NCBI RefSeq assembly: GCF_965363235.1
Contig: NC_134847.1
Location: 70,173,664-70,237,663, forward strand
Length of the DNA stretch: 64,000 bases
Origin: Mytilus galloprovincialis
Taxonomy: Eukaryota
Direction: 5' to 3'
Notes under the pieces: model-generated
Seen by the model: the letters and a program-made list of their open reading frames with translations, nothing else
Told to the model about the DNA's origin: nothing
The model's database searches: none
Shown: piece by piece, positions 1-64,000 of the stretch
Position numbering within the stretch: position 1 is the stretch's first letter
Layout of the letters: every line of letters starts with the position of its first letter
Made by a program: the position numbers and the translations under genes

Positions 1-1728
1 TGATGTGTTTGTTGAGACATTGCTTGTTGCATGGACATTGATCCTCAAGGCATCTGGAAGGTGATGTGTTTGTTGAGGCATTGCTTGTTGCATGGGCATA
101 TATCCTCAAGGCATCTGGAAGGTGATGTCTTTGTTGAGGCATTGCTTGTTGCATTGGCATAGATTCTCAAGGCATCTGGGAGATAATGTGTTTGTTGAGG
201 CATTGCTTGTTGCATGGGCATAGATCCTCAAGGCATCAGGAAGGTTATGTGTTTGTTGAGGCATTGCTTGCTGCTTTGGCATAGATCCTCAAGGCATCTG
301 GAAGGTGATGTGTTTGTTGAGGCATTGCTTGTTGCATGGACATTGATCCTCAAGGCATCAGGAAGGTAATATCTTTGTTGGGGCATTGCTTGTTGCAAAG
401 GCATTAATCCTCAAGGCATCAGGAAGGTAATGTCTTTGTTGAGGCATTGCTTGCTGCTTTGGCATAGATCCTAAAGGCATCTGGAAGGTGATGTCTTTGT
501 TGAGGCATTGCTTGCTGCTTGGGCATAGATCCTCAAGGCATCGGGAAGGTAATGTGTTTGTTGAGGCATTGCTTATTGCATGGGCATAGATTCTCAAGGC
601 ATCGGGAAGGTAATGTCTTTGTTGAGGCATTGCTTGTTGCATGGGCATTGATCCTCAAGGCATCAGGAAGGTGATGTCTTTGTTGAGGCATTGCTTGCTG
701 CTTGGGCATAGATCCTCAAGGCATCGGGAAGGTGATGTGTTTGTTGAGGCATTGCTTGTTGCATGGACATTGATCCTCAAGGCATCAGGCAGGTGATGTC
801 TTTGTTGAGGCATTGCTTGTTGCTTGGGCATAGATCTTCAAGGCATCAGGAAGTTGATGTGTTTGTTGAGGCATTGCTTATTGCATGGACATAGATCCTC
901 AAGGCATTGGAAAGGTAATGTCTTTGTTGAGGCATTGCTTGTTGCATGGGCATAGATCCTCAAGGCATCAGGAAGGTGATGTCTTTGTTAGGCATTGCTT
1001 GTTGCATGGGCATAGATCCTCAAGGCATCTGGAAGGTGATGTCTTTGTTGAGGCATTGCTTGTTGCATGGGCATAGATCCTCAAGGCATCTGGAAGGTGA
1101 TGTGTTTGCTGGAAGGTGATGTGTTTGCTGGAAGGTGATGTGTTTGTTGAGGCATTGCTTACCATGGGCATAGTTTCACAAGGCATCTAGAAGGTGATGT
1201 CTTTGTTGAGGCATTGCTTATTGCATGGACATAGATCCTCAAGGCATCTGGACGTTAATGTGTTTGTTGAGGCATTAATTATTGCATGGACATAGATCCT
1301 CAAGGCATCTGGAAGTTGATGTCTTTGTTGAGGCATTACTTATTGCATGGACATAGATCCTCAAGGCATCTGGACGTTAATGTGTTTGTTGAGGCATTAA
1401 TTATTGCATGGACATAGATCCTCAAGGAATCTGGAAGTTGATGTGTTTGTTGAGGCATTACTTATTGCATGGACATAGATCCTCAAGGCATCTGGAAGTT
1501 GATGTCTTTGTTGAGGCATTACTTATTGCATGGGCATAGATCCTCAAGGCATCTGGAAGTTGATGTCTTTGTTGAGGCATTGCTTATTGCATGGGCATAG
1601 ATCCTCAACGCATCAGGAAGGTGATGTCTTTGTTGAGGCATTGCTGTTTGCATGGGCATAGATGCTCAAGGCATCAGGAAGGTGATGTGTTTGTTGAGGC
1701 ATTGCTTATTGCATGGACATAGATCCTT
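1..1728. repeat. Satellite array with a 61-bp unit (tgatgtgtttgttgaggcattgcttgttgcatggacattgatcctcaaggcatctggaagg), about 28 copies; it runs off the left edge of the window
   Basis: Unit starts at 62, 123 and onward, giving a 61-bp period. Short 21-bp sub-duplications occur at about 1100-1140. ORFs 358..648, 885..1076 and 968..1186 are artefacts of the repeat. Confidence 0.92.
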
Positions 1729-1843
1729 AATGAAAAATCTGGTTATTTTTTTCAATGAAACTTGAAAGATAGGAAATTTGATGGATAAATAAGAAAGTAA
1801 GTTGTGGAGTGAACTGATAGAATTATTTATTATATATTTTCAG

Positions 1844-1933
1844 AGTTTAGAATCTGATGGTCGAAAACAAGCAGCGAACAAAAAAGCTATGAGAATTTTA
1901 GCCGATGACTCAAGTTACTCAAGCGACTCCAGT
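1844..1933 (+). CDS. Candidate coding exon, phase 0 to 0, encoding SLESDGRKQAANKKAMRILADDSSYSSDSS
   Basis: Acceptor ttttcag at 1843, open frame of 30 codons, donor AGT|GTAAGT at 1934. Confidence 0.3.
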
Positions 1934-2888
1934 GTAAGTACAGTGTAAAAGTTTTTGTCTAGAAGTCCCCCTTTTTTTCAAGAACCCCCAGTGTTTATAC
2001 AGTATAATCAGAGCTAAGCAGATAAGAATTAGGCAGGAGGAATCAATTCCATTTAACTTTAGACTTGAGTTTCCTAATAAAGTTGACCCTTAATTGATCC
2101 CATTTGATGATCCCTTTATTAGGGGAGTTATATGACTTTTACCATATTATGACTATGGTATCACATAGACACAGTATGGAACACAATTTAATAGATTAGG
2201 AAGATGTGGTATGATTGCCAATGAGACAACTCTCTATTCAAGTCACATTTTATAAAAGTAAATCATTATAGGTCAAGATACAGTCTTCAACAGGAAGAGG
2301 GAGCCTTGTTCACACGGAGCAGGAAGATATAAAGGGCTCCAAAACACAATACATAACAGAGGATATTTCGCTAGGATGTAGCAATCTTGTTTAACTTGTT
2401 ATGCTTATGTTTGTGGAAAAACAGATGTGAAAGTCAATGACTTTTGATTTGCTGACATTTTCTGAAATGTTTATCAAAAGAGATAATTGCTTGTGTACTT
2501 TTTTGAAAGCTATATGATTTAAACAAACCATTGGAGAATACAACTCAATCTAAAGAATCAAAACTGGTTAGTTTTACTGAAGGATCATCATATCAAGAAA
2601 AGAACAAAACTATGTTTGTTTTTTTTTTAAATTTCACTACATGTATACAGTGAACATTATGTACTATGTTATAAGATACCTTCTTTCTCGAAATTTTTGT
2701 ACTTATAAACACTTATCAGTGGATTCATTTAGGCCCCTCCATTCAGTCATACTTTCAACCAGAGTTCAGATTTTCAATAATTTTAGTAAAAATTCTATCT
2801 TTTTGACCTATTCTCACCAATTACGTTATGTAAGGAATAAACATCATAAACTAAAAAATAATTTTTATTTTTACATTAAATGTCACAG

Positions 2889-2973
2889 GAAGAAGAAAAT
2901 GATATGTTTCCGCCCATGAATACGACAAGAGGTTCAAAACTAAAAGTTTTTGACACTTCTACTGAAAGAATAG
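2889..2973 (+). CDS. Candidate coding exon, phase 0 to 1, encoding EEENDMFPPMNTTRGSKLKVFDTSTERI
   Basis: Acceptor tgtcacag at 2888, open frame, donor ATAG|GTAAAA at 2974. Confidence 0.3.
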
Positions 2974-3520
2974 GTAAAAATAGTCTTTTTCATGTTTAAC
3001 ATATCAAATATTTTATTGCTTCATTCATTGTATTGAATTTTTGTCTTTTTCAGAAAAGTATACACAATTTCAATGATAGCATCATACTTAAGCTAAGACT
3101 CAATCATACCCAAACAATAATAATACAACAACTCCTTTTGTTGTCACTGATGAACAACAGTCTTACAACTGTTCCCTTGTTTTGTTACTTTATTTAGATT
3201 AATACAAACTTGTGATATTATTTGTCCATGTGACCACCTACAACAACTTTTCAGTATCTTCTGTTTTAACAATTATATTTGTGATTTGCACAAATTTTGT
3301 CAATTAATTCTTACCTCCATCTTTTAGAAAGTTTGCAACTCTCTATGCAGATTGTTATTTGACTTTTGACAAGTAATGGAGATAGCGAATGTTGGCCATT
3401 AGTGCTTGGTGTTTTTAAAATTCTAGTTGTTACAAATACACACTATATAAATAATAATTATATTTTACTAATTTGCTAACAATTCTAAAGTACACCTTTA
3501 AATTCTCACCACAATGACAA

Positions 3521-3725
3521 CTGTAAATTCAGAAACTATTGCATGCATTTATTATTGCGATTTTGCCACTTTAGAATAAAATGCAATTTTAAAATTAATG
3601 CAATATTGAGACAAATTTGTTAATTCATATACAAAATTTCAAAATGCGAGTTTAAGCTATTGCGATATGACCCTGCCGCATTTTTCGCGATAATAAAAAC
3701 ATTGCAATAATTTCTGAATTTACAG
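3521..3725. mobile_element. MITE-like element of about 205 bp with roughly 25-bp terminal inverted repeats
   Basis: 3521-3545 ctgtaaattcagaaactattgcatg is the reverse complement of 3701-3725 cattgcaataatttctgaatttacag with one mismatch. Confidence 0.45.
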
Positions 3726-5272
3726 TATCATATAAATAATTATGGGTAAACAAAAATGAAAGGTGAATTATATTTGATTAAATGCAGAGAAGTTTGTCAT
3801 TCACCTTAATTCATAGAAACATATATTTCACTGTAGTGGCTGGCATGTAAAGTTATAAAGTACACAAAGTTGCTGTGAAAGATACATTTATATCAGAATC
3901 ATACAGATATAAAGGCTTTTTGTTCAATTGACCATGCAAGTCCGTCATGAGTAGTTAAGGTCATTAAAATGAAGCCTTGTCCTTGTGTGCGCTATCTTTC
4001 TGCACAAGAGCTTTCCTTGGTGTCTTCCGCGAATGCCAACATTTTATATGTTACCTATTCCTTGAATGCCAACAAAAATATTTCAATAGATGTTTATATA
4101 ATAACAATTGGTGTTTTTATAAGTATTTAACTGTTAAAAATAGTTTTTACTTTATAGAAATGCAACATTTTATCACTTTCTCATAAGGAAAAATAGTAGA
4201 TTTTAGGGGTAAAATTATTATGAATTTTCAAGAAATAAAAAAAATTAAAACGTTTTATTACTTTTTAACAAAAGAAATGTTTGGAAGGAATATGTTAATA
4301 ACGTAAGAAATATTAAAAATTTTAATGAAATTTTAGTTTAATACAATTATTTCAAACTAAATAAAGGATATAAGAGATTTTTTTAGTTTCATATCAATTA
4401 ATATTATTTAATAAGTTAATATAAACTTATATGAAGATTTCAGTTGTACAATTAATTAAATTAAAAGAAAAATCAAGTTAATTTAATAACATCTTAGCTG
4501 GAAACTCTACAAAAGTTTCAAGAAAATTCATGAAATATGGCAACAAGAATTCAGATGAGTTGCGAACATGACAAACAACTAAACGATGTTATTTTACGAA
4601 TCACTTACAATAAAAAAAAAAAGGGGGTGTAATTGTATAACCAAGAAAAATATCCTGAACAAACTGAAATAAACAAAATAGTAATCTAAGACGAGATACA
4701 AAGTTTCAAGAAATTTAATCTGTGATATGGTAGGATATTACAGCACACACAACTATAGAAATATTGGAAAAAAACCTTCAAAGTCCAAAGAGTCTATTGT
4801 AGAATTTGTGCAAACTGGAACTCCTGTCCTGACAATATGCACATATTGACTTTGTGATGCAAAACTTTTGAAAGTTTAATTTTAAGAGAATCCATATTTG
4901 TTCAAGTAGGAGCAGCAAAATACGATTTTTTTACAACTTAACAAATATGAACTAGATTTAGCTACATATATTTACCTATCTGTTTAATTAGTATGATTGT
5001 TTTGATAAGCATGCACTATTGTTGTGATAACTACTTGCACCTATTCCTTGACCGCCAACATAATTTTACAGGTAAATTGTTGGTAGAACAAAGGATGTAG
5101 GCATTCAAGGAATAAACCCTTTCCTTGACCAAACATTTTTGCACATGAGCTTTCCTTGACAGATTATCTCCTGCATGATAGCTTTACTTGTCTGAATTCT
5201 TTCTGCACAATCCCTTCCGTTGACAGAAATCTCCTCCATTATTTGAATTTTCCTGGGATATACACGAGGTAT

Positions 5273-5911
5273 AATGTAACGGTACCCAAATTGCACCGAG
5301 TACCCAAATTGCACATATTTAGCAAAAATAGCAGCGGACATCTTACAAGATTTCCTAGAGACTACACAATTTGTATTTTTATGATTTGATACTATGCACA
5401 TCTTTCAACATAGGTAAAAATATTTAGATATGCACAAAACGTTCATAGTATTTATCAATAGATGAAGTGTTTACTGAAAAAGCGAAATGTACTGAAACGT
5501 CGCTATGCAACGTCATCAAAACGTCATCTTTTTAAAATGATCAAATACAATATGTTACAAGTATCCATTTAAAAAAAAAATGACGAGTAAGCATGGACTA
5601 ATATCCAATTGTTCAAAATATTTGAAGAAATTAAACAAAAGCTCTGTTATTAGACTTTTGACGATGTGAATTTAAGCATGGATGCAATTTGGGTACTCCT
5701 CATTTCAGAATAATTGATGGTTTGAAGGTCAGTTTAGACCAATTTTTGTATAATTCCATATGGATTATAAATCAAATTGGTATACCTATATAATAAAGAA
5801 GGATACGGCTACAAAATAAAAACAGAATGGACATTTTTGTCTTTATCATAAAAAAACGTAGGTGAAAAAACTGTCAAAATAGGTGCAATTTGGGTACCGT
5901 CACGTTACATT
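5273..5911. mobile_element. Candidate non-autonomous TIR element of about 640 bp
   Basis: 5273-5297 aatgtaacggtacccaaattgcacc pairs with 5882-5911 ggtgcaatttgggtaccgtcacgttacatt. The internal motif ggtacccaaattgcac recurs at 5303 and, inverted, at 5686. Confidence 0.4.
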
Positions 5912-6190
5912 GTTTATACCATACACTTATATCAACAGTGCAAAGAGGATGCTACAGTATGAACAAGCATAGTTCTAATTCAGTCATTAGAGACAGTGTA
6001 AAACAGTAAGTTGATGTAGATTGATATTTCTTTTACAAGTTCTCCTAAAGCTTAACAGACCTTGCATGGAAAAAAAAGTTAAATGAGTCATTTTAATTTT
6101 GGAAAAAATATGCAGGAATTTATTATTTTTATATTTAAAGTGTATCTGATACCATTTGTAATGAAAAAAATAAAACAATATATTTATAGT

Positions 6191-6413
6191 GGGTCTCATT
6201 GGGGTCTAAGCCTGACGCGGGATTGCCCATTTTTTGTAAGCGTGACACGTGAAAGTCAAATTATTGTGGCGTGAAAACGGGAAATGAGGTTTTGCGGGAC
6301 CCGGGAAATGACAAAAAAATGAGAATTGCTTACGTACATAGTGTAAGCGGGATACGGGAATCTGACAAAACAGTAAGCGGGATCCGGGATCGGAACCCCC
6401 CAATGAGACCCCC
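6191..6413. mobile_element. MITE of 223 bp with a perfect 14-bp TIR GGGTCTCATTGGGG and a putative 8-bp target-site duplication (hAT-like)
   Basis: 6191 gggtctcattgggg pairs with 6400-6413 ccccaatgagaccc. The flanks tttatagt (6183-6190) and tttatatg (6414-6421) match at 7 of 8 positions. Confidence 0.55.
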
Positions 6414-6651
6414 TTTATATGCTGCTTCTTTCAAAATACTAAGAAGGCCAATGTATGCAATGCACTTGACCCATAATATATGAAATAGTGCCATAGATTG
6501 GGTGACACAAAACTTATTTTAAGTCTTTGACAGTTATGTCAATAGATGTGTTTCTTTACAATATTTTCAGCTCTTGAACAGTCAGTGTCTATAAAGTTAC
6601 AAATAAAAGCTTGTTTATATGCCTTTTCTCATCTGATGATTAAATTTTCAG

Positions 6652-7283
6652 AGGAGAGAATATAGGGATAGAATCTGTCCAGGCTGCTGTGAAATCCTAC
6701 AAAGTAAGCACTACTAGTAATGGGAGAATTGATACGGAAACAGATAGGAATAAAGATAGAAATTTCTCATCCTTTTCACCTCCTTCATTTGGATCTAATG
6801 AAGAGCAGAGATATAGAAAAAATATAAAGGAGGAAGAAAGAAGGCAAGAGGAACAAAAAAGAATGATTTATCACAGTACCAAGGAAGACAGAGGAAGGGA
6901 TGATGAAAAGAAAAAGAGAACATTAAATAAAGAAGGGTTGAAGGAGCAGAGGTGTGAAAGAAAAAGGCAGGATGATGAAGCCAGATGGAGAGAAGAAATA
7001 AGGCAAGAGGAACAAAAACGAATTATTGATCACAGTACTATGGAAGACAGAGGAAGGGAAGATGAAAAGCGTTCTGAAAAGAAAAGGAGAACGTTAGATC
7101 AAGAAGGGTTGGAGAGACAACAGTGTGAAAGAAGAAGACAGGCTAATGAATCCAGGTGGAGAGAAGAAATAAGGCAATTGGAACTAGAAAATAAACAGAA
7201 ACTAGAAGAAAATGAAAGAGAGAGAGAAAAGATAAGAAATGAAAGAAGAGCTGCTTTCGTTGAAAGAAAAACAAAAAGAAATG
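6652..7283 (+). CDS. Candidate exon ending in phase 1, encoding a Glu/Arg/Lys-rich charged-repeat region with an internal repeat of about 55 aa (…EERRQEEQKRMIYHSTKEDRGRDDEKKKRTLNKEGLKEQRCERKRQ…)
   Basis: Acceptor ttttcag at 6651 and only one open frame (ORF 6689..7369). The donor ATG|GTATGAG at 7284 leaves a 1-nt overhang that completes an Ala codon with the first two bases of the 8041 exon. The sequence is purine-rich and low-complexity, so the open frame may be compositional. Confidence 0.3.
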
Positions 7284-8040
7284 GTATGAGTGAATTAAGT
7301 ATATATATTTTAAGTATTCCAAATATTGGAAATTTTTCAAATGGTCAGTTCATTGTGTGTTTAAATTAGTGGAAGCTGTTTTTACCATTGAATGATACAT
7401 GCATTTGTATGTGGAAAATTTTATGTCTTAGTATAGATGAGAGTACAGAAGGAAACTTTAGAATTTTCAATCAGCCATCACCTTGAACAAACTGTTGTGA
7501 TCAAATTGCAATTGTTTTCCATTCAGAAGTTTAGGCCCTTAAAGAAAGAATTTGTTGTAATTCAAAATTTATTTGCTTAGTTTCAAATGAGAGGTAGATT
7601 ATACCAATTGCAATTGATTTCAAAACTGATGACACCATGGCAAAAACAAAAAGGACCTAAAGACAGATAACAGTCTACAAAACTCACAAAAAAGAAAACC
7701 AAAACAAAAATCTTCCTTTTGTGAGGCCATAGAAAAAGATATCTTCTATTATGCTTTCTCTACCATTTCTTTGTTTTGGGAAGCTACCCTAAAGATTGGG
7801 GGTATATTTGAATGAGTGCTATTAAAATGACAATATGTACTCTATGTATTCAATACAAAAAAAATGCCCTAATTTTTTATCTTATGTAACAGGACCCACA
7901 AATATCATTTCAATTGGCCTAAAGCAAAATGTTATACCACAAACAACAACAATACTTTATTTTAATGATCACTTTTAATTTTGTAACCAGTAGTATTGAT
8001 TGTAAAATTAAGTCCTCTCATTTTATGTTGTATATTATAG

Positions 8041-8442
8041 CTGAACAGGCAGCCAGGTCACCAGTTTACAGAAGAGAAAAAATACAAGACTTACTATTGT
8101 TAGATGTCACACCACTGTCGCTTGGTATAGAAACAGGCAATTGTCACATGACACCTGTTATCAAACGTAATACAACAGTTCCTACTAGAAAGAGTCAGAC
8201 GTTCACTACTTCAGAGGACTACCAGATCAGTGTGTTAATTCAGGTTTATGAAGGGGAGAGAACTTTGACCAAGAACAATAACTCTCTGGGAAAATTTGTT
8301 CTGACTGGAATACCTGCTGCACCGAAAGGGGTACCTCAGATTGTTGTCACCTTTGATATTGATGCCAATGGTATTTTGACAATTTCTGCAGAAGATACAC
8401 TTACTGGAAAGAGGAATAGCCTTACCATTACCAATGACAAAG
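8041..8442 (+). CDS. HSP70-family exon, copy 1: the C-terminal end of the nucleotide-binding domain ('QAA'), the linker DLLLLDV, and the substrate-binding beta domain through ITNDKG
   Basis: Translation (A)[134 protein letters not shown] aligns with canonical HSP70 (…[38 protein letters not shown]…[11 protein letters not shown]…ITNDKGRLS). Acceptor tattatag at 8040 and donor AAAG|GTAGGG at 8443, phase 1 to 1. No nucleotide-binding-domain exon lies upstream in the window. Confidence 0.7.
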
Positions 8443-8924
8443 GTAGGGATTTTTATGCCCCACCTACAATAGTAGGGGCATTATGTTTTCTGGTCTGTGC
8501 ATTCATTCGTCTGTCTGTCCCACTTCAGGTTAAAGAGTTTGGTCAAGTTGACGTCCAATCAACTTGAAACTTTGTACACATGTTTCCTATGTACAATGGT
8601 ATCTTTCTACTTTTAATGCCAAATTAGATTTGTGACCACAATTTCAAGGTCCACTGAACATTGAAAATGATAGTGCGAGTGGGGCATCCGTGTACTATGG
8701 ACACATTCTTGTTAATGATTAGTTGACTACAAATGCCAAAAAATACAGCATTACTGTTTGTTTTGCAGTTCTTCATCTTTTTGTCATTATATAATCCTAA
8801 AATATCAATTATAACTTTATCATAATAACAAAAGAATCTTTAATAGTGAGGAAATTGGGAATATATTGCAATGAAAATTACTGTTGATGTTGATTTTTTT
8901 ATTTTTATTAACTTTGTTCTTTAG

Positions 8925-9458
8925 GTCGTTTGGGGTCAAAAGAAATAGATAAAATGGTCAATGAAGCAGAGAAATTCAAGGCTGAGGATGAACAACAGGA
9001 AAATTGTATGTCTACAAAGAATGCTTTGAAAGGCTATGCACTTAACATGGTATCAGCAATTGATTTTGAAAAACATGAAGTTTACAGAATCGAAAAAATA
9101 CAAGACCTACTTTTGATAGATGTCACTCCAATATCTCTTGGTATAGAAACAGTCTGTGGTCATATGACACCTGTTATCAAACGTAATACAACAGTTCCTA
9201 CTAGAAAGAGCCAGACGTTCACTACTTCAGAGGACTACCAGATCAGTGTGTTTATTCAGGTTTATGAAGGGGAGAGAACTTTGGCCAAGAACAATAACTC
9301 TCTGGGAACATTTGTTCTGACTGGAATACCTGCTGCACCAAAAGGGGTACCTCAGATTGTTGTCACCTTTGATATTGATGCCAATGGTATTTTGACAATT
9401 TCTGTAGAAGATAAGATTACTGGAAAGAGAAATAGTTTTAAAATTACCAATGACAAAG
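8925..9458 (+). CDS. HSP70-family fused exon: the start of the lid ([25 protein letters not shown]…AIDFEK) joined in frame to a second copy of the substrate-binding beta domain (…[42 protein letters not shown]…ITNDKG)
   Basis: Acceptor ttctttag at 8924, a continuous open frame of 534 nt, and donor AAAG|GTAAGG at 9459, phase 1 to 1. The second domain is about 90% identical in nucleotides to 8060-8442. The LRG|gt donor present in the 11364 copy is absent, so lid and domain are fused. Confidence 0.6.
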
Positions 9459-9628
9459 GTAAGGATTTTTAATTATTAGTTGACCACAAATGTCAAAAAT
9501 TGTCATACAGTTCTTAATCTTTTTGTCATTATATAATCCTAATATATCAATTTTAACTCTATCATAATAACAAAAGAATAATGAGAAAATTCAGAATATA
9601 TTACAATAAAATTTACTGCTGATTTTTT

Positions 9629-11342
9629 TATACGACAGCAAAAAATGAAATTTTTTTGGTGTATATTGGTATCAGGTTGGCGTCGTCGTCATCGTCCGAA
9701 GACATTTGGTTTTCACACTCTAACTTTAGTAAAAGTAAATAGAAATCTATGAAATTTAAACACAAGGTTTATGACTATAAAAGGAAGGTTGGGATTGATT
9801 TTGGGTGTTTTGGTTCCAACAGGTTAAGAATTAAGGGCCAAAAAGGGCCCAAATAAGCATTTTCTTGGTTTTCGCACAATAACTTAAGTATAAGTAAACA
9901 GAAATCTATGAAATTTTAACATAAGGTCTATGAACACAAAAGGAAGGTTGGGATTGATTTTGGGAGTTTTGGTCCCAACGAATTAGGGGCCAAAAGGGTC
10001 CAAGATTAAACCTTGTTTGATTTCATCAAAAAATGAATTATTAGGGTTGTTTGATATATGCCAAATCTAACCGTGCATTCAGATTCTTAATTTTTGGTCC
10101 TGTTTTCAAATTGGTCTCTCACAAACATGTTTAACCCCGCCGCATTTTTGCGCCTGTCCCAAGTCAGGAGCTTCTGGCCTTTGTTAGTCTTGTATCATTT
10201 TAACTTTTAGTTTCTTGTGTACAATTTGGAGTTTAGTATGGCGTTCATTATCACTGAACTATTATATATTTGTTTAGTGGCCAGCTGAAGGACACCTCCG
10301 GGTGCGGGAATTTCTCCTTGCATTGAAGACCTGTTGGTGACCTTCTTCTGTTGTCTGCTCTGTGGTTGGGTTGTTGTCTCTTTGGCACATTCCCCATTTC
10401 CATTCTCAATTTTATCTACATTTAGGTCCAAAGGGTCCAAAATTAAACTTAGCTTGATTTTAACAAAAATTGAATTCTTGGGGTTCTTTGATATGCTGAA
10501 TCTAAACATGTACTTAGATTTTTGATTATGGGCCCAGTTTTCAAGTTGGTCAAAATCGGGGTCCAAAATTATTATATTAAGTATTGTGCAATAGCAAGTC
10601 TTTTCAATTGCGCAATGGCAAGAAATATCTAATTGCACAGTATTGTGCAATAGCAAGAAATTTTCAATTGCACAGTTGTTGGAAATCATGCACTGAAGAG
10701 AACAGTATTATGCAATAGCAAGAAATCTTCAATTGCACAGTACTGCGCAATAGCAAGAAATATCTCATTGCACAATATTGCGCAATAGCAAGAAATTTTC
10801 AATTGCACAGTTTTGGGCGATAGCAAGAAATATTCAATTGCACAGTATTGTCCTGTTTTCAAATTGGTCTACATTAAGGTCCAAAGGGTCAAAAATTAAA
10901 CTTTGTTTGATTTCAACAAAAATTGAATATATGGGGTTCTTCAATATGCTGAATCTAACCATGTATTTAGATTTTTAATATTTGGGCCCGGTTATCAAAT
11001 TGGTCCATATTGAGGTCTAAAGGGTCTAAAATTGAACATTATTTGATTTCATCAAAAATTGAATTCTTGGGGTTCTATGATATACTGAGTCTAACCATGT
11101 ATTTAGATTTTGGATATTGGACCATAATAGGTAAATGTCCAATTTGAAATTTTTAAGTTTTTAAGTTTAAGTTCTTAGACCACATTCATTCTGTGTCAGA
11201 AACCTATGTTGTGTCAACTATTTAATCACAATCCAAATTCAGAGCTATATCAAGCTTAAATGTTGTGTCCATACTTGCCCCAACTGTTCAGGGTTCGAAC
11301 TCTGCGGTCGTATAAAGCTGTACCCTGCGGAGCATCTGGTTC
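9629..11342. mobile_element. Composite non-autonomous element of about 1.7 kb. It has a terminal hairpin tatacgacagc…, a CGT microsatellite, about 160-bp A-repeats, about 85-bp B-repeats (ggtccaaagggtccaaaattaaac…gatatgctgaatctaac…), about 36-bp C-repeats (gtattgtgcaatagcaagaaattttcaattgcacag), and a conserved tail …ccccaactgttcagggttcgaactctgcggtcgtataaagctgtaccctgcggagcatctggtt
   Basis: It lies in the intron of the second HSP70 duplicate. The matching intron of the first duplicate (8880-8924) lacks it, which gives an empty-site comparison. The right end carries TGCGGTCGTATA, the reverse complement of the left-end TATACGACCGCA. A 280-bp SINE-like element is nested at about 10120-10400. The minus-strand ORF 10207..10689 is spurious. 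Confidence 0.75.
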
Positions 11343-11363
11343 AATTTTAACTTTGTTCTTTAG

Positions 11364-11519
11364 GTCGTTTGGGGTCAAAAGAAATTGATCAAATGGTCAC
11401 TGAAGCATACAAATATCAGGCTGAGAATAAACAACATAGAAAATGTATTTCTGCAAAGAATGCTTTGAAAGGCTATACACTTAACATGGTATCAGCAATT
11501 GAATTTGAAAAACTCAGAG
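11364..11519 (+). CDS. HSP70-family lid exon, copy 2 ([52 protein letters not shown])
   Basis: Acceptor ttctttag at 11363 and donor AGAG|GTAAAT at 11520, phase 1 to 1. It is a paralogue of 8925-9082. Confidence 0.6.
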
Positions 11520-12307
11520 GTAAATTGAAAATGGATTGCAATGTAAAAAGAATGCTACAATGTGCAAATGGATGACTGTGCTACTAGAGCGTGAGTGATG
11601 AGGATATAATGGATTATATATATAGTGCTGAGCCATTATTGAACAATGACTTTCAGTCAACTATTGGAGCTTGAAGTGAAGTCATCAGGGGATATGCCAA
11701 GTTACTCATAGTAACACCTCAAAATAGATCACAGAAAACTGAGATCATTGTAAGCCTTCTAAATGTCATTTGCTGCAGTGCAGTATTATGGAATGGCTTG
11801 GCCTCGATTTGGTGGTGTGTAAATATTTTTGTATCAATAAAAATGTTTGTTGACTGCTGAAAAATGAATTAAAATTAAATTTAGCAATTTCTTTCTCTGT
11901 TTTTAATTTGTACTCCAAACCTAATACAAATGTAAAGGAACTGATAATTCCAACAAGGACCAAAAGTAAAGACAAACCCAGTAGATTTGTTATAATTGTA
12001 GTCAAATAAACAAATAACCAGTAATGAAATTTCCCCTCTATCATAAGAACAAAGGGAAGTAACTCACACCTTGTTTACTTCAAGGGAAATAACCTATTGA
12101 TTAAAGTTACAATTGTTATTAGCTGATTACTAGTATATATTAGTCACTTATAATCCTGTATATTGCATCATTTTACTAAAATTCACATGTCATTTATTAC
12201 TCATGTCATGTGTTGCCTGGATCAATTTACTATTTATAATATAGTATCAAATATGAAATTATTACTCTGGGAATGGAGCTATATAACATTCACTTTGTCT
12301 GCAATGT

Positions 12308-12452
12308 CCATTGGTCACTTCATTCACCTTGTCTTTCCATTGGTCACTTCATTCACCTTGTCTTTCCATTGGTCACTTCATTCACCTTGTCTGTCCATTG
12401 GTCACTTCATTCACCTTGTCTTTCCATTGGTCACTTCATTCATCTGTTTGTT
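12308..12452. repeat. Tandem repeat with a 29-bp unit (ccattggtcacttcattcaccttgtcttt), about 5 copies, in an intron
   Basis: Direct periodicity. ORFs 12163..12570 and 12311..12514 reflect it. Confidence 0.85.
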
Positions 12453-12480
12453 CAACAAATATTGTTCTCACTCTTTACAG

Positions 12481-12591
12481 AGAAACCGGTACTGCTGGAA
12501 AAATATGCATATAACACAAGATATTCATCTATGCTGGAAAGTGAAGAAATTGAAAGTGATACAGAAATGAGTTTTAATTTATTTGAAGGTG
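12481..12591 (+). CDS. Candidate exon, phase 1 to 1, encoding (E)KPVLLEKYAYNTRYSSMLESEEIESDTEMSFNLFEGG
   Basis: Acceptor ctctttacag at 12480 and donor G|GTAAGT at 12592. The split first codon (g+AG) gives Glu when joined to the previous phase-1 exon. It is an acidic stretch followed by a hydrophobic FNLFE motif. Confidence 0.4.
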
Positions 12592-13571
12592 GTAAGTCTA
12601 ATTGATATTGATTTATCTAATTGATATTGATTTCGAAATTAATTCATGTTGACTCTACTCTTAAGGAAGAACACCACTAATTCATGGTCCCATTGCTTTC
12701 TATGTTAAATTCCTCCATTTCAAGCAGGCACACCTCTTTCATTTTAAGTTCAAATAAAGTGGCAATCATTGCATGTCAAAGCAACACTTTATGGTGTCTT
12801 CTGAAAAAATCAACATACCTTTAATTGCATATAAGAAAGAGCTGGTTCCCCGAAATTTGGATGTACCAAAACAGGTACTTCAGATCTGACAAACAGACAA
12901 AATGTACCCTCTTTTTAAAATTTGGTGCAGTTTTTTTAATATTTAAAATTAAAAGTCCAAAAGTGTTTTACAATGATCACCAGTCCTTCAGCTTACATTT
13001 GATGCCAAAAATACCTAAATATCCTACATATTTTGAAAGTTACACTCATGCGTAGGAACTATTTTGCGTTAAACATGTACTACTTTCTGGTATGTGCTTT
13101 CTGGCCGGGCCCGAATTAGTGGTGTTACACCTTAAGGTATATTATGTTTCTCAGATTTAAGTTGCAGTTTCAGCCCAAAAATGGAATCTGGGGGGAAAAA
13201 GGCAAATCTGAAGGTGAAGACCTCCCATTTCTGCTGCCCAATGCAGTGTAAAAGTCTGGAAATTGCTAAAAGGAGAATGATCTACTGACAGTTTCAAAAT
13301 TGAGATACACTTTTGGAGTAACAACATCTGGTTACAGGTTTAGGTGAAATCAGTAAAAATAAAATGAAAAATTGGATAAGGATTGATTTTTTAAAATTCT
13401 CATCACAAACAGACTTCATAATAGGTGTGGTGATTGACAGTAATTTAAACATTTGAGGATTTTTTTTGGATATTTTAGACACTTTCTTCTGTTTACTGAT
13501 ATATATTTTCTGAAGTATTATATTGGAGCATGATGCATGACAACAAAATGCATTTAAAAATCTCATTGCAG

Positions 13572-13697
13572 AACCAGCTCCATTTGACATGATGCCAGTT
13601 AAAGACAGTTCAAAAGCAAAGCCAACTCCTAAACTTGAGTATTATGAGGAAAGTGAAAGTGAGGATGATGACTTAGGTTTAGGCTTATTTGATGCTG
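13572..13697 (+). CDS. Candidate exon, phase 1 to 1, encoding (E)PAPFDMMPVKDSSKAKPTPKLEYYEESESEDDDLGLGLFDAG
   Basis: Acceptor tctcattgcag at 13571 and donor GCTG|GTAAGA at 13698. The motif EESESEDDDLGLGLFD resembles the acidic C-terminal tail of ribosomal P-stalk proteins (…EESDDDMGFGLFD). Confidence 0.45.
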
Positions 13698-13789
13698 GTA
13701 AGATTAACATAGAATATTTTCAAAGTCTTTATAGGCCTCCTTACAGGACATAACATATAGGAAACCTGTTGTTCATCCGTCGTCAACAT

Positions 13790-14700
13790 GTTGGACATTA
13801 ACTCAAAAACTCTTTCACCAATTTGCATGAAACTTTGATGAATTGTTTATATCTATTGATGTGAGCTCCCTTATGATTTTCATAAATTTTGGATTTTATG
13901 TTTCAAAATTATGTGGGTACTATTTCATCAAAAAAGGGGGATTTTTCTAGTTTTTTCGGACAATTACCTTAAAATGCTTTGAGCAGTTTTCATGAAACTT
14001 TAATGAATTGTTTATATCTATTGATGTTAGTTCCCTTTATATTTTTATAAATTTTGGATTTTATATTTTGAGTTATGGGGTTTTATTTCATCAATAAAGG
14101 GGATTTTCTAGTTTTTCAGACATTAACTCAAAAATGGTTTGAGCCGTTTTCATGAAACTTGGGTGAATAGACAACTTTTGAATTTGATGCATTTCCGTCA
14201 AAAACTCTGGTTTTAGTGAACATCATTTGTGCGTTTAGGGGCATCATCACTTCCATTCTAATGTTGAGCGAGTGGTTGGAAAATTATAATACTATACTGC
14301 ACAAATTATTCGGCTAACTAAATTCTCATAATTGACAATCGGCACTGCTGTCATTAGGGAATTGTGATTAAGTACTTACAAAACAAAATTATTTCTAGTT
14401 TATCCACCACAATGACGATCACTAAGACGCTTGATGAACATAAATAGTGCAAGGATACAGGCGATCCCCTCTATCTGGTAATTAAAATCACAAAGGCGTG
14501 CCTAATAGACAAGTTTTTTCCGGTGACGGATGAACTCGAAAGTAGTCTATTGTTTATATCTATTGACGTGAGCTCCCTTATGGATTTTCATAGTTAGATA
14601 TAACATTTCTGAGTTATGGGTTTTTTTCATTAAAAAGTGTGATTTTTCCACTTATTGAACAATAACTCAAAAGTTCTTTCAGCAGTTTTCATGAAGTTGC
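13790..14700. repeat. Cluster of about 150-bp repeats (…aactcaaaa.tctttca.cagttttcatgaaactt..tgaattgtttatatctattgatgt.agctccctta..atttttcataaattttggattttat.tttc…)
   Basis: About 5 copies here. The same family recurs at 57880-58340 and 58740-58800. Confidence 0.8.
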
Positions 14701-15595
14701 TAAAAAAAATCAAATTTAAGATTTTCTAATATTTCTTCTGAAATTTGTGTTTTTCTACACATGCTACATAGCTTTCTTTAAATTAATACTAAAATACTTA
14801 TAATTACATCTAACTTCTATGTCATTTGGTCTCTGGTGGAGAGTTGTCTCATTTTCAATCATACATATTTTCTTTTTTTTTATCTTTAAGCTTTAACATT
14901 TCCTCTTAAAGATTTAAGGGGAGATAAGAACAATATTTCAAAAGATGAGAGATTTTAGATTATCTCCCATGGAAACTTATTAAAATCTTATTGTAATTTT
15001 ACATATGTTTCACTGAATAGAACCTGTTTAAATTCAAACTGGTGTCTTATTCTTAGGAATATAGAAGCTTAGTTTGGACATTTTTATAGCAATTCTAAAA
15101 TTCTCATTACCTTTTTGAATGACACTTCACAATGACAATTTGTATAGAAACTTTTTAAAGATACAATTTTATATGACCATTAAAGTGGAGTTTTATAGAA
15201 ATAAATAATGATAAAAAAAAGTTTTAAAGATAAAAGAAATAAAAGTTTTATAGAATTGAAAGTATCCTTTATATTCTCACCTTGCACTCTGATGTCTTGA
15301 CTTTATTTTTTATTGCAATTCTGAATTGGGTTAAATTTCATACGATTTGAAGAGGCTGATTTGATAAAACAAATTGCAACTGGGTCACAATTTTAAATGA
15401 CCTGCTATAAGTTGAGCAACACATGCAGTCTATTCACAGTAATATCATTATTTAGGCAAAACAAAGACTCTAGTAAGACATTTATGTGTGTCCACACTTG
15501 TATCTGTTTTAACTAGAAAAAGCGCTCATCCATGAAGTTATAACACTTATGATCTGACTTTTTTTACTGAGTAGGTATTTTGATTTCTGTAAAAA

Positions 15596-15805
15596 CTACT
15601 CGGGAACAAGATCACACCTGAGGCTGTTTATTCATGTGTGAAGGGTTCCATAATAATGTACCTTTAACAGTTCAACAGAGGACTGATAGATTGAAAACTA
15701 CTCGGGAACAAGATCACACCTGAGGCTGTTTATTCATGTGTGAAGGGTTCCATAATAATGTACCTTTAACAGTTCAACAGAGGACTGATAGATTGACCAG
15801 TGTTA
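15596..15805. repeat. Tandem duplication of a 105-bp segment
   Basis: 15596-15700 and 15701-15805 are near-identical. ORF 15736..15954 overlaps the duplication. Confidence 0.85.
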
Positions 15806-16250
15806 TTATCTCACTCCTGGATATTATTCTGGGTTGGGGACTATTGTTTACAAAATGTTGTTTGAAGAATCAGGTTTGTTTTATTTTTTATAATACAATT
15901 TATCCTAGAATTTTAAGTAGTGCATTTATTTATGGATATGTTTCTCATTTCTAATCTTTTATAAAGATTAAATTGTTGTTTTCCTGTTTGAAATGAAGGC
16001 TGTACTTTGACCAATAATTTTAATCTTTTTATACATTGGGTCTTATTGGCATTCATACCACATTTTGTTTATATGAATATGTAATAAAATTGATAGCTTG
16101 AGCGGTTTGAGAGTTAGATATTACTCCTCAAATTAGTCAGCAACTCCCATCAAGTACTCAATTGTCACTTAGAAGAGAAGGAATGCCCTTTATTGTCAAG
16201 CATCTAACCTCTGTTTTAAATACGTTTAGTGTCAAATTGGTCTTAATTTT

Positions 16251-17192
16251 TTATACAACCATTAAAAATTTTTGTGGTCGTATGTTGGTATCATGTCGTC
16301 GCCCGCGTCGCCTGAAAAGACATTAAGTTTACAGACAGTAACTTTGATTTTTAAGTGAATGGATCTCTTTGAAATTTAAACACAAGGTTTGAGACCACAA
16401 AAGAAAGGTTGGAATTGATTTTGAGGTTTATGGTCCCAACAGTTTAGGAAATAAGGGCCTTTAAAGGGGTCAAAATAAGCATTTTTATAAATTTTCAGAC
16501 AATAACTTGTAAGTGTATGGATCTTTTTGAAATTGTACTACAAGGTTCCATACCAAAAAAGGAAGGTTGGGATCGATTTTGGGGGTAATGGCCCTAACCG
16601 ATTAGGAATAATTAAGGGGCTAAAAACAATACTTTTCTAATACTTTGTGTAAATTACTTATTTCTTGACCAATTTCAATGGGATTATATTTTTGAATTTT
16701 TGGGGTTCTTTAATATGCTGAATTTAACAATGTATTAAGTTTTGGATTTTTGGCCCCATTTTTAAATTGAGGTTTAAAGGGTCCGAAATTAAACTTTATT
16801 TGATGGCATCAAAAATTAAATCATTGGGGTTCATTGATATGCTGAATATAACCGTGTATTTAGATTTTTGATTTTTGGTCCCATTTTCAAATTTGGTCTA
16901 CATTAAGGTCCAAAGGGTCCAAAATTAAACTTTGTTTCATTTCATCAAAAATTGAATTATTGGGGTTCTTTGATATGCTGAATCTAACGATGTATTTAGA
17001 TTTTGATTTTTGGGCCCTGATATCATATTGGTCCACATAGAGGTCAAAGGGGTCCAAAAGGTAAATGTCAAATTTAAAAAAATTAAGTTCTTAGACCACA
17101 TTCATTCTGTGTCAGAAACATATGCTGTGTCAAATATTTAATCACAATCCAAATTCAGAGTTGAATCAAGCTTAAATGTTGTGTCCATACCA
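16251..17192. mobile_element. Composite element of the same family as 9629-11342, truncated at its tail
   Basis: Left hairpin ttatacaaccattaaaaatttttgtggtcgtat, then a CGT microsatellite, A- and B-repeats and part of the conserved right arm. It ends within …gttgtgtccatacc. Confidence 0.7.
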
Positions 17193-17914
17193 GGGCTTCC
17201 AAAAAATATTTGAGCCAGCCGGACATTTTATATCTGATCCTGATTTTAATCCCTTAAAACTAAGTTGCAAAAGGCAATAATGTTAATCAGATGGCCATCC
17301 CAGTGATTGACATTAGATTAAAAAAAAAAAAACGATATTTAACTTTATTTTGATATGAATTTGATGTTCTTAAGTAAACTGTTAAATTGGCAGTGCATCA
17401 TTCGAAGTGTGCATATCACCGTGCTCATATCTGCTGCATTAGACTCTTTATTTGTGCAAAACATTATGGACTCCATACTTACCCCAACTGTTCTGTTTGA
17501 ACAAATATTTTACTGTCATCATGTTGGGCACCTTATTTCTATCCTCACTTAAAAGACCCAAGTATCAAGAAAATATTGTGCTTAAACACTTTAATATATA
17601 TATTTCTTAAAGGGGCACTAGCTGCCAAATTCATGGTCACTGATTTGACTCAAATTCTCATATTTTATTTAAAACAATGTAAAACATTTTTCCAAACCAT
17701 CAAAAGTATAAAATAAACAATTTACAGAACATGGTCTCAATAAGATGTAGCTTCATTTTGTGTAAATTTTAGCCAAGACGCCATCTAATTAACAATCGAG
17801 TTGACCTTATATGACCATATAAGCGATGTAAACATAAACATGGATATAAATAGATGAAGCAACTCGTGCAATTGGATTTTTAAAGGTCTGTTAAATTTTG
17901 TATTATAGATTAAA

Positions 17915-19390
17915 AATTTATGTTTATCGTCGTTTTTATGACGGCGTCGTTGTTGTCGTACGAAGACACATTGGTTTTTCGCACTATAACTTTAGTTTAA
18001 CTAAATAAAAATCTATGAAATTTAAACACAAGGTTTATGACCACAAAAGGAAGGTTGCGATTGATTTTGGAAGTTTTGGTCCCAACAGTTTAGGAATTAG
18101 GGGCCAAAAAGGGGCCCAAATAAGCATTTTATTTGGTTTTCGCACAATAACTTTAGTATAAGTGAATAGAAATTTATGAAATTTAAACACAAGTTTAAGG
18201 AACACAAAAGGAAGGTTGTGATTGATTTTGGGAGTTTTGGTCCCAACAGTTTAGGAATAAGGGGCCAAAAAGAGGCCCAAATAAGCATTTTTCTTGGTTT
18301 TCGCATCATAACTTAGTACAAGTAAATAGAAATCTATGAAATTTAAACACAAGGTTTATGACCATAAAAGGAAGGTTGGGATTGATTTTGGAAGTTTTGG
18401 TCCCAACAGTTTAGGAATTAGGGGCCCAAAGGAAAATTAAACTTTGTTTTATTTCATCAAAAATTGAATAATTGGGGTTCTTTGATATCCCTAATCTAAC
18501 TGTGTATGTAGATTCTTAATTTTTGGTCCCGTTTTCAAGTTGGTCTACATTAAGGTCCAAAGGGTCCAAAATTAAACATAGTTTGATTTTAACAAAAATT
18601 GAATTCTTGGGGTTCTTTGATATGCTGAATCTAAACATGTACTTAGATTTTTGATTATGGGTCCAGTTTTCAAGTTGGTCCAAATCGGGGTCCAAAATTA
18701 AACTTTGTATGATTTCAACAAATATTAAATTCTTGGGGTTCTTTGATATGCTGAATCTAAACATGTACTAAGATTTTTGATTATGGGCCAAGTTTTCAAG
18801 TTGGTCCAAATCAAGGTCCAAAATTAAATTTTGTTTGATTTCAACAAAAATTGAATCCTTGGAGTTTTTTGATTTGCTGAATCTAAACATGTATTAAGAT
18901 TTTTGCTGATAGGGCCAGTTTTCAAGTTGGTCCAAATCGTGGTCCAAAATTTAAACTTTGTTTGATATCAACAAAAATTGAATATGTGGGGTTCTTTGAT
19001 ATGTGCTGAATCTAACCATGTATTTAGATTTTTTATATTTGGGCCCGGTTATCAAATTGGTTCACCTTGAGGTCTAAAGGGTCCAAAATTGAACTTTATT
19101 TGATTTCATCAAAAATTGAATTCTTGGGGTTCTTTGATATGCTGAATCTTACCATGTATTTAGATTTTGGATATTGGACCATAATAGGTAAATTTCCAAT
19201 TTAAAATATTTAAGTTTTTAAGTTTAAGAACACATTCATTCTGGGTCAGAAACCTATGTTGTATCAACTATTTAATCACAATCCAAATTCAGAGCTGTAT
19301 CAAGCTTGAATGTTGTGTCCATACTTGCCCCAACTGTTCAGGGTTCGAACTCTGCGGTTGTATAAAGCTGTGACCTGCAGAGTACTGGTT
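17915..19390. mobile_element. Composite element of the same family, with a degenerate left end
   Basis: Three A-repeats, about nine B-repeats, and the conserved tail …ccccaactgttcagggttcgaactctgcggttgtataaagctgtgacctgcagagtactggtt. The minus-strand ORFs 18097..18309 and 18516..18764 are spurious. Confidence 0.75.
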
Positions 19391-20714
19391 ACCTTTATGA
19401 GAATGATTTTGTGTGGATCGAATCAGTTAATCAAATTATTTACCTTTGTTTCACTTTCAATGTTGACATTCTTTTCCTTTAAATACCTGTACACATACAA
19501 TGCAGGTGTTATTCTATCTCTTTCTACAGGTTTAAATTGGAGTTCACATGAATAGGGATTTAATGAGGTTGAATTATTCACTTGCAAGTGAATAATTCAT
19601 TATCAATGTTTATGAGCTTAATTTGATAAAATTGAACCATTTTAGCTGATAAAAGCAAATTATTAATTCACTATTTCACTTTCATAAATTAGTTATTGAA
19701 CAAAAAAAATCATACTTTTGATTTTTTATATATCTCGTAGCTAATGCCCCTTTAAAGGGGTATTAGCTGTCAAACAGTCAAATTCATGTTCACCGATTAG
19801 ACTCTAATTCTCATATTTGATTTATAACATTCTAAAAGTCACATGAATATAGATTCAATAGGTTCCAATTATTATAGTGGTGGCAAGAATGTATTTGTTT
19901 TACATACAGGTTTATATCAGCAATGTCTTTATAGACTAGTTAAAAAGTGGGGATGTTCAAAAATTTATCTCATCTGCACTATACATAGGCAGATCAGACA
20001 TGGTTCACCTGACCTTAACCTCATTTCAAGAGTCAGTGATTAAGGTTAAAGTTTTGTGTTCAGGTTTTTTTTTCAGATTCTATAAGTAAAGGGTCAACTT
20101 GATGTTGTGTATTAAATATAAAATGGAATGTTATGGAAAGAGGTACATGTCAGTTTGGCAGGTTTCATCTAAGAGGGGGAGGCTGGAGGGGTCCTTATCC
20201 AGAAATCCTGGGCTTAAAAAACATCCTGAGGTCCCAAATTTAAAGAAATTTAAATTCGAAATTCAAAAAAGAATTCCTGAATCCCAAAAGGATCAATCCT
20301 GAAATCCTGAGCTTAAAAACATCCGATCCTGACGTCCTGAAAAAAATGTCTGTCTTCCAGGGTTTATCTGACCTTGACCTTGATGTTGCTGATCATTGAT
20401 AAAGTTTAGTTTATGTGATACCAGTAGTATAACCTTTTGTGACTTTTAAATCAAACATGGTTAGTAAGGCAGGAATAAGATTGTTACACTGTTATTTTAT
20501 TAAATAGTCTCATTGAAACTGTCATAAAGATTTGATCAAAGTAACAGTAATAAATGAGTCTAAGAAAGATTGTATATAATATTTTTTATTTGGTTTGTTG
20601 TAAAAAGATATCTGTGTTACAATTTATTACAGTTTAGTAATATGTACAATATTTTTTTTAGGAAACATAGTAAAAGAGGATTTTGTATCAAAACCAACTC
20701 AACTGGAATCAGAT

Positions 20715-21622
20715 ATGATACACACAGGTGATACAGACATGGCTCCAGCCCGTACAATAGTACATGGAGGCATAGCTCACATGCCACAGTCTACACCTAG
20801 CTACAGGAAATGTAAACAGTCATCCTCAGTCCCCTCTAGCAGGAAGACAGATTTAGTCACAGGGTATACAGCACCAGTAAGTCAGAGAAGTCCAGTAATG
20901 CATCCCCAGAGTATGCAACTAACATCACCTCAGCAAGTGCAAGCATTGGCACCTGCAATGATGCAACCAGCATCTCCTCAGATACAGCAAGCATCGTTAC
21001 CAAAAATGATGCAACCCACATCACCTAAGAGACGCCAAGATTTTTTTGCCCAAAGTATGCAACGAGCATCACCTCAGGCAATGCAAGCATCGTCAACCCA
21101 AAGTATTCAGTCGCCTGCTCCTGCAATAATGGTTTCTGATGCAAGTCCTGAAAAGCATAAACCAATTTCATTATCAAAGTATAATGAAAACCAAAAAAAG
21201 TCTGGCTGTATGGGATCACCTGATAGTAAAATATGTATGGGTGGCTCAGCAACTCCAAGACAACAAACAACAAGTTCATCAGAAAGTGGAAGTCACTGGG
21301 ACACTGCTTCACCCCAATTAGCTGGCAATACAAGGTTTAGAGGAGGGGTGACACCACCTTCACTCTCACAAGTGCCTCAAATATCAAGGAGACCACTGCC
21401 AACACCCTCTCCAGCAGCTGTTAAAACAGATACCAGTAATAAAACACCATCTTCCTTTCTAGCAATACCAGAGCAACAGAGATCAAAAATAACACCAACT
21501 CAACCACATCTACAGGCTGAGGAGATACCAGGGGCACCCAGGCCTAGAGCTCCTGCCAGACGGATGTCTGGGTCCTTAGGTTTTCAGTCCAAATCATGGG
21601 GTTCCCCAGCCTCTGTACTGCA
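20715..21622 (+). CDS. Gene model B exon 1, ending in phase 2. It may start at ATG 20715 or 20739. It encodes a Pro/Ser/Gln/Ala-rich low-complexity region with MQ(P/A)SPQ repeats
   Basis: ORF 20715..21626, donor CA|GTAAGT at 21623. The frame is also open upstream back to an acceptor at 20660, so the exon may be internal rather than first. Confidence 0.5.
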
Positions 21623-22185
21623 GTAAGTAATGCAAGGAGTTTCATGTTCTACTGATGAACAAAGTGAATTTTCTGAGAGACAAAGTAAATGTATGCATCT
21701 TTAAACAATTGTTTAGTGCTTAACTAATTAGAACAGAAAATTATCAATTTTTATTAATCTCTTTTTTTGCTATATTGGATCTATAGAGTCGTTGTAAATT
21801 GTGCATATTGTTCACAAACTGTCATCTAAACTTGACCATATTTTCATTATTTTTTTTGACGATAAAGTAATCTTTGCAGGTACTACAGGTTCATTTATTG
21901 TTGTGTGTACCAATTTTAGTGGATGGGTAAAACTTACAATTTTAGGATATTTAATTTCGTGGTAAAGCCCGAGTCTGCATACAAGTGTAAACAAAAGTTG
22001 ATTTTCTTTGAAAATATAAATTTTAGATTCACCCTAACCCACAAAATTAAAAAATAACAATAAATCCACAGTACTATAAGTTGTTAATGAAAATTATGCT
22101 GGTGAATCATTTAGGAGTTTCGATGCTCTGCTTGTGTATACCTATCACTAAAATCAGTGTGAAATGTATTGTATATATCTTGCAG

Positions 22186-22285
22186 GAACAGGTCCTTTGA
22201 TGAAGGTTATTTAAGTGATGCAAGAAGATTATCTGTTGACTTGACTCGTGAAATGTTAGCGCAGACCAAAGAACCATCACTTAAG
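22186..22285 (+). CDS. Gene model B exon 2 (…Q NRSFDEGYLSDARRLSVDLTREMLAQTKEPSLK)
   Basis: Acceptor tcttgcag at 22185 and donor AAG|GTATGT at 22286. The phase-2 carry-over from exon 1 is completed correctly. Confidence 0.6.
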
Positions 22286-23408
22286 GTATGTTGTCTGGGT
22301 TTTATATATTCTTCAGTTATGGAATACCATCAACATTTTGAGGATTGATTTCCAACGCATGCCTGTATGAGGTTGTGTGTTACTATATAAAATGTCCTTA
22401 ACTTTCTAACATAGGTTTTTAACTTTATATGCATGAAAGGGAGTTCTAAAAAAAATAAAGCCAGTAGAATCTTTATTATTTACTTATTTAAACATAAAAA
22501 GTAGATTTTTGATATAATGTTTTCTATTGAAATTTTTTCTTTTTTTTTAATTTTAGTTATTGAATACATTTAAGAAGGCCTCATTTTTTTGTTTTTCTTT
22601 GTCAAACACAAAAGAACAAATTTTGATAGGAACAATTGTTAAAAATAAAATCAGAACTCAACTTTTTAAGCCCCACCTAGGAGCATTGTTTTTCAGCCTA
22701 TGCATCTGTGTGTCTGTTCATTCATTCATCCATTCCTTTGTCAGTCTCTCCTGCTTCAGATTAAAGTTTTTCAGTTTAAAGTTTTGGGTCATGGTAGTTT
22801 TTGAGGAAGTTAAGGTCCAATAAATGCTTAGTTCACATGTCCTCTATGATATGATCTTTCTTATCTCAATGCCAAAATTAAAGTTTTGACCCCAATGTCA
22901 CAGTGCACTAAACCTAGAAAATGATAGTGTGATTGGGTCAGAATTGTATTATGGAAACATTCTTATGATAAAATCAGTGTTGAACAGATTGAAAACATTA
23001 TATTGATATTCAATATATCCAACACTACATGCCTTTTTGTGAGTTCAAACATTTTCATTATTTAAAAGATAATACTTTTACTCAGGCAAACTAATCAATG
23101 AGTTATGGATTTCTCGTAAAATGGTCCCAGTAAATAAACTTGACAGAGAACAATAGCTATTGTATTTATTGAATGGAACAATAGAACTGACAAAATTTAA
23201 ATAGATTGACCAATAGGAAATGACTCTGTAGAAAAATTTAATTTAGTTCCCAATACAGTTTGAAATGACTACTGTAATAGTTGATGTCTATGCAGTATAT
23301 AGATTACTTGATCAACATTCCAGTTTTAAATATAGGTTAGAGACTAAGATTATTTTGTCATCAATCAAAAGAGTGAAATAAAAATATGTTTACTGGATAT
23401 ATTTACAG

Positions 23409-23525
23409 GAGGAAACAGAAGATGTATCAGAACTTTTACATGAATTGGAGTTGGAGGATGATAACAAAAGTCTGGATGATATTGTGTATATTGATGAAAT
23501 AGAAGAAGAAAAAACAGTAAAATCA
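23409..23525 (+). CDS. Gene model B exon 3 (EETEDVSELLHELELEDDNKSLDDIVYIDEIEEEKTVKS)
   Basis: Acceptor atttacag at 23408 and donor TCA|GTAAGT at 23526, phase 0 to 0. It overlaps ORF 23445..23627. Confidence 0.6.
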
Positions 23526-23625
23526 GTAAGTTTATTCAACATTTTGAAAATTATCATAACTCTTCATGAGGTCCCCTTGCGAAAAAATGGATATTTGGAC
23601 CTTAATTCCATGTATTATAGTATAT

Positions 23626-23745
23626 AGTTATCAAAGGTACCAGGATTATAATTTAATACACCAGAGGCGCGTTTTGTCTACATAAGACTCATCAGTGACG
23701 TTCATATCCAAATATCTATAAAGCCAAACAAGTACAAAGTTGAAG
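23626..23745 (-). mobile_element. Partial retrozyme-like unit carrying a degenerate hammerhead core at 23657-23703
   Basis: Minus strand reads …CTGATGAGTCttatgtaGACaAAAC…; the G of GAAA is mutated, so this copy is probably inactive. Confidence 0.5.
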
Positions 23746-24819
23746 AGCATTGAGAATGGAAATGGGGAATGTATGAAAGAGACAACAACCCAATCAATGA
23801 GCAGAAAACAGCCGAAGGCCACCAATGGGTCTTCAACACAGTGAGAAAAAAACCTTCACGGGAGGCAGTCTCTAGCTGGCCCCTAAACAAAAATGTGTAC
23901 TAGTTTAGTGAAAATGGACTTTATACCAAACTCCAAAACATATAAATGAACTTATATTAAGAAACATACAAGACTAACAAAGGCCAATGGCTCATGACTT
24001 TGGACACATGCAAAAATGTGGCAGGGTTCACATGTTAAGTGTGATCTTAACCCTCCCCCTATACTTCTAGCTAATGTAGAAAAAACAACCACACAACAAT
24101 ACCCACAGTATGTCAGTTTCATGAAATGTCAATGAAACAGCAATCCAACAATACAATTCAACCAAAAAATGAGTATCCAGTGGCAAATATTACATGTATA
24201 TATATATGAATAGGAATGGAACCAACAATCTTCTGAGCTCAAAGCAAGCAGGCAATTGTGATATAACTGATGAAAATCACTAATATCAGACAGAAGATAT
24301 GAAAGAGACATTCAAAAATAGTTAGTTCAAGAAAAAGATAGACATTTATGAACACCAAATGCAAAAGTTCTTATAACATAGAAAATAAGATGGAATCATG
24401 TCCTCATATAGATTGGATCTAATGTGAAAGATTTTTATGACCATAAGTTGAACCAACAATTAAAGGTCATTTGAATTTGTATAATGGATGATCATGACAA
24501 AATTGTTCACAGAAATGAGAAAATGTGGTATGAGAGCCAATGAGACAACTCTCCAACCAAGTCACAATTTATAAAAGTATACCATTATTGGTTAAAGTAC
24601 AATCCAACACAGAGCCTTGGCTCATACCGAACTGCAAGCTATAAAGGGCCCCAAAAATAACTGGTGTAAAACCATTCAAAAGGGAAAACCAACTGTCTAA
24701 TCTATATAAAAATGAGAATCACTTATGAACCACATCAACAAACAACAACTACTGAACATCAGATTACTGACTTAGGACTGGTGCAAACAATTGCAATGGG
24801 TTTAAATGTTTTAATAGGT

Positions 24820-25215
24820 ACCAATAGTTATCAAAGGTACCAGGATTATAATTTAGTACGCCAGACGCTTGTTTCGTCTACATAAGACTCATCAGTGAAG
24901 CTCAGATCAAAATAGTTATAAAGCCAAACAAGTAGAAAGTTGAAGATCATTGAGGACCAAAAATTCCAAAAGGTTGTGCCAAATATGGCTAAGGTAATCT
25001 ATTCCTGGGATAAGAAAATCCTTAGTTTTTTGAAAAATTCAAATTTTTGCAACAGGAAAAAAAAAAAGACCATATAATTGATATTCATGTCAACACCGAA
25101 GTGCTGACTACTGGACTGGTGATACCCTCTGGGACGAAACGTCCACCAGCAGTGGCATCAACCCAGTGGTGTAAATAGTTATCAAAGGTACCAGGATTAT
25201 ACTTTAGTACGCCAA
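24820..25215 (-). mobile_element. Retrozyme-like repeat, about one full 350-bp unit plus the start of the next, with hammerhead motifs on the minus strand
   Basis: The unit runs from the hammerhead at 24856 to the start of the next motif at about 25200, roughly 350 bp. It is the same family as 46961-49000. Confidence 0.6.
24856..24903 (-). ncRNA. Candidate type I hammerhead ribozyme core
   Basis: Minus strand: gagcttca-CUGAUGA-GUC-uuaugua-GAC-GAAAC-aagcgucuggcGUAC. The conserved core and helix II are intact, but helix III is weakened in this copy. Confidence 0.5.
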
Positions 25216-25290
25216 AAATTCAAAATAGTTTTATTTTCCTCTTGTTTCAGTGCAATTTATGATAAAAGAAATGTTATTTTATTTTCCTAG

Positions 25291-25329
25291 AGTAAAAAGA
25301 AAAAGATGAGGAAAAAGGCTGTCTTGGAT
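25291..25329 (+). CDS. Gene model B exon 4, a 39-nt micro-exon (SKKKKMRKKAVLD)
   Basis: Acceptor ttttcctag at 25290 and donor GAT|GTAAGT at 25330, phase 0 to 0. Confidence 0.45.
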
Positions 25330-25848
25330 GTAAGTAATATTACTTAAGTAACAAAGTAACAAAACTAAATACAAACACGTTGAAATGACAATGTACAACA
25401 AATTAAAGGTAAAGAAAAACTTTTATTTGTTTGTACTTTAATTTCCTTTTATTACATGCATTTAATTTGCTGTCTACAAATTTTAAATTTCACTAAAAGA
25501 CGAGATGTTCTCCTACACTTCTGTAATTACAAGGCAAGATATAAGAAACACTACGAGTCATCTGTACAATGGAAACATTTGAAGGAACTAAAATATGCAA
25601 GAACCACATCCAAAATATTTTTGTTGGATTTTACTGTCCAGTCAAGCAAGGAAAAAAATCATAAAATTATGCATTTCAATAAATTAATTTTGCTGGAGAT
25701 GTTTCATTGTATATAATATGTGGAAAAAGAGAGAGGATATCAAAGGGCACTAAAACATAGTTCTAATAAAAATGACAAAATCATGACCAAAATGAAAACT
25801 GATGAAAAGACAAATACAAACATGTATAATTAACAAAACACTTCACTG

Positions 25849-25975
25849 AAAGTTTTAACTTGGGTGAACCTAGGGATGGAAAGTTTTAACTTGGGTGAAC
25901 CTAGGGATGGAAAGTTTTAACTTGGGTGAACCTAGGGATGGAAAGTTTTAACTTGGGTGAACCTAGGGATGGAAA
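25849..25975. repeat. Tandem repeat with a 31-bp unit, 4 copies (aagttttaacttgggtgaacctagggatgga)
   Basis: Direct periodicity. Confidence 0.9.
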
Positions 25976-26122
25976 GTTTCTGCTGCATTAGTGGCAACAT
26001 TCAAGTTACTCATTGTAAGTTAAAAGTTTTGAAGTTTAGCTAATAATTGTTTAATCAAATCACATTAATTTATTGTATTGAATGTATTGATTCTAACTTA
26101 TTCTCTAAGCTTATGATTTTAG

Positions 26123-26170
26123 AAATCATTTGATCACTTGGTGGAAAGATGCAGTACAGAAACTGAACAT
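26123..26170 (+). CDS. Gene model B exon 5, 48 nt (KSFDHLVERCSTETEH)
   Basis: Acceptor gattttag at 26122 and donor CAT|GTAAGT at 26171, phase 0 to 0. Confidence 0.45.
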
Positions 26171-26517
26171 GTAAGTACCATAGATAGTCATTATACCCAA
26201 AGCATAGACATACTTATTTACGCTTGTATGCAAATGTGAAATTACCTGTTCCAGCAAAATTTTACATTGCAATGTAAAAAATGTGAGGTCATAATTATAA
26301 AGGGATTTTTGTGTGATGCCAAAAGTTAATTAAATAATTATCAGATTTAATTTATGATTCAAATACTCATTTTTAGCTCACCAGTCCCAAAGGTCTCATG
26401 ACATTTCCTACCATAAATATCATGTTTTCCAAAAGAAGATCCGTAAGCTTTTTGCCAAGTTAGAATGTATAAATCTTATATATAATATTTATCTAACCTA
26501 TTTCAATTTTGATTCAG

Positions 26518-26725
26518 GTGCAAAAATGTTTTTATAAGACAGGCAACACATTTTCTTCACCAAGTTACTTTTCATCAATTGGGGATGGTACCAGATATGT
26601 AGTAGATAAAGTCAAATCAGTTGGTGACTACATCTTTAAGGACAAGGGGGTTAGAGAGACAGATATAGCTTACTACAGAGATGATAGTGTTGATGATGTG
26701 TTATCTTACCATTCACCATCAACAG
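26518..26725 (+). CDS. Gene model B exon 6 (VQKCFYKTGNTFSSPSYFSSIGDGTRYVVDKVKSVGDYIFKDKGVRETDIAYYRDDSVDDVLSYHSPST…)
   Basis: Acceptor gattcag at 26517 and donor ACAG|GTATAC at 26726, phase 0 to 1. ORF 26509..26745. Confidence 0.6.
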
Positions 26726-27027
26726 GTATACATTATTTTCATTAGTTGCTGCATTAACTTTTCATTTACTGTAAAATCAGAAATTATTGCATTGTTTTTA
26801 TTGTGAAAAATGCAACAGGCTTATTATATCAATGCAATAATATAAACTTGCATTTTGATTTTTTTTATATGAATAAAACAGGATTTTTCTCAATATAACA
26901 TTTTTTTTAAATTGCATTTTAGTCTAAAATGACAAAATTGCAATAATAAATGCCTTCAATTATTTTTTTAACAGTCAATGTTATCTGATAACATGCTATT
27001 ATTTCAACTTATTATTATAATTATTTT

Positions 27028-29150
27028 TATACGACTGCAAGCGTCGTCCAAAGACACTTAGTTTCCGAATAATAACTTTAGTTTAAGTGAATGGATTTCT
27101 ATGAAATCTAAACACAAGGTTAACAACCACAAAAGGCAGGTTGGATTAATTTGGGGGTTATGGTTCCAACAGGTTAGGAACATGGGCCCAAAAAGGGGTC
27201 AAAATAAGTATTTTTCTAGTTTCCAGACAATTACTTGTGTGTAAGTGTATGGATCTTTCTGAAATTGTACCACAAGGTTTCATTCCATAAAAGGAAGGTT
27301 GGGATTGATTTTGGGGGTTATGGCCCAAACTGTTTCGGGATCAGGGGCCAAAAAGGGGCAGAAAACAATACTTTTCTAATACTTTGTATAAATTGCTTAT
27401 TTCTTGAACAATTTCAAGGGGTTTTATTTTTGAATTCTTGGGGTTCTTAAATATGCTGAATCTAACCGTGAATTAAGTTTTTGGAATTTGGTCCCTGTTT
27501 ATAAATTGGTCCACATGAGGTCTAAAGGGTCCAAAATTAAACTTTGTTTGATATCATAAAAAATTGAAAGATTGAGGTTCTTTTATTTGCCAAATCTATT
27601 CAATGACATGTATTTAGATCTTTAATTTTTTAATTTTTTCAAATAGGTCTACATTAAGGTCCAAAGGGTCCAAAATTAAACTTACCTTGATTTTAACAAA
27701 AATTGAATTCTTGAGGTTCATTGATATGCTGAATCTAAACATGTGTTTAGATTTTTATACGGCCGCAAAAATTATAATTTTTTTTGTCGTATATTGGTAT
27801 GATGTTGGCATCTGTGTCGTCGCCGTCCGAAGACATCTGGTTTTCACACTATAACTTTAGTATAAGTCAATAGAAATCTATGAAATTTAAACACAAGGTT
27901 TATGACCATAAATGGAAGGTTGGGATTGATTTGGGGAGTTTTGGTCCCAACAGTTTAGGAATTAGGGCCCAAAAAGGGCCCAAATAAGCATTTTTCTTGG
28001 TTTTTACACAATAACTTTAGTATAAGTAAACAGAAATCTATGAAATTTTAAAATAAAGTTTATGACCACAAAAGGAAGGTTGGAATTGAATTTGGGAGTT
28101 TTGGTCCCAACAGTTTAGGAATTTGGGCCAAAAGGGTCCAAAATTAAACTTTGTTTGATTTCATCAAAAAATGAAGTATTGGGGTTCTTTGCTATTCCAA
28201 ATCTAACCGTGTATTCAGATTCTGAATTTTTGGTCCTGTTTTCAAATTGGTCTACATTAAGGTCCATAGGGTCCAAAATTAAATTTAGCTTGAATGTAAC
28301 AAAAATTGAATTCTTGGGATTCTTTGATATGCTGAATCTAAACATGTACTTAGATTTTTGAATATGGGCCCAGTTTTCCAGTTGGTCCTAATTGGGGTCC
28401 AAAATTATTATTTTAAGTATTGTGCAATAGCAAGAAATTTTCAATTACGCATTATTGCACAATAGCAAGAAATCTTGAATTGCACAGTATTGTGCAATAG
28501 CAAGAGATTTTCAATTGCACAGTATTGCACAATAGCAAGAAATTTTCAATTTCACAGTATTGTGCAATAGCAAGAAATCTTCAATTGCACAATAGCAAGA
28601 AATTTTCAATTGCACAGTTTTGCACAATAGCAAGAAATATTCAATTACACAGTATTGTCCTGTTTTCAAATTGGTCTACATTTAAAAGGTCCAACAGGTC
28701 AAAAGTTAAACCTTGTTTGATTTCAACAAATATGAATATATGGGGTTCTTCAATATGCTGAAAGGAACCATTTATTTACATTTTTAATATTTGGGCCCTG
28801 TTATCAAATTGGTCCACATTGAGGTCTAAAGGGTCCAAAATTGAACATTATTTGATTTCATCAAAAATTGAATTCTTGGGGTTCCATGATATGCTGAATC
28901 TAACCATGTATTTAGATTTTGGATATTGGACCATAATAGGTAAATGCCCAATTTAAAATTTTTAAGTTTTTATGTTTAAGTTCTTAGACCACATTCATTC
29001 TGTGTCAGAAACCTATGTTGTGTCAACTATTTAATCACAATCCAAATTCAGAGCTGTATCAAGCTTAAATGTTGTGTCCATACTTGCACAAACTGTTCAG
29101 GGTTCGACCTCTGCAATCGTATAAAGCTGCACCCTGCAGAGCATCTGGTT
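27028..29150. mobile_element. Two adjacent composite elements of the 9629 family, 27028-27763 and 27764-29150
   Basis: Hairpin starts tatacgactgcaa at 27028 and tatacggccgcaaaaatt…ttgtcgtata at 27764. The second ends with the conserved tail …gcagagcatctggtt at 29150. The minus-strand ORF 28115..28345 is spurious. Confidence 0.7.
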
Positions 29151-29550
29151 GATTATGGGCCCAGTTTTCAAGTTGGTCCAAATTGGGGTCTTAAATCAAA
29201 CTTTGTTTGATTTCTACAAAAACTGAATATATGGGGTTCTTTGATATGCTGAATCTAACCATGTATTTAGATTATTGATATTTGGACCCTGTTATCAAAT
29301 TGGTCCACATTGAGGTCAAAAGGGTCCAAAATTAAATTTTTTTGATTTCATCAAAAATTGAATTCTTGGGATTCTTTGATATGCTGAATTAATCCATAGC
29401 CATGTATTTAGATTTTGGATATTGGACCATAATAGGTTAATTTAAATTCAGAGCTGTATCCAGTTTGAATGTTGTGTCCATACTTGCCCCAACTGTTCAG
29501 GGTTTGACATCTGCGGTCGTTTAAAGCTGTACCCTGCGGAGCATCTGGTT
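29151..29550. mobile_element. Additional fragment made of B-repeats plus the conserved right arm and tail
   Basis: …ccccaactgttcagggtttgacatctgcggtcgtttaaagctgtaccctgcggagcatctggtt ends at 29550. Confidence 0.6.
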
Positions 29551-30165
29551 AATTATGGAGTTTGCATAATTTCTTAATAAACTCCATGTTTATTCTGTAT
29601 TTTTATGTTCTGTGCTTCACACAACACTATTTATACAAAATACATTTTAATACAGAATAAACATTGAATGTAATAAAGATTTCAAGCGCAAGAAATTATG
29701 CAAATTCCATAATTAAAAATTATTCCAAGTTGAAATAAAAGCCTGTTTGATTCTCTTTGCACTGGTTTTGTACGAGTGCTGTCTTTTTGGAAAAAATTTG
29801 TGGTTAGTTTGTCTTTGTGGTTGATTAATTGTTTCTAAACATTAAATTAAGACTAGAATTCTTTTTCAAATAAAAATTGCACTTACATATATTTTATATT
29901 ATAATAAGATATGCCTTAATCATGATAACTGAAATAAACACAAGGCTCTGTACTAAAATGATAGACATTATTGTCACATAAAGGCAAGGCAGTAGTTGAA
30001 TAACTCAAGTTATCTTACTAGCTCCATCACTGTTAATAACTTCTATATATAACTCTAAATGTCCAAATATCAAAACTTTATTTAAACTACTTGGATGCAG
30101 ATTTGTCTCATGGACAATCATACTGACATCTTCTTATTTATAATAATTTGATTTGACTTTTTCAG

Positions 30166-30290
30166 GTCAAGTTGAACCACCAAAGAACCTAAGTGACTTT
30201 GGTATAGGATCTGTGATAAAACCTATCAGGACACAGCATTGTTTAGTAGATAAGCATAACCTGGATAAACTATTTGTATTACAAGGGGAG
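30166..30290 (+). CDS. Gene model B exon 7 (G QVEPPKNLSDFGIGSVIKPIRTQHCLVDKHNLDKLFVLQGE)
   Basis: Acceptor tttttcag at 30165 and donor GAG|GTAATT at 30291. The phase-1 carry-over from exon 6 gives Gly. Confidence 0.6.
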
Positions 30291-30704
30291 GTAATTTGTT
30301 TGATAAATCATAATTTCTTTTCAAAAGTCTTTGAAATAAGAAAGTATTGGTTTCCATGATAGTTTGTCCTTGTAAAACGTATTTCCACTAATGACAGCAA
30401 GATTTAGGCAAACTTCTTTCAGCATCAAAATGTCTGTAACATCAACAATTTCTTAAGTTTGTGACTGGTTTCCTTATTATATTAGTCAATACTTTATAGT
30501 AATATGCTGATGTATTATCAGTGGCACATCTTAATCCAATGGTGATTATTTGGCTCCATCTATGGATGCAAAGTTGCCTTTATGTTCTCAGGAACTACAA
30601 ATCATAGCTTTAAGAAAGTTGTTAACAAGACTCATGTGAGCAAGCATGCTTAACCAAGAAAAATAGTATTTCACCTCTAACAATGTGATAATGTATAATT
30701 ACAG

Positions 30705-30804
30705 GATGGTAGCTGGTGTTTGACAGAAAGATTATGTAATCTACTGGGAATTGATTATAATGTCTGTATGAATATTCTTAAAGAAGCTGGCATTGAGTCT
30801 TTAG
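30705..30804 (+). CDS. Gene model B exon 8 (DGSWCLTERLCNLLGIDYNVCMNILKEAGIESL…)
   Basis: Acceptor aattacag at 30704 and donor TTAG|GTAGGT at 30805, phase 0 to 1. Confidence 0.6.
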
Positions 30805-31214
30805 GTAGGTGTTTCATGTTTATATTACAGTGTAACCTGTGTAAACCGACACACTGGGTGACCAGAAAAAAATGTCAGATTAAGCAGGGTGCCAGAATAC
30901 TCGGGTTTTTGTTGAGCCTCCAACTTTAGTTGCAGAAAGCTCGACATAGGGATAGTGTTCCAGCAGCAGCGGCGGCGTTAGCTAACTTCTTGAAAGCTTT
31001 ATATTTTAGAAGGTGGAAGACTTGGATGCTTCATACTTTGTATGTGGATGCCTCATGTTACAAAGTTTCCGTCAGTCACATGACCAATGTCCTTGTCCTC
31101 ATTTTCATGGTTCAGTGACTGCATGAAAAAAAGGTTAACATTTTTTGCAATGTTTAATTCTCTCTTATTATAAGTAATAGGATAACTATATTTGGTATGT
31201 GTGTACCTTGCAAG

Positions 31215-31860
31215 GTCTTCATGCCCTTCAGACAGTTTTCACTTGACCTTGACCTCATTTCATGCATCAGTGAACAAGATTAAGTTTTGATGGTCAAGTC
31301 CATATCTCAGATACTATAAGCAATAGGTCTAGTATATTCGGTGTATGGAAGCACTGTAAGGTGTAGATGTCCAACTGGCAGGTGTCATCTGACCTTGACC
31401 TCATTTTCATGGTTCAGTGGTTATAGTTAAGTTTTTGTGTTTTGGTCTGTTTTTCTTATACTGTATGCAATAGGTCTACAATATTTGGTGTATGGAATGA
31501 TTGTAAGGTGTACATGTCTAGCTGGCAGGTGTCATCTGACATTGACTGCATTTTCATGGTTCAGTGTTCAAAGTTAAGTTATGAATTTTGGTCTTTTTTT
31601 CTAATACTTTATGCAATAGGTCAACTATATTTAGTGTCTGGAAATATTTTATGATCCTTGTGTCAGTTGCGAGGTTTTATTTGACCTTGACCTCATTTTC
31701 ATGATTCATTGCTCGGTGTTATGTTTATATGTTTTGGTCTGTTTTTCTTAAACAATAAGCAATAGGTCAACTATATTTGTTGTATGGAAGAATTGTTAGC
31801 TGTACATGCCTGCCTGGCATGGTTCATCTGACCTTGACCTCATTTTCATTGTTCATTGGT
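31215..31860. repeat. Tandem array with a unit of about 130 bp, about 5 copies (…tgaccttgacctcattttcatggttcagtg…ttttggtctgtttttcttatactgtatgcaataggtc…), in an intron
   Basis: Direct periodicity. Related fragments occur at 19975-20075 and 20345-20410. ORFs 31442..31654 and 30930..31118 are not supported. Confidence 0.8.
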
Positions 31861-33119
31861 CTATGTTTAGTTTTCTTGGGTAATGTTAAGTTTATGTGAC
31901 AGTTGTAATAAAGCTTAATATTTAGGACTATCAACATAATATCAATGATTAGTTAAGAAGGCGAGACATTTGAGCCTGTGCACTCTTGTTTTTGTAAGGA
32001 TAGGCATAGGTTACACTGTACTTACATTGAGTATGAACCACTGCTTGAGAATATTATTTCAAACGGATTCAATCCATTTAGTAGTCTAGTTCAATATTGG
32101 CATGATTCGAAATATCAAGTTTCAATTCACTTAAGGAGAAGGTTCAATTTTGGGTTTTTACCCTAATATCATATATATTTCATGCTTTCTCAATTTAGCA
32201 GAATAAGGAGGTGATTTTTAAATTTTTATTAAACTGGGCAGTTATAAAATGCCAATGAATATGGTTAAATGGCAAACTAATCTAAAATCTTGACTATAAG
32301 TATTTGACATGGACTTACGAAGAATTAATTAGAGCACAACCGTCACCAAAACAAAACTCATGCAGCTGGTTAATCAAGAGAGGCAAAAGGAACATTTAAA
32401 CTCAAAAGTCGAAAAATAAACCATGGTTAAAAGGACAAACAGACAAACAGCAGTATACAAAACATAGAATAAATGGAAATTAAGGGGGCTCCTGGGTAAA
32501 AATCAAATTTGTTTTCTAATTTAGGATTTCGCTATATCTTTTTATAAATAAACTTTATCATATACTTAAAAGAAAAATGAAATAAAAAAATGGGGTCACC
32601 GTTCATTTAAGCTCACAATCTGCCTCCGGAAGAAGCATACATTTTTGTTAATGCCCTTTTTTTCTGTTGAGCTAATAGGAGAAATAGAGGTAATATCGAA
32701 ATAAAAAAATAACCTAATTACAGAAATCGCTTAAATTTTACAATTATTTAGTTTATGTACAGCTTATTTGAAAACAATAATAAGAAATATAGGTCACCGA
32801 TGAGTTAAAAAAGATATTTCAAATTTAATGCCAAAAAATGGCATTTTTGCACCAAAGGGAGATAATTTGGAGCTTTTTCAATGATATAAACATTTTAAAA
32901 GTCATCTGGAGCCAAATCGAATCGATTTTTTTGGGTTGATTTTTGTACCATATCATAAAGTAATAACTAATAGTGTAATAAATAAAATTTGTAATGAAAA
33001 AAAAAAAGGTTTAATTTTTTGCTGAAATTTTTGTACCCACGAGCCACCTTAAGCATCTTGGAGGGCTGACACTTATTGAAACTATTTAATTTCAAGCTAA
33101 GTACAATATTCTATTTCAG

Positions 33120-33445
33120 CATTTAAAGTCCAGGTTGAGATAATGACTTTACTGGCAACCTGTATTGCCCTGCTGGTTATTATACAATTGGAGTCACCAG
33201 ACTGGGTTCCAATTCATGTTAAAGACAATAACTTTTGGCAAACAGAGCTAACAAAATGGCTATCAGAAAGTACAGAGGGTGGTAGGCAACAAGTTGATGA
33301 TGAACATTTTCCTAAGCATAGTCGAATGATAAAAACTGTCAATTTCTATCAGCAGAAAGAGGAAGAGCATAAATTGACATCAAGTATGCTGGAGTTAGGT
33401 CACTCCTGGGGTGAGGTAGCAGCAAAGATGTTAGGTGTTGCCTAG
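33120..33445 (+). CDS. Gene model B terminal exon, with TAG stop at 33443-33445 (A FKVQVEIMTLLATCIALLVIIQLESPDWVPIHVKDNNFWQTELTKWLSESTEGGRQQVDDEHFPKHSRMIKTVNFYQQKEEEHKLTSSMLELGHSWGEVAAKMLGVA*)
   Basis: Acceptor ctatttcag at 33119. The phase-1 carry-over joins into the frame of ORF 33143..33445. A 3' UTR-like triplication of a 55-bp segment follows. Confidence 0.55.
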
Positions 33446-33560
33446 TGACATCTTGCTTCTGGGGTGAGGTAGCAGCCAAGATCTTAGGTGTTGCCTAGTA
33501 AAGTCACTATCCTTGGGTTAGGAAGCAGCAAAGATCTTAGATGTTACCTATTAACGTCTC
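33398..33560. repeat. Three copies of a 55-bp direct repeat (ctggggtgaggtagcagcaaagatgttaggtgttgcctagtgacatc) spanning the stop codon
   Basis: Direct repetition. Confidence 0.8.
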
Positions 33561-34569
33561 TCTCCTGGATGTTGCCTAGATACTGGACTTCTGTCATTGC
33601 TTGAAAATGGTTATGCAAAACAAAATAAAAATTGATGCAATAGTATAGAATTGTACCTTCATTGTCTTTATCCTGTTAGGCATTATAATTGTCAATAACG
33701 ATAAATTGAGTTTGTGAACAAAAGATTAATTTTCATCATACCATTTACGATCAGGGATCAGTTATACAACTTTAATATCATTTAACAGATTATTTATTAT
33801 AATGAGATTGATTTTTTGTTTTACATGAGGCTTCACATTTGTATTTCTTTATCTATTTACAATTTGGTTATAAAAAAAATGTGATAATTAGTTCAGGTGA
33901 TATTGTCCAAAAAAGTAGTAGAACAATGCTGTTGTTGTATATATCTGCAGAATACAGTGGCGGATCCAGAAATTTTCATAAGTGGGGGCTCATTTACTGC
34001 CTAAGAGGGGGCCCGCTCCAGTCATACTTCAGTGATTCCCTATATAATCAATCAATTTTTTCCCAGAAAAATCCTATAAATCCGCCTCTGGAATACACTT
34101 TGACTTATATGTAATGATCAAAATGAAAGATATGTTGCAGATATTAGTTAAATAAACAAGTTATAATTTTTCAATTTTACTATTTTTCAATTCATAATAA
34201 TAAAAAAAAAAATATTGATAAAAAAATGTCTCCATCCATTAATGATTTATTGTTATCATTTCACAATTACAAATAACAATTTATTGAGAATAAAAAAAAA
34301 ACACTTCACATTGATTATTTACTTAATTTAATTGTGTCATTATGCAGCTGATTGAAAATTCATGGAAGGTTTTAAAGATTTTGGTTCATTTAATAATCAT
34401 GTTTACAAAATTTGTATATTGGACTTTATTACATGAAGAACAATAGATGAATTTTAGTTTTAAAAATGGCAAAATTACTTCTTTTCTGCAAAAAATTGAT
34501 TGAAAAATGTCAAGAGCAGGCTGCACACATTTGGGTTATTTTTCATAAAGACCAACCCTTTGTAAATTA

Positions 34570-36661
34570 TTATACGACCGCAAAAATTTTAATTTTTTGG
34601 TCGTATATTGCTATCACGTTGGCGTCGTCGTCTGCGTCGTCGTCGTCGTCGTCCGAATACTTTTAGTTTTCGCACTCTAACTTTAGTAAAAGTGAATAGA
34701 AATCAATGAAATTTTAACACAAGGTTTATGACCACAAAAGGGAGGTTGGGATTGATTTTGGGAATTTTGGTCCCAACATTTTAGGAATAAGGGGTCAAAA
34801 AGGGCCCAAATAAGCATTTTCTTGGTTTTCGCACTATAACTTTAGTTTAAGTGAATAGAAATCTATGAAATTTTGACACAAGGTTTATGACCACAAAAGG
34901 AAGGTTGGGATTGATTTTGGGAGTTTTGGTTCCAACAGTTTATGAATTAAGGGCCAAAAAGGGGCCCAAATAAGCATTATTTTTGGTTTTTGCACCATAA
35001 CTTTAGTATAAGTAAATAGAAATCTATGAAATTTAAACACAAGGTTTATGACCATAAAAGGAAGGTTGGGTTTGATTTTGGGAGTTTTGGTCCTAACAGT
35101 TTAGGAATAAGGGGCCCAAAGGGTCCAAAATTGAACTTTGTGTGATTTCATCAAAAATTGAATAATTGGGGTTCTTTGATATGCCGAATCTAACTATGTA
35201 TGTAGATTCTTAATTTTTGGTCCCGTTTTCAAATTGGTCTACATTAAGGTCCAAAGGGTCCAAAATTAAACTTAGTTTGATTTTAACAAAAATTGAATCC
35301 TTGGGGTTCTTTGATATGCTGAATTTAAAAATGTACTTAGATTTTTAATTATTGGCCTAGTTTTCAAGTTGGTCCAAATGGGGGTCCAAAATTAAACTTT
35401 GTTTGATTTCATCAAAAATTGAATAAATGGGTTCTTTGATATGCCAAATCTAACTGTGTATGTAGATTCTTAATTTTTGGTCCAGTTTTCAAATTGGTCT
35501 ACATTAAGGGTCCAAAATTAAACTAAGTTTGATTTTAACAAAAATTAAATTCTTTGGCTTATTTGATATGCTTTAATATCTAAATATGTACTTTGATTTT
35601 TGATTATGGGCCCAGTTTTCAAGTTGGTCTAAATCAGGATTCCATATCAAGTATTGTGCAATAGCAAGAAATTTTCAAGTGCACAGTATTGCACAATAGC
35701 AAGAAATATCTAATTGCACAATATTGTGCAATAGCAATTAATTTTCAATTGGAGTTATCTTTCTTTGTATAGAATAATAGTTGATAATATATGTTGGAAA
35801 TTTGCCAGACATGACTATGATGTCATTTTCTATTTTTATTTGCCAAAAACTTTATGTAAATAACTTCATTGGAAATTTGCCAATATAAAATGTTGCTGAT
35901 GAAGCTTTTTTTCCTTATCTTATCTAAAATGTTTTTAGATAATGTATGTTGGACATTTGCCAGACATGACTATGATGTCATTTTCTATTTTTATTTGCCA
36001 ATAACTTTATGTAAATAACTTCATTGGAAATTTACCAATATAAAATGTTGCTGATGAAGTTTTTTTTATTGTTTTATACAATAAACAATGTATATTCACT
36101 TTTACTACCAACCAATCTTTACCATTCAGTGATAACAAGCACTTTATTTTACATATTAATATTTTATGATGTATTTAAAAGAGTAGTTATTGTTGCAAAC
36201 TCCATTAGAAATTTGAATTGATATCAGTTTTGGAAAAAGGGAAACGTGGATGTGAAAAAAAAGGGGGGGGTTTAAATTTTTCTCATTTCAGATTTCATAA
36301 ATAAAAAGAAAATTTCTTCAAACATTTTTTTGAGAGGATTAATATTCAACAGCATAGTGAATTGCTCAAAGGCAAAAAAAAACTTTTAAGTTCATTAGAC
36401 CACATTCATTCTGTGTCAGAAACCTATGCTGTGTCAACTATTTAATTTTAGATTTAAAAAGTTTGAAGAAGAAATCTTTAATTGATTTGTAAAATCTTGA
36501 CATTTGTTTTGTGTAAAAAAAAACCATGTAATGTCAAAAATTTGATCACAATCCAAATTCAGAGCTGTATCACGCTTGAATGTTTTGTCCATACTTGCCC
36601 CAACTGTTCACGGTTCAACCTCTGCGGTCGTATAAAGCTGCGCCCTGCGGAGCACCTGGTG
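34570..36661. mobile_element. Composite element of the 9629 family, about 2.1 kb. Its right arm (36388-36661) is split from the rest by unrelated sequence
   Basis: Left hairpin tatacgaccgcaaaaattttaattttttggtcgtata, then a (CGT)n microsatellite, three A-repeats, B-repeats and three C-repeats. The tail is …ctctgcggtcgtataaagctgcgccctgcggagcacctggtg. Confidence 0.7.
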
Positions 36662-37054
36662 TAGATTGTTTTGATGATTTAAAAGTTGACATTTCAGAGA
36701 AATATATGGGACCTTATTTTTAGCGAATGTTAATTCAGTGCTATAAAAGTTTTGTAATTTATAAAAAAAAGTGATTATATGTGAGCTGTATCCAATAGAA
36801 ATCAACCTTATGCAAGTGTACGTATACATGTACATATATAAGACTTTGATTGGTTTTGGAACATTCAGATACGAAATAAGAGATGATTTTTGGTCTGTTT
36901 TGTTGGATCCATATACAATCTCAATTTTCAAATAGTTAGACTTTTCATAGAGATTTCCAACAATCAGAAATTTGGTGAACAGATGTATTGATATTCATTT
37001 GCATAAGGTCAATTTCTATCCGACACCGCTCATAAAGTTGTTTAAATATTTATG

Positions 37055-37175
37055 ATATTGTGTTTATATATAATTGTTTAATTATTTATATTATAGTGTT
37101 TATATATAATTGTTTAATTATTTATGATATTGTGTTTATATATAATTGTTTATTAATTTATTTTAAAGTCTGTGA
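37055..37175. repeat. Tandem repeat of about 36 bp, 3 copies (gtgtttatatataattgtttaattatttatgatatt)
   Basis: Direct periodicity. ORF 37060..37245 lies on it. Confidence 0.85.
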
Positions 37176-39814
37176 TATAGTTGTTTATATTGGTAATTTT
37201 TATTTATTTTTTTGTATGTATTTACCATTTATTTGTACAGTTTAATGAATTTGTACTATAGTTGTGACTGCATGGCTCACTAGAAAATTGTTAGCTGTCA
37301 GGAATGTATATACAGTTGAGAAAAGTTTATTCTTCAGTGTAAACTAAAACTCTTACTGCAATAGAGATCAGTCTATGGCTTGGCTTGTTGCAAGTTTGAA
37401 AAAATCAGTCCCTATCCTTAATAAGGAATTTTCAGTGACCATCAAAATAACATACTTTTGTTAATTATTGAATATGTTTGTGTCCTAGATGTACATGAAA
37501 TATTTACCACAGGTCATTATGGATACGACAATCAATAAATCATGCCATATTTGTATAAAATACTTCTTAATTTATTTCCTATGATTTTCAAAAGACATTT
37601 GAGATACATGAACATATTTGCCTGTCTTTGTTTAAGTGCTTCAGGATATTGATTTGATACAGATCAAGATCGAATTTTAGTTGGGTCTTATGATTATTAG
37701 CAGAATTGTGGTCCTTGACAGGCTAGTGCTATAGTAGTCCGACTGCAAATGGACAACTTAGATTGATTGATTGATTGTTGATTGTTGGTTGCTTTTAGAA
37801 CATCCAGACATCTGAGACACTGTAAGATGAATATATATGCCCAACAAGAAACAATGACCAAAATGAAATTAGCTGGCTGATCAGTATATGGTTGCCCCTG
37901 TCAACTGATACAATTATTAACTCAGGAACATATATATTGAGATATACTGTTTCCAGATTTTCTGTGGCTAGACCTTGATCTTTTTTTTTTAAATGTCCAT
38001 GTAATCAAATTTATAGGTGAGAAATGCAGGTGTCAAATTATGTAATTGGATATTGCCTGATAAAATGATACAAGTAATATCAGAATTTCATTCCATTGAT
38101 AAAGTTAAAACCCAATTACTGCCATGTCAAACGTTCAAGAAATTGATTCATTTGAAGAAAGATGTCTTCCGTTATTTTTCCCCAATGAAAATTTAATGTT
38201 GATACATATTTAAAAACTGTGCAATCTACTTCTTGTCTTGAATTCATATCACCAAACGTATTTGTTTGGTGAGGATGAATTCATATATTTTCATGGCTCT
38301 AGATTATGGTTGAAAAAAAGGTTTTATTAAAAAAAAATATAACAATATTTGGCATGATTGCCAGTGAGAAAAACTCCTGCAAAGACCAAATGACTTAGAA
38401 GTTAAAAGCTACAGGTCATCCTATGTTTTGTTTTTGGTTACCTGTTACATCTATCTCTCACAAATCTACAATCATGAATTACAGCGAGGCAAAAGATACC
38501 AAAGGTAGAAAATAAGCTGACAATGCCATGGCTGAAAAAAAAGAATAAATGAAATAAACAACAGAACAGAAAGTATAACATAGAAAACTAAAGAATGGAC
38601 AACATGAACCCTAACAAAAGCTGGGGGTAATTTCAAGTTCTTAAAGGTACAACATTGTCAAAGGTAAAAGGTAATGCAAGGATCATAATTAAAGTATAAC
38701 CAAATATTGGTTTTAAGTTGCAGGACATTAAAAGAAATAATGAAAAATATTTTCTTTAATTATGTAAATTTAAGTTCACTTTATTTAATAAATGTATTTG
38801 TTTATGTATGAAAAAAAAGGTTATCATACACTAGAAATGATTTTGGATATTTAAATCTTTTCATCGACCGGAATACTTTAAACCTAGAATACAGATGCCC
38901 TATATTCTGATGTTTGCACCAATCAATCATCGTTTGTTCTTGACCTCATTTTCCTAGTACAGTGGCTCATTCAAAAGTCTCAGTAATTTTTTTTCTTGAC
39001 AGTAACTTTAGACACATAGTTCGAGACTTAGGAATAATAATCTGCCGTTGCCAAAAAAACTTCGTATACAGCTTAATTTTCAGAGGTTAGAGGCCTGGAT
39101 GCTGGATTTTTTTTTTGAGCCATGGCCTTTTAAGTTTACTTTCGACTTATGAGTTTCAATGACCCATTGGTATCACTGGCCCCTCTTGTTTTCATCTTGT
39201 ACAAAGATCTATCGTTTTCAGTTCTTCGTAATTGGCCTTGGTTCAGTAACTGGTGAGAAAAAATGGCTTTGTTTTGTTAAGTGATTTTCGCATGGACTCT
39301 GACGGCTTCATTGATAACTGGTCAATAGTTTTTAAAGCAATTGCTTTTATGCTATCGCGTATGGCCATCTTTGTGACCCAGATCAGAGACTCCGCCCATA
39401 TCAAGCCATAGTATTTTGTTAAACAGGCTCCTGGTCTGTCATTCTTTAACACCTATGTATGTTTTCTAATGCAATACATAGCTTGAAACTTTAAAAAAAC
39501 GTTAGTGGATTTAAGAAGTTTCAGAATACGTTCTTGTAGATGTATTTTTGTATTTAAAGGGTCAACCGTTTGACTATCAAATAACATAGAAGTCCGAGTG
39601 AAAAAAAGTACATTTTTATAACTGCGATTCCGTTTTCCGCCGTTCGTACGATGTTTCAACAAAATATGGATTCATTTCAGTTGTTGATTTAGTATTGAAA
39701 ATTTAACTGAATTACCTCCTATTAAATACGGTTTTTAACCGGATTTTTGTGACAAAAATGTCGGTTATTGATTTGGGGATGTACGGCGGGCGGCCGGGCG
39801 GTCGGGCGGGCGGC

Positions 39815-40580
39815 AATCAAATGTTGTCCGTGCATTAACTCATGAACCGTTCAACCAAAGCTTTTAAAATTTTAATATGTTATTCCTGACAACTATACGA
39901 AGGTCAAGTTCAATAATGGCGATTTTGACTTTTACCGTTCAGGAGTTATGGTTCTTGAAAGATTGAAAAATGCAGTTGTCCGTGCATTTACGCATGAACT
40001 GTTCTACCAAAGCTTCCCAAATTTTAATATGTTGTTACTAATGAAAGAATGGAGGTCAAGTTCAATAATGACAAATTTGACTTTTATCGTTCAGGAGTTA
40101 TGGTTCTTGAAAGATTGAAAAATGGAGTTTCCAGTCGTGTCCGTGCATTTATGCATGAACTGTTCTTCCAAAGCTTCCGAAATTTTAATATGCTGTTACT
40201 GATGACAAAATGGAGGTCAAGTTCAATAATGACGATTTTGACTTTTACCGTTCAGGAGTTATGGTTCTTGAAAGATTGAAAAATGGTTTTTCCCGTCGTG
40301 TCCGTGCATTTTCTCATGAACCATTCAACCAAAGCTTTTGAAATTTTAATATGTTGTTACTGATGACAAAATAGAGGTCAAGTTCAATAATGACGATTTT
40401 GACTTTTACCGTTCAGGAGTTATGGTTCTTGAAAGATCGTAAAATGGTGTTTCCATTCAGGTTGTTGCATTTACTCATGAACCATTCAATCTAAGCTTTT
40501 CAAATTTTAATATGTTGATACTGATGACAAAATGGAGGTCAAATTTGATATTGACGATTTTCACTTTCACCATTCATCAG
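39815..40580. repeat. Tandem array with a 150-160-bp unit, about 5 copies (ccgtgcatt.actcatgaac.gttc.accaaagcttt.aaaattttaatatgttgttactgatgacaaaatggaggtcaagttcaataatgacgattttgacttttaccgttcaggagttatggttcttgaaagattgaaaaatg…)
   Basis: Direct periodicity. It is preceded by a GC-rich (CGGGCGG)n run at 39782-39820. ORF 40049..40279 is a repeat artefact. Confidence 0.85.
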
Positions 40581-41732
40581 TAATGGTTCTTGTGATATTG
40601 CCAGGACACAAATTAATGTTAATAAATCCGGTTTGCTGTCGTTGTGACAGCCTCTTGTATATGTTTAATTTGTGTTTCTTTAGGAGGTCAGGTGCTCTTG
40701 TTCATTCATAAAATTATCGTTCATTCATACATTTATCGTAAAATCAAAATCACTACACAGGTTAATGCGTAGTGTCAAATGATTACCTGTAATCTAAAAA
40801 TAGACAAACTTTGTTTGCGCAAATAATTTAGCGGAACGAAACCCTTGTTGAAAACACATAACAATAAGTTCGTTTTCCTTTTCTGTCAAACTCCGTAATA
40901 TTTATCGATCACCTTACTAATGAAATGGACCCGTCCAAACGTAGTAGATGCCAAGTCGGTCCAGGTGAAGTGGAATTTTCTAGTTACATAGATTGAAAAA
41001 AAGTACGTCTTTTTAAATATCATGATCAAAACTGGGAATGCATAACAAATGTCAGATGAAACCATTATCCTCGTCTTTTCAGTGAACAAGTCTACTACGT
41101 TTGTTGACACTCGACGGTCCACCGTGTTAGCAATTTTATTTCACATGTTTTCGAAATATTGAAGATCATTTTTCGCAATGTTTCCTGAAAATTGATAAAT
41201 GTCAAAGCAATGTAGAGCTGTTTGTTCTTGTTCGTATAATAAAATTGAGAATGGAAATGGGGAATGTGTCAAAGAGACAACAACCCGACCATAGAAAAAC
41301 ATACAACAGCAGAAGGTCACCAACAGGTCTTCAATGCAGCGAAAAATTCCCGCACCCGGAGACGTCCTTCAACTGGCCCTAAACAATACATCAGTGATAA
41401 CGATTTAATGTCATGTTTGTCTGTGATGACCCCCCCCCCTTTTCGGGATTGCATGAGAATTATAGTTATCTCGTACCCACATGCACTTGTTTCTATCCAT
41501 AGGAAGGTCGGCTATCCATATAAAACTATTTTGGATAGAAACAAGTGCCTGTGCTCGTACCGCATCAGAAGGACATACATGTATATCAACTGAGCAATAA
41601 TGTTTGGAACTTAGTTTTAAAAATGATGACAAAGTACCATTTATTTATGAAAATATTTTTATTAAGCTGAAATATATATTTATTCTTTACATGTTTATGT
41701 CTTGTAAGATATTTTATTTCTTTCCCGTTTTT

Positions 41733-42530
41733 ATACGCCCGTCAAAATTTTGACGGGACGTATTATGGTATACAAATGTCCGGTGTCCGTCCGTCTGTCT
41801 GTCTGTCCGTCCGTCTGTCTGTCCGTCCGTCTGTCTGTCCGGCTTAAACATGTCGCACCGTAACTTGAGAACGACTTATCCAAATTTCATGAAACTTAAC
41901 ATAGTTGTTTCTTATGATGGTCAAATGATCTGTATACTTTTTGGTGAAAATAAAATTAAAACTTTTTGAGTTACGGCACTTTGTAACTAAAACGGGTGTG
42001 TTTTTTTCACATGTCGCACCGTATCTCAAAAACGATTCTTGATTATGGCTTTAAACTTTAAACACTCTTAGTTATATTAATCTTAATATCTGTATACTTT
42101 TTGGTGATGATTCAAAATTTAATTTTTGAGTTATTGAGTATTTTGTAAAAAAGGGGGAGGGTTTTTTTTACATGTCGCACCATATCTCAAAAACGATTTA
42201 TGATTATTACTTAAAACTTTACACATGTCTTTGTTATATTAATCTGAAGATCTGTATACTTTTTGGTGATGATTCAAAATTTCATTTTTGAGTTATTGAG
42301 TATTTTGTAAAAAAGGGGGAGGTTGTTTTTTTTTTACATGTTGTGCCGTATCTCAAAAACAATTTATGATTATTGCTTAAAACTTTACACACTTCTTTGT
42401 TATATTAATCTAAAGATCTGTATACTTTTTGATGATGATTCAAAACTTTATTTTGGAGTTATTGGGTATTTTGTTAAACAGGGGAGGGTTTTTATGCAGT
42501 TAAGCTGCATTATGCGAGCACCCTAGATTT
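41733..42530. mobile_element. Composite element related to the 9629 family. It has a palindromic end tatacgcccgtcaaaattttgacgggacgta, a (GTCC/GTCT)n microsatellite at 41778-41840, and about four tandem units of about 160 bp (acatgtcgcaccgtatctcaaaaacgatt.atgattat…agggggaggg)
   Basis: The end architecture matches 34570 (hairpin, GTC-rich simple repeat, tandem array), but the internal array is different. A partial copy of the 160-bp unit lies at 45455-45710. Confidence 0.6.
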
Positions 42531-43824
42531 GTGTTCTACCCAATAAATCATAAGATACTTGCCATTGTTATTATCTAGCTTGCTACTATGTTATATATAA
42601 CTAATTGAACACTTTTTTAATACTTTTTATTCTGGATTACAAAAAAAATGACCAGAAAAACCTTAAATGATCGTCGATTTATCCAAAAGTTTTAAAGTTA
42701 CACATAGGAAGTAGTGCTTATTAAGAATCCTTGTGTAGTTCATTATGACTTGTGCTTTTAGCTAAGATGTCAAAGAACAATTGTATGAAATATTTAATCG
42801 CCGAAAATCTCTTAAGACAAGCAGTTTAGATTTCCCAAATGACAAAAGTCGTAGGAATATGGTTTGTCATCAATACGTAGTACAACTACGTCAGTAGTCT
42901 ATTATATAATAAGTTCAACTGTTCATGCTGTTGGCGGCAATTTCAAATTAGAAAAAGAAATTTTCGTAGCTTTTCAATTTGGAGGCAGGTGTGCAAATTA
43001 GCGGGGGTCCGAGGTCCGCGATCTTCCACTTTTGCAAGCGGAATTTCGACTAGGATAGTTGGTTTATAGCTACGCCCGACGTAGTCACCTTACATTTGAA
43101 AGAAAATAAGAAATTACTTTGCAAACCTTTTCACCATCAAAGTCTCCAATTAAACGAGCTAAAAACCTATTTTTATCAATATTATTCATGACGGCGATGT
43201 TCATTTTGTTCAACCGCTAGCTTTATACAGAAAATCGCCGACAAATATTGTATAAATTCGAGTAAAATCGTATCTGATTGACAAAAACAACATTGTAAAC
43301 ACATAACAATGGCGGCCGTGAAGACAAAATTTTACTAAATCGGTTCCGATTCCGGAAGCGGATAAGGGTAATTCCGGGTTTGGCGATCATTTACAAAATT
43401 AATCCAAGCAGGTGAAAAAATACATCTATGCATGGTAAATGAATATAAACACTAGTATTGTAAACCAAAAGAAAGAAAAAGCAGAAAAATATTTTATTCA
43501 GAAACTCAAAATTACTTTTTGACAAATTTTAATTTAAAAATCCAATACAACGTGACAGCTGGGAACAGTATATATCTAACAATATACATGTTCATGGTCA
43601 CAGTCTAAATTTTCTTTATAAATGATAAATGATGATAATGCATGTGAGATGCTTTTAAAGTGTAAACATATTACTGCAATTTCGAGGGGTTATTTGTTTT
43701 TTCTCAGGGCAATTTTGAAGGGTCAATTAAAGTAGCCGAAAGTTTCATTCTTTATTTTCACAAATAATGCAACTATATTATATATACCTTAATGTAAGTA
43801 CATCATATGATATATAGGTGGCAT

Positions 43825-44960
43825 TCTTTGGGACACTATACCCCCTCCTGTTTGATAACTTGGAAACGGTCGAGCTCCCCAACCCTAAACCATATGAGGG
43901 GCAGATCCAGGATTTTAGGTTAAGAAGGGCGCAAACTTAAATTTTCGCCGAGCAGAGCGAGGCTAAAAAAAAGAGGTAAAATTATCGGAATATTCTTTAT
44001 TAAGCTGAGAACAACCCATGCTTTGCAAATTTAAGCGGGGTGCAAGCCCGCAACCCTCCCCGTCTGAATCCGCCCCTGCATATATTCAAGTATAGGACAA
44101 TATAATAAATAAAAAATGAAATATAGGGGGAGTCCCTGGAGTTACCCCACCCCTCCTATTTGAGAACTTGGAAACGGTCGAGATCCACACCCCTTAACCA
44201 TATATATTCATGTTTGTGACAATATGAAAAATCAAATGAAATCTAGGAAGAGTCGCTAGGGGTCACCCCACCCCTCCTGTTTTAGACTTTAAAAATGGTC
44301 GAGATCCCCATCCCTAAACCATATATATTCATGTATGGGACAATATAACAAATCAGATGAAAGATAGGGGAGTCCCTGAGGTCACTGTTCACCCTCCTGT
44401 TGAGAACTTGGAAATGGTCAAGATCCTTACCCCTGAACCATATATACTCATGTATGGGACAATATAACAAATCAAATGAAATATAAGGGAAGTCCTTGTG
44501 GTCATCCCAACCCTCCTGTTTGAGAACTTGGAAACGGTCGAGATCCCCACACCAAAACAATATATATTCATGTATGGATCAATATAACTAATTAAATGAA
44601 ATATAGGGGCATTCCCTTGTGTCACCCTACCCTTCCTGTTTGAGAACTTGGAAACCAATGAGATCCCCATCCCTAAACCATATATATTCATGTATGGGAC
44701 AATATAACAAATAAAATGAAATGATGGGGAAGTCCCTAGGGTCACCCTACCCCCAGTGGCGGATCCAGAAATTTTCATAAGTGGGGCCCACTGACTGACC
44801 TAAGAGGGGCCCGCTCCAGTCACGCTTCAGTGATTCCCTATATAAGCAACCAAATTTTTCCCCAAAAAGGGGGTCCAGGCCCCCTGCCCCCTAAATCCTC
44901 TGCCTACCCCTACCTGTTTGAGAACTTGAAAACCGTTGAGATCCCCACCCCTAAATTATA
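43825..44960. repeat. Satellite with a 120-bp unit, about 8 copies (cccctcctgtttgagaacttggaaacggtcgagatccccacccctaaaccatatatattcatgtatgggacaatataacaaatcaaatgaaatataggggagtccctggggtcacccta)
   Basis: Periodicity of about 120 bp, with two inserted segments at 43900-44090 and 44755-44895. The latter is a copy of the repeat at 33950-34085. The minus-strand ORFs 44282..44560 and 44389..44778 are artefacts. Confidence 0.85.
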
Positions 44961-47235
44961 TATATTCATATGTATGGGTTAAAATAACAAATCATTTACA
45001 TTTACTATGGGCAAGTCAGTCAGACCTCACCTTTGATCCCTGTTGTAGTGAACATTTGTCTGATTCGTGTCTCATAACTTTTGTACTATGGAACACAAAC
45101 TCAGTTTTCTTTCAAGGGAAACCAGTCCATTCATACTATTACATGTTCATACTAAGTCAAATTGAACTTCTAGCAGTCAAATTAAACCAAGGTTAACTAC
45201 CAAGTAGAATAAAATGCAATCATTGGGAACTTGTACCACTGCAGACTCACCATAAAAAATATACATTGATATATGCATTGCTTTTGAAACCTTGATAACA
45301 TATAAACTATTTGCCTTAATAAATAAATCATTAGATAAACATTAATGTACTATATATGAATGTTTAATGTTGAGGCAACATTGCCACAGTTTTCATAATT
45401 ACGGTTGCCTTGGTTTTTGGTTAACTGCCTTCAGCGCTTACAGCGCTTTGATTTTACATGTCGCTCCGTATCTCAAAAATAATTTATGATTATTGCTTAA
45501 AACTTTACACACTTCTTTGTTATATTAATCTAAAGATCTGTATACTTTTTGGTTTTGATTCAAAGTTTTATTTTAGTGATATTTAGTTTTTTGTAAAAAA
45601 AAAAACAGGGTTGGGGGTTTCACATGTCCCGCCGTGTCTCAAAAACAATATATGGTTATTGCTTAAAACTTTCTCAGAAACTATTTATGATTATTGCATA
45701 AAACTTCCACACTAGACGTCGGGCGTATCATGCGCTCATGGCGCAGCTGTTTATTTAACATTTGCGTCTGGAAAGTTGAAATGTTTTAACTTAATCATTT
45801 GTGTTAATGGTTAAATATAAATTAATAATGAAAATTGTTAAAATTAAATCAATAAAGGAAATTATTGCCCAGTTACAAACACTACCAGGGGATAATCCAT
45901 GATGATTTCTTTTTGAGTTATATGTTTCAGCACATGTATATTTGACCCCAACTTTAGCCTGGTAAACGTGTTGTCTCCTTGTGAAATATAAAACATATTA
46001 AAAATGACTTTCTGCTAAAGTCTTTTATTTATATAAAGTTAAAACCTTCTTACTTCTAACTAGACAACACTCATGTCAGGTTTAATTATTATATATATGT
46101 GGATGAAAAATAAAAGTCCCCAAACATTAACATGACAGCAATTGCTTTTACAGCCTTTAAGGCTTTGATTTTTAATTGATTCTTTCTCTGATATTTTAAC
46201 TAATTGAACAACTTTATTTGGTGTATGCAATAATTTGAAGCGTGATAGTCAGTCTGGAAGCTGAATAGATCTGATTTTGACATTATTTCTAAAGTTCACT
46301 GGTTAATCATATTTTTTCTCATAATATAAGCAACATGTCAATATTCGGTAAATTCAATTATTGTACAGTGAACCTGTCCGCTTGGCACACAGGATACAAC
46401 AGATACAGATATGTCTGAAAACTTTTCATTTCTATGAAGCAATATACAAAAGGCGCCTGCATATGGTTATTAATCGCCAAGTTGATATGATTTGCAAGAG
46501 CTTACATTTCCGATCATGTTTCCTTGATAGAATATTATTGATATAATAACAAGGAGTTTTTAAACCAAAAATTCCGAATGATGAACTTGAAATTATTCCT
46601 TCGAAAACTTTATGGACTGATGGTTGACCGTTATAGAATATCTGTTTCAGTATAAAGTATCAAAGAAATTCTTATTTCAAGTAATAAGTAAGATACCTTT
46701 CACCATTAAAATTTAGTTTAAAGATAAGTTGAGATAGAAAATTTTCATTTGCCTTTAAGTAAAAAAAAAATCGATTATATCGTCATCGCTGATATCGAGC
46801 AATTATGATTGAATGGTATTAAGTATTGTCTTTATGAAGTTTAACTGAGGCAAATGTAGTTCACAAGAGTAAATTAATGAATCGGAAATAATGACGATGC
46901 AGCTAATAATATGTTACATTGGAATACAAATAACCAATGACCAGTAAAGAACGAACATAATTAGTTATCAAAGGTACCAAGATTATAATTTAGTACGCCA
47001 GACGCGCCTTTCTTCTACATTAGACTCATCAGTGACGCTCATATCAAAATATTTATAAAGCCAAAGTACAAAGTACAAAGTTGAAGAGCATTGAAGATCC
47101 TAAATTCCAAAACGTTGTGACAAATACGGCTAACTAAGGTAATATATGCCTGGGATAAGAAAATCCTTAGTTTTTTTTTCGAAAAGTGCAAAGTTTTGTA
47201 AACAGGAAATTTATAAAAATGACCACATTGTTGAT

Positions 47236-47238
<3 letters not shown>

Positions 47239-47266
<28 letters not shown>

Positions 47267-47679
47267 TCTTTATTTAAAGAGAGAACTCATTTGGATTAAA
47301 CCAATTTTCAATAAGGCTCTCTACATACAATGTTAACAATATGAATAAAAAATAATTAATCTACTATTACACACATGTAAACAATAGACATATATAAAGT
47401 AATATAACAACAACAACAAAAACAACTATGGTATACATTGTGGCTTAACTTATAAATTCAACACTTTTAAAAATAAAATGACTTGTAAGAGTTTTTGAAT
47501 GCAGATATACTTTTTGATTTTTAATTTCACTGGACGGTGAATTCCACACTTTTGGACCACTGAAAGAAAAACTTGATTTGTATAATTCTGTATTTGATTT
47601 AGGGACAATAACATTATCCGATGATGAAAGTCGAGTATTGTACAATAATTGCTTACTACTTGTAGGCACAATCAATATT
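47239..47679 (-). mobile_element. SINE-like insertion of 441 bp inside a retrozyme unit. On the minus strand it has a 3' (ATT)9 tail and is flanked by ATATT direct repeats. It is duplicated at 48039-48479
   Basis: A sister unit without the insertion at 48700-48860 defines the empty site (…ttgatatt|catgataacac). The flanks are tgATATT and caATATT. Confidence 0.5.
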
Positions 47680-47800
47680 CATGTCAACACTTAAGTGTTG
47701 ACTACTGGGCTGGTGATACCCTCGGGGACGAAACGTCCACCAGCATTGGCATCGATCCAGTGGTGTAAATAGTTATCAAAGGTACCCGAATTATAATTGA

Positions 47801-47848
47801 GTACGCCAGACTGACGTTTCGTCTGCATTAGACTCACCAGTAAAGCTC
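47801..47848 (-). ncRNA. Candidate hammerhead ribozyme core with the variant CUGGUGA box. The copy at 48601-48648 is identical
   Basis: Minus strand: gagcuuua-CUGGUGA-GUC-uaaugca-GAC-GAAAC-GUCagucuGGCGU-AC. Helix III (ACGUC/GGCGU) keeps its pairing through compensatory changes compared with other copies. Confidence 0.5.
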
Positions 47849-48035
47849 ATATCAAAATATCTATAAAGCCAAACAAGTACAAAGTTGAAGAGCATTGAAG
47901 ATCCAAAATTCCAAAAAGTTGTGCCAAATAAGGCTAAAGTAATATATGCCTGGGATAAGAAAATCCTTAGTTTTTTTTTCGAAAAGTGCAAAGTTTTGTA
48001 AACAGGAAATTTATAAAAATGACCACATTGTTGAT

Positions 48036-48066
<31 letters not shown>

Positions 48067-48947
48067 TCTTTATTTAAAGAGAGAACTCATTTGGATTAAA
48101 CCAATTTTCAATAAGGCTCTCTACATACAATGTTAACAATATGAATAAAAAATAATTAATCTACTATTACACACATGTAAACAATAGACATATATAAAGT
48201 AATATAACAACAACAACAAAAACAACTATGGTATACATTGTGGCTTAACTTATAAATTCAACACTTTTAAAAATAAAATGACTTGTAAGAGTTTTTGAAT
48301 GCAGATATACTTTTTGATTTTTAATTTCACTGGACGGTGAATTCCACACTTTTGGACCACTGAAAGAAAAACTTGATTTGTATAATTCTGTATTTGATTT
48401 AGGGACAATAACATTATCCGATGATGAAAGTCGAGTATTGTACAATAATTGCTTACTACTTGTAGGCACAATCAATATTCATGTCAACACTTAAGTGTTG
48501 ACTACTGGGCTGGTGATACCCTCGGGGACGAAACGTCCACCAGCATTGGCATCGATCCAGTGGTGTAAATAGTTATCAAAGGTACCCGAATTATAATTGA
48601 GTACGCCAGACTGACGTTTCGTCTGCATTAGACTCACCAGTAAAGCTCATATCAAAATATCTATAAAGCCAAACAAGTACAAAGTTGAAGAGCATTGAAG
48701 ATCCAAAATTCCAAAAAGTTGTGCCAAATAAGGCTAAAGTAATCTATGCCTTGGATAAGAAAATCCTTAGTGTTTCGAAAGGTTCAAAGTTTTGTAAACA
48801 GGAAATTTATGAAAATTACCACATTATTGATATTCATGATAACACCGAAATGTTGACTACTAGGCTGGTGATACCCTTGGGGACGAAACGTCTACCAGCA
48901 GTGGCATCGACCCAGTGGTGTAAATAGTTATCAAGGATTATAATTTA

Positions 48948-48995
48948 GTACGTTAGACGCGCGTTTCGTCTACATAAGACTTATCAGTGACTTGC
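48948..48995 (-). ncRNA. Candidate hammerhead ribozyme core with the variant CUGAUAA box
   Basis: Minus strand: gcaagtca-CUGAUAA-GUC-uuaugua-GAC-GAAAC-GCGCGUCUAACGU-AC. Confidence 0.45.
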
Positions 48996-49201
48996 ATAAA
49001 TAAGATATAAAAATGAACTCATGATTCAAATATTCCATTTGTACTATACAATGAATTTTACATGATATTTGAATGTACTTATTAATTAATATAATACTAT
49101 TTATTAAAAGAAAGAAAGAAAAAAAAGAAAGAAAAGGGTTAAATTCTTTCAGAAAATTGTTGAAGTTCATATTATAAAAAATAACTTACGATACAATATC
49201 T

Positions 49202-49242
49202 GGACCGGGTGAGTTTTCCAATGTTGAGTCAAATTAAGCCGA

Positions 49243-49285
<43 letters not shown>

Positions 49286-49451
49286 ATCAGCTTTGCAACC
49301 ATACTTCCTCCGGAACCCAAAAACTTTGGTTTCCCGGGGGCGGCCTACCAAGTAATTGACGCAACCCCGGCGGATCGCTAGTATGCATCCTTTATGGTCA
49401 GAACTACGACGGTATCTGATCGTCTTCGAAACCCTGACTTACATTCTTGAC
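49202..49451 (-). pseudogene. Fragment of an 18S (SSU) rRNA gene, about 250 bp, corresponding to …GAAGACGATCAGATACCGTCGTAG…GGAATTGACGGAAGGGCACCACCAGGAGTGGAGCCTGCGGCTTAATTTGACTCAAC…. It is a decayed pseudogene
   Basis: The reverse complement reads …ttcgaagacgatcagataccgtcgtagttctgaccataaaggatgcatactagcgatccgccgg…ggaattgacggaagggcaccaccaggagtggagccttcggcttaatttgactcaacattggaaaactcacccggtcc. There are several CpG to TpG substitutions relative to the universal conserved blocks, and no flanking rDNA. Confidence 0.8.
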
Positions 49452-52400
49452 TAATTAATTTTAACATTTAAAAAAAAAGTTGTGTTAACTTAGTGAACAG
49501 CTACATTTGTAAATGGAGCATCTTGGAATATCATTTTCTTGGCTTTGCTTAACTATCATTTTGTTCAAAAGAGTGTGTGCATTGAAATTTTAATCAAATG
49601 TGTATAACCTTATTGTCACTGATGTGTTTTAAGAAGACGAAATGCACGTCTTGCGTACCAAATCGTAAGAGTGGTATTTTTAATGAGATTTTACAACCAC
49701 TCGGTTAATATAACTGCTTGTGGACGTTTCGCCTCTAAGGGTATCACTAACCCAGTAGTCTTCACATTTGTGTTGACATGAAATATTATTGATGCATATA
49801 ATCTTTTATAAATTACCTGTTGTACAATTTTGAATGATTCAAACACTAAAAAAAATCTAACCAAATGATATATACAGCCTTAGTCGTTTTTGACAACTTT
49901 CCCGTATTCTCTATTTTTTAAGCTCGTCAACTCTTACTGTTTTAATTCGAATTTTACTAATGAGTCTAATGTATTAAATTGTCTAAATTATAAGCCTTGT
50001 ATCTTTAATGATTAGTTAATATATGATGTGGTATGATTGTCATCGAATCAATTGTCCACTAAGCACCAAGTGACGAAAATTTCAGCAAGTTAATTCAAGG
50101 GTAGTCTACAAGAACTAAAATCCCATACTGCATGGAAAGCTATAAAATGGTAATCCATGACAATCTGTAGACAATTCAAACAGAAAAAACTAAATGCCTG
50201 ACCTATGTTCAAAATAATGAATGTAAAACAGACATGAGACCAAATAAATCCCCCTGAATTACAGGCTCCTTACTTTGCAAAGTCACAAATATATAATGTG
50301 CAGTTGATAAGCGTAACACGGTAGAAATTATAATTGTTGGAACTAAAAAGTTCGGAAATATTTGCCACAGATGATTCAAATCAGTAGTCTTTGCATCTAA
50401 GAATGAAATGTACTGCAGAAAATGTAAAAATATGTCGGACCTATAAGTGTTGCCTTTCAAAAATATAATAGCTGTCTATAACAGGTCATTCATAAACAAA
50501 CAAAAAACCTGTCTAGACGTTTAAAACCTCTGCAGCATTCAATCAACTTGTAAATAAGTGTTACGTACAATCTACAGCACAATATTTCAAGGTAACCTGG
50601 TAACAACACAATATCTGATGGTTGATACGAATGTTGTCTTGTGTCTGTTTTAAAAATTACAAAATATAACCAAATTATCAAGCATACCCCCCCCCCCCCC
50701 CGCACTGATTTTTTACTGGTACAGGAAACCCGCATTCTTATAAGTTATACTAGTTATTGCACTACCTTCGCGTGCAACAACTGATATAGTACTTAAAGAT
50801 CGGAATTTTTATTGTGTTTTAAGTCTTATGTTAATTGGTTTTGGTATGTTTGTGAATCTGAGAAGTCGAACCATTTTCGACTTATTTCATAGTTAGTTCT
50901 TATGTTTTTGCTATTGCACTACCTTCCCATTTTATGGGAGGGTATTTTGACGGCTAACATGCTTAACTTCACCACATCCTATATGCGTGATTGTGCCAAG
51001 TCAGGAGCCTGTTTCTTTGTTCATGTCGTTGGTGGATATATTCATATCTGTAGTCCATACATTGTTTTGTACATAAATCAGGCCGTTAGTTTCTTTTCGT
51101 TTCAATTGTTAAACATTTTGTCAAGGAAATGTCTTTTAAGGCTTACTATGCAGTTTGAGTTTTATTCCTTGTTGAATACCATTCGATGACATGCTGACAT
51201 CTTCATAGTAAATAGCTTATCACGAATTAGCACAAAAAATAAAAACTCAAACACAAAAGACCATTCACTCGCGAATTTAAATTTAAAAACATAAAGAAAA
51301 AATGTCATCATTAAAAAATGACTTTTCACAGCCTCCTAAATAAATATTATAAAAAACCGATAGGATTTCAAAAAAGGACAAAATGCTTAATTTGGAAAAC
51401 AAAACCAGAAAAAGAGAACAAGTGCCGTGTTTTATCTTTATGTCTATATACGAGACAGTAAATTGGAAATTTGAAATATTAAGATGAACTTCTGCATTAT
51501 ATTTTATTATTCAAACATTTTAGTGCGGCGGCTACAAGCATATTTCACACGAATAGATGCACCCTGCTACAAGCATGAAATTGGACAGAGACCTTCCTCA
51601 ATTATAACCTTTTTATTTCAGATAAATTCAACATGGCGAACATTGTACAAGTATTAGCCTTTCAAAAAGGGCTAACCGTCTCTTAGCTAATGAAAATGGA
51701 AAGTGTTCTCGCTTTGTAGATTAATTCATTTAGAATATCAATCAACAAATTTTACCACACACGCGAGGTCACACGGTATGAAGTAGTATATATCGTTTAA
51801 CGTTGTTGTTTCCAAAGATTCGGCTATATATAGATAAAAGTTACCTGTGTACCAAAAAGTAAAATCACAAAAATACTGAACTCCAAGGAAAATTCAAAAA
51901 GGAAAGTCCCCAATCAAATGGCAAAATAAAAAGTTCAAACACATCAAACGAATGAATAACAACTGTCATATTCCTGACTTGGTACAGGCATTTTCTTATG
52001 TAGAAAATGGTGGATTAAACCTGGTTTTAAAGCTAGCTAAACCTCTCACTTGTTTGACAGTCCAGTCGCATCAAATTCCATTATATTGTCACCGATGCGT
52101 GAACAAAACAAACAGACACAATAGGTAAAAATGTCAAAAAATAGGGGTTCAGCAGTCAACATTGTGTTATCATCTTAATCACTATATATCATGAATATGC
52201 ATGATTAATGATCAGATAAAATCTTATTGCTAAAATAGAGAGGACAAATCCGATACTCTACGGGATTGAAGGACATTTACTAGGTTTGGATTGTACTAAC
52301 CAATCAATAAACTTTGATTATTCACGTCTCGTAATATCTTCCAATCAGGTAGTAAGAAGCATTCACACACTGACTGTCCATCGTTCAATTCTTAATATCG

Positions 52401-52959
52401 TCTCCGAGGAGACGATAATTAAAATAAGATAAGTTAATAGGGACGGTAATTGAAATGTGTTTTAACGTATTGCTACTATAATTATATTGCACAGGAACCT
52501 TTCTATGGTGCTTCTCATAGATACAATGTATAAGACATATGTCTTTAAAACCCTTACTTCCGGTAATATCCAAAATGGATACAAAATGGGTACAAAGAAA
52601 TATCAATTTCTTATTTCAACTTTTTTCAAAATGTAAAGAAAATTTTGTTTTTTATGTGCTGGTCATTAAATTTTTGGCTTGAAGTTATCCGCAAAACCAC
52701 TTATTCTATTCTGTTGTATATGTGTAAATACACTGCTAACACTTCCGGTAAAAAAAAAACAATATGGCATAAATTTCAAAGATGAGTCATCAATCTATAT
52801 CTTCGATGTAGAGTAATGGATAGATTGATTAAAACAAAATAAAATCACTAAAGCACTAAAACATTTCTAAAATTACTACTATTCGGCCAAAAAAACCATG
52901 TTTATTCATGGTCACCACCTTGCACACAATACAGTGCACGGGTGACTAGATTTTCCACA

Positions 52960-54050
52960 TTAACAACGACTGCGGCATCCTTTCTTACATCCACAATGTA
53001 CAAGCTTCTGACAAAATGATGATTCTCTTTGTCCCTTCGCCATCCATTAGCGCCTGGCCTGGGTATCATAAGAGTCAATTCCAAGCTCATCCCACTAAAC
53101 ACCTACCTTAGTATGTTGCACGTTTTACATACTGGGAAAGAATTAGAGACCAAGTGGAGGTAAAAGCCTCAATAAGCCTTTCCTTTTGCGCAAATAGTTA
53201 TTTTTCTTGATTCGTTAACCATGTTAAACCAATCTGTTTAATTTTGCGATCTTACAGAAAAACCCCGGTGATTTAGGTTGATCAATCATCATTCTTTATG
53301 TTAAAGTCACATCTTCAAATGCCATCAATGTCTCCCATGCAGTCTTTTTTCCTTTTCAAGCAAACAGAAAACCGTATTACAACCGGAAAAGGCATGGATC
53401 ACAATAAGTGTGTGTGGTCACTCATTGTCTAGTGCATTTGAAAGGCCATTGCTAGATAGTAATTCAAAGTTTTTTGCCTACCCATACACAATCCATAGTT
53501 TGTCTACCCCTATGTCACGGAATAGCGCAATAGTAATGACAGCATCATCAGTAACGACTGTTCGAATCATGACTCGTTTAAGTTCGTGTTTCACTGCATC
53601 AGACACATGCACCATGATTCTTGTGACTGTCTCTTAATGTGAACTTGATGCTAAACTTGAAAAACATCACGTGGTGGATAAGATAGAATATCCTGAGCAT
53701 GTGTTACTACAACTACCGTTCACATCCAAGACTTCATCCACTCGTGTTACAGTTTCAAGGTTTCGGAGAGCTGATGTTCAACATTTACAAAGACTGTGGT
53801 ATTGTTTCTTACATCCATAATGTACAAGCTCCTGAAAAGACGAAGAGGTCTCACAAAGAGTTGTCCAAAAGGTTTCCCATGGATCATATTTGTTCCTTCG
53901 CCATGCATAAGCGTCTGGACTAGGAACCAATTCTAAGCTTGTTACTAATTCACACCCGCCATGGTATATTGCACGCTTAACATGCTGAAAAAGACTAGCC
54001 AGAGTCGTGGGAAAAGCCTCAATAAGTCTTTCCTCTTTCAAAAACACATG
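52960..54050 (-). other. Two paralogous degenerate segments of about 250 bp (52960-53200 and 53800-54050) carrying related minus-strand ORFs
   Basis: ORF 52902..53102 and ORF 53778..54047 share …SLEL..P.P.A.AWRR.K… and the upstream …ERLIEAF… Copy 1 is broken by a stop codon. No family could be assigned. Confidence 0.3.
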
Positions 54051-54270
54051 TTTTCTTGCTTTGTAAACCCCATCTTATAAGTTTTTTTCAATCTTACAAC
54101 AAAACCAAGTATCGTTTTATTAGTGACATTATCAAGTCCATAACTGGTGATGTTGGCTGATCAATCATCATTCTTAGCTGTATTTGGCAAAACTTTTAGG
54201 AATTTTGGTCCTCAATGCTTTTCAACCTCGTACTTTATTTGGCCTTTTTAACTTTTTAACTTTTTTGGAT

Positions 54271-54330
54271 TCGAGCGTCACTGATGAGTCTTTTGTAGAC
54301 GAAACGCGCGTCTGGCGTATATACTAAATT
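54271..54330 (+). ncRNA. Candidate type I hammerhead ribozyme, the best-formed copy, lying directly at the 5' edge of the 30/31-bp satellite
   Basis: tcgagcgtca-CUGAUGA(54281-54287)-GUC-uuuugua-GAC-GAAAC(54301-54305)-GC-gcgucug-GC-GUA|uauacuaaauu. Helix II and helix III are closed by loops and helix I is open, which is type I topology. The predicted cleavage site is after 54319. Confidence 0.55.
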
Positions 54331-54347
54331 TAGTCCTAGTATCTATG

Positions 54348-57300
54348 ATGTACATACATGGGAAAGTCAGGTTACAATGGTTACACGCATGGATAATCAG
54401 GTTACAATGGTTACACGTATGGAGAATCAGGTTACAATGGATACATACATGGGAAAGTCAGGTTACAATGGTTACACGTATGGAGAATCAGGTTACAATG
54501 GATACATACATGGGAAAGTCAGGTTACAATGGTTACACGCATGGAGAATCAGGTTACAATGGTTACACGTATGGAGAATCAGGTTACAATGGATACATAC
54601 ATGGGAAAGTCAGGTTACAATGGTTACACGCATGGAGAATCAGGTTACAATGGTTACATGTATGGAGAATCAGGTAACAATGGATACATACATGGGAAAG
54701 TCAGGTTACAATGGTTACACGCATGGAGAATCAGGTTACAATGGTTACATACATGGGAAAGTCAGGTTACAATGGTTACATGCATGGAGAATCAGGTTAC
54801 AATGGTTACACGCATGGAGAATCAGGTTACAATGGTAACATGCATGGAGAATCAGGTTACAATGGTTACATACATGGGAAAGTCGGGTTACAATGGTTAC
54901 ATACATGGGAAAATCAGGTTACAATGGTTACATACATGGGAAAGTCAGGTTACAATGGTAACATGCATGGAGAATCAGGTTACAATGGTTACATACATGG
55001 GAAAGTTGGGTTACAATGGTCACATGCATGGAGAATCAGGTTACAATGGTTACATACATGGGAAAGTCAGGTTACAATGGTAACATGCATGGAGAATCAG
55101 GTTACAATGGTTACATACATGGGAAAGTTGGATTACAATGGTTACATGCATGGAGAATCAGGTTACAATGGTTACCTACATGGGAAATCAGGTTACAATG
55201 GTTACACGCCTGGAGAATCAGGTTACAATGGTTACATACATGGGAAAGTCAGGTTACAATGGTTACACGCATGGAGAATCAGGTTACAATGGTTAAATAC
55301 ATGGGAAAGTCAGGTTACAATGGTTACACGCATGGAGAATCAGGTTACAATGGTTACACGTATGGAGAATCAGGTTACAATGGATACATACATGGGAAAG
55401 TCAGGTTACAATGGTTACACGCATGGAGAATCAGGTTACAATGGTTACATACATGGGAAAGTCAGGTTACAATGGTTACACGCATGGAGAATCAGGTTAC
55501 AATGGTTACACGCATGGAGAATCAGGTTATAATGGTTACATATATGGGAAAGTTGGATTACAATGGTTACATGCATGGAGAATCAGGTTACAATGGTTAC
55601 CTACATGGGAAATCAGGTTACAATGGTTACATACATGGGAAAGTCAGGTTACAATGGTTACATACATGGGAAAGTCAGGTTACAATGGTTACACGCATGG
55701 AGAATCAGGTTACAATGGTTACATACATGGGAAAGTCAGGTTACAATGGTTACACGCATGGAGAATCAGGTTACAATGGTTACACGCATGGAGAATCGGG
55801 TTACAATGGTTACACGCATGGAAAATCAGGTTACAATGGTTACATACATGGGAAAGTCAGGTTACAATGATTACACACATGGAGAATCAGGTTACAATGG
55901 TTACACGCATGGAGAATCAGGTTACAATGGTTACATACATGGGAAAGTCGGGTTACAATGGTTACATACATGGGAGAGTCAGGTTACAATGGTTACATGC
56001 ATGGAGAATCAGGTTACAATGGTAACATACATGGGAAAGTCGGGTTACAATGGTTACATACATAAAAAAATCAGGTTACAATGGTTACATGCATTGGGAA
56101 GTCATGTAACAATGGTTACATACATGGGAAAGTCAGGTTACAATGGTTACACGCATGGAGAATCAGGTTACAATGGTTACATACATGGGAAAGTCAGGTT
56201 ACAATGGTTACACGCATGGATAATCAGGTTACAATGGTTACATACATGGGAAAGTCGGGTTACAATGGTTACATACATGGGAAAGTCAGGTTACAATGGT
56301 TACATGCATGGTGAATCAGGTTACAATGGTTACATACATGAAAAAATCAGGTTACAATGGTTACATACATGAAAAAATCTGGTTACAATGGTTACATGCA
56401 TGGAGAATCAGGTTACAATGGTTACATACATGGGAAAGTTGGATTACAATGGTTACATGCATGGAGAATCAGGTTACAATGGTTACCTACATGGGAAAGT
56501 CGGGTTACAATGGTTACATGCATGGAGAATCAGGTTACAATGGTTACATACATGGGAAATTAGGTTACAATGGTCACACGCATGGAGAATCAGGTTACAA
56601 TGGTTACCTACATGGGAAATCAGGTTACAGTGGTTACACGTATGGAGAATCAGGTTACAATGGTTACACACATTGAGAGTCAGGTTACAATGGTTACATA
56701 CATGGGAAAGCCAGGTTACAATGGTTACACGCATGGAGAATCAGGTTACAATGGTTACATACATGGAGAGTCAGGTTACAATGGTTACATACATGGGAAA
56801 GTCAGGTTACAGTGGTTACACGTATGGAGAATCAGGTTACAATGGTTACACACATTGAGAGTCAGGTTACAATGGTTACATACATGGGAAAGTCGGGTTA
56901 CAATGGTTACATACATGGGAGAGTCAGGTTACAATGGTTACATGCATGGAGAATCAGGTTACAATGGATACATACATGGGAAAGTCAGGTTACAGTGGTT
57001 ACAAGCATGGAGAATCAGGTTACAATGGTTACCTACATGGGAAAGTCAGGTTACAATGGTAACATGCATGGAGAATCAGGTTACAATGGTTACACACATT
57101 GAGAGTCAGGTTACAATGGTTACATACATGGGAAAGTCGGGTTACAATGGTTACACGCATGGAGAATCAGGTTACAATGGTTACACACATGGAGAATCAG
57201 GTTACAATGGTTACATACATGGGAAAGTCAGGTTACAATGGTTACATGCATGGAGAATCAGGTTACAATGGTTACATACATGGGAAAGTCAGGTTACAAT

Positions 57301-57851
57301 GGTTACATACATAGGGATTCAGGTTACAATGGTTACATACATGGAGAATGAGGGTTACAATGGTTACATACATGGGGATTCAGGTTACAATGGTTACATA
57401 CATGGAGAATGAGGGTTATAATGGTTACATACATGGGGATTCAGGTTGCAATGGTTACATACATGGGGATGCAGGTTACAATGGTTACATACATGGAGAA
57501 TTTGGTTACAATGGTTACATACATGGAGAATTTGGTTACAATGGTTACATACATGGGGAATCAGGTTACAATGGTTACATACATGGAGAATTTGGTTACA
57601 ATGGTTACATACATGGGGATTCAGGTTACAATGGTTACATACATGGAGAATGAGGGTTACAATGGTTACATACATGGGGATTCAGCTTACAATGGTTACA
57701 TACATGGAGAATGAGGGTTACAATGGTTACATACATGGGGATTCAGGTTACAATGGTTACATACATGGAGAATGAGGGTTACAATGGTTGCATACATGGG
57801 GATTCAGGTTACAATGGTTACATACATGGAGAATGAGGGTTACAATGGTTA
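54348..57851. repeat. Satellite array of about 3.5 kb whose units alternate between 31 bp (ggttacaatggttacatacatgggaaagtca) and 30 bp (ggttacaatggttacacgcatggagaatca), giving a 61-bp higher-order repeat
   Basis: About 115 monomers, with variant subfamilies toward 57300-57850 (…ggggattca…/…gagaatgagg…). All ORFs at 54345..57775 on both strands (GYNGY…, VTMVTRMENQ…, HCNL… repeats) are translation artefacts. Confidence 0.95.
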
Positions 57852-57879
57852 ATTCCATGGTGATTTGTTTATCTTTTGA

Positions 57880-58340
57880 TGTGAACTTCCTTTCATATGA
57901 AATAAATTTATGATTTTATGTTTCTGAGTTATGGGGTTAAATTATCATTAAAAAAAGAGGGATCTTCAAGTTTTCGAACAATAACTCAAGAATGCTATCA
58001 TTGACTTGCAAGAACTTCTGCTGAATTGTTTATATCAGAGACATATAATATAGAATTATATGTCTCAGTTCATATCTGCATGAACTGCCTTTAGATTTTC
58101 ATAAATTTTAGATTTTACGTTTATTGAGTTTCTTCAGGGTTAATACAATTAACAGTCATAATAATTAAAAAAAAGGATGATTTCCAAGATTTCGACAAAA
58201 ACTCAAAAATGCTTTCAGCAGTTCTCACAAAACTTTGGTGAATTGTTTATCATCTATTGATGTAAGCTCCTTTTAGAATTGTTTTAATTTAAGATTTTAC
58301 ATATCTATTCATTGAAAAAAGGGGAATTTCCCAGTTTTAG
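57880..58340. repeat. Three copies of the 150-bp family also seen at 13790-14700
   Basis: …ataactcaa.aatgct.tca….ttgtttat.atc…agattttcataaatttt.gatttta.gttt. Confidence 0.75.
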
Positions 58341-60187
58341 GACAATAACTCAAAAGAATTTAAGGGTTCCATGGAACATAGTGTCTCGCCTACTTTATGA
58401 ATGTAATTAATGTTTAGAGAACTTTAACTGCAGATTTTATGTGCTGTTAACTGGAAGAATATAAAGAAAAACTGGAAATATATTTTTACAAAATTTCCTT
58501 CTGCATACTATAGCTATTAATCATAAATAACCTTCTGTCCAAGTTTGGTACCTTAGAAATCCAGGATAGTTAAAGAAAGTTATTAACATTTTAAAAACTT
58601 TAACCACTGATTGAATATTTGTGAACGCCCTAGGCCTTGATGCACCCGATGGAATGTAGAATCGCTATGTCTTGCTTTTTTCGACAAAAGTCAAAGGCTT
58701 GACAAAAATGATTTAAGGAATTGTCATGAAATTGTAAATTGTTGAAATCTATTTATGTGAACTCCCTTATGATTTTCAGAAATTTCAAGTATGCCATTGA
58801 ACATTAGTTTGCCTCAACCAAATGGTTTGAAACTTATACACAATGCTTATTACCACATAATACAGGATTGGGCACAGGACATTTTAGCGAGAGATAAAAA
58901 AAAGACTACCGGTACTAGGGAATATTTTAGCGCCTACATTAGAGCCCATTTTAGCGTGTGATTACTCTGTTCTCCTGTATTTTGGATAGTCCATTTTAGC
59001 GAAAGCTGACCCTGGTTGAATAATACTAGCCTCACTATAACCATGAACAATAATTTATACTGGTTTAATGTTTAAGTTGTTTATATGTTCATCATGGAAA
59101 TACAATAAAAGATGTATCGAATTCGCAGATTATCTCTTAGAAGAAACTGGGAAGAACTGAAGATTCTATATTCCCACTTAAGCTTTGGGCAGTGTAATTC
59201 AAAGCAACCAATTGATCGTCCAGGGTCTTTCCATGCCCATTATAATGAGCAGTTTTATAGTTGTCACCCAGCTATTTACATTTTCCTTGATACTATTATT
59301 AAATTTCAAACAACAACATATTTAAAATTACAAAGTATACAGGAATGTGCACCACATTCTAGACAAGATAAAGAGAAAGAACAGTTCCGTATGCAATTCT
59401 ATGAATAGTATTGTACAGGGAGTATATTCATGCAGAGCCCATTATGTACTTTCTCATAGGATATATAAATATCAGGGTAGAACAGACTTTTAACATTTGA
59501 TTTAACCTTTTAGACTTTTAGTGCTGTATTTAATCTGGAATATAAATTACAGACTAGAACAGACTTTTAACATTTAAATTAATCTTTTAGACTATTAGTG
59601 CTGTATTTTAATGGACAAGATATGTTCTATAGTGCTGTCTTGAGTCTATTCAAGTTTTTTATTGATCATACATTATTTATTAGAATGGGTTAAAATATTT
59701 CTCTAAAATGGTCATTGACATTTTTAATTTTCACTAAAATGGGTTAAACATCTGGTGCTTAAAAGGCTTCTTCTTTGGCGCTAAAACATCAGATTCCCTG
59801 TGCTGTGGTTTCATATATATGTTTTCAACCTGTATACATGGTATACATGTATTGGTCTTAGGACACATCTTAATTAGTCTTAAGAAAGTCTTCTAAGATA
59901 AGATATGTTTGAATTTTGGGGACTTAGGCTAGTTGTAACAGTTGCGATGTCCCAAGTCAAAATACAAACAACAAATGAGGCATAAACTAAATAATTAAAA
60001 AACTAAAACAATATTAAACTATTATAACAAATAAATTAAATAAACAAAGTATTCCTCAATTTTTGTTAAAGATTTAATTGTGTTAAATTATTTCAGTAAA
60101 TTTCAGACAAATTTGATGAATAAGATACTTCTAGCTATCAACAAAGATTGTATATAAGTAATTAGTTTGAGTTTTGGGAATAATATA

Positions 60188-60481
60188 GGGTTATTGCATG
60201 AATATTGGGGAATATTGTCCCGAGTAGAATTTTATATTACACGAGCTTGCGAGTGCAATATATGTTCTACGAGGGACAATATTCCCCAATATTCATGCAA
60301 TAACCCTTTTATTGTATAGCAATATAATATTTGAAAGTAAAAAAATGGTTTAAACTAAGATTTAAACGTTGATGACGTCATGAATTTTGAAGATTTATTG
60401 CACTAGTGCAATATTAGAATTTATTGCACGCTAACTTTTGGTTACGTTCTGTGGGAAATATTATATTGCTATACAATAATA
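60188..60481. mobile_element. Foldback or MITE-like structure with nested perfect inverted repeats
   Basis: The 34-bp arm gggttattgcatgaatattggggaatattgtccc (60188-60221) is the perfect reverse complement of 60273-60306. A second pair lies at 60307-60333 and 60455-60481 (ttattgtatagcaatataatattt / aaatattatattgctatacaataa). Confidence 0.45.
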
Positions 60482-60904
60482 AGGAATATTACTAGGACTT
60501 TGTCTGGGTGTTCTAGAACCAACCTAATGCACATATCTTAATATATTGATCACATGGTTATTTAAACTTTACAGATTGCACAGACTTTTTGCGATCTGGT
60601 CAAAAGATTTAGTATATATTTTGTTTTGTTAAAAGAATATTTTTACTGTTTCATTTTATGTATTCTACTCATTTCGCTATCTATGTTATTTGTAAATTTA
60701 TGTGTATTTGTCTCAGTAAACGGACAGAAAGTCACAGAACAAAATGTCACAGGACATAAAGTCACAAAGATAGGACAACAAGTCACATGACAAAAGGTCA
60801 CAAATAATTTGTTGCCAATTGTTTGAATATGTAAGTGATGTATTCACTTTTTAATTCATATATTCATATTAAAGTTTAGGAAATGTGTCATTATACTTGA
60901 AAAA

Positions 60905-61250
60905 TGATTATTTATTTAATAAAAATCATGCAAAGGATATATTTATTGGCACAATGAAGCCATTTTAATGGCCATTAAAATGTGTCAAGCCACTTTCACA
61001 TTTTGTTTTTTTAACAATTATTTAATCATCTTTGATATTTTTTGGATAAATTTTGTTTACAAAGTTGGTTTATATACAATAGTTAAAAAAAAATACCAAA
61101 ATATTTTTGTAGAAATAAGCGTCTTTTATTCAAAGAAAATAGCCAGAAAAAAAATAATTGTGACTTTTTGTCCTGTCACTTATTGTCCGTGACTTTTTGT
61201 CTATTACTTTTTGTCCTGTGACTTTCTGTCCTACATTCTTTGTCGCTCCT
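60905..61250. repeat. Dispersed repeat of about 340 bp (atgcaaaggatatatttattggca.aatgaa.cca.ttt…attgtgactttttgtcct…), with a second copy at 63040-63335 and an inverted GTCACA-periodic fragment at 60722-60810
   Basis: Direct comparison of the two copies. ORF 60968..61192 is not supported. Confidence 0.6.
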
Positions 61251-61771
61251 GTTATGCAGGAAATCTGCGTCTGAGTGTATTTTGAATAAACAGTTTAAAC
61301 AGTACATAGATATTGCGGTGGAATTATATATATTTTTACATTTAATGTAATGTTGTATTATATATTATTGAGAGGTGAGACTTAAATAAAATATTGAATT
61401 GAATTGAATTGGAATATCAAATTTGTATAAATGCTCATTAATGTTTGTTATCGCTCATTATTTTTTTTTATCATATTGAAAAATTTTCTTAGCTCTCAGA
61501 ATAAAGTGAATCTTAATTGCATTATGAAAAGAAACTAGTTAATGAAAAATTTTCTTGCTTTTTAAAACAATTGAAAATCAAGTATGTTATCGTCAGTTTG
61601 GCTAAAATCTGTCAGTTAATAACCAAAAATTGTCTTCAGAAAAAATAAATACACTTCTACCATGTCTATAGATTGTGACATTTTTATGGTCTATTAATAA
61701 AATCATTTTTTTTCTCTGTGTATTATATTGTTGAAACTGCTGGACTGGCATGATACATATATATACACATT

Positions 61772-63003
61772 CAGTGTTCCAGCTAGGTTTTCAAAAGGGC
61801 AGGGTGCCAATCCTGAAAAAGGGCATTTAACGCGCGATATGATAATATGAAAAGGGCATATTTTAATAAAAGATGTTAATCAAACATTTGTGTTTATTCG
61901 TTGAATCACAGGTTATACAAGAACAACATCTTTAGCCCATATAGAACTCTATCTTTCTACTTTTAAGGCTGAAAAACTTGTCAAGCAGCTTGTCACACAA
62001 GTTTTTTTATCATTGCTTGGCACAGTTGAACTTTATGTGCTGTATGTTTTGAAAGGAGATCTGTTTCATACTGTTTCTATGGTCTACCACATTTTACCAG
62101 TTTCACCTTTCTACCCCTGCTGTGCTTGATGGCAATACAGCACAAAACAGCTGTGCTCAGTAAATTCACAATTTTAGGATATAAAGCAACAGTGAAAAAT
62201 AGTATCAAAAATAAAGAATACAGAAAAAGATGACCAAGGCACCCTACCAACACTGCTACTAAGACCCTCTTTAACTTTTCCCATAACTCAAAATAAATAC
62301 CTAAACATATATATTCTTAAGCAAGAAGTATGGAGACACATTTTAGAATATGTAAATGGGTTACTCAATGCTAGGAAAAAAATCAGATTGAGTTATCTTT
62401 CTTTATTCGGGTGTGCTCCTTCTTTGGAGGATTATAAACAGTACGTAAATATGATGTAAATATGATCACAATATGGCGGCCGATTTTGTTATTTTCGTAT
62501 CAAAAATGAAGGCAGTCAATGACAAATACGTCTGAATTTTCTGTTTATTTTACAGAAAACAAGTAAAACAATGTCTTCAACGAGTTTATAATGGTTTTCC
62601 AACTTTCTGTCATTACGTTTCTTCCATGAAACTACGGTAAACATCGCAAATTGTGCCCAAGTTGTTGTATGCACATTTCTTCAAAGATAATTGCCGACTG
62701 ACCGATTCTATTTGAACGAATTAATGTTGATGATCATTAATGACCCATCCGATAAACAGATTACCTATAACAACAGATTATGACACCAGTTGTAACCATT
62801 GATTAGCTTGGGGTGGTAAACAAAGTCATAATCTTTTCCCCAGGTAAAATTTAGTAATTAGCGTATCATATCAATACGCAAATTAATATGCAATCGATCT
62901 TCAAAAAAGGCAGGGCGCCCTGGAAACTGTAAAAAGGGCACAGGGCGCCACTCGGAAAAGGGCGGGCGCCGCGCCCTCTGAAAACGGCCTAGCTGGAACA
63001 CTG
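61772..63003. mobile_element. Non-autonomous TIR element of about 1.2 kb with a 16-bp perfect terminal inverted repeat (about 35 bp imperfect), CAGTGTTCCAGCTAGG…, flanked by a 5-bp direct repeat ACATT
   Basis: Left end 61772 cagtgttccagctaggttttcaaaagggcagggtgcc. The reverse complement of the right end 62969-63003 is cagtgttccagctaggccgttttcagagggcgcggcgcc. Flanks are ACATT (61767-61771) and ACATT (63004-63008). The subterminal aaaagggca(g)ggcgcc motif is repeated 3 times at each end. Confidence 0.55.
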
Positions 63004-64000
63004 ACATTGATAATGAAAATGTATTAAATTTTAAATATGCAAAGGATATATTTATTGGCAAAATGAACCAATTTAAGTACCAAGTCACTTTGGCATTTTT
63101 TTTTTTTTTCATATAAAGTATAATAAACAATTATTTGATAATTATTAATGACATTTATTAAATACATTTTAATTACAAAGTTGCTTCATATATTAAACTT
63201 CAAGGCAAATACAAATTTTTTCTTGAAGTGTTTTATTATTCAAAGAAAAATAATCTCAAAACTGAATTGTGACTTTTTGTCCTATGATTTTTTTTTTCCG
63301 TGAAATTTTGAGCTGTGACTCTCTGTCCTACATTCATATAATCTTGTATACATTTGTCAAGAATATTTCACTTAAAACCAGACCTTTTAGATAAAGTTAA
63401 TACATTGTAATAACTGCAGGGACTTGAATGAATTAGACTATTTAAAGATACTTGTCTAGTAGTCTCAAATATATATGACAATACAAAATATTATCAATTT
63501 TTGCTATAATAAATATATGTTGAATATATTTATTCAATAGAGAAATAATGAATTGCCTAAATTATATTTAAAATAAGTCCTAAAGATATTATCTTAAACA
63601 TTTGTTAAACAATTTTAAATGCAGATCCGTCTCTCTTAGTATAAACAATTTTGAATTTAGACAATTGATTTTAGAAACACCTTTTCAATAGAAAAAGACA
63701 GGTATAGTGAAAGTTTGCATTATATATGAAGATGACATTCATTTAATCTTCAGTTGTCAAAAAGTACTTGTAAAAAATAACATAAATTGATAGAAGTTAA
63801 AAAAAAAATTTAACCTCAAAACAAAGTCACAAGACATTTAAAAAAAAATGTTATAAGGTTATATGTGTTTTATATGTCTCTGATTCAACTAGTTGTATTA
63901 TTTCATTTTATTTTTAGAATTTTCTGGTCATAATCACAGTAATTAAATTTGACAAACACATATTTTACCTGAGACACTTTACCTGTAGGTTATGTAATTT

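Follow-up and report, generated by a model that had tools for sequence, protein, structure and literature searches.

A tandemly duplicated HSC70 substrate-binding fragment with open reading frames in Mytilus galloprovincialis, and its possible use as in-frame exons

HSP70-derived exons and their boundaries

The window, the whole 64,000-nt stretch of Mytilus galloprovincialis DNA analysed here, encodes HSP70 residues ~379-567 on the + strand in three exons (8041-8442, 8925-9458 and 11364-11519), which follow one another as a beta substrate-binding domain (SBD-beta), the start of the lid joined to a second SBD-beta, and the start of the lid again (Table 1). A first-pass annotation had read the exons as these HSP70 segments in this order, in agreement with the translations and with the Pfam HSP70 profile (PF00012), which matched in two stretches at profile positions 379-551 (E=2.3e-106) and places the exons in the HSP70 family by homology. 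Each SBD was also matched by a profile of 53 full-length HSC70s (1e-57 to 6e-64), and the nearest solved chain was HSC70 1YUW (residues 380-553, E 1e-69). The translation of exon A begins with a split codon (A), ends ITNDK(G) and comprises the end of the last ATPase-domain helix, the DLLLLDV linker and the first SBD-beta. The fused 534-nt exon, of which lid copy 1 is the 5´ part, begins with a split codon (G) and likewise ends ITNDK(G), and the third exon begins with a split codon (G) and ends AIEFEKLR. Both SBD copies align without gaps to HSC70 residues ~385-512, the hydrophobic linker is kept as DLLLLDV in one and DLLLIDV in the other, and each unit is predicted to retain the linker and SBD-beta sandwich of canonical HSP70.

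Lid copy 2 may end in either of two ways. As an exon ending at 11519, it has a phase-1 donor, GAG/GTAAAT, at 11520 (slashes mark junctions). With read-through past the GT at 11520, the frame continues as ...EKLRGKLKMDCNVKRMLQCANG to a TGA stop at 11573-11575, and this extension can still be aligned with HSC70 "...EKLKDKISEEDK". The AATAAA located 261 nt 3´ of the stop could, judging by sequence, serve a short isoform as its poly(A) signal.

Table 1. Positions in the window of the HSP70-derived features and of the candidate exons around them.
Feature	Position	Strand	Remarks
Further candidate upstream exon	1844-1933	+	prediction
Candidate upstream exon (EEENDMFPPMNTTRGSKLKVFDTSTERI)	2889..2973	+	phase 0 in, phase 1 out; prediction
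Exon U, candidate host exon	6654..7283	+	acceptor 6652-6653; phase 1 in, phase 1 out
Exon A, complete ancestral HSC70 exon (AVQAA...ITNDKG)	8041..8442	+	phase 1 in, phase 1 out; translation, gapless HMM and tblastn alignment
Near-identical central SBD tract	8148..8387 (partner 9164-9403)	+	5 differences/240 nt (2%)
Intron copy 1, ancestral HSC70 intron after NDK/G	8443..8924	+	
Lid copy 1 (GRLGSKEID...AIDFEK)	8925..9074	+	aligns to HSC70 residues ~513-561
Duplication junction, in frame (FEK/HE/VYR)	9075..9079	+	three-way register alignment
SBD-beta copy 2, 3´ part of fused exon	9080..9458	+	92.6% identity to 8064-8441
Intron copy 2	9459..11363	+	9466-9626 homologous to 8709-8891
Lid copy 2	11364..11575	+	exon with donor, or terminal exon with stop
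AATAAA	11836..11841	+	sequence motif
Candidate downstream exon (EKPVLLEKYAYNTRYSSMLESEEIESDTEMSFNLFEG)	12481..12591	+	phase 1/1; ORF and splice-consensus prediction
Candidate downstream exon (EPAPFDMMPVKD...EESESEDDDLGLGLFDA)	13572..13697	+	phase 1/1; prediction

All of the exon boundaries are in phase 1, as the first-pass annotation had it, and show AG/GT consensus, none of the six splice sites being disrupted. Exon A at its two ends and the lid exon at its start share the phase-1 intron positions of canonical invertebrate HSC70 genes. The boundaries and phase of exon A are identical to those of two canonical HSC70 loci (L085 and L002) and of exon ORFs P0122-P0130, which bears out the suggestion that the exon starts exactly at the AVQAA point. 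The boundaries thus respect ancestral exons, the splice sites were carried along and the phase of the flanks is compatible with that of the candidate exons on either side. Because ancestral intron positions and phases are matched, the fragment is a partial gene copy made at the DNA level and not a retrocopy; a processed pseudogene was rejected since the NDK/G intron is kept in both copies and exon A still starts at the ancestral acceptor.

No match to the ATPase domain was found on either strand of the whole 64 kb, using tblastn with a bivalve HSC70 and a search of the six-frame translation with the profile of 53 HSC70s (filters off, to E=50). The profile matches are confined to positions 354-567, with none at 1-353. 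The earlier statement that no ATPase-domain exon lies upstream therefore holds, for the 8,040 nt that the window contains 5´ of exon A. An apparent extension of the homology from 8041 up to 7980 (profile 354-378) was discarded, as it comprised 3/20 identities in AT-rich acceptor sequence at a place where canonical genes have an intron. The fragment is truncated at its 3´ end as well: the lid stops after helix B, with copy 1 losing homology after profile position 557 and copy 2 after 567, there is no EEVD, and no remains of the lid C-terminus (profile positions 568-649) were detected in any frame 3´ of 11575.

In conceptual translation, the unit shares the DLLLLDV linker, SBD-beta and beginning of the lid with canonical cytosolic HSC70/HSPA8 (HSC70 1YUW, HSPA1A SBD 4PO2), to which it is 65-73% identical, cytosolic HSP70s scoring above BiP, DnaK and mortalin. 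At 65-70% identity to solved SBDs, a structure prediction would be expected to show the SBD fold regardless of whether the exons are in use. It also shares the AVQAA...NDKG exon with phase-1 introns on both sides. The unit in the window differs in that no ATPase domain was detected, the lid ends at ~567-575 of ~650 without EEVD, the module is doubled in tandem and the flanking exons are unrelated.

An internal tandem duplication

The three pairs of repeats are the SBDs (8063-8455 and 9079-9471, 92.6% identity), the lids (8908-9074 and 11347-11513, 89%) and the introns (8709-8891 and 9466-9626, 87.6% over aligned bases), in accordance with the head-to-tail duplication at about 90% identity, introns included, that had been noted before. 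The duplicated exon-intron-exon unit has one definable junction, at which lid homology stops at 9074 and exon A homology restarts at ~9079. The first-pass annotation had attributed the fusion to loss of an LRG/gt donor in lid copy 1. This proved incorrect: the junction falls a few bases before that position, and the duplicated segment thus never included the donor.

The copies differ by 12-17% in the SBD flanks, lid and intron (23/138 positions in the SBD flanks, 20/161 in the intron). The central 240-nt tract is far more similar (Fisher 4e-7 against the flanks, 4e-5 against the intron), probably as a result of gene conversion.

Repeat insertions account for the unequal size of the two introns. 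Intron copy 1 carries a ~265-nt insertion (~8447-8712) that is absent from copy 2 and part of which (8545-8710) recurs at 22807-22964. In intron copy 2, the last 17 nt are the same as in copy 1, and 9624-11346 consists of a composite repeat with satellite sequence that was acquired after the duplication and has further copies at 16.2-19.4, 27.0-29.5 and 34.5-36.7 kb. A short hairpin was observed in intron copy 1 (8455-8481). Vertebrate HSPA8 introns host U14 snoRNAs; a search of 6000-13800 with Rfam gave nothing credible, a search for tRNAs gave none, and a snoRNA or other RNA was set aside as the cause of intron retention.

Candidate exons of a host gene

On both sides of the HSP70-derived exons, the + strand has in-phase candidate exons (Table 1) that, apart from exon U and a large downstream exon at 20662-21622, are predictions from ORFs and splice consensus. 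Exon U is K/E/R-rich with two internal repeat units, and its join to exon A gives G/CT, an Ala codon. An orthologous open ORF on Logan contig L001 is 6.5-8.7% diverged from exon U, the sole length difference being an in-frame 159 nt, with dN/dS ~1.4. The upstream candidates had been described as not HSP70, and indeed the HSP70 profile misses exon U. A relic of the AVQAA helix at the start of this exon was likewise rejected, nucleotide local alignments being no better than shuffles.

The exon at 20662-21622 has homologues at 36-43% identity, so that the + strand does carry a real gene. Since in-phase non-HSP70 candidates lie both upstream and downstream, the HSP70-derived unit probably sits inside the host gene and not simply at its 3´ end. 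The host model forms a single open frame, 1031 codons long if the HSP70 exons are included and 667 if they are skipped; the exon at 12481 could be joined from 11519 or straight from 7283. The two most upstream candidates are unique in sequence within the window. The host model had no match in Pfam. A query with its N-terminal part retrieved one Logan contig, L001. When the spliced model of the host alone was used in an exhaustive search of representatives, L001 came up again, together with three weak matches to an S/P/Q-rich exon, on short contigs.

When the spliced model and exon A alone were compared with 5.8 billion clustered proteins, only canonical HSP70s at <=73% identity were found, with no orthologue, close full-length paralogue or junction-spanning ORF among them. 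Database proteins with two SBDs (P0001-P0005, P0012) were dismissed as annotation artefacts consisting of exact repeats. A scan of metagenome contigs with the fused exon gave 80 loci, all canonical HSP70/DnaK recognised via the FDIDANGI pattern, and literature searches that included bivalve genes turned up no account of an HSP70 relative with tandem SBDs and no ATPase.

Origin and possible use of the fragment

On the sequence evidence, the locus arose by partial copying of a cytosolic HSC70 gene at the DNA level, followed by an internal tandem duplication. The copied segment consists of the penultimate coding exon (AVQAA...NDKG), the next intron and 55-70 codons from the start of the last exon, this last part aligning with HSC70 residues 513-567. 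It lies in the sense orientation between phase-1, non-HSP70 candidate exons of a fast-evolving, uncharacterised + strand gene; as the donor and the candidate recipient exons are all in phase 1, such an insertion keeps the frame. A later tandem duplication of ~0.75 kb, which began 22 nt into exon A and ended at codon 50 of the lid exon, created the in-frame fusion between lid copy 1 and SBD copy 2. Both introns then grew by repeat insertion, and the centres of the SBDs were probably made alike by gene conversion.

As to what became of the fragment, the first-pass annotation had offered a paralogue decaying in an intron or a chimeric gene. This is the right pair of readings, but the evidence does not divide them cleanly. 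There are no stops in 364 codons and no gaps in protein-level alignments with canonical HSC70. Since the duplication, the exons have taken 46 substitutions and no indels, compared with 2 small indels per 20 substitutions in the homologous intron. In simulations, P(no stop) was 0.12-0.20 and P(no frameshift) 0.006-0.16 at indel:substitution ratios of 0.14 to 0.05, figures that overstate the case given that the locus was chosen for its open frames.

Nothing in the divergence of the copies suggests that the encoded residues are important, the nonsynonymous value being 0.126 for the SBD flanks and 0.134 for the lid, equal to that of the intron (0.124). The lid copies differ by 14 amino-acid changes and 1 silent change, with omega >= 1. 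The proposed dN/dS check of the two domain copies was equivocal: omega for the SBD is 0.41 when set against dS (Fisher 0.019), but nonsynonymous divergence matches that of the intron, the synonymous count is high in the flanks and the conversion tract confounds the estimate. Relative to the canonical L085 exon, dN is 0.20 and dS ~1 (saturated), and the introns are not alignable. Columns that are invariant in 53 metazoan HSC70s are replaced at 32/128 positions in copy 1 and 40/125 in copy 2, as are 13-17 of the ~83 columns also common to a bacterial DnaK, and the family-level SBD conservation expected of a canonical HSP70 is thus lost. The IKRNTT and FDIDANG motifs survive, as do the five hydrophobic positions of the pocket; the ETAGGVMT loop and the arch positions are changed, the roles of the pocket and the binding-cleft arch being those known from DnaK/HSP70 SBD structures.

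We favour, at roughly even chances, the reading that the HSC70 fragments have been exonised in frame and are constrained only to stay open. With phase-1 introns in HSC70 and in the candidate host and with six consensus splice sites, the exons are most likely spliced into host transcripts. They could be used as in-frame cassette exons (7283 to 8041 through 11519 to 12481) or as an alternative 3´ end with the stop at 11573. Selection would act mainly on the open frame, not on the amino-acid sequence, and the product would contain the peptide-binding module twice, with the lid shortened and the ATPase missing, and could bind peptides only passively, without ATP control.

A considerable but smaller probability goes to an unused relic. 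The copies would then be pseudo-exons, intronic in the host or intergenic, that drift neutrally and enter transcripts seldom if at all, the open frames and intact splice sites reflecting survivorship. This would account for amino-acid change in the lid and SBD flanks that is as fast as in the intron, replacement of 25-32% of otherwise invariant HSC70 positions including the binding-cleft arch, a truncated lid without EEVD, repeats freely inserted in both introns, the lack of any related protein or transcript-derived ORF in the very large collections searched, and a host skip isoform that is open just as well. It fits less well with 0 frameshifts and 0 stops in ~1.1 kb next to an intron that has already acquired indels (a joint chance of ~0.001-0.03 for the period after the duplication alone), or with a duplication junction that is in frame. 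Furthermore, six consensus splice sites around sense-oriented, normally sized exons that are flanked by short introns would be expected to be recognised by the splicing machinery.

We consider it unlikely that the locus encodes a translated, lineage-specific chimera in which the two ATPase-less HSP70 modules and the long K/E/R-rich segment form a passive, ATP-independent client-holding or adaptor protein; as part of this same joint reading, and just as doubtful, a long isoform would carry acidic motifs like the tail of ribosomal stalk P-proteins. More improbable still is a full-length aberrant HSP70 paralogue with ATPase exons upstream of the window and with exon U and the small exons as insertions between its parts. 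The gastropod HSC70 locus L002 does have ATPase exons 4.6-13.8 kb upstream of its AVQAA exon, the window has 8,040 nt 5´ of exon A, exon U, being phase 1/1, could sit in that intron, and its first residues, ESVQAAVKS, are faintly like AVQAAILS. However, the upstream 8 kb, like the rest of the window, lacks an ATPase-domain match to E=50 and is filled by three consecutive in-phase non-HSP70 candidates, the ESVQAAV likeness finds no support in nucleotide alignment or profile, a 210-residue insertion in the last ATPase-domain helix would not leave a working HSP70, and the databases searched hold no full-length relative above 73% identity. An assembly artefact, with the second copy stemming from a haplotype left uncollapsed or from a mis-join, is hardly credible: three two-SBD database proteins (P0003, P0004, P0012) are exactly repeated segments and the Nucella HSC70 locus has local repeats of these exon ends too, but here there are no N runs in the window, the copies are 12-17% apart outside the conversion tract (judged above typical allelic divergence), the introns have different repeat insertions, and the fusion is clean, in frame and inside an exon, not a contig-end duplication.

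Isolated SBD constructs bind peptides without nucleotide control, and the units in the window, if translated, should by analogy act alike. An exposed interdomain linker is said, in the title of one paper (PMC3696110), to be able to occupy the SBD and drive oligomerisation. Each unit corresponds to the linker, SBD-beta and first lid part of such constructs (1DKX/1DKZ, 4PO2, 5XI9); those are laboratory truncations of working chaperones, whereas the units described here are natural, heavily diverged, in tandem and known from genomic sequence. Proteins of the HSPA13/STCH type are ATPase-only, and to our knowledge the known truncated HSP70 members keep the ATPase domain. Plant Hsp70T is naturally truncated and lacks the C-terminal motif (PMC10687569). 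Like these HSP70 family genes, the fragment in Mytilus persists with parts missing, but what is missing from it is the ATPase domain, and what is kept, and doubled, is the peptide-binding part. It also resembles partial duplicates and genes made by shuffling of symmetrical 1-1 exons, whose breakpoints fall within introns or leave them whole and which bring their ancestral splice sites with them; at such loci a later internal tandem duplication and gene conversion are ordinary. In Mytilus, the transfer into a host transcript is inferred, and no donor paralogue from the same genome turned up in the searches.

If the exons are unused, the locus would be an ordinary gene-fragment relic, in which intact frames and splice sites can last a while and which automatic annotation may call a truncated or tandem "HSP70". 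If they are spliced and translated, Mytilus would have a natural protein with the HSP70 peptide-binding module twice and no ATPase, an architecture without description in the literature or protein collections searched. Their use would represent exon shuffling from a housekeeping chaperone gene, via phase-matched introns, caught in the act.

HSP70 homology and origin of the fragment

The three HSP70-like stretches on the plus strand share one phase, and their spliced product matched the Pfam HSP70 family (E=2.3e-106) in two stretches, spanning profile positions 379-551. The nearest solved chains were HSC70 1YUW (residues 380-553) and the HSPA1A substrate-binding domain (SBD) 4PO2, and against solved chains cytosolic HSP70s scored above BiP, DnaK and mortalin. 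The window was searched by tblastn with bivalve HSC70, and all its six-frame segments with a profile of 53 full-length HSC70s (filters off, E<=50). Matches in both searches were confined to profile positions 354-567; the part matching 354-378 was discounted, as it lies upstream of the 8041 acceptor. Neither an ATPase domain, on either strand of the 64-kb window, nor the last ~80 HSC70 residues were detected at this threshold. Given the clear HSP70 translations and the matches free of ATPase domain, the first-pass annotation was therefore correct in describing SBD and lid exons without an ATPase domain in the window. Searches of 5.8 billion proteins with the spliced model and with exon A returned no protein more than 73% identical, and therefore none to name as the donor paralogue. 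The protein collections searched also lack any orthologue and any ORF derived from a transcript.

Features of the window (window positions)
Feature	Position	Strand	Remarks
Satellite array	1-1727		61-bp unit, 27.7 copies
Candidate exon	1844-1933	+	in phase, upstream
Candidate exon	2889-2973	+	in phase, upstream
Insertion relative to L001	6188-6415		228 nt
Exon U, candidate host exon	6654-7283	+	K/E/R-rich
Repeat units in exon U	6829-7184	+	two of ~57 codons, 80% identical
Exon A, SBD copy 1	8041-8442	+	(A)...ITNDK(G)
Opposite-strand open stretch	8238-8480	-	81 codons, stop to stop
Homologous segment of intron, copy 1	8709-8891
Fused exon, lid copy 1 and SBD copy 2	8925-9458	+	(G)...ITNDK(G)
Opposite-strand open stretch	9230-9472	-	81 codons, stop to stop
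Homologous segment of intron, copy 2	9466-9626
Composite repeat	9624-11346		inside second HSP70-derived intron
Last HSP70 exon, lid copy 2	11364-11519	+	(G)...AIEFEKLR
Read-through stop	11573-11575
Tandem repeat	12307-12442		29 bp, 4.7 copies, perfect to near-perfect
Candidate exon	12481-12591	+	in phase, downstream; phase 1/1
Candidate exon	13572-13697	+	in phase, downstream; phase 1/1
Composite repeat	16247-19390
Candidate exon	20662-21622	+	in phase, downstream; S/P/Q-rich; phase 1 in, phase 2 out
Composite repeat	27044-29554
Composite repeat	34567-36660
18S rRNA fragment	49311-49524	-	isolated
Satellite array	54351-57851		30/61/91-bp unit, 3.5 kb

The 'AVQAA...ITNDKG' exon has exactly the ends of exon A in two canonical HSC70 loci, one from the gastropod Nucella lapillus (L002) and one on an invertebrate ENA contig (L085). 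Exon A begins ag/CT GAA CAG GCA GCC in the window, compared with ag/CT GTG CAG GCA GCC in L085, and ends GAC AAA G/gtaag, while the lid exon starts ag/GT CGT TTG, all in phase 1. The best matches to exon A among the 5.8 billion proteins came from many invertebrates and were genomic ORFs of the same exon. Because its exon boundaries are those of canonical HSC70 genes, the fragment is a DNA-level duplicate from an intron-bearing HSC70 gene and not a retroposed copy. The 5´ breakpoint falls in the intron preceding exon A and the 3´ breakpoint 55-70 codons into the last HSC70 exon. We also noted local repeats in the N. lapillus locus (15376-16041 and 19339-19848), where the AVQAA-exon start occurs three times and the ...ITNDKG end two times; a segment is also duplicated in P0012, the protein annotated for this locus. 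The exon pair may be liable to duplicate locally, or else these assemblies misbehave at this point.

Tandem duplication and divergence of the copies

In a three-way in-register alignment, homology between the two lid copies ends at 9074 and homology to exon A resumes at ~9079 (equivalent to 8063). The segment ~8063-9074 was therefore duplicated head to tail, with an in-frame junction, FEK/HE/VYR. The donor after 'LRG' (LRG/gt) lies just beyond this segment. Lid copy 1 therefore never contained it and no mutation removed it, although the first-pass annotation had it as lost. The intron copies are homologous, with 20 mismatches and two small indels in 161 aligned bases, and differ in length through two later insertions, ~265 nt in copy 1 and a composite repeat in copy 2. 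This repeat, one of four copies in the window, carries tandem sub-repeats of 35 bp, about 136 bp and about 160 bp. Each SBD exon also contains an open stretch on the opposite strand, duplicated with the exon and purely mechanical.

Differences between the SBD copies are very unevenly placed, at 23/138 in the flanks (first 84 nt and last 54 nt) and 5/240 in the centre (8148-8387 vs 9164-9403; centre vs flanks, Fisher 4e-7). Silent sites in the central tract show few differences as well, which makes gene conversion the likely cause. For the SBD as a whole, the copies gave dN 0.059, dS 0.143 and omega 0.41 (Fisher 0.019). The nonsynonymous proportion, however, was 0.126 in the SBD flanks and 0.134 in the lid (18/147 differences overall; 14 amino-acid changes, one silent), equal to the intron divergence of 0.124. 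The dN/dS comparison suggested in the first-pass annotation is thus equivocal, the SBD omega speaking for constraint and the intron-rate change of flanks and lid against it, and purifying selection on the amino-acid sequence cannot therefore be claimed. Against the canonical L085 exon, dN was 0.20 and dS ~1, which is saturated and uninformative. Residues at columns invariant in 53 metazoan HSC70s are replaced at 32 of 128 positions in copy 1 and 40 of 125 in copy 2. Of the sites known from DnaK and HSP70 structures, all five in the hydrophobic pocket of the SBD are retained; the arch residues differ, as does the ETAGGVMT loop. Collectively, the origin and anatomy of these exons are well supported: part of an HSC70 gene was copied, was duplicated internally in tandem, later received repeat insertions and probably underwent gene conversion.

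Candidate host exons and surroundings

Exon U is open, and its phase-1 end would be spliced to exon A as G/CT. It is also present on a Logan contig of a relative (L001, run SRR29152238), where substitution divergence is 6.5-8.7% across the exon and 6.5-11% across the introns beside it. Both versions are open and differ in length only by an in-frame 159 nt, with dN/dS ~1.4; a frame that is kept while the sequence is free is thus common to exon U and the HSP70-derived exons. L001 carries a single hybrid of the two repeat units seen in the window, which is consistent with unequal recombination between them. Further upstream, an insertion relative to L001 has inverted repeats at its termini (GGGTCTCATTGGGG ... 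CCCCAATGAGACCC) and resembles a MITE that the window carries and the relative lacks.

When all nine candidate exons are spliced, the result is a single open frame of 1031 codons; leaving out the three derived from HSP70 shortens it to 667 codons, which are just as open. The last HSP70 exon can alternatively continue past its GT as far as a stop, with AATAAA 261 nt beyond. The large S/P/Q-rich candidate exon has weak homologues (P0242-P0244, 36-43% identity) on short metagenome contigs, sharing the motifs PAIMVSxASPE, KKSGCMGxPD and ITPTQPxLQ..PGAPRPR..RR(M/L)S, and so belongs to a real gene on the plus strand. It has no Pfam family, and neither Pfam nor exhaustive search pointed to an identity for the host gene. 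No snoRNA or other known RNA was found in the retained introns.

Ribosomal stalk P proteins end in a conserved tail, EESEESDDDMGFGLFD. The two phase-1/1 candidate exons downstream each end in an acidic motif strongly resembling this tail, ...EESESEDDDLGLGLFDA (12/16 identical) and ...ESDTEMSFNLFEG, respectively. In P proteins the motif is C-terminal, whereas here it is internal and followed by a splice donor. A regex scan found no others in the window, and Pfam calls neither. The 29-bp tandem repeat lies directly upstream of the first of these exons' acceptor. The window is AT-rich eukaryotic DNA (30-35% GC), with abundant satellites and short interspersed repeats; the 3.5-kb array is the source of many spurious long ORFs. 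The 18S fragment, which matches Rfam SSU_rRNA_eukarya at 102 bits over model positions 607-1116 (gapped), is distant from any rDNA unit.

Frame integrity and possible present use

The 364 codons of the HSP70-derived exons contain no stops, their protein-level alignments to canonical HSC70 contain no gaps, and all six splice sites are still consensus. No indels separate the copies over 525 exonic bases, compared with two small indels per 20 substitutions in the homologous intron. In simulations of the 46 post-duplication substitutions, the probability of no stop was 0.12-0.20, and that of no frameshift 0.16-0.006 at indel:substitution ratios of 0.05-0.14 (upper values from local introns). These numbers hint that the reading frame is under selection but overstate it, because the case was picked for its open frames.

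We see an even chance that the HSP70-derived sequence is used through in-frame exonisation under a frame-only constraint. This reading is favoured because the ordinary exon size, native consensus splice sites, short flanking introns and sense orientation within a gene presumed to be transcribed would lead to recognition by the spliceosome, because donor and host are both phase 1, allowing inclusion without nonsense-mediated decay, and because a frame-only constraint predicts amino-acid change at the neutral rate with no frame disruption. The sequence evolves close to neutrally, and its being an unspliced relic, with the intact frame persisting by chance, is a close rival that we hold tentatively. 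A full-length HSP70 gene with its ATPase exons beyond the window is improbable. That the second copy is an assembly artefact is the most doubtful reading, with no N runs in the window and copies 12-17% diverged.

Partial duplication of genes, shuffling of exons through introns of matching phase and internal tandem duplication are all familiar processes. Neither the literature nor the protein collections searched yielded an HSP70 relative with two peptide-binding modules and no ATPase; database proteins with two SBDs were rejected as exact-repeat artefacts. Contact between the interdomain linker and the SBD can reportedly lead to oligomerisation (PMC3696110). If exonised and translated, each unit would correspond to an SBD construct of the kind made in the laboratory, and ATP-independent peptide binding would be expected.

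Follow-up and report, generated by a model that had tools for sequence, protein, structure and literature searches.

[quoted passage not shown] They prefer T-rich targets, produce no target duplication and vary in the count of terminal T residues (PMC4067079). Helentrons, which encode a Rep-helicase-endonuclease, are the partners of DINE-1-like elements (PMC4067079). Thomas, Vadnagara & Pritham 2014 listed mollusc elements as DINE-1-like, including the mussel element of Kourtidis et al. 2006 (PMC4067079). The latter is a satellite element of mussel HSP70 introns (Kourtidis et al. 2006, Genome 49:1451), as cited in the relevant passages of PMC7492417, PMC3879986 and PMC4067079, and the same passages place it, as MgE, with pearl, DTC84 and Cg_HINE. 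The first-pass annotation had mentioned satellites and a MITE-like element from such introns, in agreement with these citations. In the oyster, 11 Cg_HINE elements with satellite-like arrays were described by Vojvoda Zeljko et al. 2020; the families differ by their cargo repeats, and MgE was said to be 'of comparable architecture' (PMC7492417).

The 64-kb stretch of DNA analysed here (the window) is AT-rich animal DNA, dense in short tandem arrays, and contains a composite element of 1.4-2.5 kb. The element is in all likelihood a non-autonomous Helentron-type rolling-circle transposon (HINE, DINE-1-like) of the bivalve satellite-carrying group, very probably MgE, with which it was compared by description. 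Elements of this kind are already described in the literature and little new is added to them here. The locus illustrates the abundance, in bivalve genomes, of Helentron-dependent elements that carry and disperse satellite-like arrays, and their presence within mussel HSP70-type introns. In annotation, all six copies, 9629-11341 among them, are to be masked as HINE-type repeat.

Copies, modules and termini of the composite element

Copies were mapped with reference modules and by blastn of 9560-11400 against the window. Six copies were found, as the first-pass annotation had proposed with its count of at least six, and all lie on the + strand (Table 1). E-values among the window copies went down to 0.0, and no module match was seen on the minus strand of the window in the module map. 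The start of the fifth copy, earlier placed at 27764, is at 27756. The order of modules is invariant: 5′ motif and hairpin, (CGT)n, A (160 bp), B (126/136 bp), optional C (35/70 bp) with B′, and a tail of 221 bp, which replaces the 100 bp first assigned to the conserved tail. The number of units per element ranges from 2 to 3 for A, 2 to 6 for B and 0 to 7 for C. The C array (35-bp unit, 70-bp dimer) is confined to c1, c5 and c6 and is followed by two B′ units in c1 and c5. The earlier description of the composite, with A, B and C arrays in each copy, is to be corrected in this respect. The copies c2 and c4 represent an older subfamily, in which a 75-bp spacer separates A from B. Relatives of the 285-bp repeat nested in c1 occur at 23749-24036 and 41239-41386, both on the minus strand.

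Table 1. Positions of the element copies, of the parts of copy c1 and of the host-gene features in the window.
Feature	Position	Strand	Remarks
Intron 1	8443-8924	+	482 bp; ~200 bp without insert
Second-family element F2, intron 1	8455..8713	+	ATGCCCCAC - 11 nt - GGGGCAT, (GTCT)n, 3′ GTGGGGCAT, 24-nt tail ending CTTG+TT
Paralogous uninterrupted site, intron 1	8894..8924	+	gaTTTTTTT^ATTTTTATTAACTTTGTTCTTTAG; insertion point between 8900 and 8901
Intron 2	9459-11363	+	1905 bp; ~200 bp without insert
Copy c1	9629-11341	+	intron 2 (9459-11363) of HSP70-like gene; stops 22 nt upstream of 3′ splice site
c1, 5′ subterminal inverted repeat	9629..9640	+	TATACGACAGCA; 1 mismatch to consensus TATACGACCGCA; after 7-T run (9623-9629, includes first T)
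c1, inner inverted repeat	9658..9665	+	GGTGTATA (consensus GGTCGTATA); pairs with 5′ motif to give 5′ hairpin; degenerate here
c1, (CGT)n microsatellite	9681..9696	+	c6 counterpart: TRF row 34617-34653
c1, A array	9706..9979	+	~160-bp unit, nearly 2 copies
c1, B array	9982..10567	+	126/136-bp unit; first monomer split by nested 285-bp repeat
c1, nested dispersed repeat	10118..10402	+	285 bp, unrelated to element family; inside B monomer
c1, C array	10580..10851	+	35-bp unit (70-bp dimer), ~7 copies
c1, B′ array	10852..11123	+	136-bp unit, 2 copies
c1, conserved right flank (tail)	11119..11341	+	91.6-95.1% identity among c1, c3, c5
c1, 3′ subterminal inverted repeat	11303..11314	+	TGCGGTCGTATA, exact reverse complement of 5′ consensus
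c1, 3′ tail	11315..11341	+	AAGCTGTACCCTGCGGAGCATCTGG+TT; short imperfect palindrome; terminus CTGG(TT)
Copy c2	16252-~17498	+	75-bp-spacer subfamily; tail broken at 17191-17478; 3′ motif and 3′ end lost
Copy c3	~17906-19390	+	3 A, 5-6 B, without C; degenerate 5′ motif
Copy c4, left part	27028-27755	+	c2-like subfamily spacer; without 5′ hairpin arm
Copy c5	27756-29150	+	nested in c4 B monomer, exactly at end of the monomer's 5-T run
Copy c4, right part	29151-29550	+	remainder of split B monomer, B, B′, shortened tail
Copy c6	34571-36660	+	end motifs perfect 12/12; 9-bp 5′ hairpin

The two ends carry 12-nt subterminal inverted repeats, TATACGACCGCA and TGCGGTCGTATA, which match the consensus at 12/12 positions in c6 and with 0-2 mismatches in the remaining copies. 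When ≤2 mismatches are allowed, the motif occurs 11 times against 1.25 expected, and all occurrences are at element 5′ ends, inner repeats or 3′ ends. Five window copies start with TATAC(G/A) directly after a T, and a TATAC start after T is seen in six copies in all. At the other end, five window copies terminate in ...CTGCGGTCGTATAAAGCTGyrCCCTGCrGAGCAYCTGGT(T), and unrelated DNA comes next. The 3′ inverted repeat is therein set 25-27 nt inside, and the conserved tail that follows it has its own sharp end in all copies. A motif at one end and its reverse complement plus a tail of ~27 bp at the other had been noticed in the first-pass annotation. The 5′ end of c3 is degenerate and the 3′ end of c2 is lost; otherwise the copies share their boundaries.

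The inner repeat, GGTCGTATA, is located 17-19 nt downstream of the 5′ subTIR, and the left flank reads TATACGACCGCA, spacer, GGTCGTATA and (CGT)n microsatellite in this order. In c6 the inner repeat is perfect (34596-34607) and the 5′ hairpin has a free energy of -9.9 kcal/mol (z = -4.5); the hairpin is weaker in the other copies, being degenerate in c1 and lacking an arm, by deletion, in c4. The perfect forms of end motif and hairpin arm are those of c6; TATACGACAGCA and GGTGTATA of c1 itself are mutated. At the other end, a palindromic stretch follows the 3′ motif. Three registers of it pair in 97%, 98% and 88% of cells (11 ends, G-T pairs counted). No compensatory change was detected across the 11 ends for any of the three registers, and there was no excess over shuffles. 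Folds of single copies gave z-scores of -2.8 to +1.3, mostly no better than shuffles, and the palindrome is short and imperfect. The palindrome itself is present; a stem-loop formed by it is putative and weakly supported.

Public metagenome contigs were scanned with the 3′ motif. The scan gave 23 loci, seven of which are true copies (L010, L012, L013, L015, L016, L017, L020); neither the other metagenome loci nor any of the eight viral-contig loci resembled the element. All seven copies run into different flanks. CTGGTT is the terminus in 5/7 of them, the exceptions being L016 (CTGGTC) and L017 (CTGATT). When the 12 copies of window and metagenome are taken together, most end in ...GCAYCTGGTT and the last bases deviate in 3. 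A single T is present at the right end of c6 (CTGGTG) and of L016. The 5′ end of L016 has a five-T run followed by TACACAACCGCA-aaattttt-GCGGTCGTATA, with a 12-bp hairpin arm. The extra internal segment of c6 (35752-36545) is shared at 97-99% with L012 and L015, and since the flanks of those two differ it is subfamily content. Over 833 bp that take in the internal segment 35828-36660, L015 and c6 are 98.7% identical, yet the flank of L015 differs; the subfamily thus moved fairly recently.

The flanks of the window copies, compared over 150 bp, have no likeness to each other except short AT-rich matches (E ≥ 0.005). Sharp ends together with unrelated flanks, in the window copies and in the seven metagenome copies, indicate that the copies are transposition products and that the composite is a discrete mobile unit, as had been supposed. 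If the copies were no transposable unit, they could be fragments of a segmental or tandem duplication, or recombination could have spread the satellite arrays; six copies within 27 kb in one orientation would agree with this. This explanation has next to no probability, as the flanks are unrelated, window and metagenome copies from different loci have boundaries identical to the base, one copy lies precisely inside another and a copy is missing from the paralogous intron. In place of boundaries varying at every copy, constant boundaries were found.

The host gene and the filled and empty sites

The copy c1 is located in an intron of an HSP70-like gene. Pfam assigned both 8043-8450 and 8927-9460 to HSP70 (PF00012, profile 379-501, E about 1e-46). 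In tblastn, a full-length HSP70 query matched through residues ~344-552 only, and these were matched twice; the ATPase domain was absent anywhere in the window in this search. From this pattern, the two 'duplicates' are one in-frame internal tandem duplication, with a unit of ~1.03 kb, inside one HSP70-like gene. The duplication named by the first-pass annotation is hence real, with units 90.8% identical overall, and is restricted to one segment of a single gene. Exon identity (91-92%) is barely above intron identity (89%), and 13/22 differing codons alter the amino acid, which suggests that the duplicated segment is under little constraint. In a protein-database search with this segment the best matches were generic HSC70s, ~65% identical, and no mussel entry was found. 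An Rfam scan of 8000-12000 gave one sub-threshold chance match only.

Each of the two introns carries an insert in a T-rich tract beside a splice site, 22 nt before the 3′ splice site in the case of c1 and 12 nt after the 5′ splice site in the case of F2, and such tracts are seen to be hit. The placement of c1 within the intron of the second unit is in accord with the earlier description. Both introns share gaTTTTTTT (7 T), after which intron 2 carries the element ending in CTGGTT, followed by caattttaactttgttctttag. The use of intron 1 as the uninterrupted target was right at the homologous point, which is intact. This empty site is approximate: a few substitutions or a 3-bp indel, on the 3′ side, distinguish the two introns in the 25 nt about the junction. 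Intron 1 is itself not pristine and has elsewhere the HINE-like insert F2, which the first-pass annotation had not listed. The latter is missing from intron 2. Its filled junctions are ggaTTTTT followed by ATGCCCCAC on the left and CTTG followed by TTaatgattag on the right; the empty site in intron 2 is ggaTTTTTaattattag, with ggaTTTTT^aattattag at 9470/9471.

The third pair comes from c5, inserted precisely within c4. In the five intact B monomers the sequence is tagaTTTTTgattatggg, and the filled site reads tagaTTTT, then TATACGG...CATCTGG, then TTgattatggg. The split B monomer of c4 resumes at 29151 without loss. These three natural filled/empty pairs fix the ends of the elements. The length of the left T-run was preserved in 3/3 pairs (5, 5, 7), and the sole gain is TT at the right end. 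Insertion points are T^A or T^G at the ends of T-runs.

From the sequence, the terminal TT may equally well belong to the end of the element or be a duplicated TT. The second reading is related to a highly unlikely explanation, that of a MITE, derived by deletion from a cut-and-paste (DDE transposase) DNA transposon and making a TT (AA) target-site duplication. Both clean filled sites do have two T more than the empty site, inverted repeats exist, and MITE is the older literature label (PMC3879986), under which pearl, DTC84 and MgE were first described. However, the 3′ inverted repeat is not terminal and is followed by the conserved tail of 25-27 nt, unlike in cut-and-paste elements. Moreover, in c6 and L016, with a single right-end T, the sole candidate duplication (TT in a T-run) is absent, and Thomas et al. 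2014, who re-examined such elements, found no target modification and a link to Helentrons (PMC4067079).

The pairs also bear on the time of insertion. As each intron provides the empty site for the insert of the other intron, c1 and F2 both postdate the duplication. That c1 was inserted later than the intragenic HSP70 duplication is thus supported by the comparison of the introns, and the inserts give a relative date for that duplication. A younger insertion into a T-rich site had been proposed from the paralogous intron; targeting of T-runs is cleaner from the nested c5.

Relation to described elements and putative mode of transposition

The anatomy of the copies was compared with that of the HINE/DINE-1-like class. 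SubTIRs within the 11-15 bp range are present at both ends. All copies have the microsatellite after the left flank and then tandem repeats in one orientation. Insertion is T-rich/TT, with variable terminal T. As judged from the sequence, the structural features of the class are found apart from the 3′ stem-loop, which is weakly supported. The first assignment to a Helitron/Helentron-type non-autonomous element, made from the asymmetric ends, agrees with HINE/DINE-1-like elements (PMC4067079, PMC7492417), and the features of canonical Helitrons are lacking.

A non-autonomous canonical Helitron is highly unlikely for this reason. No clear target duplication is seen, a palindrome is present near the 3′ end, and the terminus becomes CTGG, which fits CTRR, if the terminal TT is counted as host; all three would be in line with a Helitron. 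But the 5′ end is (T)ATAC(G) and not TC, the targets are T^A or T^G after T-runs and not A^T, and the endings of the related families in the window are CTTG or CTGTT in place of CTRR. In addition, canonical Helitrons are by definition without subterminal inverted repeats and 5′ hairpin (PMC4067079), both of which the element has.

Among HINE-type elements, the DINE-1/HINE families of Drosophila, mites and mosquitoes have anatomy and T-rich targeting in common with the mussel element, and for those families the partner Helentron was identified (PMC4067079). Cg_HINE shares the same grammar: a 5′ subTIR of 11-12 bp, a nearby complementary inner repeat of 7-12 bp, a microsatellite, ~160-bp repeats in fixed orientation, and a 3′ subTIR followed by a palindrome (PMC7492417). 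The mussel element differs from Cg_HINE in its microsatellite, which is a trinucleotide (CGT) and mostly a tetranucleotide (GTCY) in the oyster, in having up to three different arrays and in its long 221-bp right flank. The A and B monomers have no detectable similarity to the oyster Cg170-type monomer. Identity of these monomers with Cg170/BIV160 satellites was rejected, as their dimers scored no better than shuffles against the oyster CL1 (Cg170-like) dimer (z -1.5 to 0.8). The elements pearl (CvA, CvE, CvG; Crassostrea virginica) and DTC84 (Donax trunculus), likened by description, have inverted-repeat flanks, 1-6 core repeats of ~160 bp and a microsatellite (PMC3879986); they have been classed as MITE-like, an AA target duplication being given for them.

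MgE (Mg1, Mg2, Mg3) of M. galloprovincialis HSP70 introns and the present element are both composite, contain three tandem-repeat families and lie in HSP70-type introns. The element has units of 160, 126+136 = 262 and 2x35 = 70 bp. The abstract of the original report is said to give 169, 260 and 70 bp for the MgE satellites, and it is these lengths, not letters, that are compared. On the descriptions and these unit lengths, the element very probably belongs to the published mussel family MgE. Two differences are to be noted. MgE is said, in the part of PMC3879986 that deals with it, to be without a microsatellite, whereas the copies here have (CGT)n. The host gene here is a divergent, partial HSP70-like gene, ~65% identical to HSC70s and without the ATPase domain, and possibly lies outside the set of genes of the 2006 study. 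The end motifs gave no match in a relevant context in paper texts, only in two unrelated prophage papers.

The element is non-coding: no ORF of ≥75 aa with a Pfam match was present inside the copies, and the ORFs of the arrays are repeat artefacts. For Rep/helicase, no gene was found in the window, where there was no long ORF and no Rep/helicase Pfam match among the ORFs tested. The metagenome scan with the 3′ motif returned only non-autonomous copies and no autonomous partner. By analogy with the family, an autonomous Helentron elsewhere in the genome would supply a Rep-helicase-endonuclease in trans. Recognition by this protein would involve, at one end, the 5′ motif TATACGACCGCA and its hairpin and, at the other, the 3′ copy of the motif with the tail of 25-27 nt and its small palindrome. 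One strand of the element would then be moved and joined at the end of a T-run without target duplication. What is said of the protein, of single-strand transfer and of hairpin function is here taken over from the family. The A, B and C arrays would be cargo, whose copy number may shift by slippage or unequal exchange and which the element would spread around the genome.

Orientation and other elements in the window

All HINE-like insertions in the window (9/9) lie on the + strand, six of them from the main family and three from other families. An excess of T-runs on one strand was considered as the cause of the single orientation and was rejected, as A-runs are slightly commoner on the + strand. 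The elements could transpose locally and strand-locked, with a preference for their own satellite cargo, such that nested self-insertion would make composite multi-satellite arrays and local clusters grow; we regard this as an unlikely proposal. The ordinary alternative is that transcription of the host genes biases the orientation.

Arrays at 31311-31873 and 44080-44753 were inspected and the element grammar was not seen in them. Two more elements with the same grammar are located at 39737-40657 and 41732-~45752. In all four families of the window the end consists of a putative stem-loop and then CTKG(T)TT.

Reciprocal insertions in the duplicated HSP70-like introns

Intron 1 of the HSP70-like gene contains, 12 nt downstream of its 5′ splice site, an insertion of a second HINE-like family (F2), unrelated to the main element. 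Intron 2, which carries the main-element copy c1, is without F2, and thus the two duplicated introns have received reciprocal insertions. A relative of F2 with 79% identity (to window 8451-8680) was observed at 50-294 of the marine-metagenome contig L016, on which a main-element copy is also located. Therefore, both families co-occur outside the window.

Within 6644-11530, the HSP70-like gene represents canonical HSP70 solely by residues ~344-552, a segment present as two in-frame tandem copies; the ATPase domain is absent from the gene. The segment is preceded by an E/R/K-rich ORF (6644-7290), for which no match was found in Pfam. Exon divergence between the duplicates is about the same as intron divergence, and their codon differences comprise 13 nonsynonymous versus 9 synonymous changes. 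Taken together, these sequence comparisons suggest a decaying or chimeric gene.

One B monomer (126/136-bp tandem-repeat unit) of c1 is itself host to a nested 285-bp dispersed repeat, which is of another kind and has relatives elsewhere in the window.

Further HINE-like families and their orientation

The grammar of the main element was also found in a third and a fourth family, and a 3′ ending, CTKG(T)TT, is shared by all four HINE-like families of the window. All nine HINE-like insertions, spanning 8455-45752, are oriented on the + strand (2 x 0.5^9 = 0.004). Target availability was rejected as the cause of this bias, since on the + strand of the window A-runs are at least as common as T-runs. 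The shared orientation could reflect a transcription-related bias or local transposition.

Coordinates and structure of the insertions and short repeats
Feature	Position	Strand	Structure
F2	8455-8713	+	ATGCCCCAC ... GGGGCAT, (GTCT)n, 3′ GTGGGGCAT, 24-nt tail
Third family	39737-40657	+	T-run, then AACCGGATTT, (GGCGGGC)n, 161-bp x4.8
Third family, 3′ end	within 39737-40657	+	AAATCCGGTT + GCTGTCgttgtGACAGC + CTCTTG
Fourth family	41732-~45752	+	T-run, then TATACGCCCGTCaaaattttGACGGGaCGTAT, (GTCY)n, 166-bp x3.5, large internal interruption
Fourth family, 3′ end	within 41732-~45752	+	GTCGGGCGTATC + TGCGCtcatgGCGCA + GCTGTT
285-bp dispersed repeat	10118-10402		ends ...CCATTTCCATTCTCAATTTTAT
Relatives of 285-bp repeat	23749-24036; 41239-41386	-; -	
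Tandem duplication	15592-15796		102 bp x2, 100% identical
Tandem duplication	25848-25979		31 bp x4.3, 100% identical
Tandem duplication	12307-12442		29 bp x4.7, 98% identical

Other repeats in the window

A 61-bp tandem array (1-1727; 27.7 copies, 81% matches) extends past the window start. At 54351-57851, all three + frames run without a stop through a 30-bp minisatellite of ~115 copies, and a YIHGESGYNG-like decapeptide repeat would be encoded in one of them. An ~800-bp direct repeat at 47234-48478 carries an (ATA)11 tract in each copy, together with a 77-aa minus-strand ORF (47448-47678 and 48248-48478) that is identical between the copies. Three short tandem duplications are very young.

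Follow-up and report, generated by a model that had tools for sequence, protein, structure and literature searches.

The 64-kb window (the whole stretch of Mytilus galloprovincialis DNA that was analysed, 64,000 nucleotides) is AT-rich, with a GC content of 0.29–0.38, and dense in short satellite-like arrays (56 TRF rows). Pfam profiles match HSP70 only, in two tandem exon copies (profile positions 377–501), each followed by a paralogous intron; the homologues found for this HSP70-like exon are generic HSP70s at no more than 69% identity. Within the window, neither the Pfam search nor the list of open reading frames contains a Helentron Rep/helicase/endonuclease gene.

The site under study starts at 41731, two bases upstream of the position 41733 given in the preliminary description, and reads ...cccgttt TTATACGCCCGTCAAAATTTTGACGGGACGTATTATGGTATAC..., then (GTCC/GTCT)n. 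Here a near-perfect palindrome, TTATACGCCCGTCAAAA/TTTTGACGGGaCGTAT, leads into a (GTCY)n microsatellite, after which comes a tandem array with units of 161–166 bp; we refer to the whole as family B. The palindrome TATACGCCCGTCAAAATTTTGACGGGACGTAT occupies 41732–41763 and, folded as single-stranded DNA, forms a 13-bp stem with one bulge (−12.3 kcal/mol, z = −6.4), a value equalled by 0 of 200 shuffles. The left part of family B comprises the following features, where subTIR stands for subterminal inverted repeat and IR for inverted repeat:

41731..41763, + strand: left flank of B, a 5′ subTIR and a complementary IR forming a hairpin (left module also written TTATACGCCCG...hairpin)
41731–41742, + strand: 5′ subTIR TTATACGCCCGT, directly 3′ of a T run
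41752–41763, + strand: IR GACGGGaCGTAT, complementary to the 5′ subTIR and its hairpin partner
41784..41841, + strand: (GTCC/GTCT)n microsatellite of 14 tetranucleotide units, ending the left flank
41848..42493, + strand: central tandem array, units u1–u4 of 161–166 bp each (BLAST, TRF)

TRF describes the array as 3.5 copies with a period of 166 bp (41927–42493), while BLAST delimits four units in 41849–42493. The units begin ACATGTCGCACCGTATCTCAAAAAC, an imperfect inverted repeat spans the unit junction, and the repeats change in a positional gradient along the array, which stops at 42493 within a T run of the kind that separates its units. No ORF of at least 130 aa is present in 41731–45749, and an Rfam scan of 39000–46500 gave no match.

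Family B shares its left end, but not its array, with family A

The preliminary description had drawn a parallel between this hairpin end with its GTC-rich microsatellite and the element at 34570, here the reference copy (A4) of family A, and the parallel is confirmed by several comparisons. At 34570 the sequence reads TTATACGACCGCAAAAATTTTAATTTTTTGGTCGTATATTGCTATCAC, then (CGT)n, then arrays of ~160, 126–136 and 35 bp. The local alignment of the 41731 and 34570 ends has a score that was reached by 0 of 5000 shuffles, and the first 24 nt of the two left ends are identical at 19 positions (~79%). Further, the gapped motif TATACGNCCN{8,36}GNCGTAT occurs at 27756, 34571 and 41732, with 0 occurrences expected (100 shuffles); the site at 34571 is palindromic and hence also matches the − strand. 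The 34570 end likewise folds into a single-stranded DNA hairpin (−9.9 kcal/mol, z −4.9), and the changes that separate the families in the 5′ arm have counterparts in the IR arm, with ATACGACC pairing to GGTCGTAT in A and ATACGCCCGTC pairing to the IR given above in B. As at least 11 identical subTIR bases define one Helentron family (PMC4067079) and the subTIRs of A (TATACGACCGC) and B (TATACGCCCGT) are identical at 9 of 11, we treat A and B as related but separate families. Their arrays have nothing in common that BLAST could detect (E < 0.01) when the 166-bp B unit was compared with the repeat units of family A (34570), and the proposed difference in internal cargo therefore stands.

At least five families resembling non-autonomous Helentrons (HINEs) are present within the window, with all copies (11 or more) on the + strand and with the microsatellite on the 5′ side of the array in all copies of all families. 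Apart from B and the element described in the next section, they are represented by:

34570..36659, + strand: family A reference copy A4 (ends, arrays)
36624–36635, + strand: 3′ subTIR of A4, GCGGTCGTATAA, a 12/12 complement of the 5′ TTATACGACCGC
9628..11339, + strand: family A copy (A1), located in the second paralogous HSP70-like intron
about 16250–17500, + strand: family A copy, decayed
about 17930–19388, + strand: family A copy, 5′ truncated
27027–29548, + strand: family A copy hosting a nested A copy
27755..29148, + strand: family A copy nested in the preceding one (BLAST, exact junctions)
39722..40657, + strand: family C HINE (subTIR pair, microsatellite, array, hairpin)
8453..8711, + strand: family D, a short HINE that lacks an array, located in the first of the paralogous introns
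about 22664–22965, + strand: family D, decayed copy

In A4, TTATACGACCGC and its IR are separated from the arrays by the (CGT)n microsatellite, and the hairpin and terminus read AGCTGCGCCCTGCGGAGCACCTGG. Because the 3′ subTIR complements the 5′ one and is then followed by a short hairpin, the ends of family A are asymmetric subterminal inverted repeats and not a simple palindromic motif. At least five other copies each carry the same 3′ subTIR and a conserved tail, ending in ...CTCTGCGGTCGTATAA-AGCTGyrCCCTGCrGAGCAyCTGG and then T, and the flanks of the copies differ. Family C is unrelated in sequence to A and B; its subTIR AACCGGATTTTT pairs with ATAAATCCGGTT at 11 of 12 positions, its microsatellite is (CGGG/CGGC)n, its array comprises 4.8 copies of 161 bp, and its 3′ hairpin GCTGTCgttgtGACAGC has a 6-bp stem of G+C. 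Family D consists of TTATGCCCCAC...GGGGCAT, a (GTCT)n remnant and a 3′ GTGGGGCAT. A further family may be represented at 30905–31990 on the + strand, where a (GCA/GCG)n microsatellite accompanies 147-bp repeats.

Comparisons inside the window show that sister families have inserted into T runs

Alignment of the two paralogous introns revealed reciprocal presence and absence of two elements: D is found in the first intron only and the A copy at 9628 in the second only. The site filled by D reads GGATTT, then the element (TTATGCC...CATTCTTG), then TTAATGATTAG, and the corresponding empty site reads GGATTTTTAATTATTAG. A second line of evidence comes from the A copy at 27755–29148, which lies within, and splits, a 126-bp unit belonging to the copy at 27027–29548. 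An alternative arrangement of this region, with 27027–27754 as a 3′-truncated copy standing in tandem with the one that begins at 27755, was rejected because, by BLAST, the split 126-bp unit is taken up again at 29149. The filled site reads TTAGATTT, then the element (TTATACG...CTGG, with left end TTATACGG... and right end ...CATCTGG), then TTGATTATGG; among five uninterrupted units that serve as empty sites, four carry TTAGATTTTTGATTATGG or a sequence close to it and the one at 35254 reads TTAGATTTTTAATTATTGG. Altogether, three comparisons of filled and empty sites in the window, for families A and D, show exact insertion at TTT^TT with no detectable duplication, provided that the element is defined as TTAT...CTGG/CTTG, that is, as inserted after the third T of a T5 run. 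The T runs themselves make a 2-bp TT duplication an equally good account of the extra T at the filled sites. As to the B copy, T runs are present on both of its sides, and its 5′ terminus, TTATACG, follows TTT; the window contains no empty counterpart of its insertion site.

The B array is probably split by a nested element

In the preliminary description the element was taken to end at 42530, and no 3′ subTIR is found within 41733–42530. This position most likely lies ~37 nt inside a different, nested element, designated E, so that family B would extend to near 45749. The features on which this reading draws are as follows:

41731..45749, + strand: family B HINE, most likely full extent, ~4.0 kb including the nested element (subTIRs, array phase)
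42494..45451, + strand: probable nested HINE-like element E, ~2.96 kb, with 1–2 flanking T possibly its own (ends, array)
42494–42510, + strand: putative 5′ subTIR of E, ATGCAGTTAAGC, with IR CTGCAT (complementary pair)
44080–44753, + strand: central array of E, 120-bp × 5.6 (TRF)
45419–45430, + strand: putative 3′ subTIR of E, GGTTAACTGCCT, 10/12 complementary to the E start
45433–45447, + strand: putative 3′ hairpin of E, AGCGCTtacAGCGCT, then TTGA before a T run
45452..45706, + strand: probable continuation of the B array, with TTTT, unit u5 and partial units (BLAST, phase, u5–u4 similarity)
45719..45749, + strand: probable right flank of B, with 3′ subTIR, hairpin, GCTG and then a T run
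45719–45730, + strand: putative 3′ subTIR of B, TCGGGCGTATCA (right end also written CGGGCGTATCA), complementary to the 5′ subTIR at 10/12
45731–45745, + strand: putative 3′ hairpin of B, TGCGCtcatgGCGCA, a short palindrome between the 3′ subTIR and the terminus

The array breaks at 42493/42494, inside the T run that separates units, at the junction of GGGAGGGTTTTT and ATGCAG.... Units of B type start again at 45457, after TTTT and precisely with unit position 1, the total T count being normal, and the restarted unit u5 is closest to u4, with which it shares 95% identity over the first 84 nt (no more than 90% for the other units). Downstream of the resumed array lies a right end, CGGGCGTAT...hairpin, whose 3′ terminus would, after the termini of family A, be placed at ...GGCGCAGCTG, then TTT. 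A short palindrome near the 3′ terminus is likewise seen in the right ends of A, C and E. Since the 3′ subTIR of B is imperfect (10/12) and located 4 kb from the 5′ end, its pairing with the 5′ subTIR holds only if the nested insertion is read correctly. The preliminary description had also asked whether the opposite ends have the ...gcggtcgtataaagctg... tail in common; the probable right end of B does share its design, namely a subTIR complementary to the element's own 5′ end plus a hairpin, and the tail sequence itself is not shared.

Each feature of E is weak when taken singly. Terminal matches of at least 10/12 are given by 4.7% of random segments of this region, a perfect stem of at least 6 bp is contained in 8.6% of random 41-nt stretches, and the right-flank hairpins, which are short, surpass shuffles only slightly (z −0.8 to −2.1). 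A general inverted-repeat search of 41700–45800 was swamped by AT-rich chance pairs, and a targeted end-to-end test was used in its place. The left flank of E has the frame TTTTTATGC...GCATTATG, which is the same as the left end of family D. We conclude that E is probably an element in its own right, and that insertion of a HINE-like element at 42494, followed by resumption of the B array in phase, is probably the correct reading of the region; it is the best one available because it combines the features of E, the continuity of array phase and the complementary missing ends.

The strongest competing interpretation places the end of B at ~42524, through an A-like tail, AAGCTGCattatGCG-AGCACC, with no 3′ subTIR; B arrays would then close in a ...AAGCTGCATTATGCGAGCACCCTAG tail, 45457–45749 would be a separate, 5′-truncated B copy, and the 2.9 kb in between would be host DNA. 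In its favour, the 27 nt downstream of the array are similar to the A tail AAGCTGCgccctGCGGAGCACC (P about 0.005 per comparison), which is marginally significant and was not accepted as proof of an end at 42524, and the interior, 42530–45400, has almost no second copy in the window; the chance levels given above also favour it. It requires, however, three coincidences: that the array halts in an inter-unit T run and restarts at unit position 1 with a normal T total; that the first piece lacks a 3′ subTIR and the second a left flank, so that their gaps are complementary; and that the intervening piece opens with the family D frame and closes with a subTIR, a G+C hairpin and a T run. The similarity of u5 to u4 also speaks against it. 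We consider this interpretation unlikely, yet serious enough to be kept beside the nested insertion.

Discussion

Taken together, the data identify the flagged sequence, with a probability that we put at roughly 0.88, as the left part (5′ half) of a non-autonomous Helentron, that is, of a HINE of the DINE-1/pearl/MgE/DTC84/Cg_HINE kind, and hence as part of a protein-less, satellite-carrying relic of a rolling-circle transposon. HINEs are defined by subTIRs placed a few nucleotides (2–4) from the 5′ end, an IR 3–22 bp away, a microsatellite, central repeats and a 3′ stem-loop, and they insert into T-rich targets, with two or more T on either side and no target site duplication or other target modification (PMC4067079). 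For the kind as a whole, the 5′ subTIR measures about 11–13 bp and the IR lies 1–22 bp downstream of it. Family B has a 5′ subTIR, a complementary IR, a GTCY microsatellite, an array in fixed orientation and no coding capacity, with the 3′ palindrome at 45731–45745. Canonical Helitrons, with 5′ TC, 3′ CTRR, a palindrome of 16–20 nt ~11 bp from the 3′ end and an A^T target, were considered and rejected, the elements described here having the termini TTAT... and ...CTGG/CTTG, hairpin stems of 5–6 bp and insertion within T runs.

Among known systems, the DINE-1/HINE families (PMC4067079) resemble A and B in their subTIRs near the end, IR, microsatellite, central repeats, 3′ stem-loop and T-rich target. 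They differ in that autonomous Helentrons are known for them, whereas the ends described here come from non-autonomous copies alone; because the window holds no Helentron protein gene, the link to an autonomous partner draws on structure and literature. An even closer match is provided by the 11 Cg_HINE elements of Crassostrea gigas, which have GTCY, GTCC or GTCK microsatellites and, in some cases, two consecutive arrays (PMC7492417). Their layout, identical to the one reported here, comprises a 5′ subTIR of 11–12 bp, a complementary IR of 7–12 bp located 1–12 bp away, repeats of ~150–180 bp in fixed orientation and, on the right side, a 3′ subTIR and a palindrome, with insertion at T-rich/TT sites and no target site duplication (PMC7492417). 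GTCY-type microsatellites are also reported for lepidopteran elements (PMC4067079). Moreover, Cg_HINE group 2 combines related flanks with completely unrelated central repeats, which its authors attribute to flanks of common origin having taken up repeats independently (PMC7492417), and this is exactly the situation of A versus B. The comparison is one of descriptions, across a different host and different sequences, and family A has three array types against one or two in the oyster elements.

The pearl elements (CvA, CvE, CvG) of Crassostrea virginica and DTC84 of Donax trunculus consist of a flank L, up to ~5 core repeats of ~160 bp, a microsatellite and a flank R; the repeat variants are ordered along the array, a palindrome lies near the unit junction, and the DTC84 flanks were called a 'cassette' for the internal core repeats (PMC3879986). 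The B units, with their junction inverted repeat and positional gradient, are alike, and the pearl/DTC84 microsatellite ACGG is the complement of GTCC in another register. On the other hand, these elements were first interpreted as MITEs with an AA duplication, and their sequences are, as far as could be judged, unrelated. In M. galloprovincialis itself, MgE is reported to be a pearl-type element with satellites Mg1–Mg3, found in HSP70 introns (Kourtidis et al. 2006) and said to be without a microsatellite (PMC3879986). pearl, MgE and DTC84 are all listed as mollusc DINE-1-like elements (PMC4067079). Both MgE and family A occur in an HSP70(-like) intron and carry several satellite arrays, a likeness of description and not of sequence, and they differ in that A, like B, has a microsatellite. 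The array periods of family A are ~160, 126–136 and 35/70 bp. With these the unit lengths of the MgE satellites, reportedly 169, 260 and 70 bp, would fit. Should A prove to be MgE, B, the flagged family, would still be distinct from it, as a sister family.

By analogy with published HINEs, we infer rolling-circle chemistry and a Helentron protein acting in trans. A Helentron-encoded Rep/helicase/endonuclease would recognise both terminal modules: on the left, a T-rich terminus, the 5′ subTIR, its own IR forming a hairpin and the GTCY microsatellite; on the right, a 3′ subTIR that is the complement of the 5′ subTIR, then a short hairpin rich in G+C, and a terminus with T immediately downstream. 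One strand would be mobilised by rolling-circle ('peel-and-paste') transposition and integrated into a T run without target duplication, and anything between the modules, tandem arrays included, would be copied along. The arrays might then expand or shrink through unequal exchange or slippage, and related terminal modules might gain unrelated arrays, giving rise to sister families, of which A (34570) and B (41731) would be examples; for the acquisition of an array, capture of filler DNA and amplification of internal sequence have both been put forward (PMC7492417). The B copy would later have been struck, in an inter-unit T run, by the HINE-like element at 42494–45451. The suggestion of the preliminary description, that a transposition machinery recognises the hairpin end and moves tandem repeats, is thus essentially right and matches what has been published for HINEs, with recognition itself being predicted by analogy.

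It could be argued that the elements are instead MITEs mobilised by a cut-and-paste (DDE) transposase with a 2-bp TT/AA target duplication, as the older literature on pearl and DTC84 had it (PMC3879986). Short inverted repeats do lie close to both ends, and filled sites contain exactly two T more than empty sites, as a TT duplication would give. The inverted repeats are, however, subterminal, the ends are asymmetric (hairpin and microsatellite on one side, a separate 3′ hairpin on the other), and the elements always face the same way with respect to the T run. Furthermore, elements of like structure in a mite, a mosquito and Drosophila are tied to autonomous Helentrons by ends that are 84–99.9% identical, with no target modification (PMC4067079), and a MITE origin is therefore very unlikely. 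A chance or low-complexity motif beside ordinary local satellites or duplicated segments, in the absence of any mobile element, can be practically dismissed, even in an AT-rich, repeat-dense region where short inverted repeats abound, since the gapped motif is found 3–4 times against 0 expected, TTATACGNCCG has 11 matches (≤1 mismatch) against 0.65 expected, with those on the minus strand at the 3′ ends of family A, the copies have different flanks, are reciprocally present and absent, and in one case are nested with exact junctions. Nor is this a motif unconnected to either array, the outcome that would have undone the preliminary description: its position with respect to microsatellite and array is the same in all copies, its complement is found again at the 3′ ends, and sister copies are present or absent at paralogous sites.

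A bolder extension of the HINE reading is that the terminal modules are exchangeable parts constrained by structure. It would draw on the 5′ hairpin being kept by compensatory change in A, B and the metagenomic locus L003 described below, on the resemblance of the E 5′ hairpin to the A 3′ tail, and on same-strand copies (at least 11 in 64 kb) that would result from strand-specific targeting of T runs in transcribed DNA; as a whole we find it quite improbable. If the compensatory change were real, the 5′ hairpin would be a functional recognition or initiation signal, and if the resemblance of the E hairpin to the A tail were real, new HINE families would arise by recombination of left and right modules together with array acquisition.

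Elements of this kind, and the phenomenon of shared flanks with different cargo, have already been described in oysters, clams, mussels and Drosophila, and conceptually nothing here is new. The contribution lies in the corrected extent (~41731–45749, with a probable nested element at 42494–45451) and in the proof, within the window, of mobility for sister families. Much of the satellite-like DNA in the window amounts to a handful of HINE families, and the dispersed arrays, GTC-rich microsatellites and recurring hairpins for which these account should be masked or annotated as Helentron-derived. Reciprocal presence and absence in duplicated HSP70-like introns, together with two nested insertions, one of them probable, establish TTAT...CTGG/CTTG as the element termini and TTT^TT as the target and may serve as teaching examples.

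Relatives beyond the window

A full-text literature search for the subTIR strings returned unrelated primers only, and the supplements of Thomas 2014 contain no subTIR of TATACG type (PMC4067079). The pattern TTATACGNCCGNNAAAATTTT, which covers families A and B with 18 specified bases, gave 0 matches in viral contigs. In a metagenome scan of 241 M records the same pattern matched 22 loci, with ~15 expected by chance; 21 of them were set aside as chance matches in unrelated contigs, mostly of higher GC, and one, L003, is a true relative, likewise non-autonomous. This contig of 1088 bp (GC 0.34) has TTATACGACCGC, the IR GTGGTCGTAT and a (GTCGGC)n microsatellite, followed by an array whose first unit is partly family A-like and which then continues with a different internal repeat (period ~159/326 bp). 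Judged by its sequence, L003 is a further case of the same end joined to other cargo.

Orientation and insertion sites of HINE-like copies

All HINE-like copies (non-autonomous Helentrons) found across the whole window, 11-12 copies in 5-6 families and with both nested pairs included, lie on the + strand, beginning at the following positions.

HINE-like elements by start position
8453 (+), D, a short HINE without array, to 8711
9628 (+), family A copy A1, to 11339
16250 (+), HINE-like
17930 (+), HINE-like
22664 (+), HINE-like
27027 (+), outer family A copy, to 29548
27755 (+), family A copy nested within a 126-bp repeat unit of the outer copy, to 29148
30905 (+), HINE-like
34570 (+), family A reference copy, to 36659
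39722 (+), HINE-like
41731 (+), family B, most likely to 45749
42494 (+), E, a probable HINE-like element nested in B, to 45451

Assuming independent insertions, the chance of finding every copy on one strand is about 1 in 1000. The bias may stem from a T-run target that is strand-specific in transcribed (intronic) DNA, or else from selection on orientation.

Within an HSP70-like gene fragment at 7929-11500 (+) one exon is duplicated (positions 377-501 of the Pfam HSP70 profile match twice), and the fragment has two introns that are paralogous to one another. A different HINE occupies each of them and is missing from the other: A1 lies ~25 nt upstream of the 3' splice site and D ~10 nt downstream of the 5' splice site.

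Structure of the individual elements

The left hairpin (TTATACGACTGCAAGCGTCGTCC) is deleted in the outer family A copy at 27027-29548, and in A1 a 126-136 bp repeat unit is broken at about 10116-10413 by ~300 bp of unrelated sequence (CTCACAAACATGTTTAACCCCGCCGCATTTTTGCGCC...), which is probably another small mobile element. A left end of the family A type (TTATACGACCGC, inverted repeat, (GTCGGC)n) was also found on the minus strand of an environmental contig (Ga0102963_1115981, whole 1088 bp), presumably bivalve DNA within a metagenome, where it is followed by a different internal repeat with a period of about 159/326 bp.

Across each junction of the 166-bp units of family B (42123-42196 and 42285-42359) there is an imperfect 30-nt inverted repeat (TTTTTGAGTTATTGAGTATTTTGTAAAAAA / TTTTTTACATGTCGCACCATATCTCAAAAA), the arms of which are 70-73% complementary, recalling the junction palindrome described for the core repeats of the Donax trunculus element DTC84.

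The left end of E (AAGCTGCattatGCG-AGCACC, 42494-42524) is similar, at marginal significance (P about 0.005), to the hairpin tail at the 3' end of family A (AAGCTGCgccctGCGGAGCACC, 36636-36659); the likeness could reflect chance, a common recognition hairpin or module exchange. Adjoining the 120-bp array inside E is one of two copies of a 117-bp segment (CAGTGGCGGATCCAGAAATTTTCATAAGTGGGGCCC...; 44754-44868 and 33955-34070, 89% identity), which is therefore another dispersed repeat.

Minisatellites

A long minisatellite at 54351-57851 is made of about 115 copies of a 30-bp unit (TACATACATGGAGAATCAGGTTACAATGGT), and several of its reading frames are open. A second one (1-1727, 61-bp period, 27.7 copies) extends past the window start.

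Follow-up and report, generated by a model that had tools for sequence, protein, structure and literature searches.

The window, that is, the whole stretch of 64,000 nucleotides of Mytilus galloprovincialis DNA that was analysed, contains five insertions (A-E) of a ~350-bp repeat family that carries hammerhead ribozyme (HHR) motifs. A first-pass annotation had located this family at four places, and all four are recovered by nhmmer with a profile built from Mg353 and the window units, at 23620-23757 (-), 24817-25214 (-), 46958-48997 (-) and 54173-54350, with an E of 1e-115 for window copies. The last of them lies on the plus strand, and not on the minus strand as had been stated for all copies, and an inverted copy at 49615-~50017 (+) had been overlooked. 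Mg353 is a cloned, self-cleaving retrozyme of M. galloprovincialis (Cervera & de la Peña, Nucleic Acids Res 2020; PMC7229834), retrozymes being small ribozyme-carrying retroelements that give circular RNAs (PMC7229834); its sequence and marked cleavage site were taken from supplementary Table 2 of that paper. By blastn, Mg353 matches the window at 77-89% identity (lowest E 1e-67), which bears out the earlier calls of a type I hammerhead, a retrozyme and a bivalve; the array flagged at the outset, insertion C, is 77-80% identical to it. Whole units align colinearly, with 78-81% identity to Mg353 and 85-96% between window units. They measure 347-368 bp once a 440-bp insertion is removed, compared with 350-390 bp for the published repeats, within which ~5000 HHR copies have been described in M. 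galloprovincialis. Their GC content is likewise low (36-38%, compared with <45-50% for metazoan non-LTR retrozymes), and they hold no notable ORF, those of at least 60 aa in 46900-50100 being either spurious or within the foreign insertion. From these alignments, the window repeats very probably represent mutated genomic copies of a retrozyme already known from mussels. It is of the non-LTR kind, ~350 nt long, AT-rich and non-coding, and has a type I hammerhead. The family has been published before, and the flagged array is a regular representative of it. A tRNA-derived SINE head (GGNTCGATGCC-like box) was also considered and rejected, as ARAGORN detected no tRNA-like sequence in the whole window.

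Insertion C (46958..48997, -) is a 5'-truncated partial tandem made of model positions 315-356, three units (U1, U2 and U3) and a 43-nt 3' tail (46958..47000, -), which ends ...GATAACTAATTA, 40-44 nt past the cleavage-site position. The description of the array as tandem ~350-bp units holds for U1 (48609..48955, -, counted from the cleavage-site equivalent), which is uninterrupted, 347 nt long and 36% GC. It does not hold for the other two, of 800 and 808 bp, which are long because each of them contains a 440-bp foreign insertion, placed by unit alignments at 48031..48470 (-) in U2 and, as a second and identical insertion, at 47231..47670 (-) in U3. This insertion, not present in U1, copy B or Mg353, ends with AATAAA and (ATT)11 and encloses the remnant of an ORF, 76 aa long. 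The whole resembles the 3' end of a retroposon, presumably a LINE, to judge from the AATAAA and (ATT)n tail and from a ...SFSFSGPKVWNS... motif that occurs in other LINE C-termini. Its peptide has no Pfam match, and nine relatives, short and unnamed, were found in a large protein collection. An exact tandem duplication with a period of 800 bp covers 47139..48743, positions 47139-47943 being equal to 47939-48743 over 805 bp at 100% identity; it is a DNA-level event or an assembly artefact, and not an RNA-mediated unit. The array would thus have started as an old insertion of ~2.1 units, which the unrelated 440-bp retroposon-like sequence later entered and which the 800-bp DNA-level duplication then enlarged, after the entry of that sequence. 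With its ~2.1 units before duplication, array C displays the short tandem organisation of such elements (dimers or longer series of repeats of about 170-400 bp), and the four other loci are solo or of ~1.1 units. No other copies of the spacer, the insertion or the flanks of the array occur elsewhere in the window, and in the 617-bp spacer (48998-49614) nhmmer --max revealed no additional, more degenerate retrozyme sequence.

Across this spacer, insertion C faces insertion D (49615..50017, +, 3' end approximate) head-to-head, 617 bp apart. The two differ in divergence: D is older, ~70% identical and roughly 1.1 units long, and its two HHRs have degenerated (CUGAUGU ... GAAAU). Insertion A (23620..23757, -) is truncated on its 5' side and covers model positions 263-353, followed by a 44-nt tail; its HHR (23656-23703, -) reads GACAAAAC (G12 to A) and GCGCCUC. 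Insertion B (24817..25214, -, by nhmmer) consists of one full unit and a 47-nt tail, and begins, at its 5' end, exactly at the HHR cleavage site (TGGCGTAC...). In its only HHR (24856-24903, -), which scores 20.5 bits (E=0.11) against Rfam Hammerhead_1, the core is intact, helix I has one mismatch and the loop of helix III is changed; with its intact core, copy B may keep some residual activity. Insertion E (54173..54350, +) is a 5'-truncated solo fragment of 178 bp (model 227-356 plus a 35-38-nt tail) that abuts a 30-bp minisatellite and belongs to the Mg353-type subfamily (88.7% identity by blastn). It bears the sole intact hammerhead of the window (54273..54320, +), identical to the Mg353 HHR over 48 nt and scoring 32.5 bits (E=3.2e-6). 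In a transcript this ribozyme could make one cut, monomer release being impossible from a solo fragment. The HHRs of M. galloprovincialis retrozymes form two families, A and B (PMC7229834), and most window units may belong to the second, because they show UUAUGUA or UAAUGUA as variants of loop 2 and have one more hairpin, CAACACUUAAGUGUUG.

When up to 3 mismatches are allowed, the pattern CTGATGAGTC-N7-GACGAAAC has 12 matches where 0.01 would be expected by chance; viral contigs scanned for the HHR pattern gave no matches. The order CUGAUGA, GUC, 7-nt loop, GAC and GAAAC, as described before, is present at each of the four places, and the core mutations then listed (CUGGUGA, CUGAUAA and GACAAAAC) all appear in the alignment. 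What follows GAAAC had been read as a helix III hairpin and then GUA/GUAC, which is a mis-parse: the published cleavage site of Mg353 is GCGCGUC|UGGCGU (PMC7229834), and the Rfam Hammerhead_1 alignments put helices I, II and III as published for Mg353. This makes UGGCGU the 3' strand of helix I (GCGUCA/UGGCGU), the helix that could not previously be confirmed by eye; helix III is reduced to a minimal ACGCGCGU, a condition under which a hammerhead can be mis-parsed by eye. The covariation that had been invoked for the former helix III is an artefact, since among nine distinct HHR sequences no pair is changed on both sides in either fold and no measure stands above the shuffles; the choice of the published fold relies on the cleavage site and the covariance-model alignment, and not on covariation. 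The conserved type I core (CUGANGA / GAAA / RUH), together with helices I-III, is found at 54273-54320 (+), and in the HHR fold this copy has an energy of -4.4 kcal/mol, versus +0.4 kcal/mol or higher for every other one.

In the Rfam search that had been proposed as a check, nothing in the window reached the gathering score, the best Hammerhead_1 match being of 32.5 bits against a threshold of 34, and HH9, HH10 and all other Rfam ribozyme families gave no match at E<=10 in 46500-49600. To count this outcome against a hammerhead, as had been suggested, is too strict, because intact reference copies on two metagenome contigs (L001 and L002) stay at 32.5-33 bits as well, so that the threshold misses even the experimentally active mussel hammerhead. 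Hammerhead_1 (RF00163) covers newt satellite 2, Schistosoma Sm-alpha, cave-cricket and other metazoan type I HHRs. The window HHRs share with it the open helix I, the 3-bp GUC/GAC helix II and the very short helix III, and match its consensus ...GACGAAACGCGCGUC... almost to the letter; they differ from it in the sequence of helix I and in their scores, which, reference contigs included, lie at 20.5-33 bits. In mussel HHRs the nucleotides of the tertiary contact between loop 1 and loop 2 are mostly missing (2020 paper, PMC7229834).

Array C contains four hammerheads. HHR-1 (48948..48995, -) has a CUGAUAA core (G8 to A) and UAACGU as the 3' strand of helix I, and scores 25.8 bits (E=0.0027), under the gathering score of 34. 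HHR-2 (48601..48648, -) has a CUGGUGA core (A6 to G), an altered helix III (ACGUCAGU) and GCUUUA as the 5' strand of helix I, and Rfam gives no match for it at E<=10. HHR-3 (47801..47848, -) repeats HHR-2 exactly, CUGGUGA included, and because of the exact 805-bp repeat the two represent one copy duplicated at the DNA level. HHR-4 (46993..47040, -) retains CUGAUGA and helix I, and has a broken helix II (GUC/GAA, C11.1 to A) as well as GAAAGG in place of GAAACG (C15.2 to G). Invariant core positions are thus changed in all four (A6G twice, G8A, and C11.1A with C15.2G), and the array should therefore no longer self-cleave or yield circles. In the light of classical hammerhead mutagenesis, it looks catalytically dead, rather than the mix of active and dead units for which it had been taken.

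It is accordingly very unlikely that the array is an active retrozyme locus, transcribed and releasing, through hammerheads that perhaps work as dimers, ~350-nt units to be circularised. The mussel family is highly expressed as circular RNA, reaching up to about 1 of total RNA with RtcB as the circularising enzyme, and in the literature its unit-length circles have been demonstrated by northern blot and RT-PCR and its representative Mg353 self-cleaves in vitro with a kobs of about 0.1 per min. Moreover, helix III could pair across two ribozymes, and two HHR copies cofold at -36.6 kcal/mol versus 2 x -14.1 kcal/mol as monomers; the dimer idea is plausible because helix III is the short palindrome ACGCGCGU, and not for the reason given earlier. 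Array C itself, in addition to its four altered cores, has two units brought to 800 nt by the foreign insertion, its HHR-fold energies are all positive, and only one of its four hammerheads has any Rfam match. Compared with Mg353, the window units share the type I HHR, the same helices, the same GUC|U site and colinearity over the full length, whereas the array copies are core-mutated, interrupted by foreign sequence and partly duplicated as DNA.

One might also suspect that every unit contains a further hammerhead on the plus strand (CUGGUGA-UACCC..GGGAC-GAAAC), opposite in polarity to the first, as happens in viroid-like RNAs with two ribozymes, and there are indeed four HHR-pattern matches with 3 mismatches, one per unit. 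We nevertheless rejected this antisense candidate, which is scarcely credible. Its core is non-canonical, with G at A6 in all copies, Mg353 included, a U/C pair at 10.1/11.1 and an extra nucleotide ahead of GAAA. The motif is not conserved in Mg353, which reads GGAGAUUUAUUUCUCC, the hairpin being kept there through two double changes and the complement of GAAAC lost. Rfam has no match on the plus strand of 46500-49600, and the segment is complementary to the genuine HHR, with which it pairs in the circular fold of U1; this agrees with the sequestering of the ribozyme in some mussel circRNAs (2020 paper, PMC7229834).

The exact 800-bp duplication makes it clear that DNA-level amplification has happened here, and a local, satellite-like expansion of retrozymes is discussed in a recent preprint (2026 preprint, 10.64898/2026.07.22.740005). 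That the family is an ordinary satellite, amplified by unequal crossing-over only, with an incidental hammerhead-like motif, is however highly improbable: copies occur at five loci, in both orientations, with differing 5' truncations and a common 3' end, the same end pattern is found on two unrelated contigs, and the motif equals that of an experimentally self-cleaving ribozyme. In all seven insertions examined, five in the window and two on the metagenome contigs, the 3' end lies beyond the cleavage site by 35-47 nt. On the 5' side the ends differ, with model positions 263, 1, 315, 321 and 227 in the window and 241 in L001, the 5' end of the insertion in L002 being lost at the end of the contig. 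Around the five window insertions there are no convincing target-site duplications, the longest shared words being of 6 nt at most.

[quoted passage not shown] 2021, PMC8557442) and of which animal retrozymes have been proposed to be non-autonomous derivatives (2026 preprint, 10.64898/2026.07.22.740005). The likeness may extend to the frequent 5' truncation, the partial tandems, the head-to-head inverted 5'-truncated copy, the ~40-nt extension past the HHR at the 3' end and the location of one insertion beside a minisatellite; unlike PLEs, the window copies have no RT or GIY-YIG ORF and no recognised target-site duplications. The solo fragments A and E, and possibly D, might be 5'-truncated 3' ends, or pseudo-LTR parts, of an autonomous PLE sharing its terminus with the retrozyme. 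Such elements are mostly 5'-truncated, have HHRs in their pseudo-LTRs, tails of 30-40 bp and, often, an adjacent inverted 5'-truncated copy, and Xenopus retrozymes are homologous to PLE pseudo-LTRs. We regard this origin as unlikely, given that every fragment aligns to the retrozyme unit along its entire length and that the ORFs of at least 60 aa around the array (46900-50100) include none for an RT or a GIY-YIG endonuclease. In a wider Pfam scan, covering 6 of the window's 13 ORFs of at least 150 aa, the matches were to HSP70 only.

The mobilisation route that we infer, in line with the life cycle in the literature, would start with the transcription of tandem copies, and the RNAs would be made circular by a tRNA ligase of the host, of the RtcB type. 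New insertions, often multimeric and 5'-truncated, would then be copied from the RNA by a reverse transcriptase acting in trans, whose most likely source is a Penelope-like element. Plant LTR retrozymes are similar in that they are non-autonomous and that their HHR-released RNA is circularised by a tRNA ligase; they differ in being GC-rich, 600-1000 nt long, with type III HHRs inside LTRs, and in having a PBS, a PPT, 4-bp target-site duplications and Gypsy mobilisation, features that are not apparent here.

The family, the ribozyme, its cleavage site, the circular RNAs and the likely PLE link are all published (2020, 2021 and the 2026 preprint), so the flagged locus, a decayed copy, carries little weight as a discovery. 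Seven independent insertions have their 3' end in common, a small clue to the reverse transcription of retrozymes. As a tentative proposal, somewhat short of an even chance, reverse transcription would start at one internal site 38-47 nt downstream of the HHR junction and cross the intact junction, in which case the template would be a circle or an uncleaved multimer, and never a processed linear monomer. Insertions produced in this way would be 5'-truncated, partly tandem and at times head-to-head, as in Penelope-like elements; insertion B, starting exactly at the cleavage site, fits run-off at a ribozyme-cut 5' end. Were the pattern to hold genome-wide, it would be direct genomic evidence for the RNA form that is copied and for the kind of enzyme that copies it. 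As for the local context of the proposed start site, it sits just before a large conserved hairpin.

Repeated units with hammerhead-like cores are present on the minus strand of 46961-49000, and their observation in the first-pass annotation is largely real. The pattern CTGATGAGTC-N7-GACGAAAC, allowing up to 3 mismatches, has 12 matches where dinucleotide shuffles give an expectation of 0.01; eight of them are true hammerhead motifs. Searches of the window by blastn with one unit and then by nhmmer with a profile of the units place the family at five loci: A (23620-23757, minus strand), B (24817-25214, minus), C, the array itself (46958-48997, minus), D (49615 to about 50017, plus) and E (54173-54350, plus). 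All four loci claimed earlier are thus present, with E assigned to the wrong strand and D missed, and each of the quoted core variants (CUGGUGA, CUGAUAA and GACAAAAC) occurs among the copies.

The retrozyme label is also correct. About 5000 type I hammerheads, within repeats of 350-390 bp, have been described in Mytilus galloprovincialis (Cervera & de la Peña 2020, PMC7229834), where they self-cleave slowly (kobs about 0.1 per min), circular RNAs are abundant and RtcB, not the ribozyme, carries out circularisation; supplementary Table 2 of that study lists the sequence of a cloned genomic unit, Mg353, and indicates where it is cleaved. The window copies are colinear with Mg353 at 77-89% identity (E down to 1e-67), and the hammerhead of locus E (54273-54320, plus) shares all 48 nt with the Mg353 hammerhead. 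Judged by this alignment, the repeats are members of an already known, published family, and the repeat by itself makes a Mytilus-like genome very probable. The units have a GC content of 36-38%, and neither a meaningful ORF nor a tRNA-like part was found in them.

With the cleavage-site position taken as unit boundary, array C (minus strand) starts 5'-truncated inside a hammerhead (model positions 315-356 of the family profile), continues with units U1 (347 nt), U2 (800 nt) and U3 (808 nt), and ends in a 3' tail of 43 nt. The length of U2 and U3 includes the same foreign insertion of 440 bp (48031-48470 and 47231-47670, minus), a dispersed-repeat fragment with AATAAA and then (ATT)11 at its end and a 76-aa ORF remnant (...YKSSFSFSGPKVWNSPSSEIKN...). 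This peptide has no Pfam match and nine relatives, short and unnamed, in metagenome assemblies; the insertion probably represents the 3' end of a different, LINE-like retroposon. The segment 47139-47943 equals 47939-48743 at 100% identity, forming a tandem with a period of 800 bp (47139-48743) that covers one retrozyme unit together with its foreign insertion. Such identity points to a very recent duplication of unit and insertion at the DNA level, or to an assembly duplication. Array C originally comprised about 2.1 units with three hammerheads.

The fold proposed in the first-pass annotation does not hold. It took ACGC and the GCGU within UGGCGU as the two strands of helix III, placed cleavage after GUA and left helix I unlocated, whereas the published Mg353 site is GCGCGUC|UGGCGU (PMC7229834), which puts UGGCGU in helix I, and the alignment of the copies to the Rfam Hammerhead_1 model agrees with it. 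Helix I is thus GCGUCA/UGGCGU, helix II is GUC/GAC with a loop of 7 nt, and helix III is reduced to the short palindrome ACGCGCGU. The published fold is preferred because the experimental cleavage site and the covariance-model alignment both support it and helix I exists only there. Nor is the claimed covariation of helix III real: among nine distinct hammerhead sequences (seven variants from the window, one of them that of Mg353, and two from metagenome contigs), double-sided changes numbered zero in either fold, and neither exceeded shuffle controls. In the helix III variants quoted, only one side of a pair has changed, and the copies concerned are decaying.

The remaining four pattern matches, on the plus strand (CTGGTGATACCC..GGGACGAAAC), were considered as a second ribozyme and rejected, being the complement of an internal unit segment able to pair with the true hammerhead. 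In the predicted circular fold of U1 this segment does pair with it, in agreement with the remark that the ribozyme is sequestered in some mussel circles (PMC7229834). The units contain a conserved long hairpin (ACUGGG...GCUGGUG...CACCAGC CCAGU; 47699-47771, 48499-48571, 48854-48926 and 25105-25177, minus), in which, for the window subfamily, the inner part complements the hammerhead core (GACGUUUCGUC versus GACGAAACG); as modeled, such pairing can sequester the ribozyme when the RNA is folded as a circle. In Mg353 the internal segment retains its hairpin by virtue of two double changes (GGACG/CGUCC to GGAGA/UCUCC), and these remove the GAAAC complement.

Substitutions at A6, G8 or G12 lower hammerhead activity by orders of magnitude. 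In array C, HHR-1 (48948-48995, minus) carries CUGAUAA (G8A) and a damaged helix I, HHR-2 (48601-48648, minus) has CUGGUGA (A6G) with changes in helices I and III, HHR-3 (47801-47848, minus) is its exact duplicate, and HHR-4 (46993-47040, minus) shows GUC/GAA (C11.1A) and GAAAGG (C15.2G). Elsewhere, the copy of locus A (23656-23703, minus) has G12A, that of D (starting at 49615, plus) several core changes, and that of B (24856-24903, minus) an intact core with one helix I mismatch; that of E is fully intact. When the canonical fold was imposed on each copy, only the intact sequence had a negative energy (-4.4 kcal/mol), all others lying between +0.4 and +7.9 kcal/mol. The Rfam search suggested earlier gave no match anywhere in the window at the gathering score of 34; in E-value mode, E reached 32.5 bits, the best score, followed by HHR-1 (25.8) and B (20.5), with no match for HHR-2, HHR-3 or HHR-4. 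Lack of a significant covariance-model hit is too strict a refutation here, because intact copies of the family ribozyme on two unrelated contigs also score only 32.5-33 bits against 34. From the known effects of core substitutions, the array hammerheads are predicted to be dead and, since A, B and E carry a single hammerhead each, no locus in the window should be able to release unit-length RNA by double self-cleavage. On this prediction, the flagged array is a relic that is no longer active, is interrupted and has in part been duplicated at the DNA level, within a family already described in detail.

In the published cycle, tandem copies are transcribed, cleaved by the hammerheads, circularised by a host tRNA ligase and reverse-transcribed by a non-LTR enzyme, for which Penelope-like elements (PLEs) are the favoured candidate; a July 2026 preprint on vertebrate data argues that retrozymes of animals derive from PLEs and are non-autonomous (10.64898/2026.07.22.740005). 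The 3' end of all five window insertions lies 35-47 nt beyond the cleavage-site position (tails at 46958-47000, 23620-23663, 24817-24863, about 49975-50017 and 54313-54350), in most cases at a T-rich ...ACTATT(T)/...TTTATTT immediately ahead of the large conserved hairpin. On marine-metagenome contigs, the hammerhead pattern led to two more insertions (L001, 2537-2579; L002, 183-227) that end at the same position, making seven of seven independent insertions. The 5' ends vary (model positions 263, 1, 315, 321, 227 and 241, the seventh being cut off by a contig end), that of B coinciding exactly with the cleavage site. As the GUC-UGG junction is uninterrupted in every insertion, short ones included, the copied RNA would have been a circle or an uncleaved multimer and not a processed linear monomer. 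C and D, the latter more diverged, lie head-to-head with 617 bp between them; no target-site duplications were found at the window insertions. PLE insertions are described as sharing their 3' end, being truncated at the 5' end, occurring as partial tandems or beside an inverted neighbour and carrying about 40 nt of tail (Craig et al. 2021, PMC8557442), and the retrozyme insertions resemble them in these features. On a sample of seven insertions, this tentatively suggests a PLE-like insertion anatomy of mussel retrozymes.

In the spacer between C and D, oriented like C, lies a piece of a eukaryotic 18S rRNA sequence (49200-49524, possibly to 49600, minus). It matches positions of about 975-1220 of the SSU model well and shows decay of transition type; it may have arisen as an rRNA retro-pseudogene or by template switching, although about 200 AT-rich bp lie between it and the array. 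The 3' end of fragment E abuts a 3.5-kb minisatellite (54351-57851, plus) of about 115 copies of a 30-bp unit (TACATACATGGAGAATCAGGTTACAATGGT), with higher-order periods of 61 and 91 bp and several long mechanical ORFs that have no Pfam match. Another tandem array, at 1-1727 (61-bp unit, about 28 copies, 81% matches), continues past the window start. Two ORFs, at 7929-8567 and 8930-9472 (plus), match one shared stretch of the Hsp70 family profile (about 377-501; E 1e-45 and 1e-47), which suggests duplicated or fragmented HSP70 gene copies. Composite repeats recurring at 10607-11118, 16776-19172, 27838-28927 and 34666-35751, with tandem blocks of 160 bp, 126-136 bp and 35 bp in fixed order, resemble a type of mobile element, known from bivalves, that carries satellite repeats.
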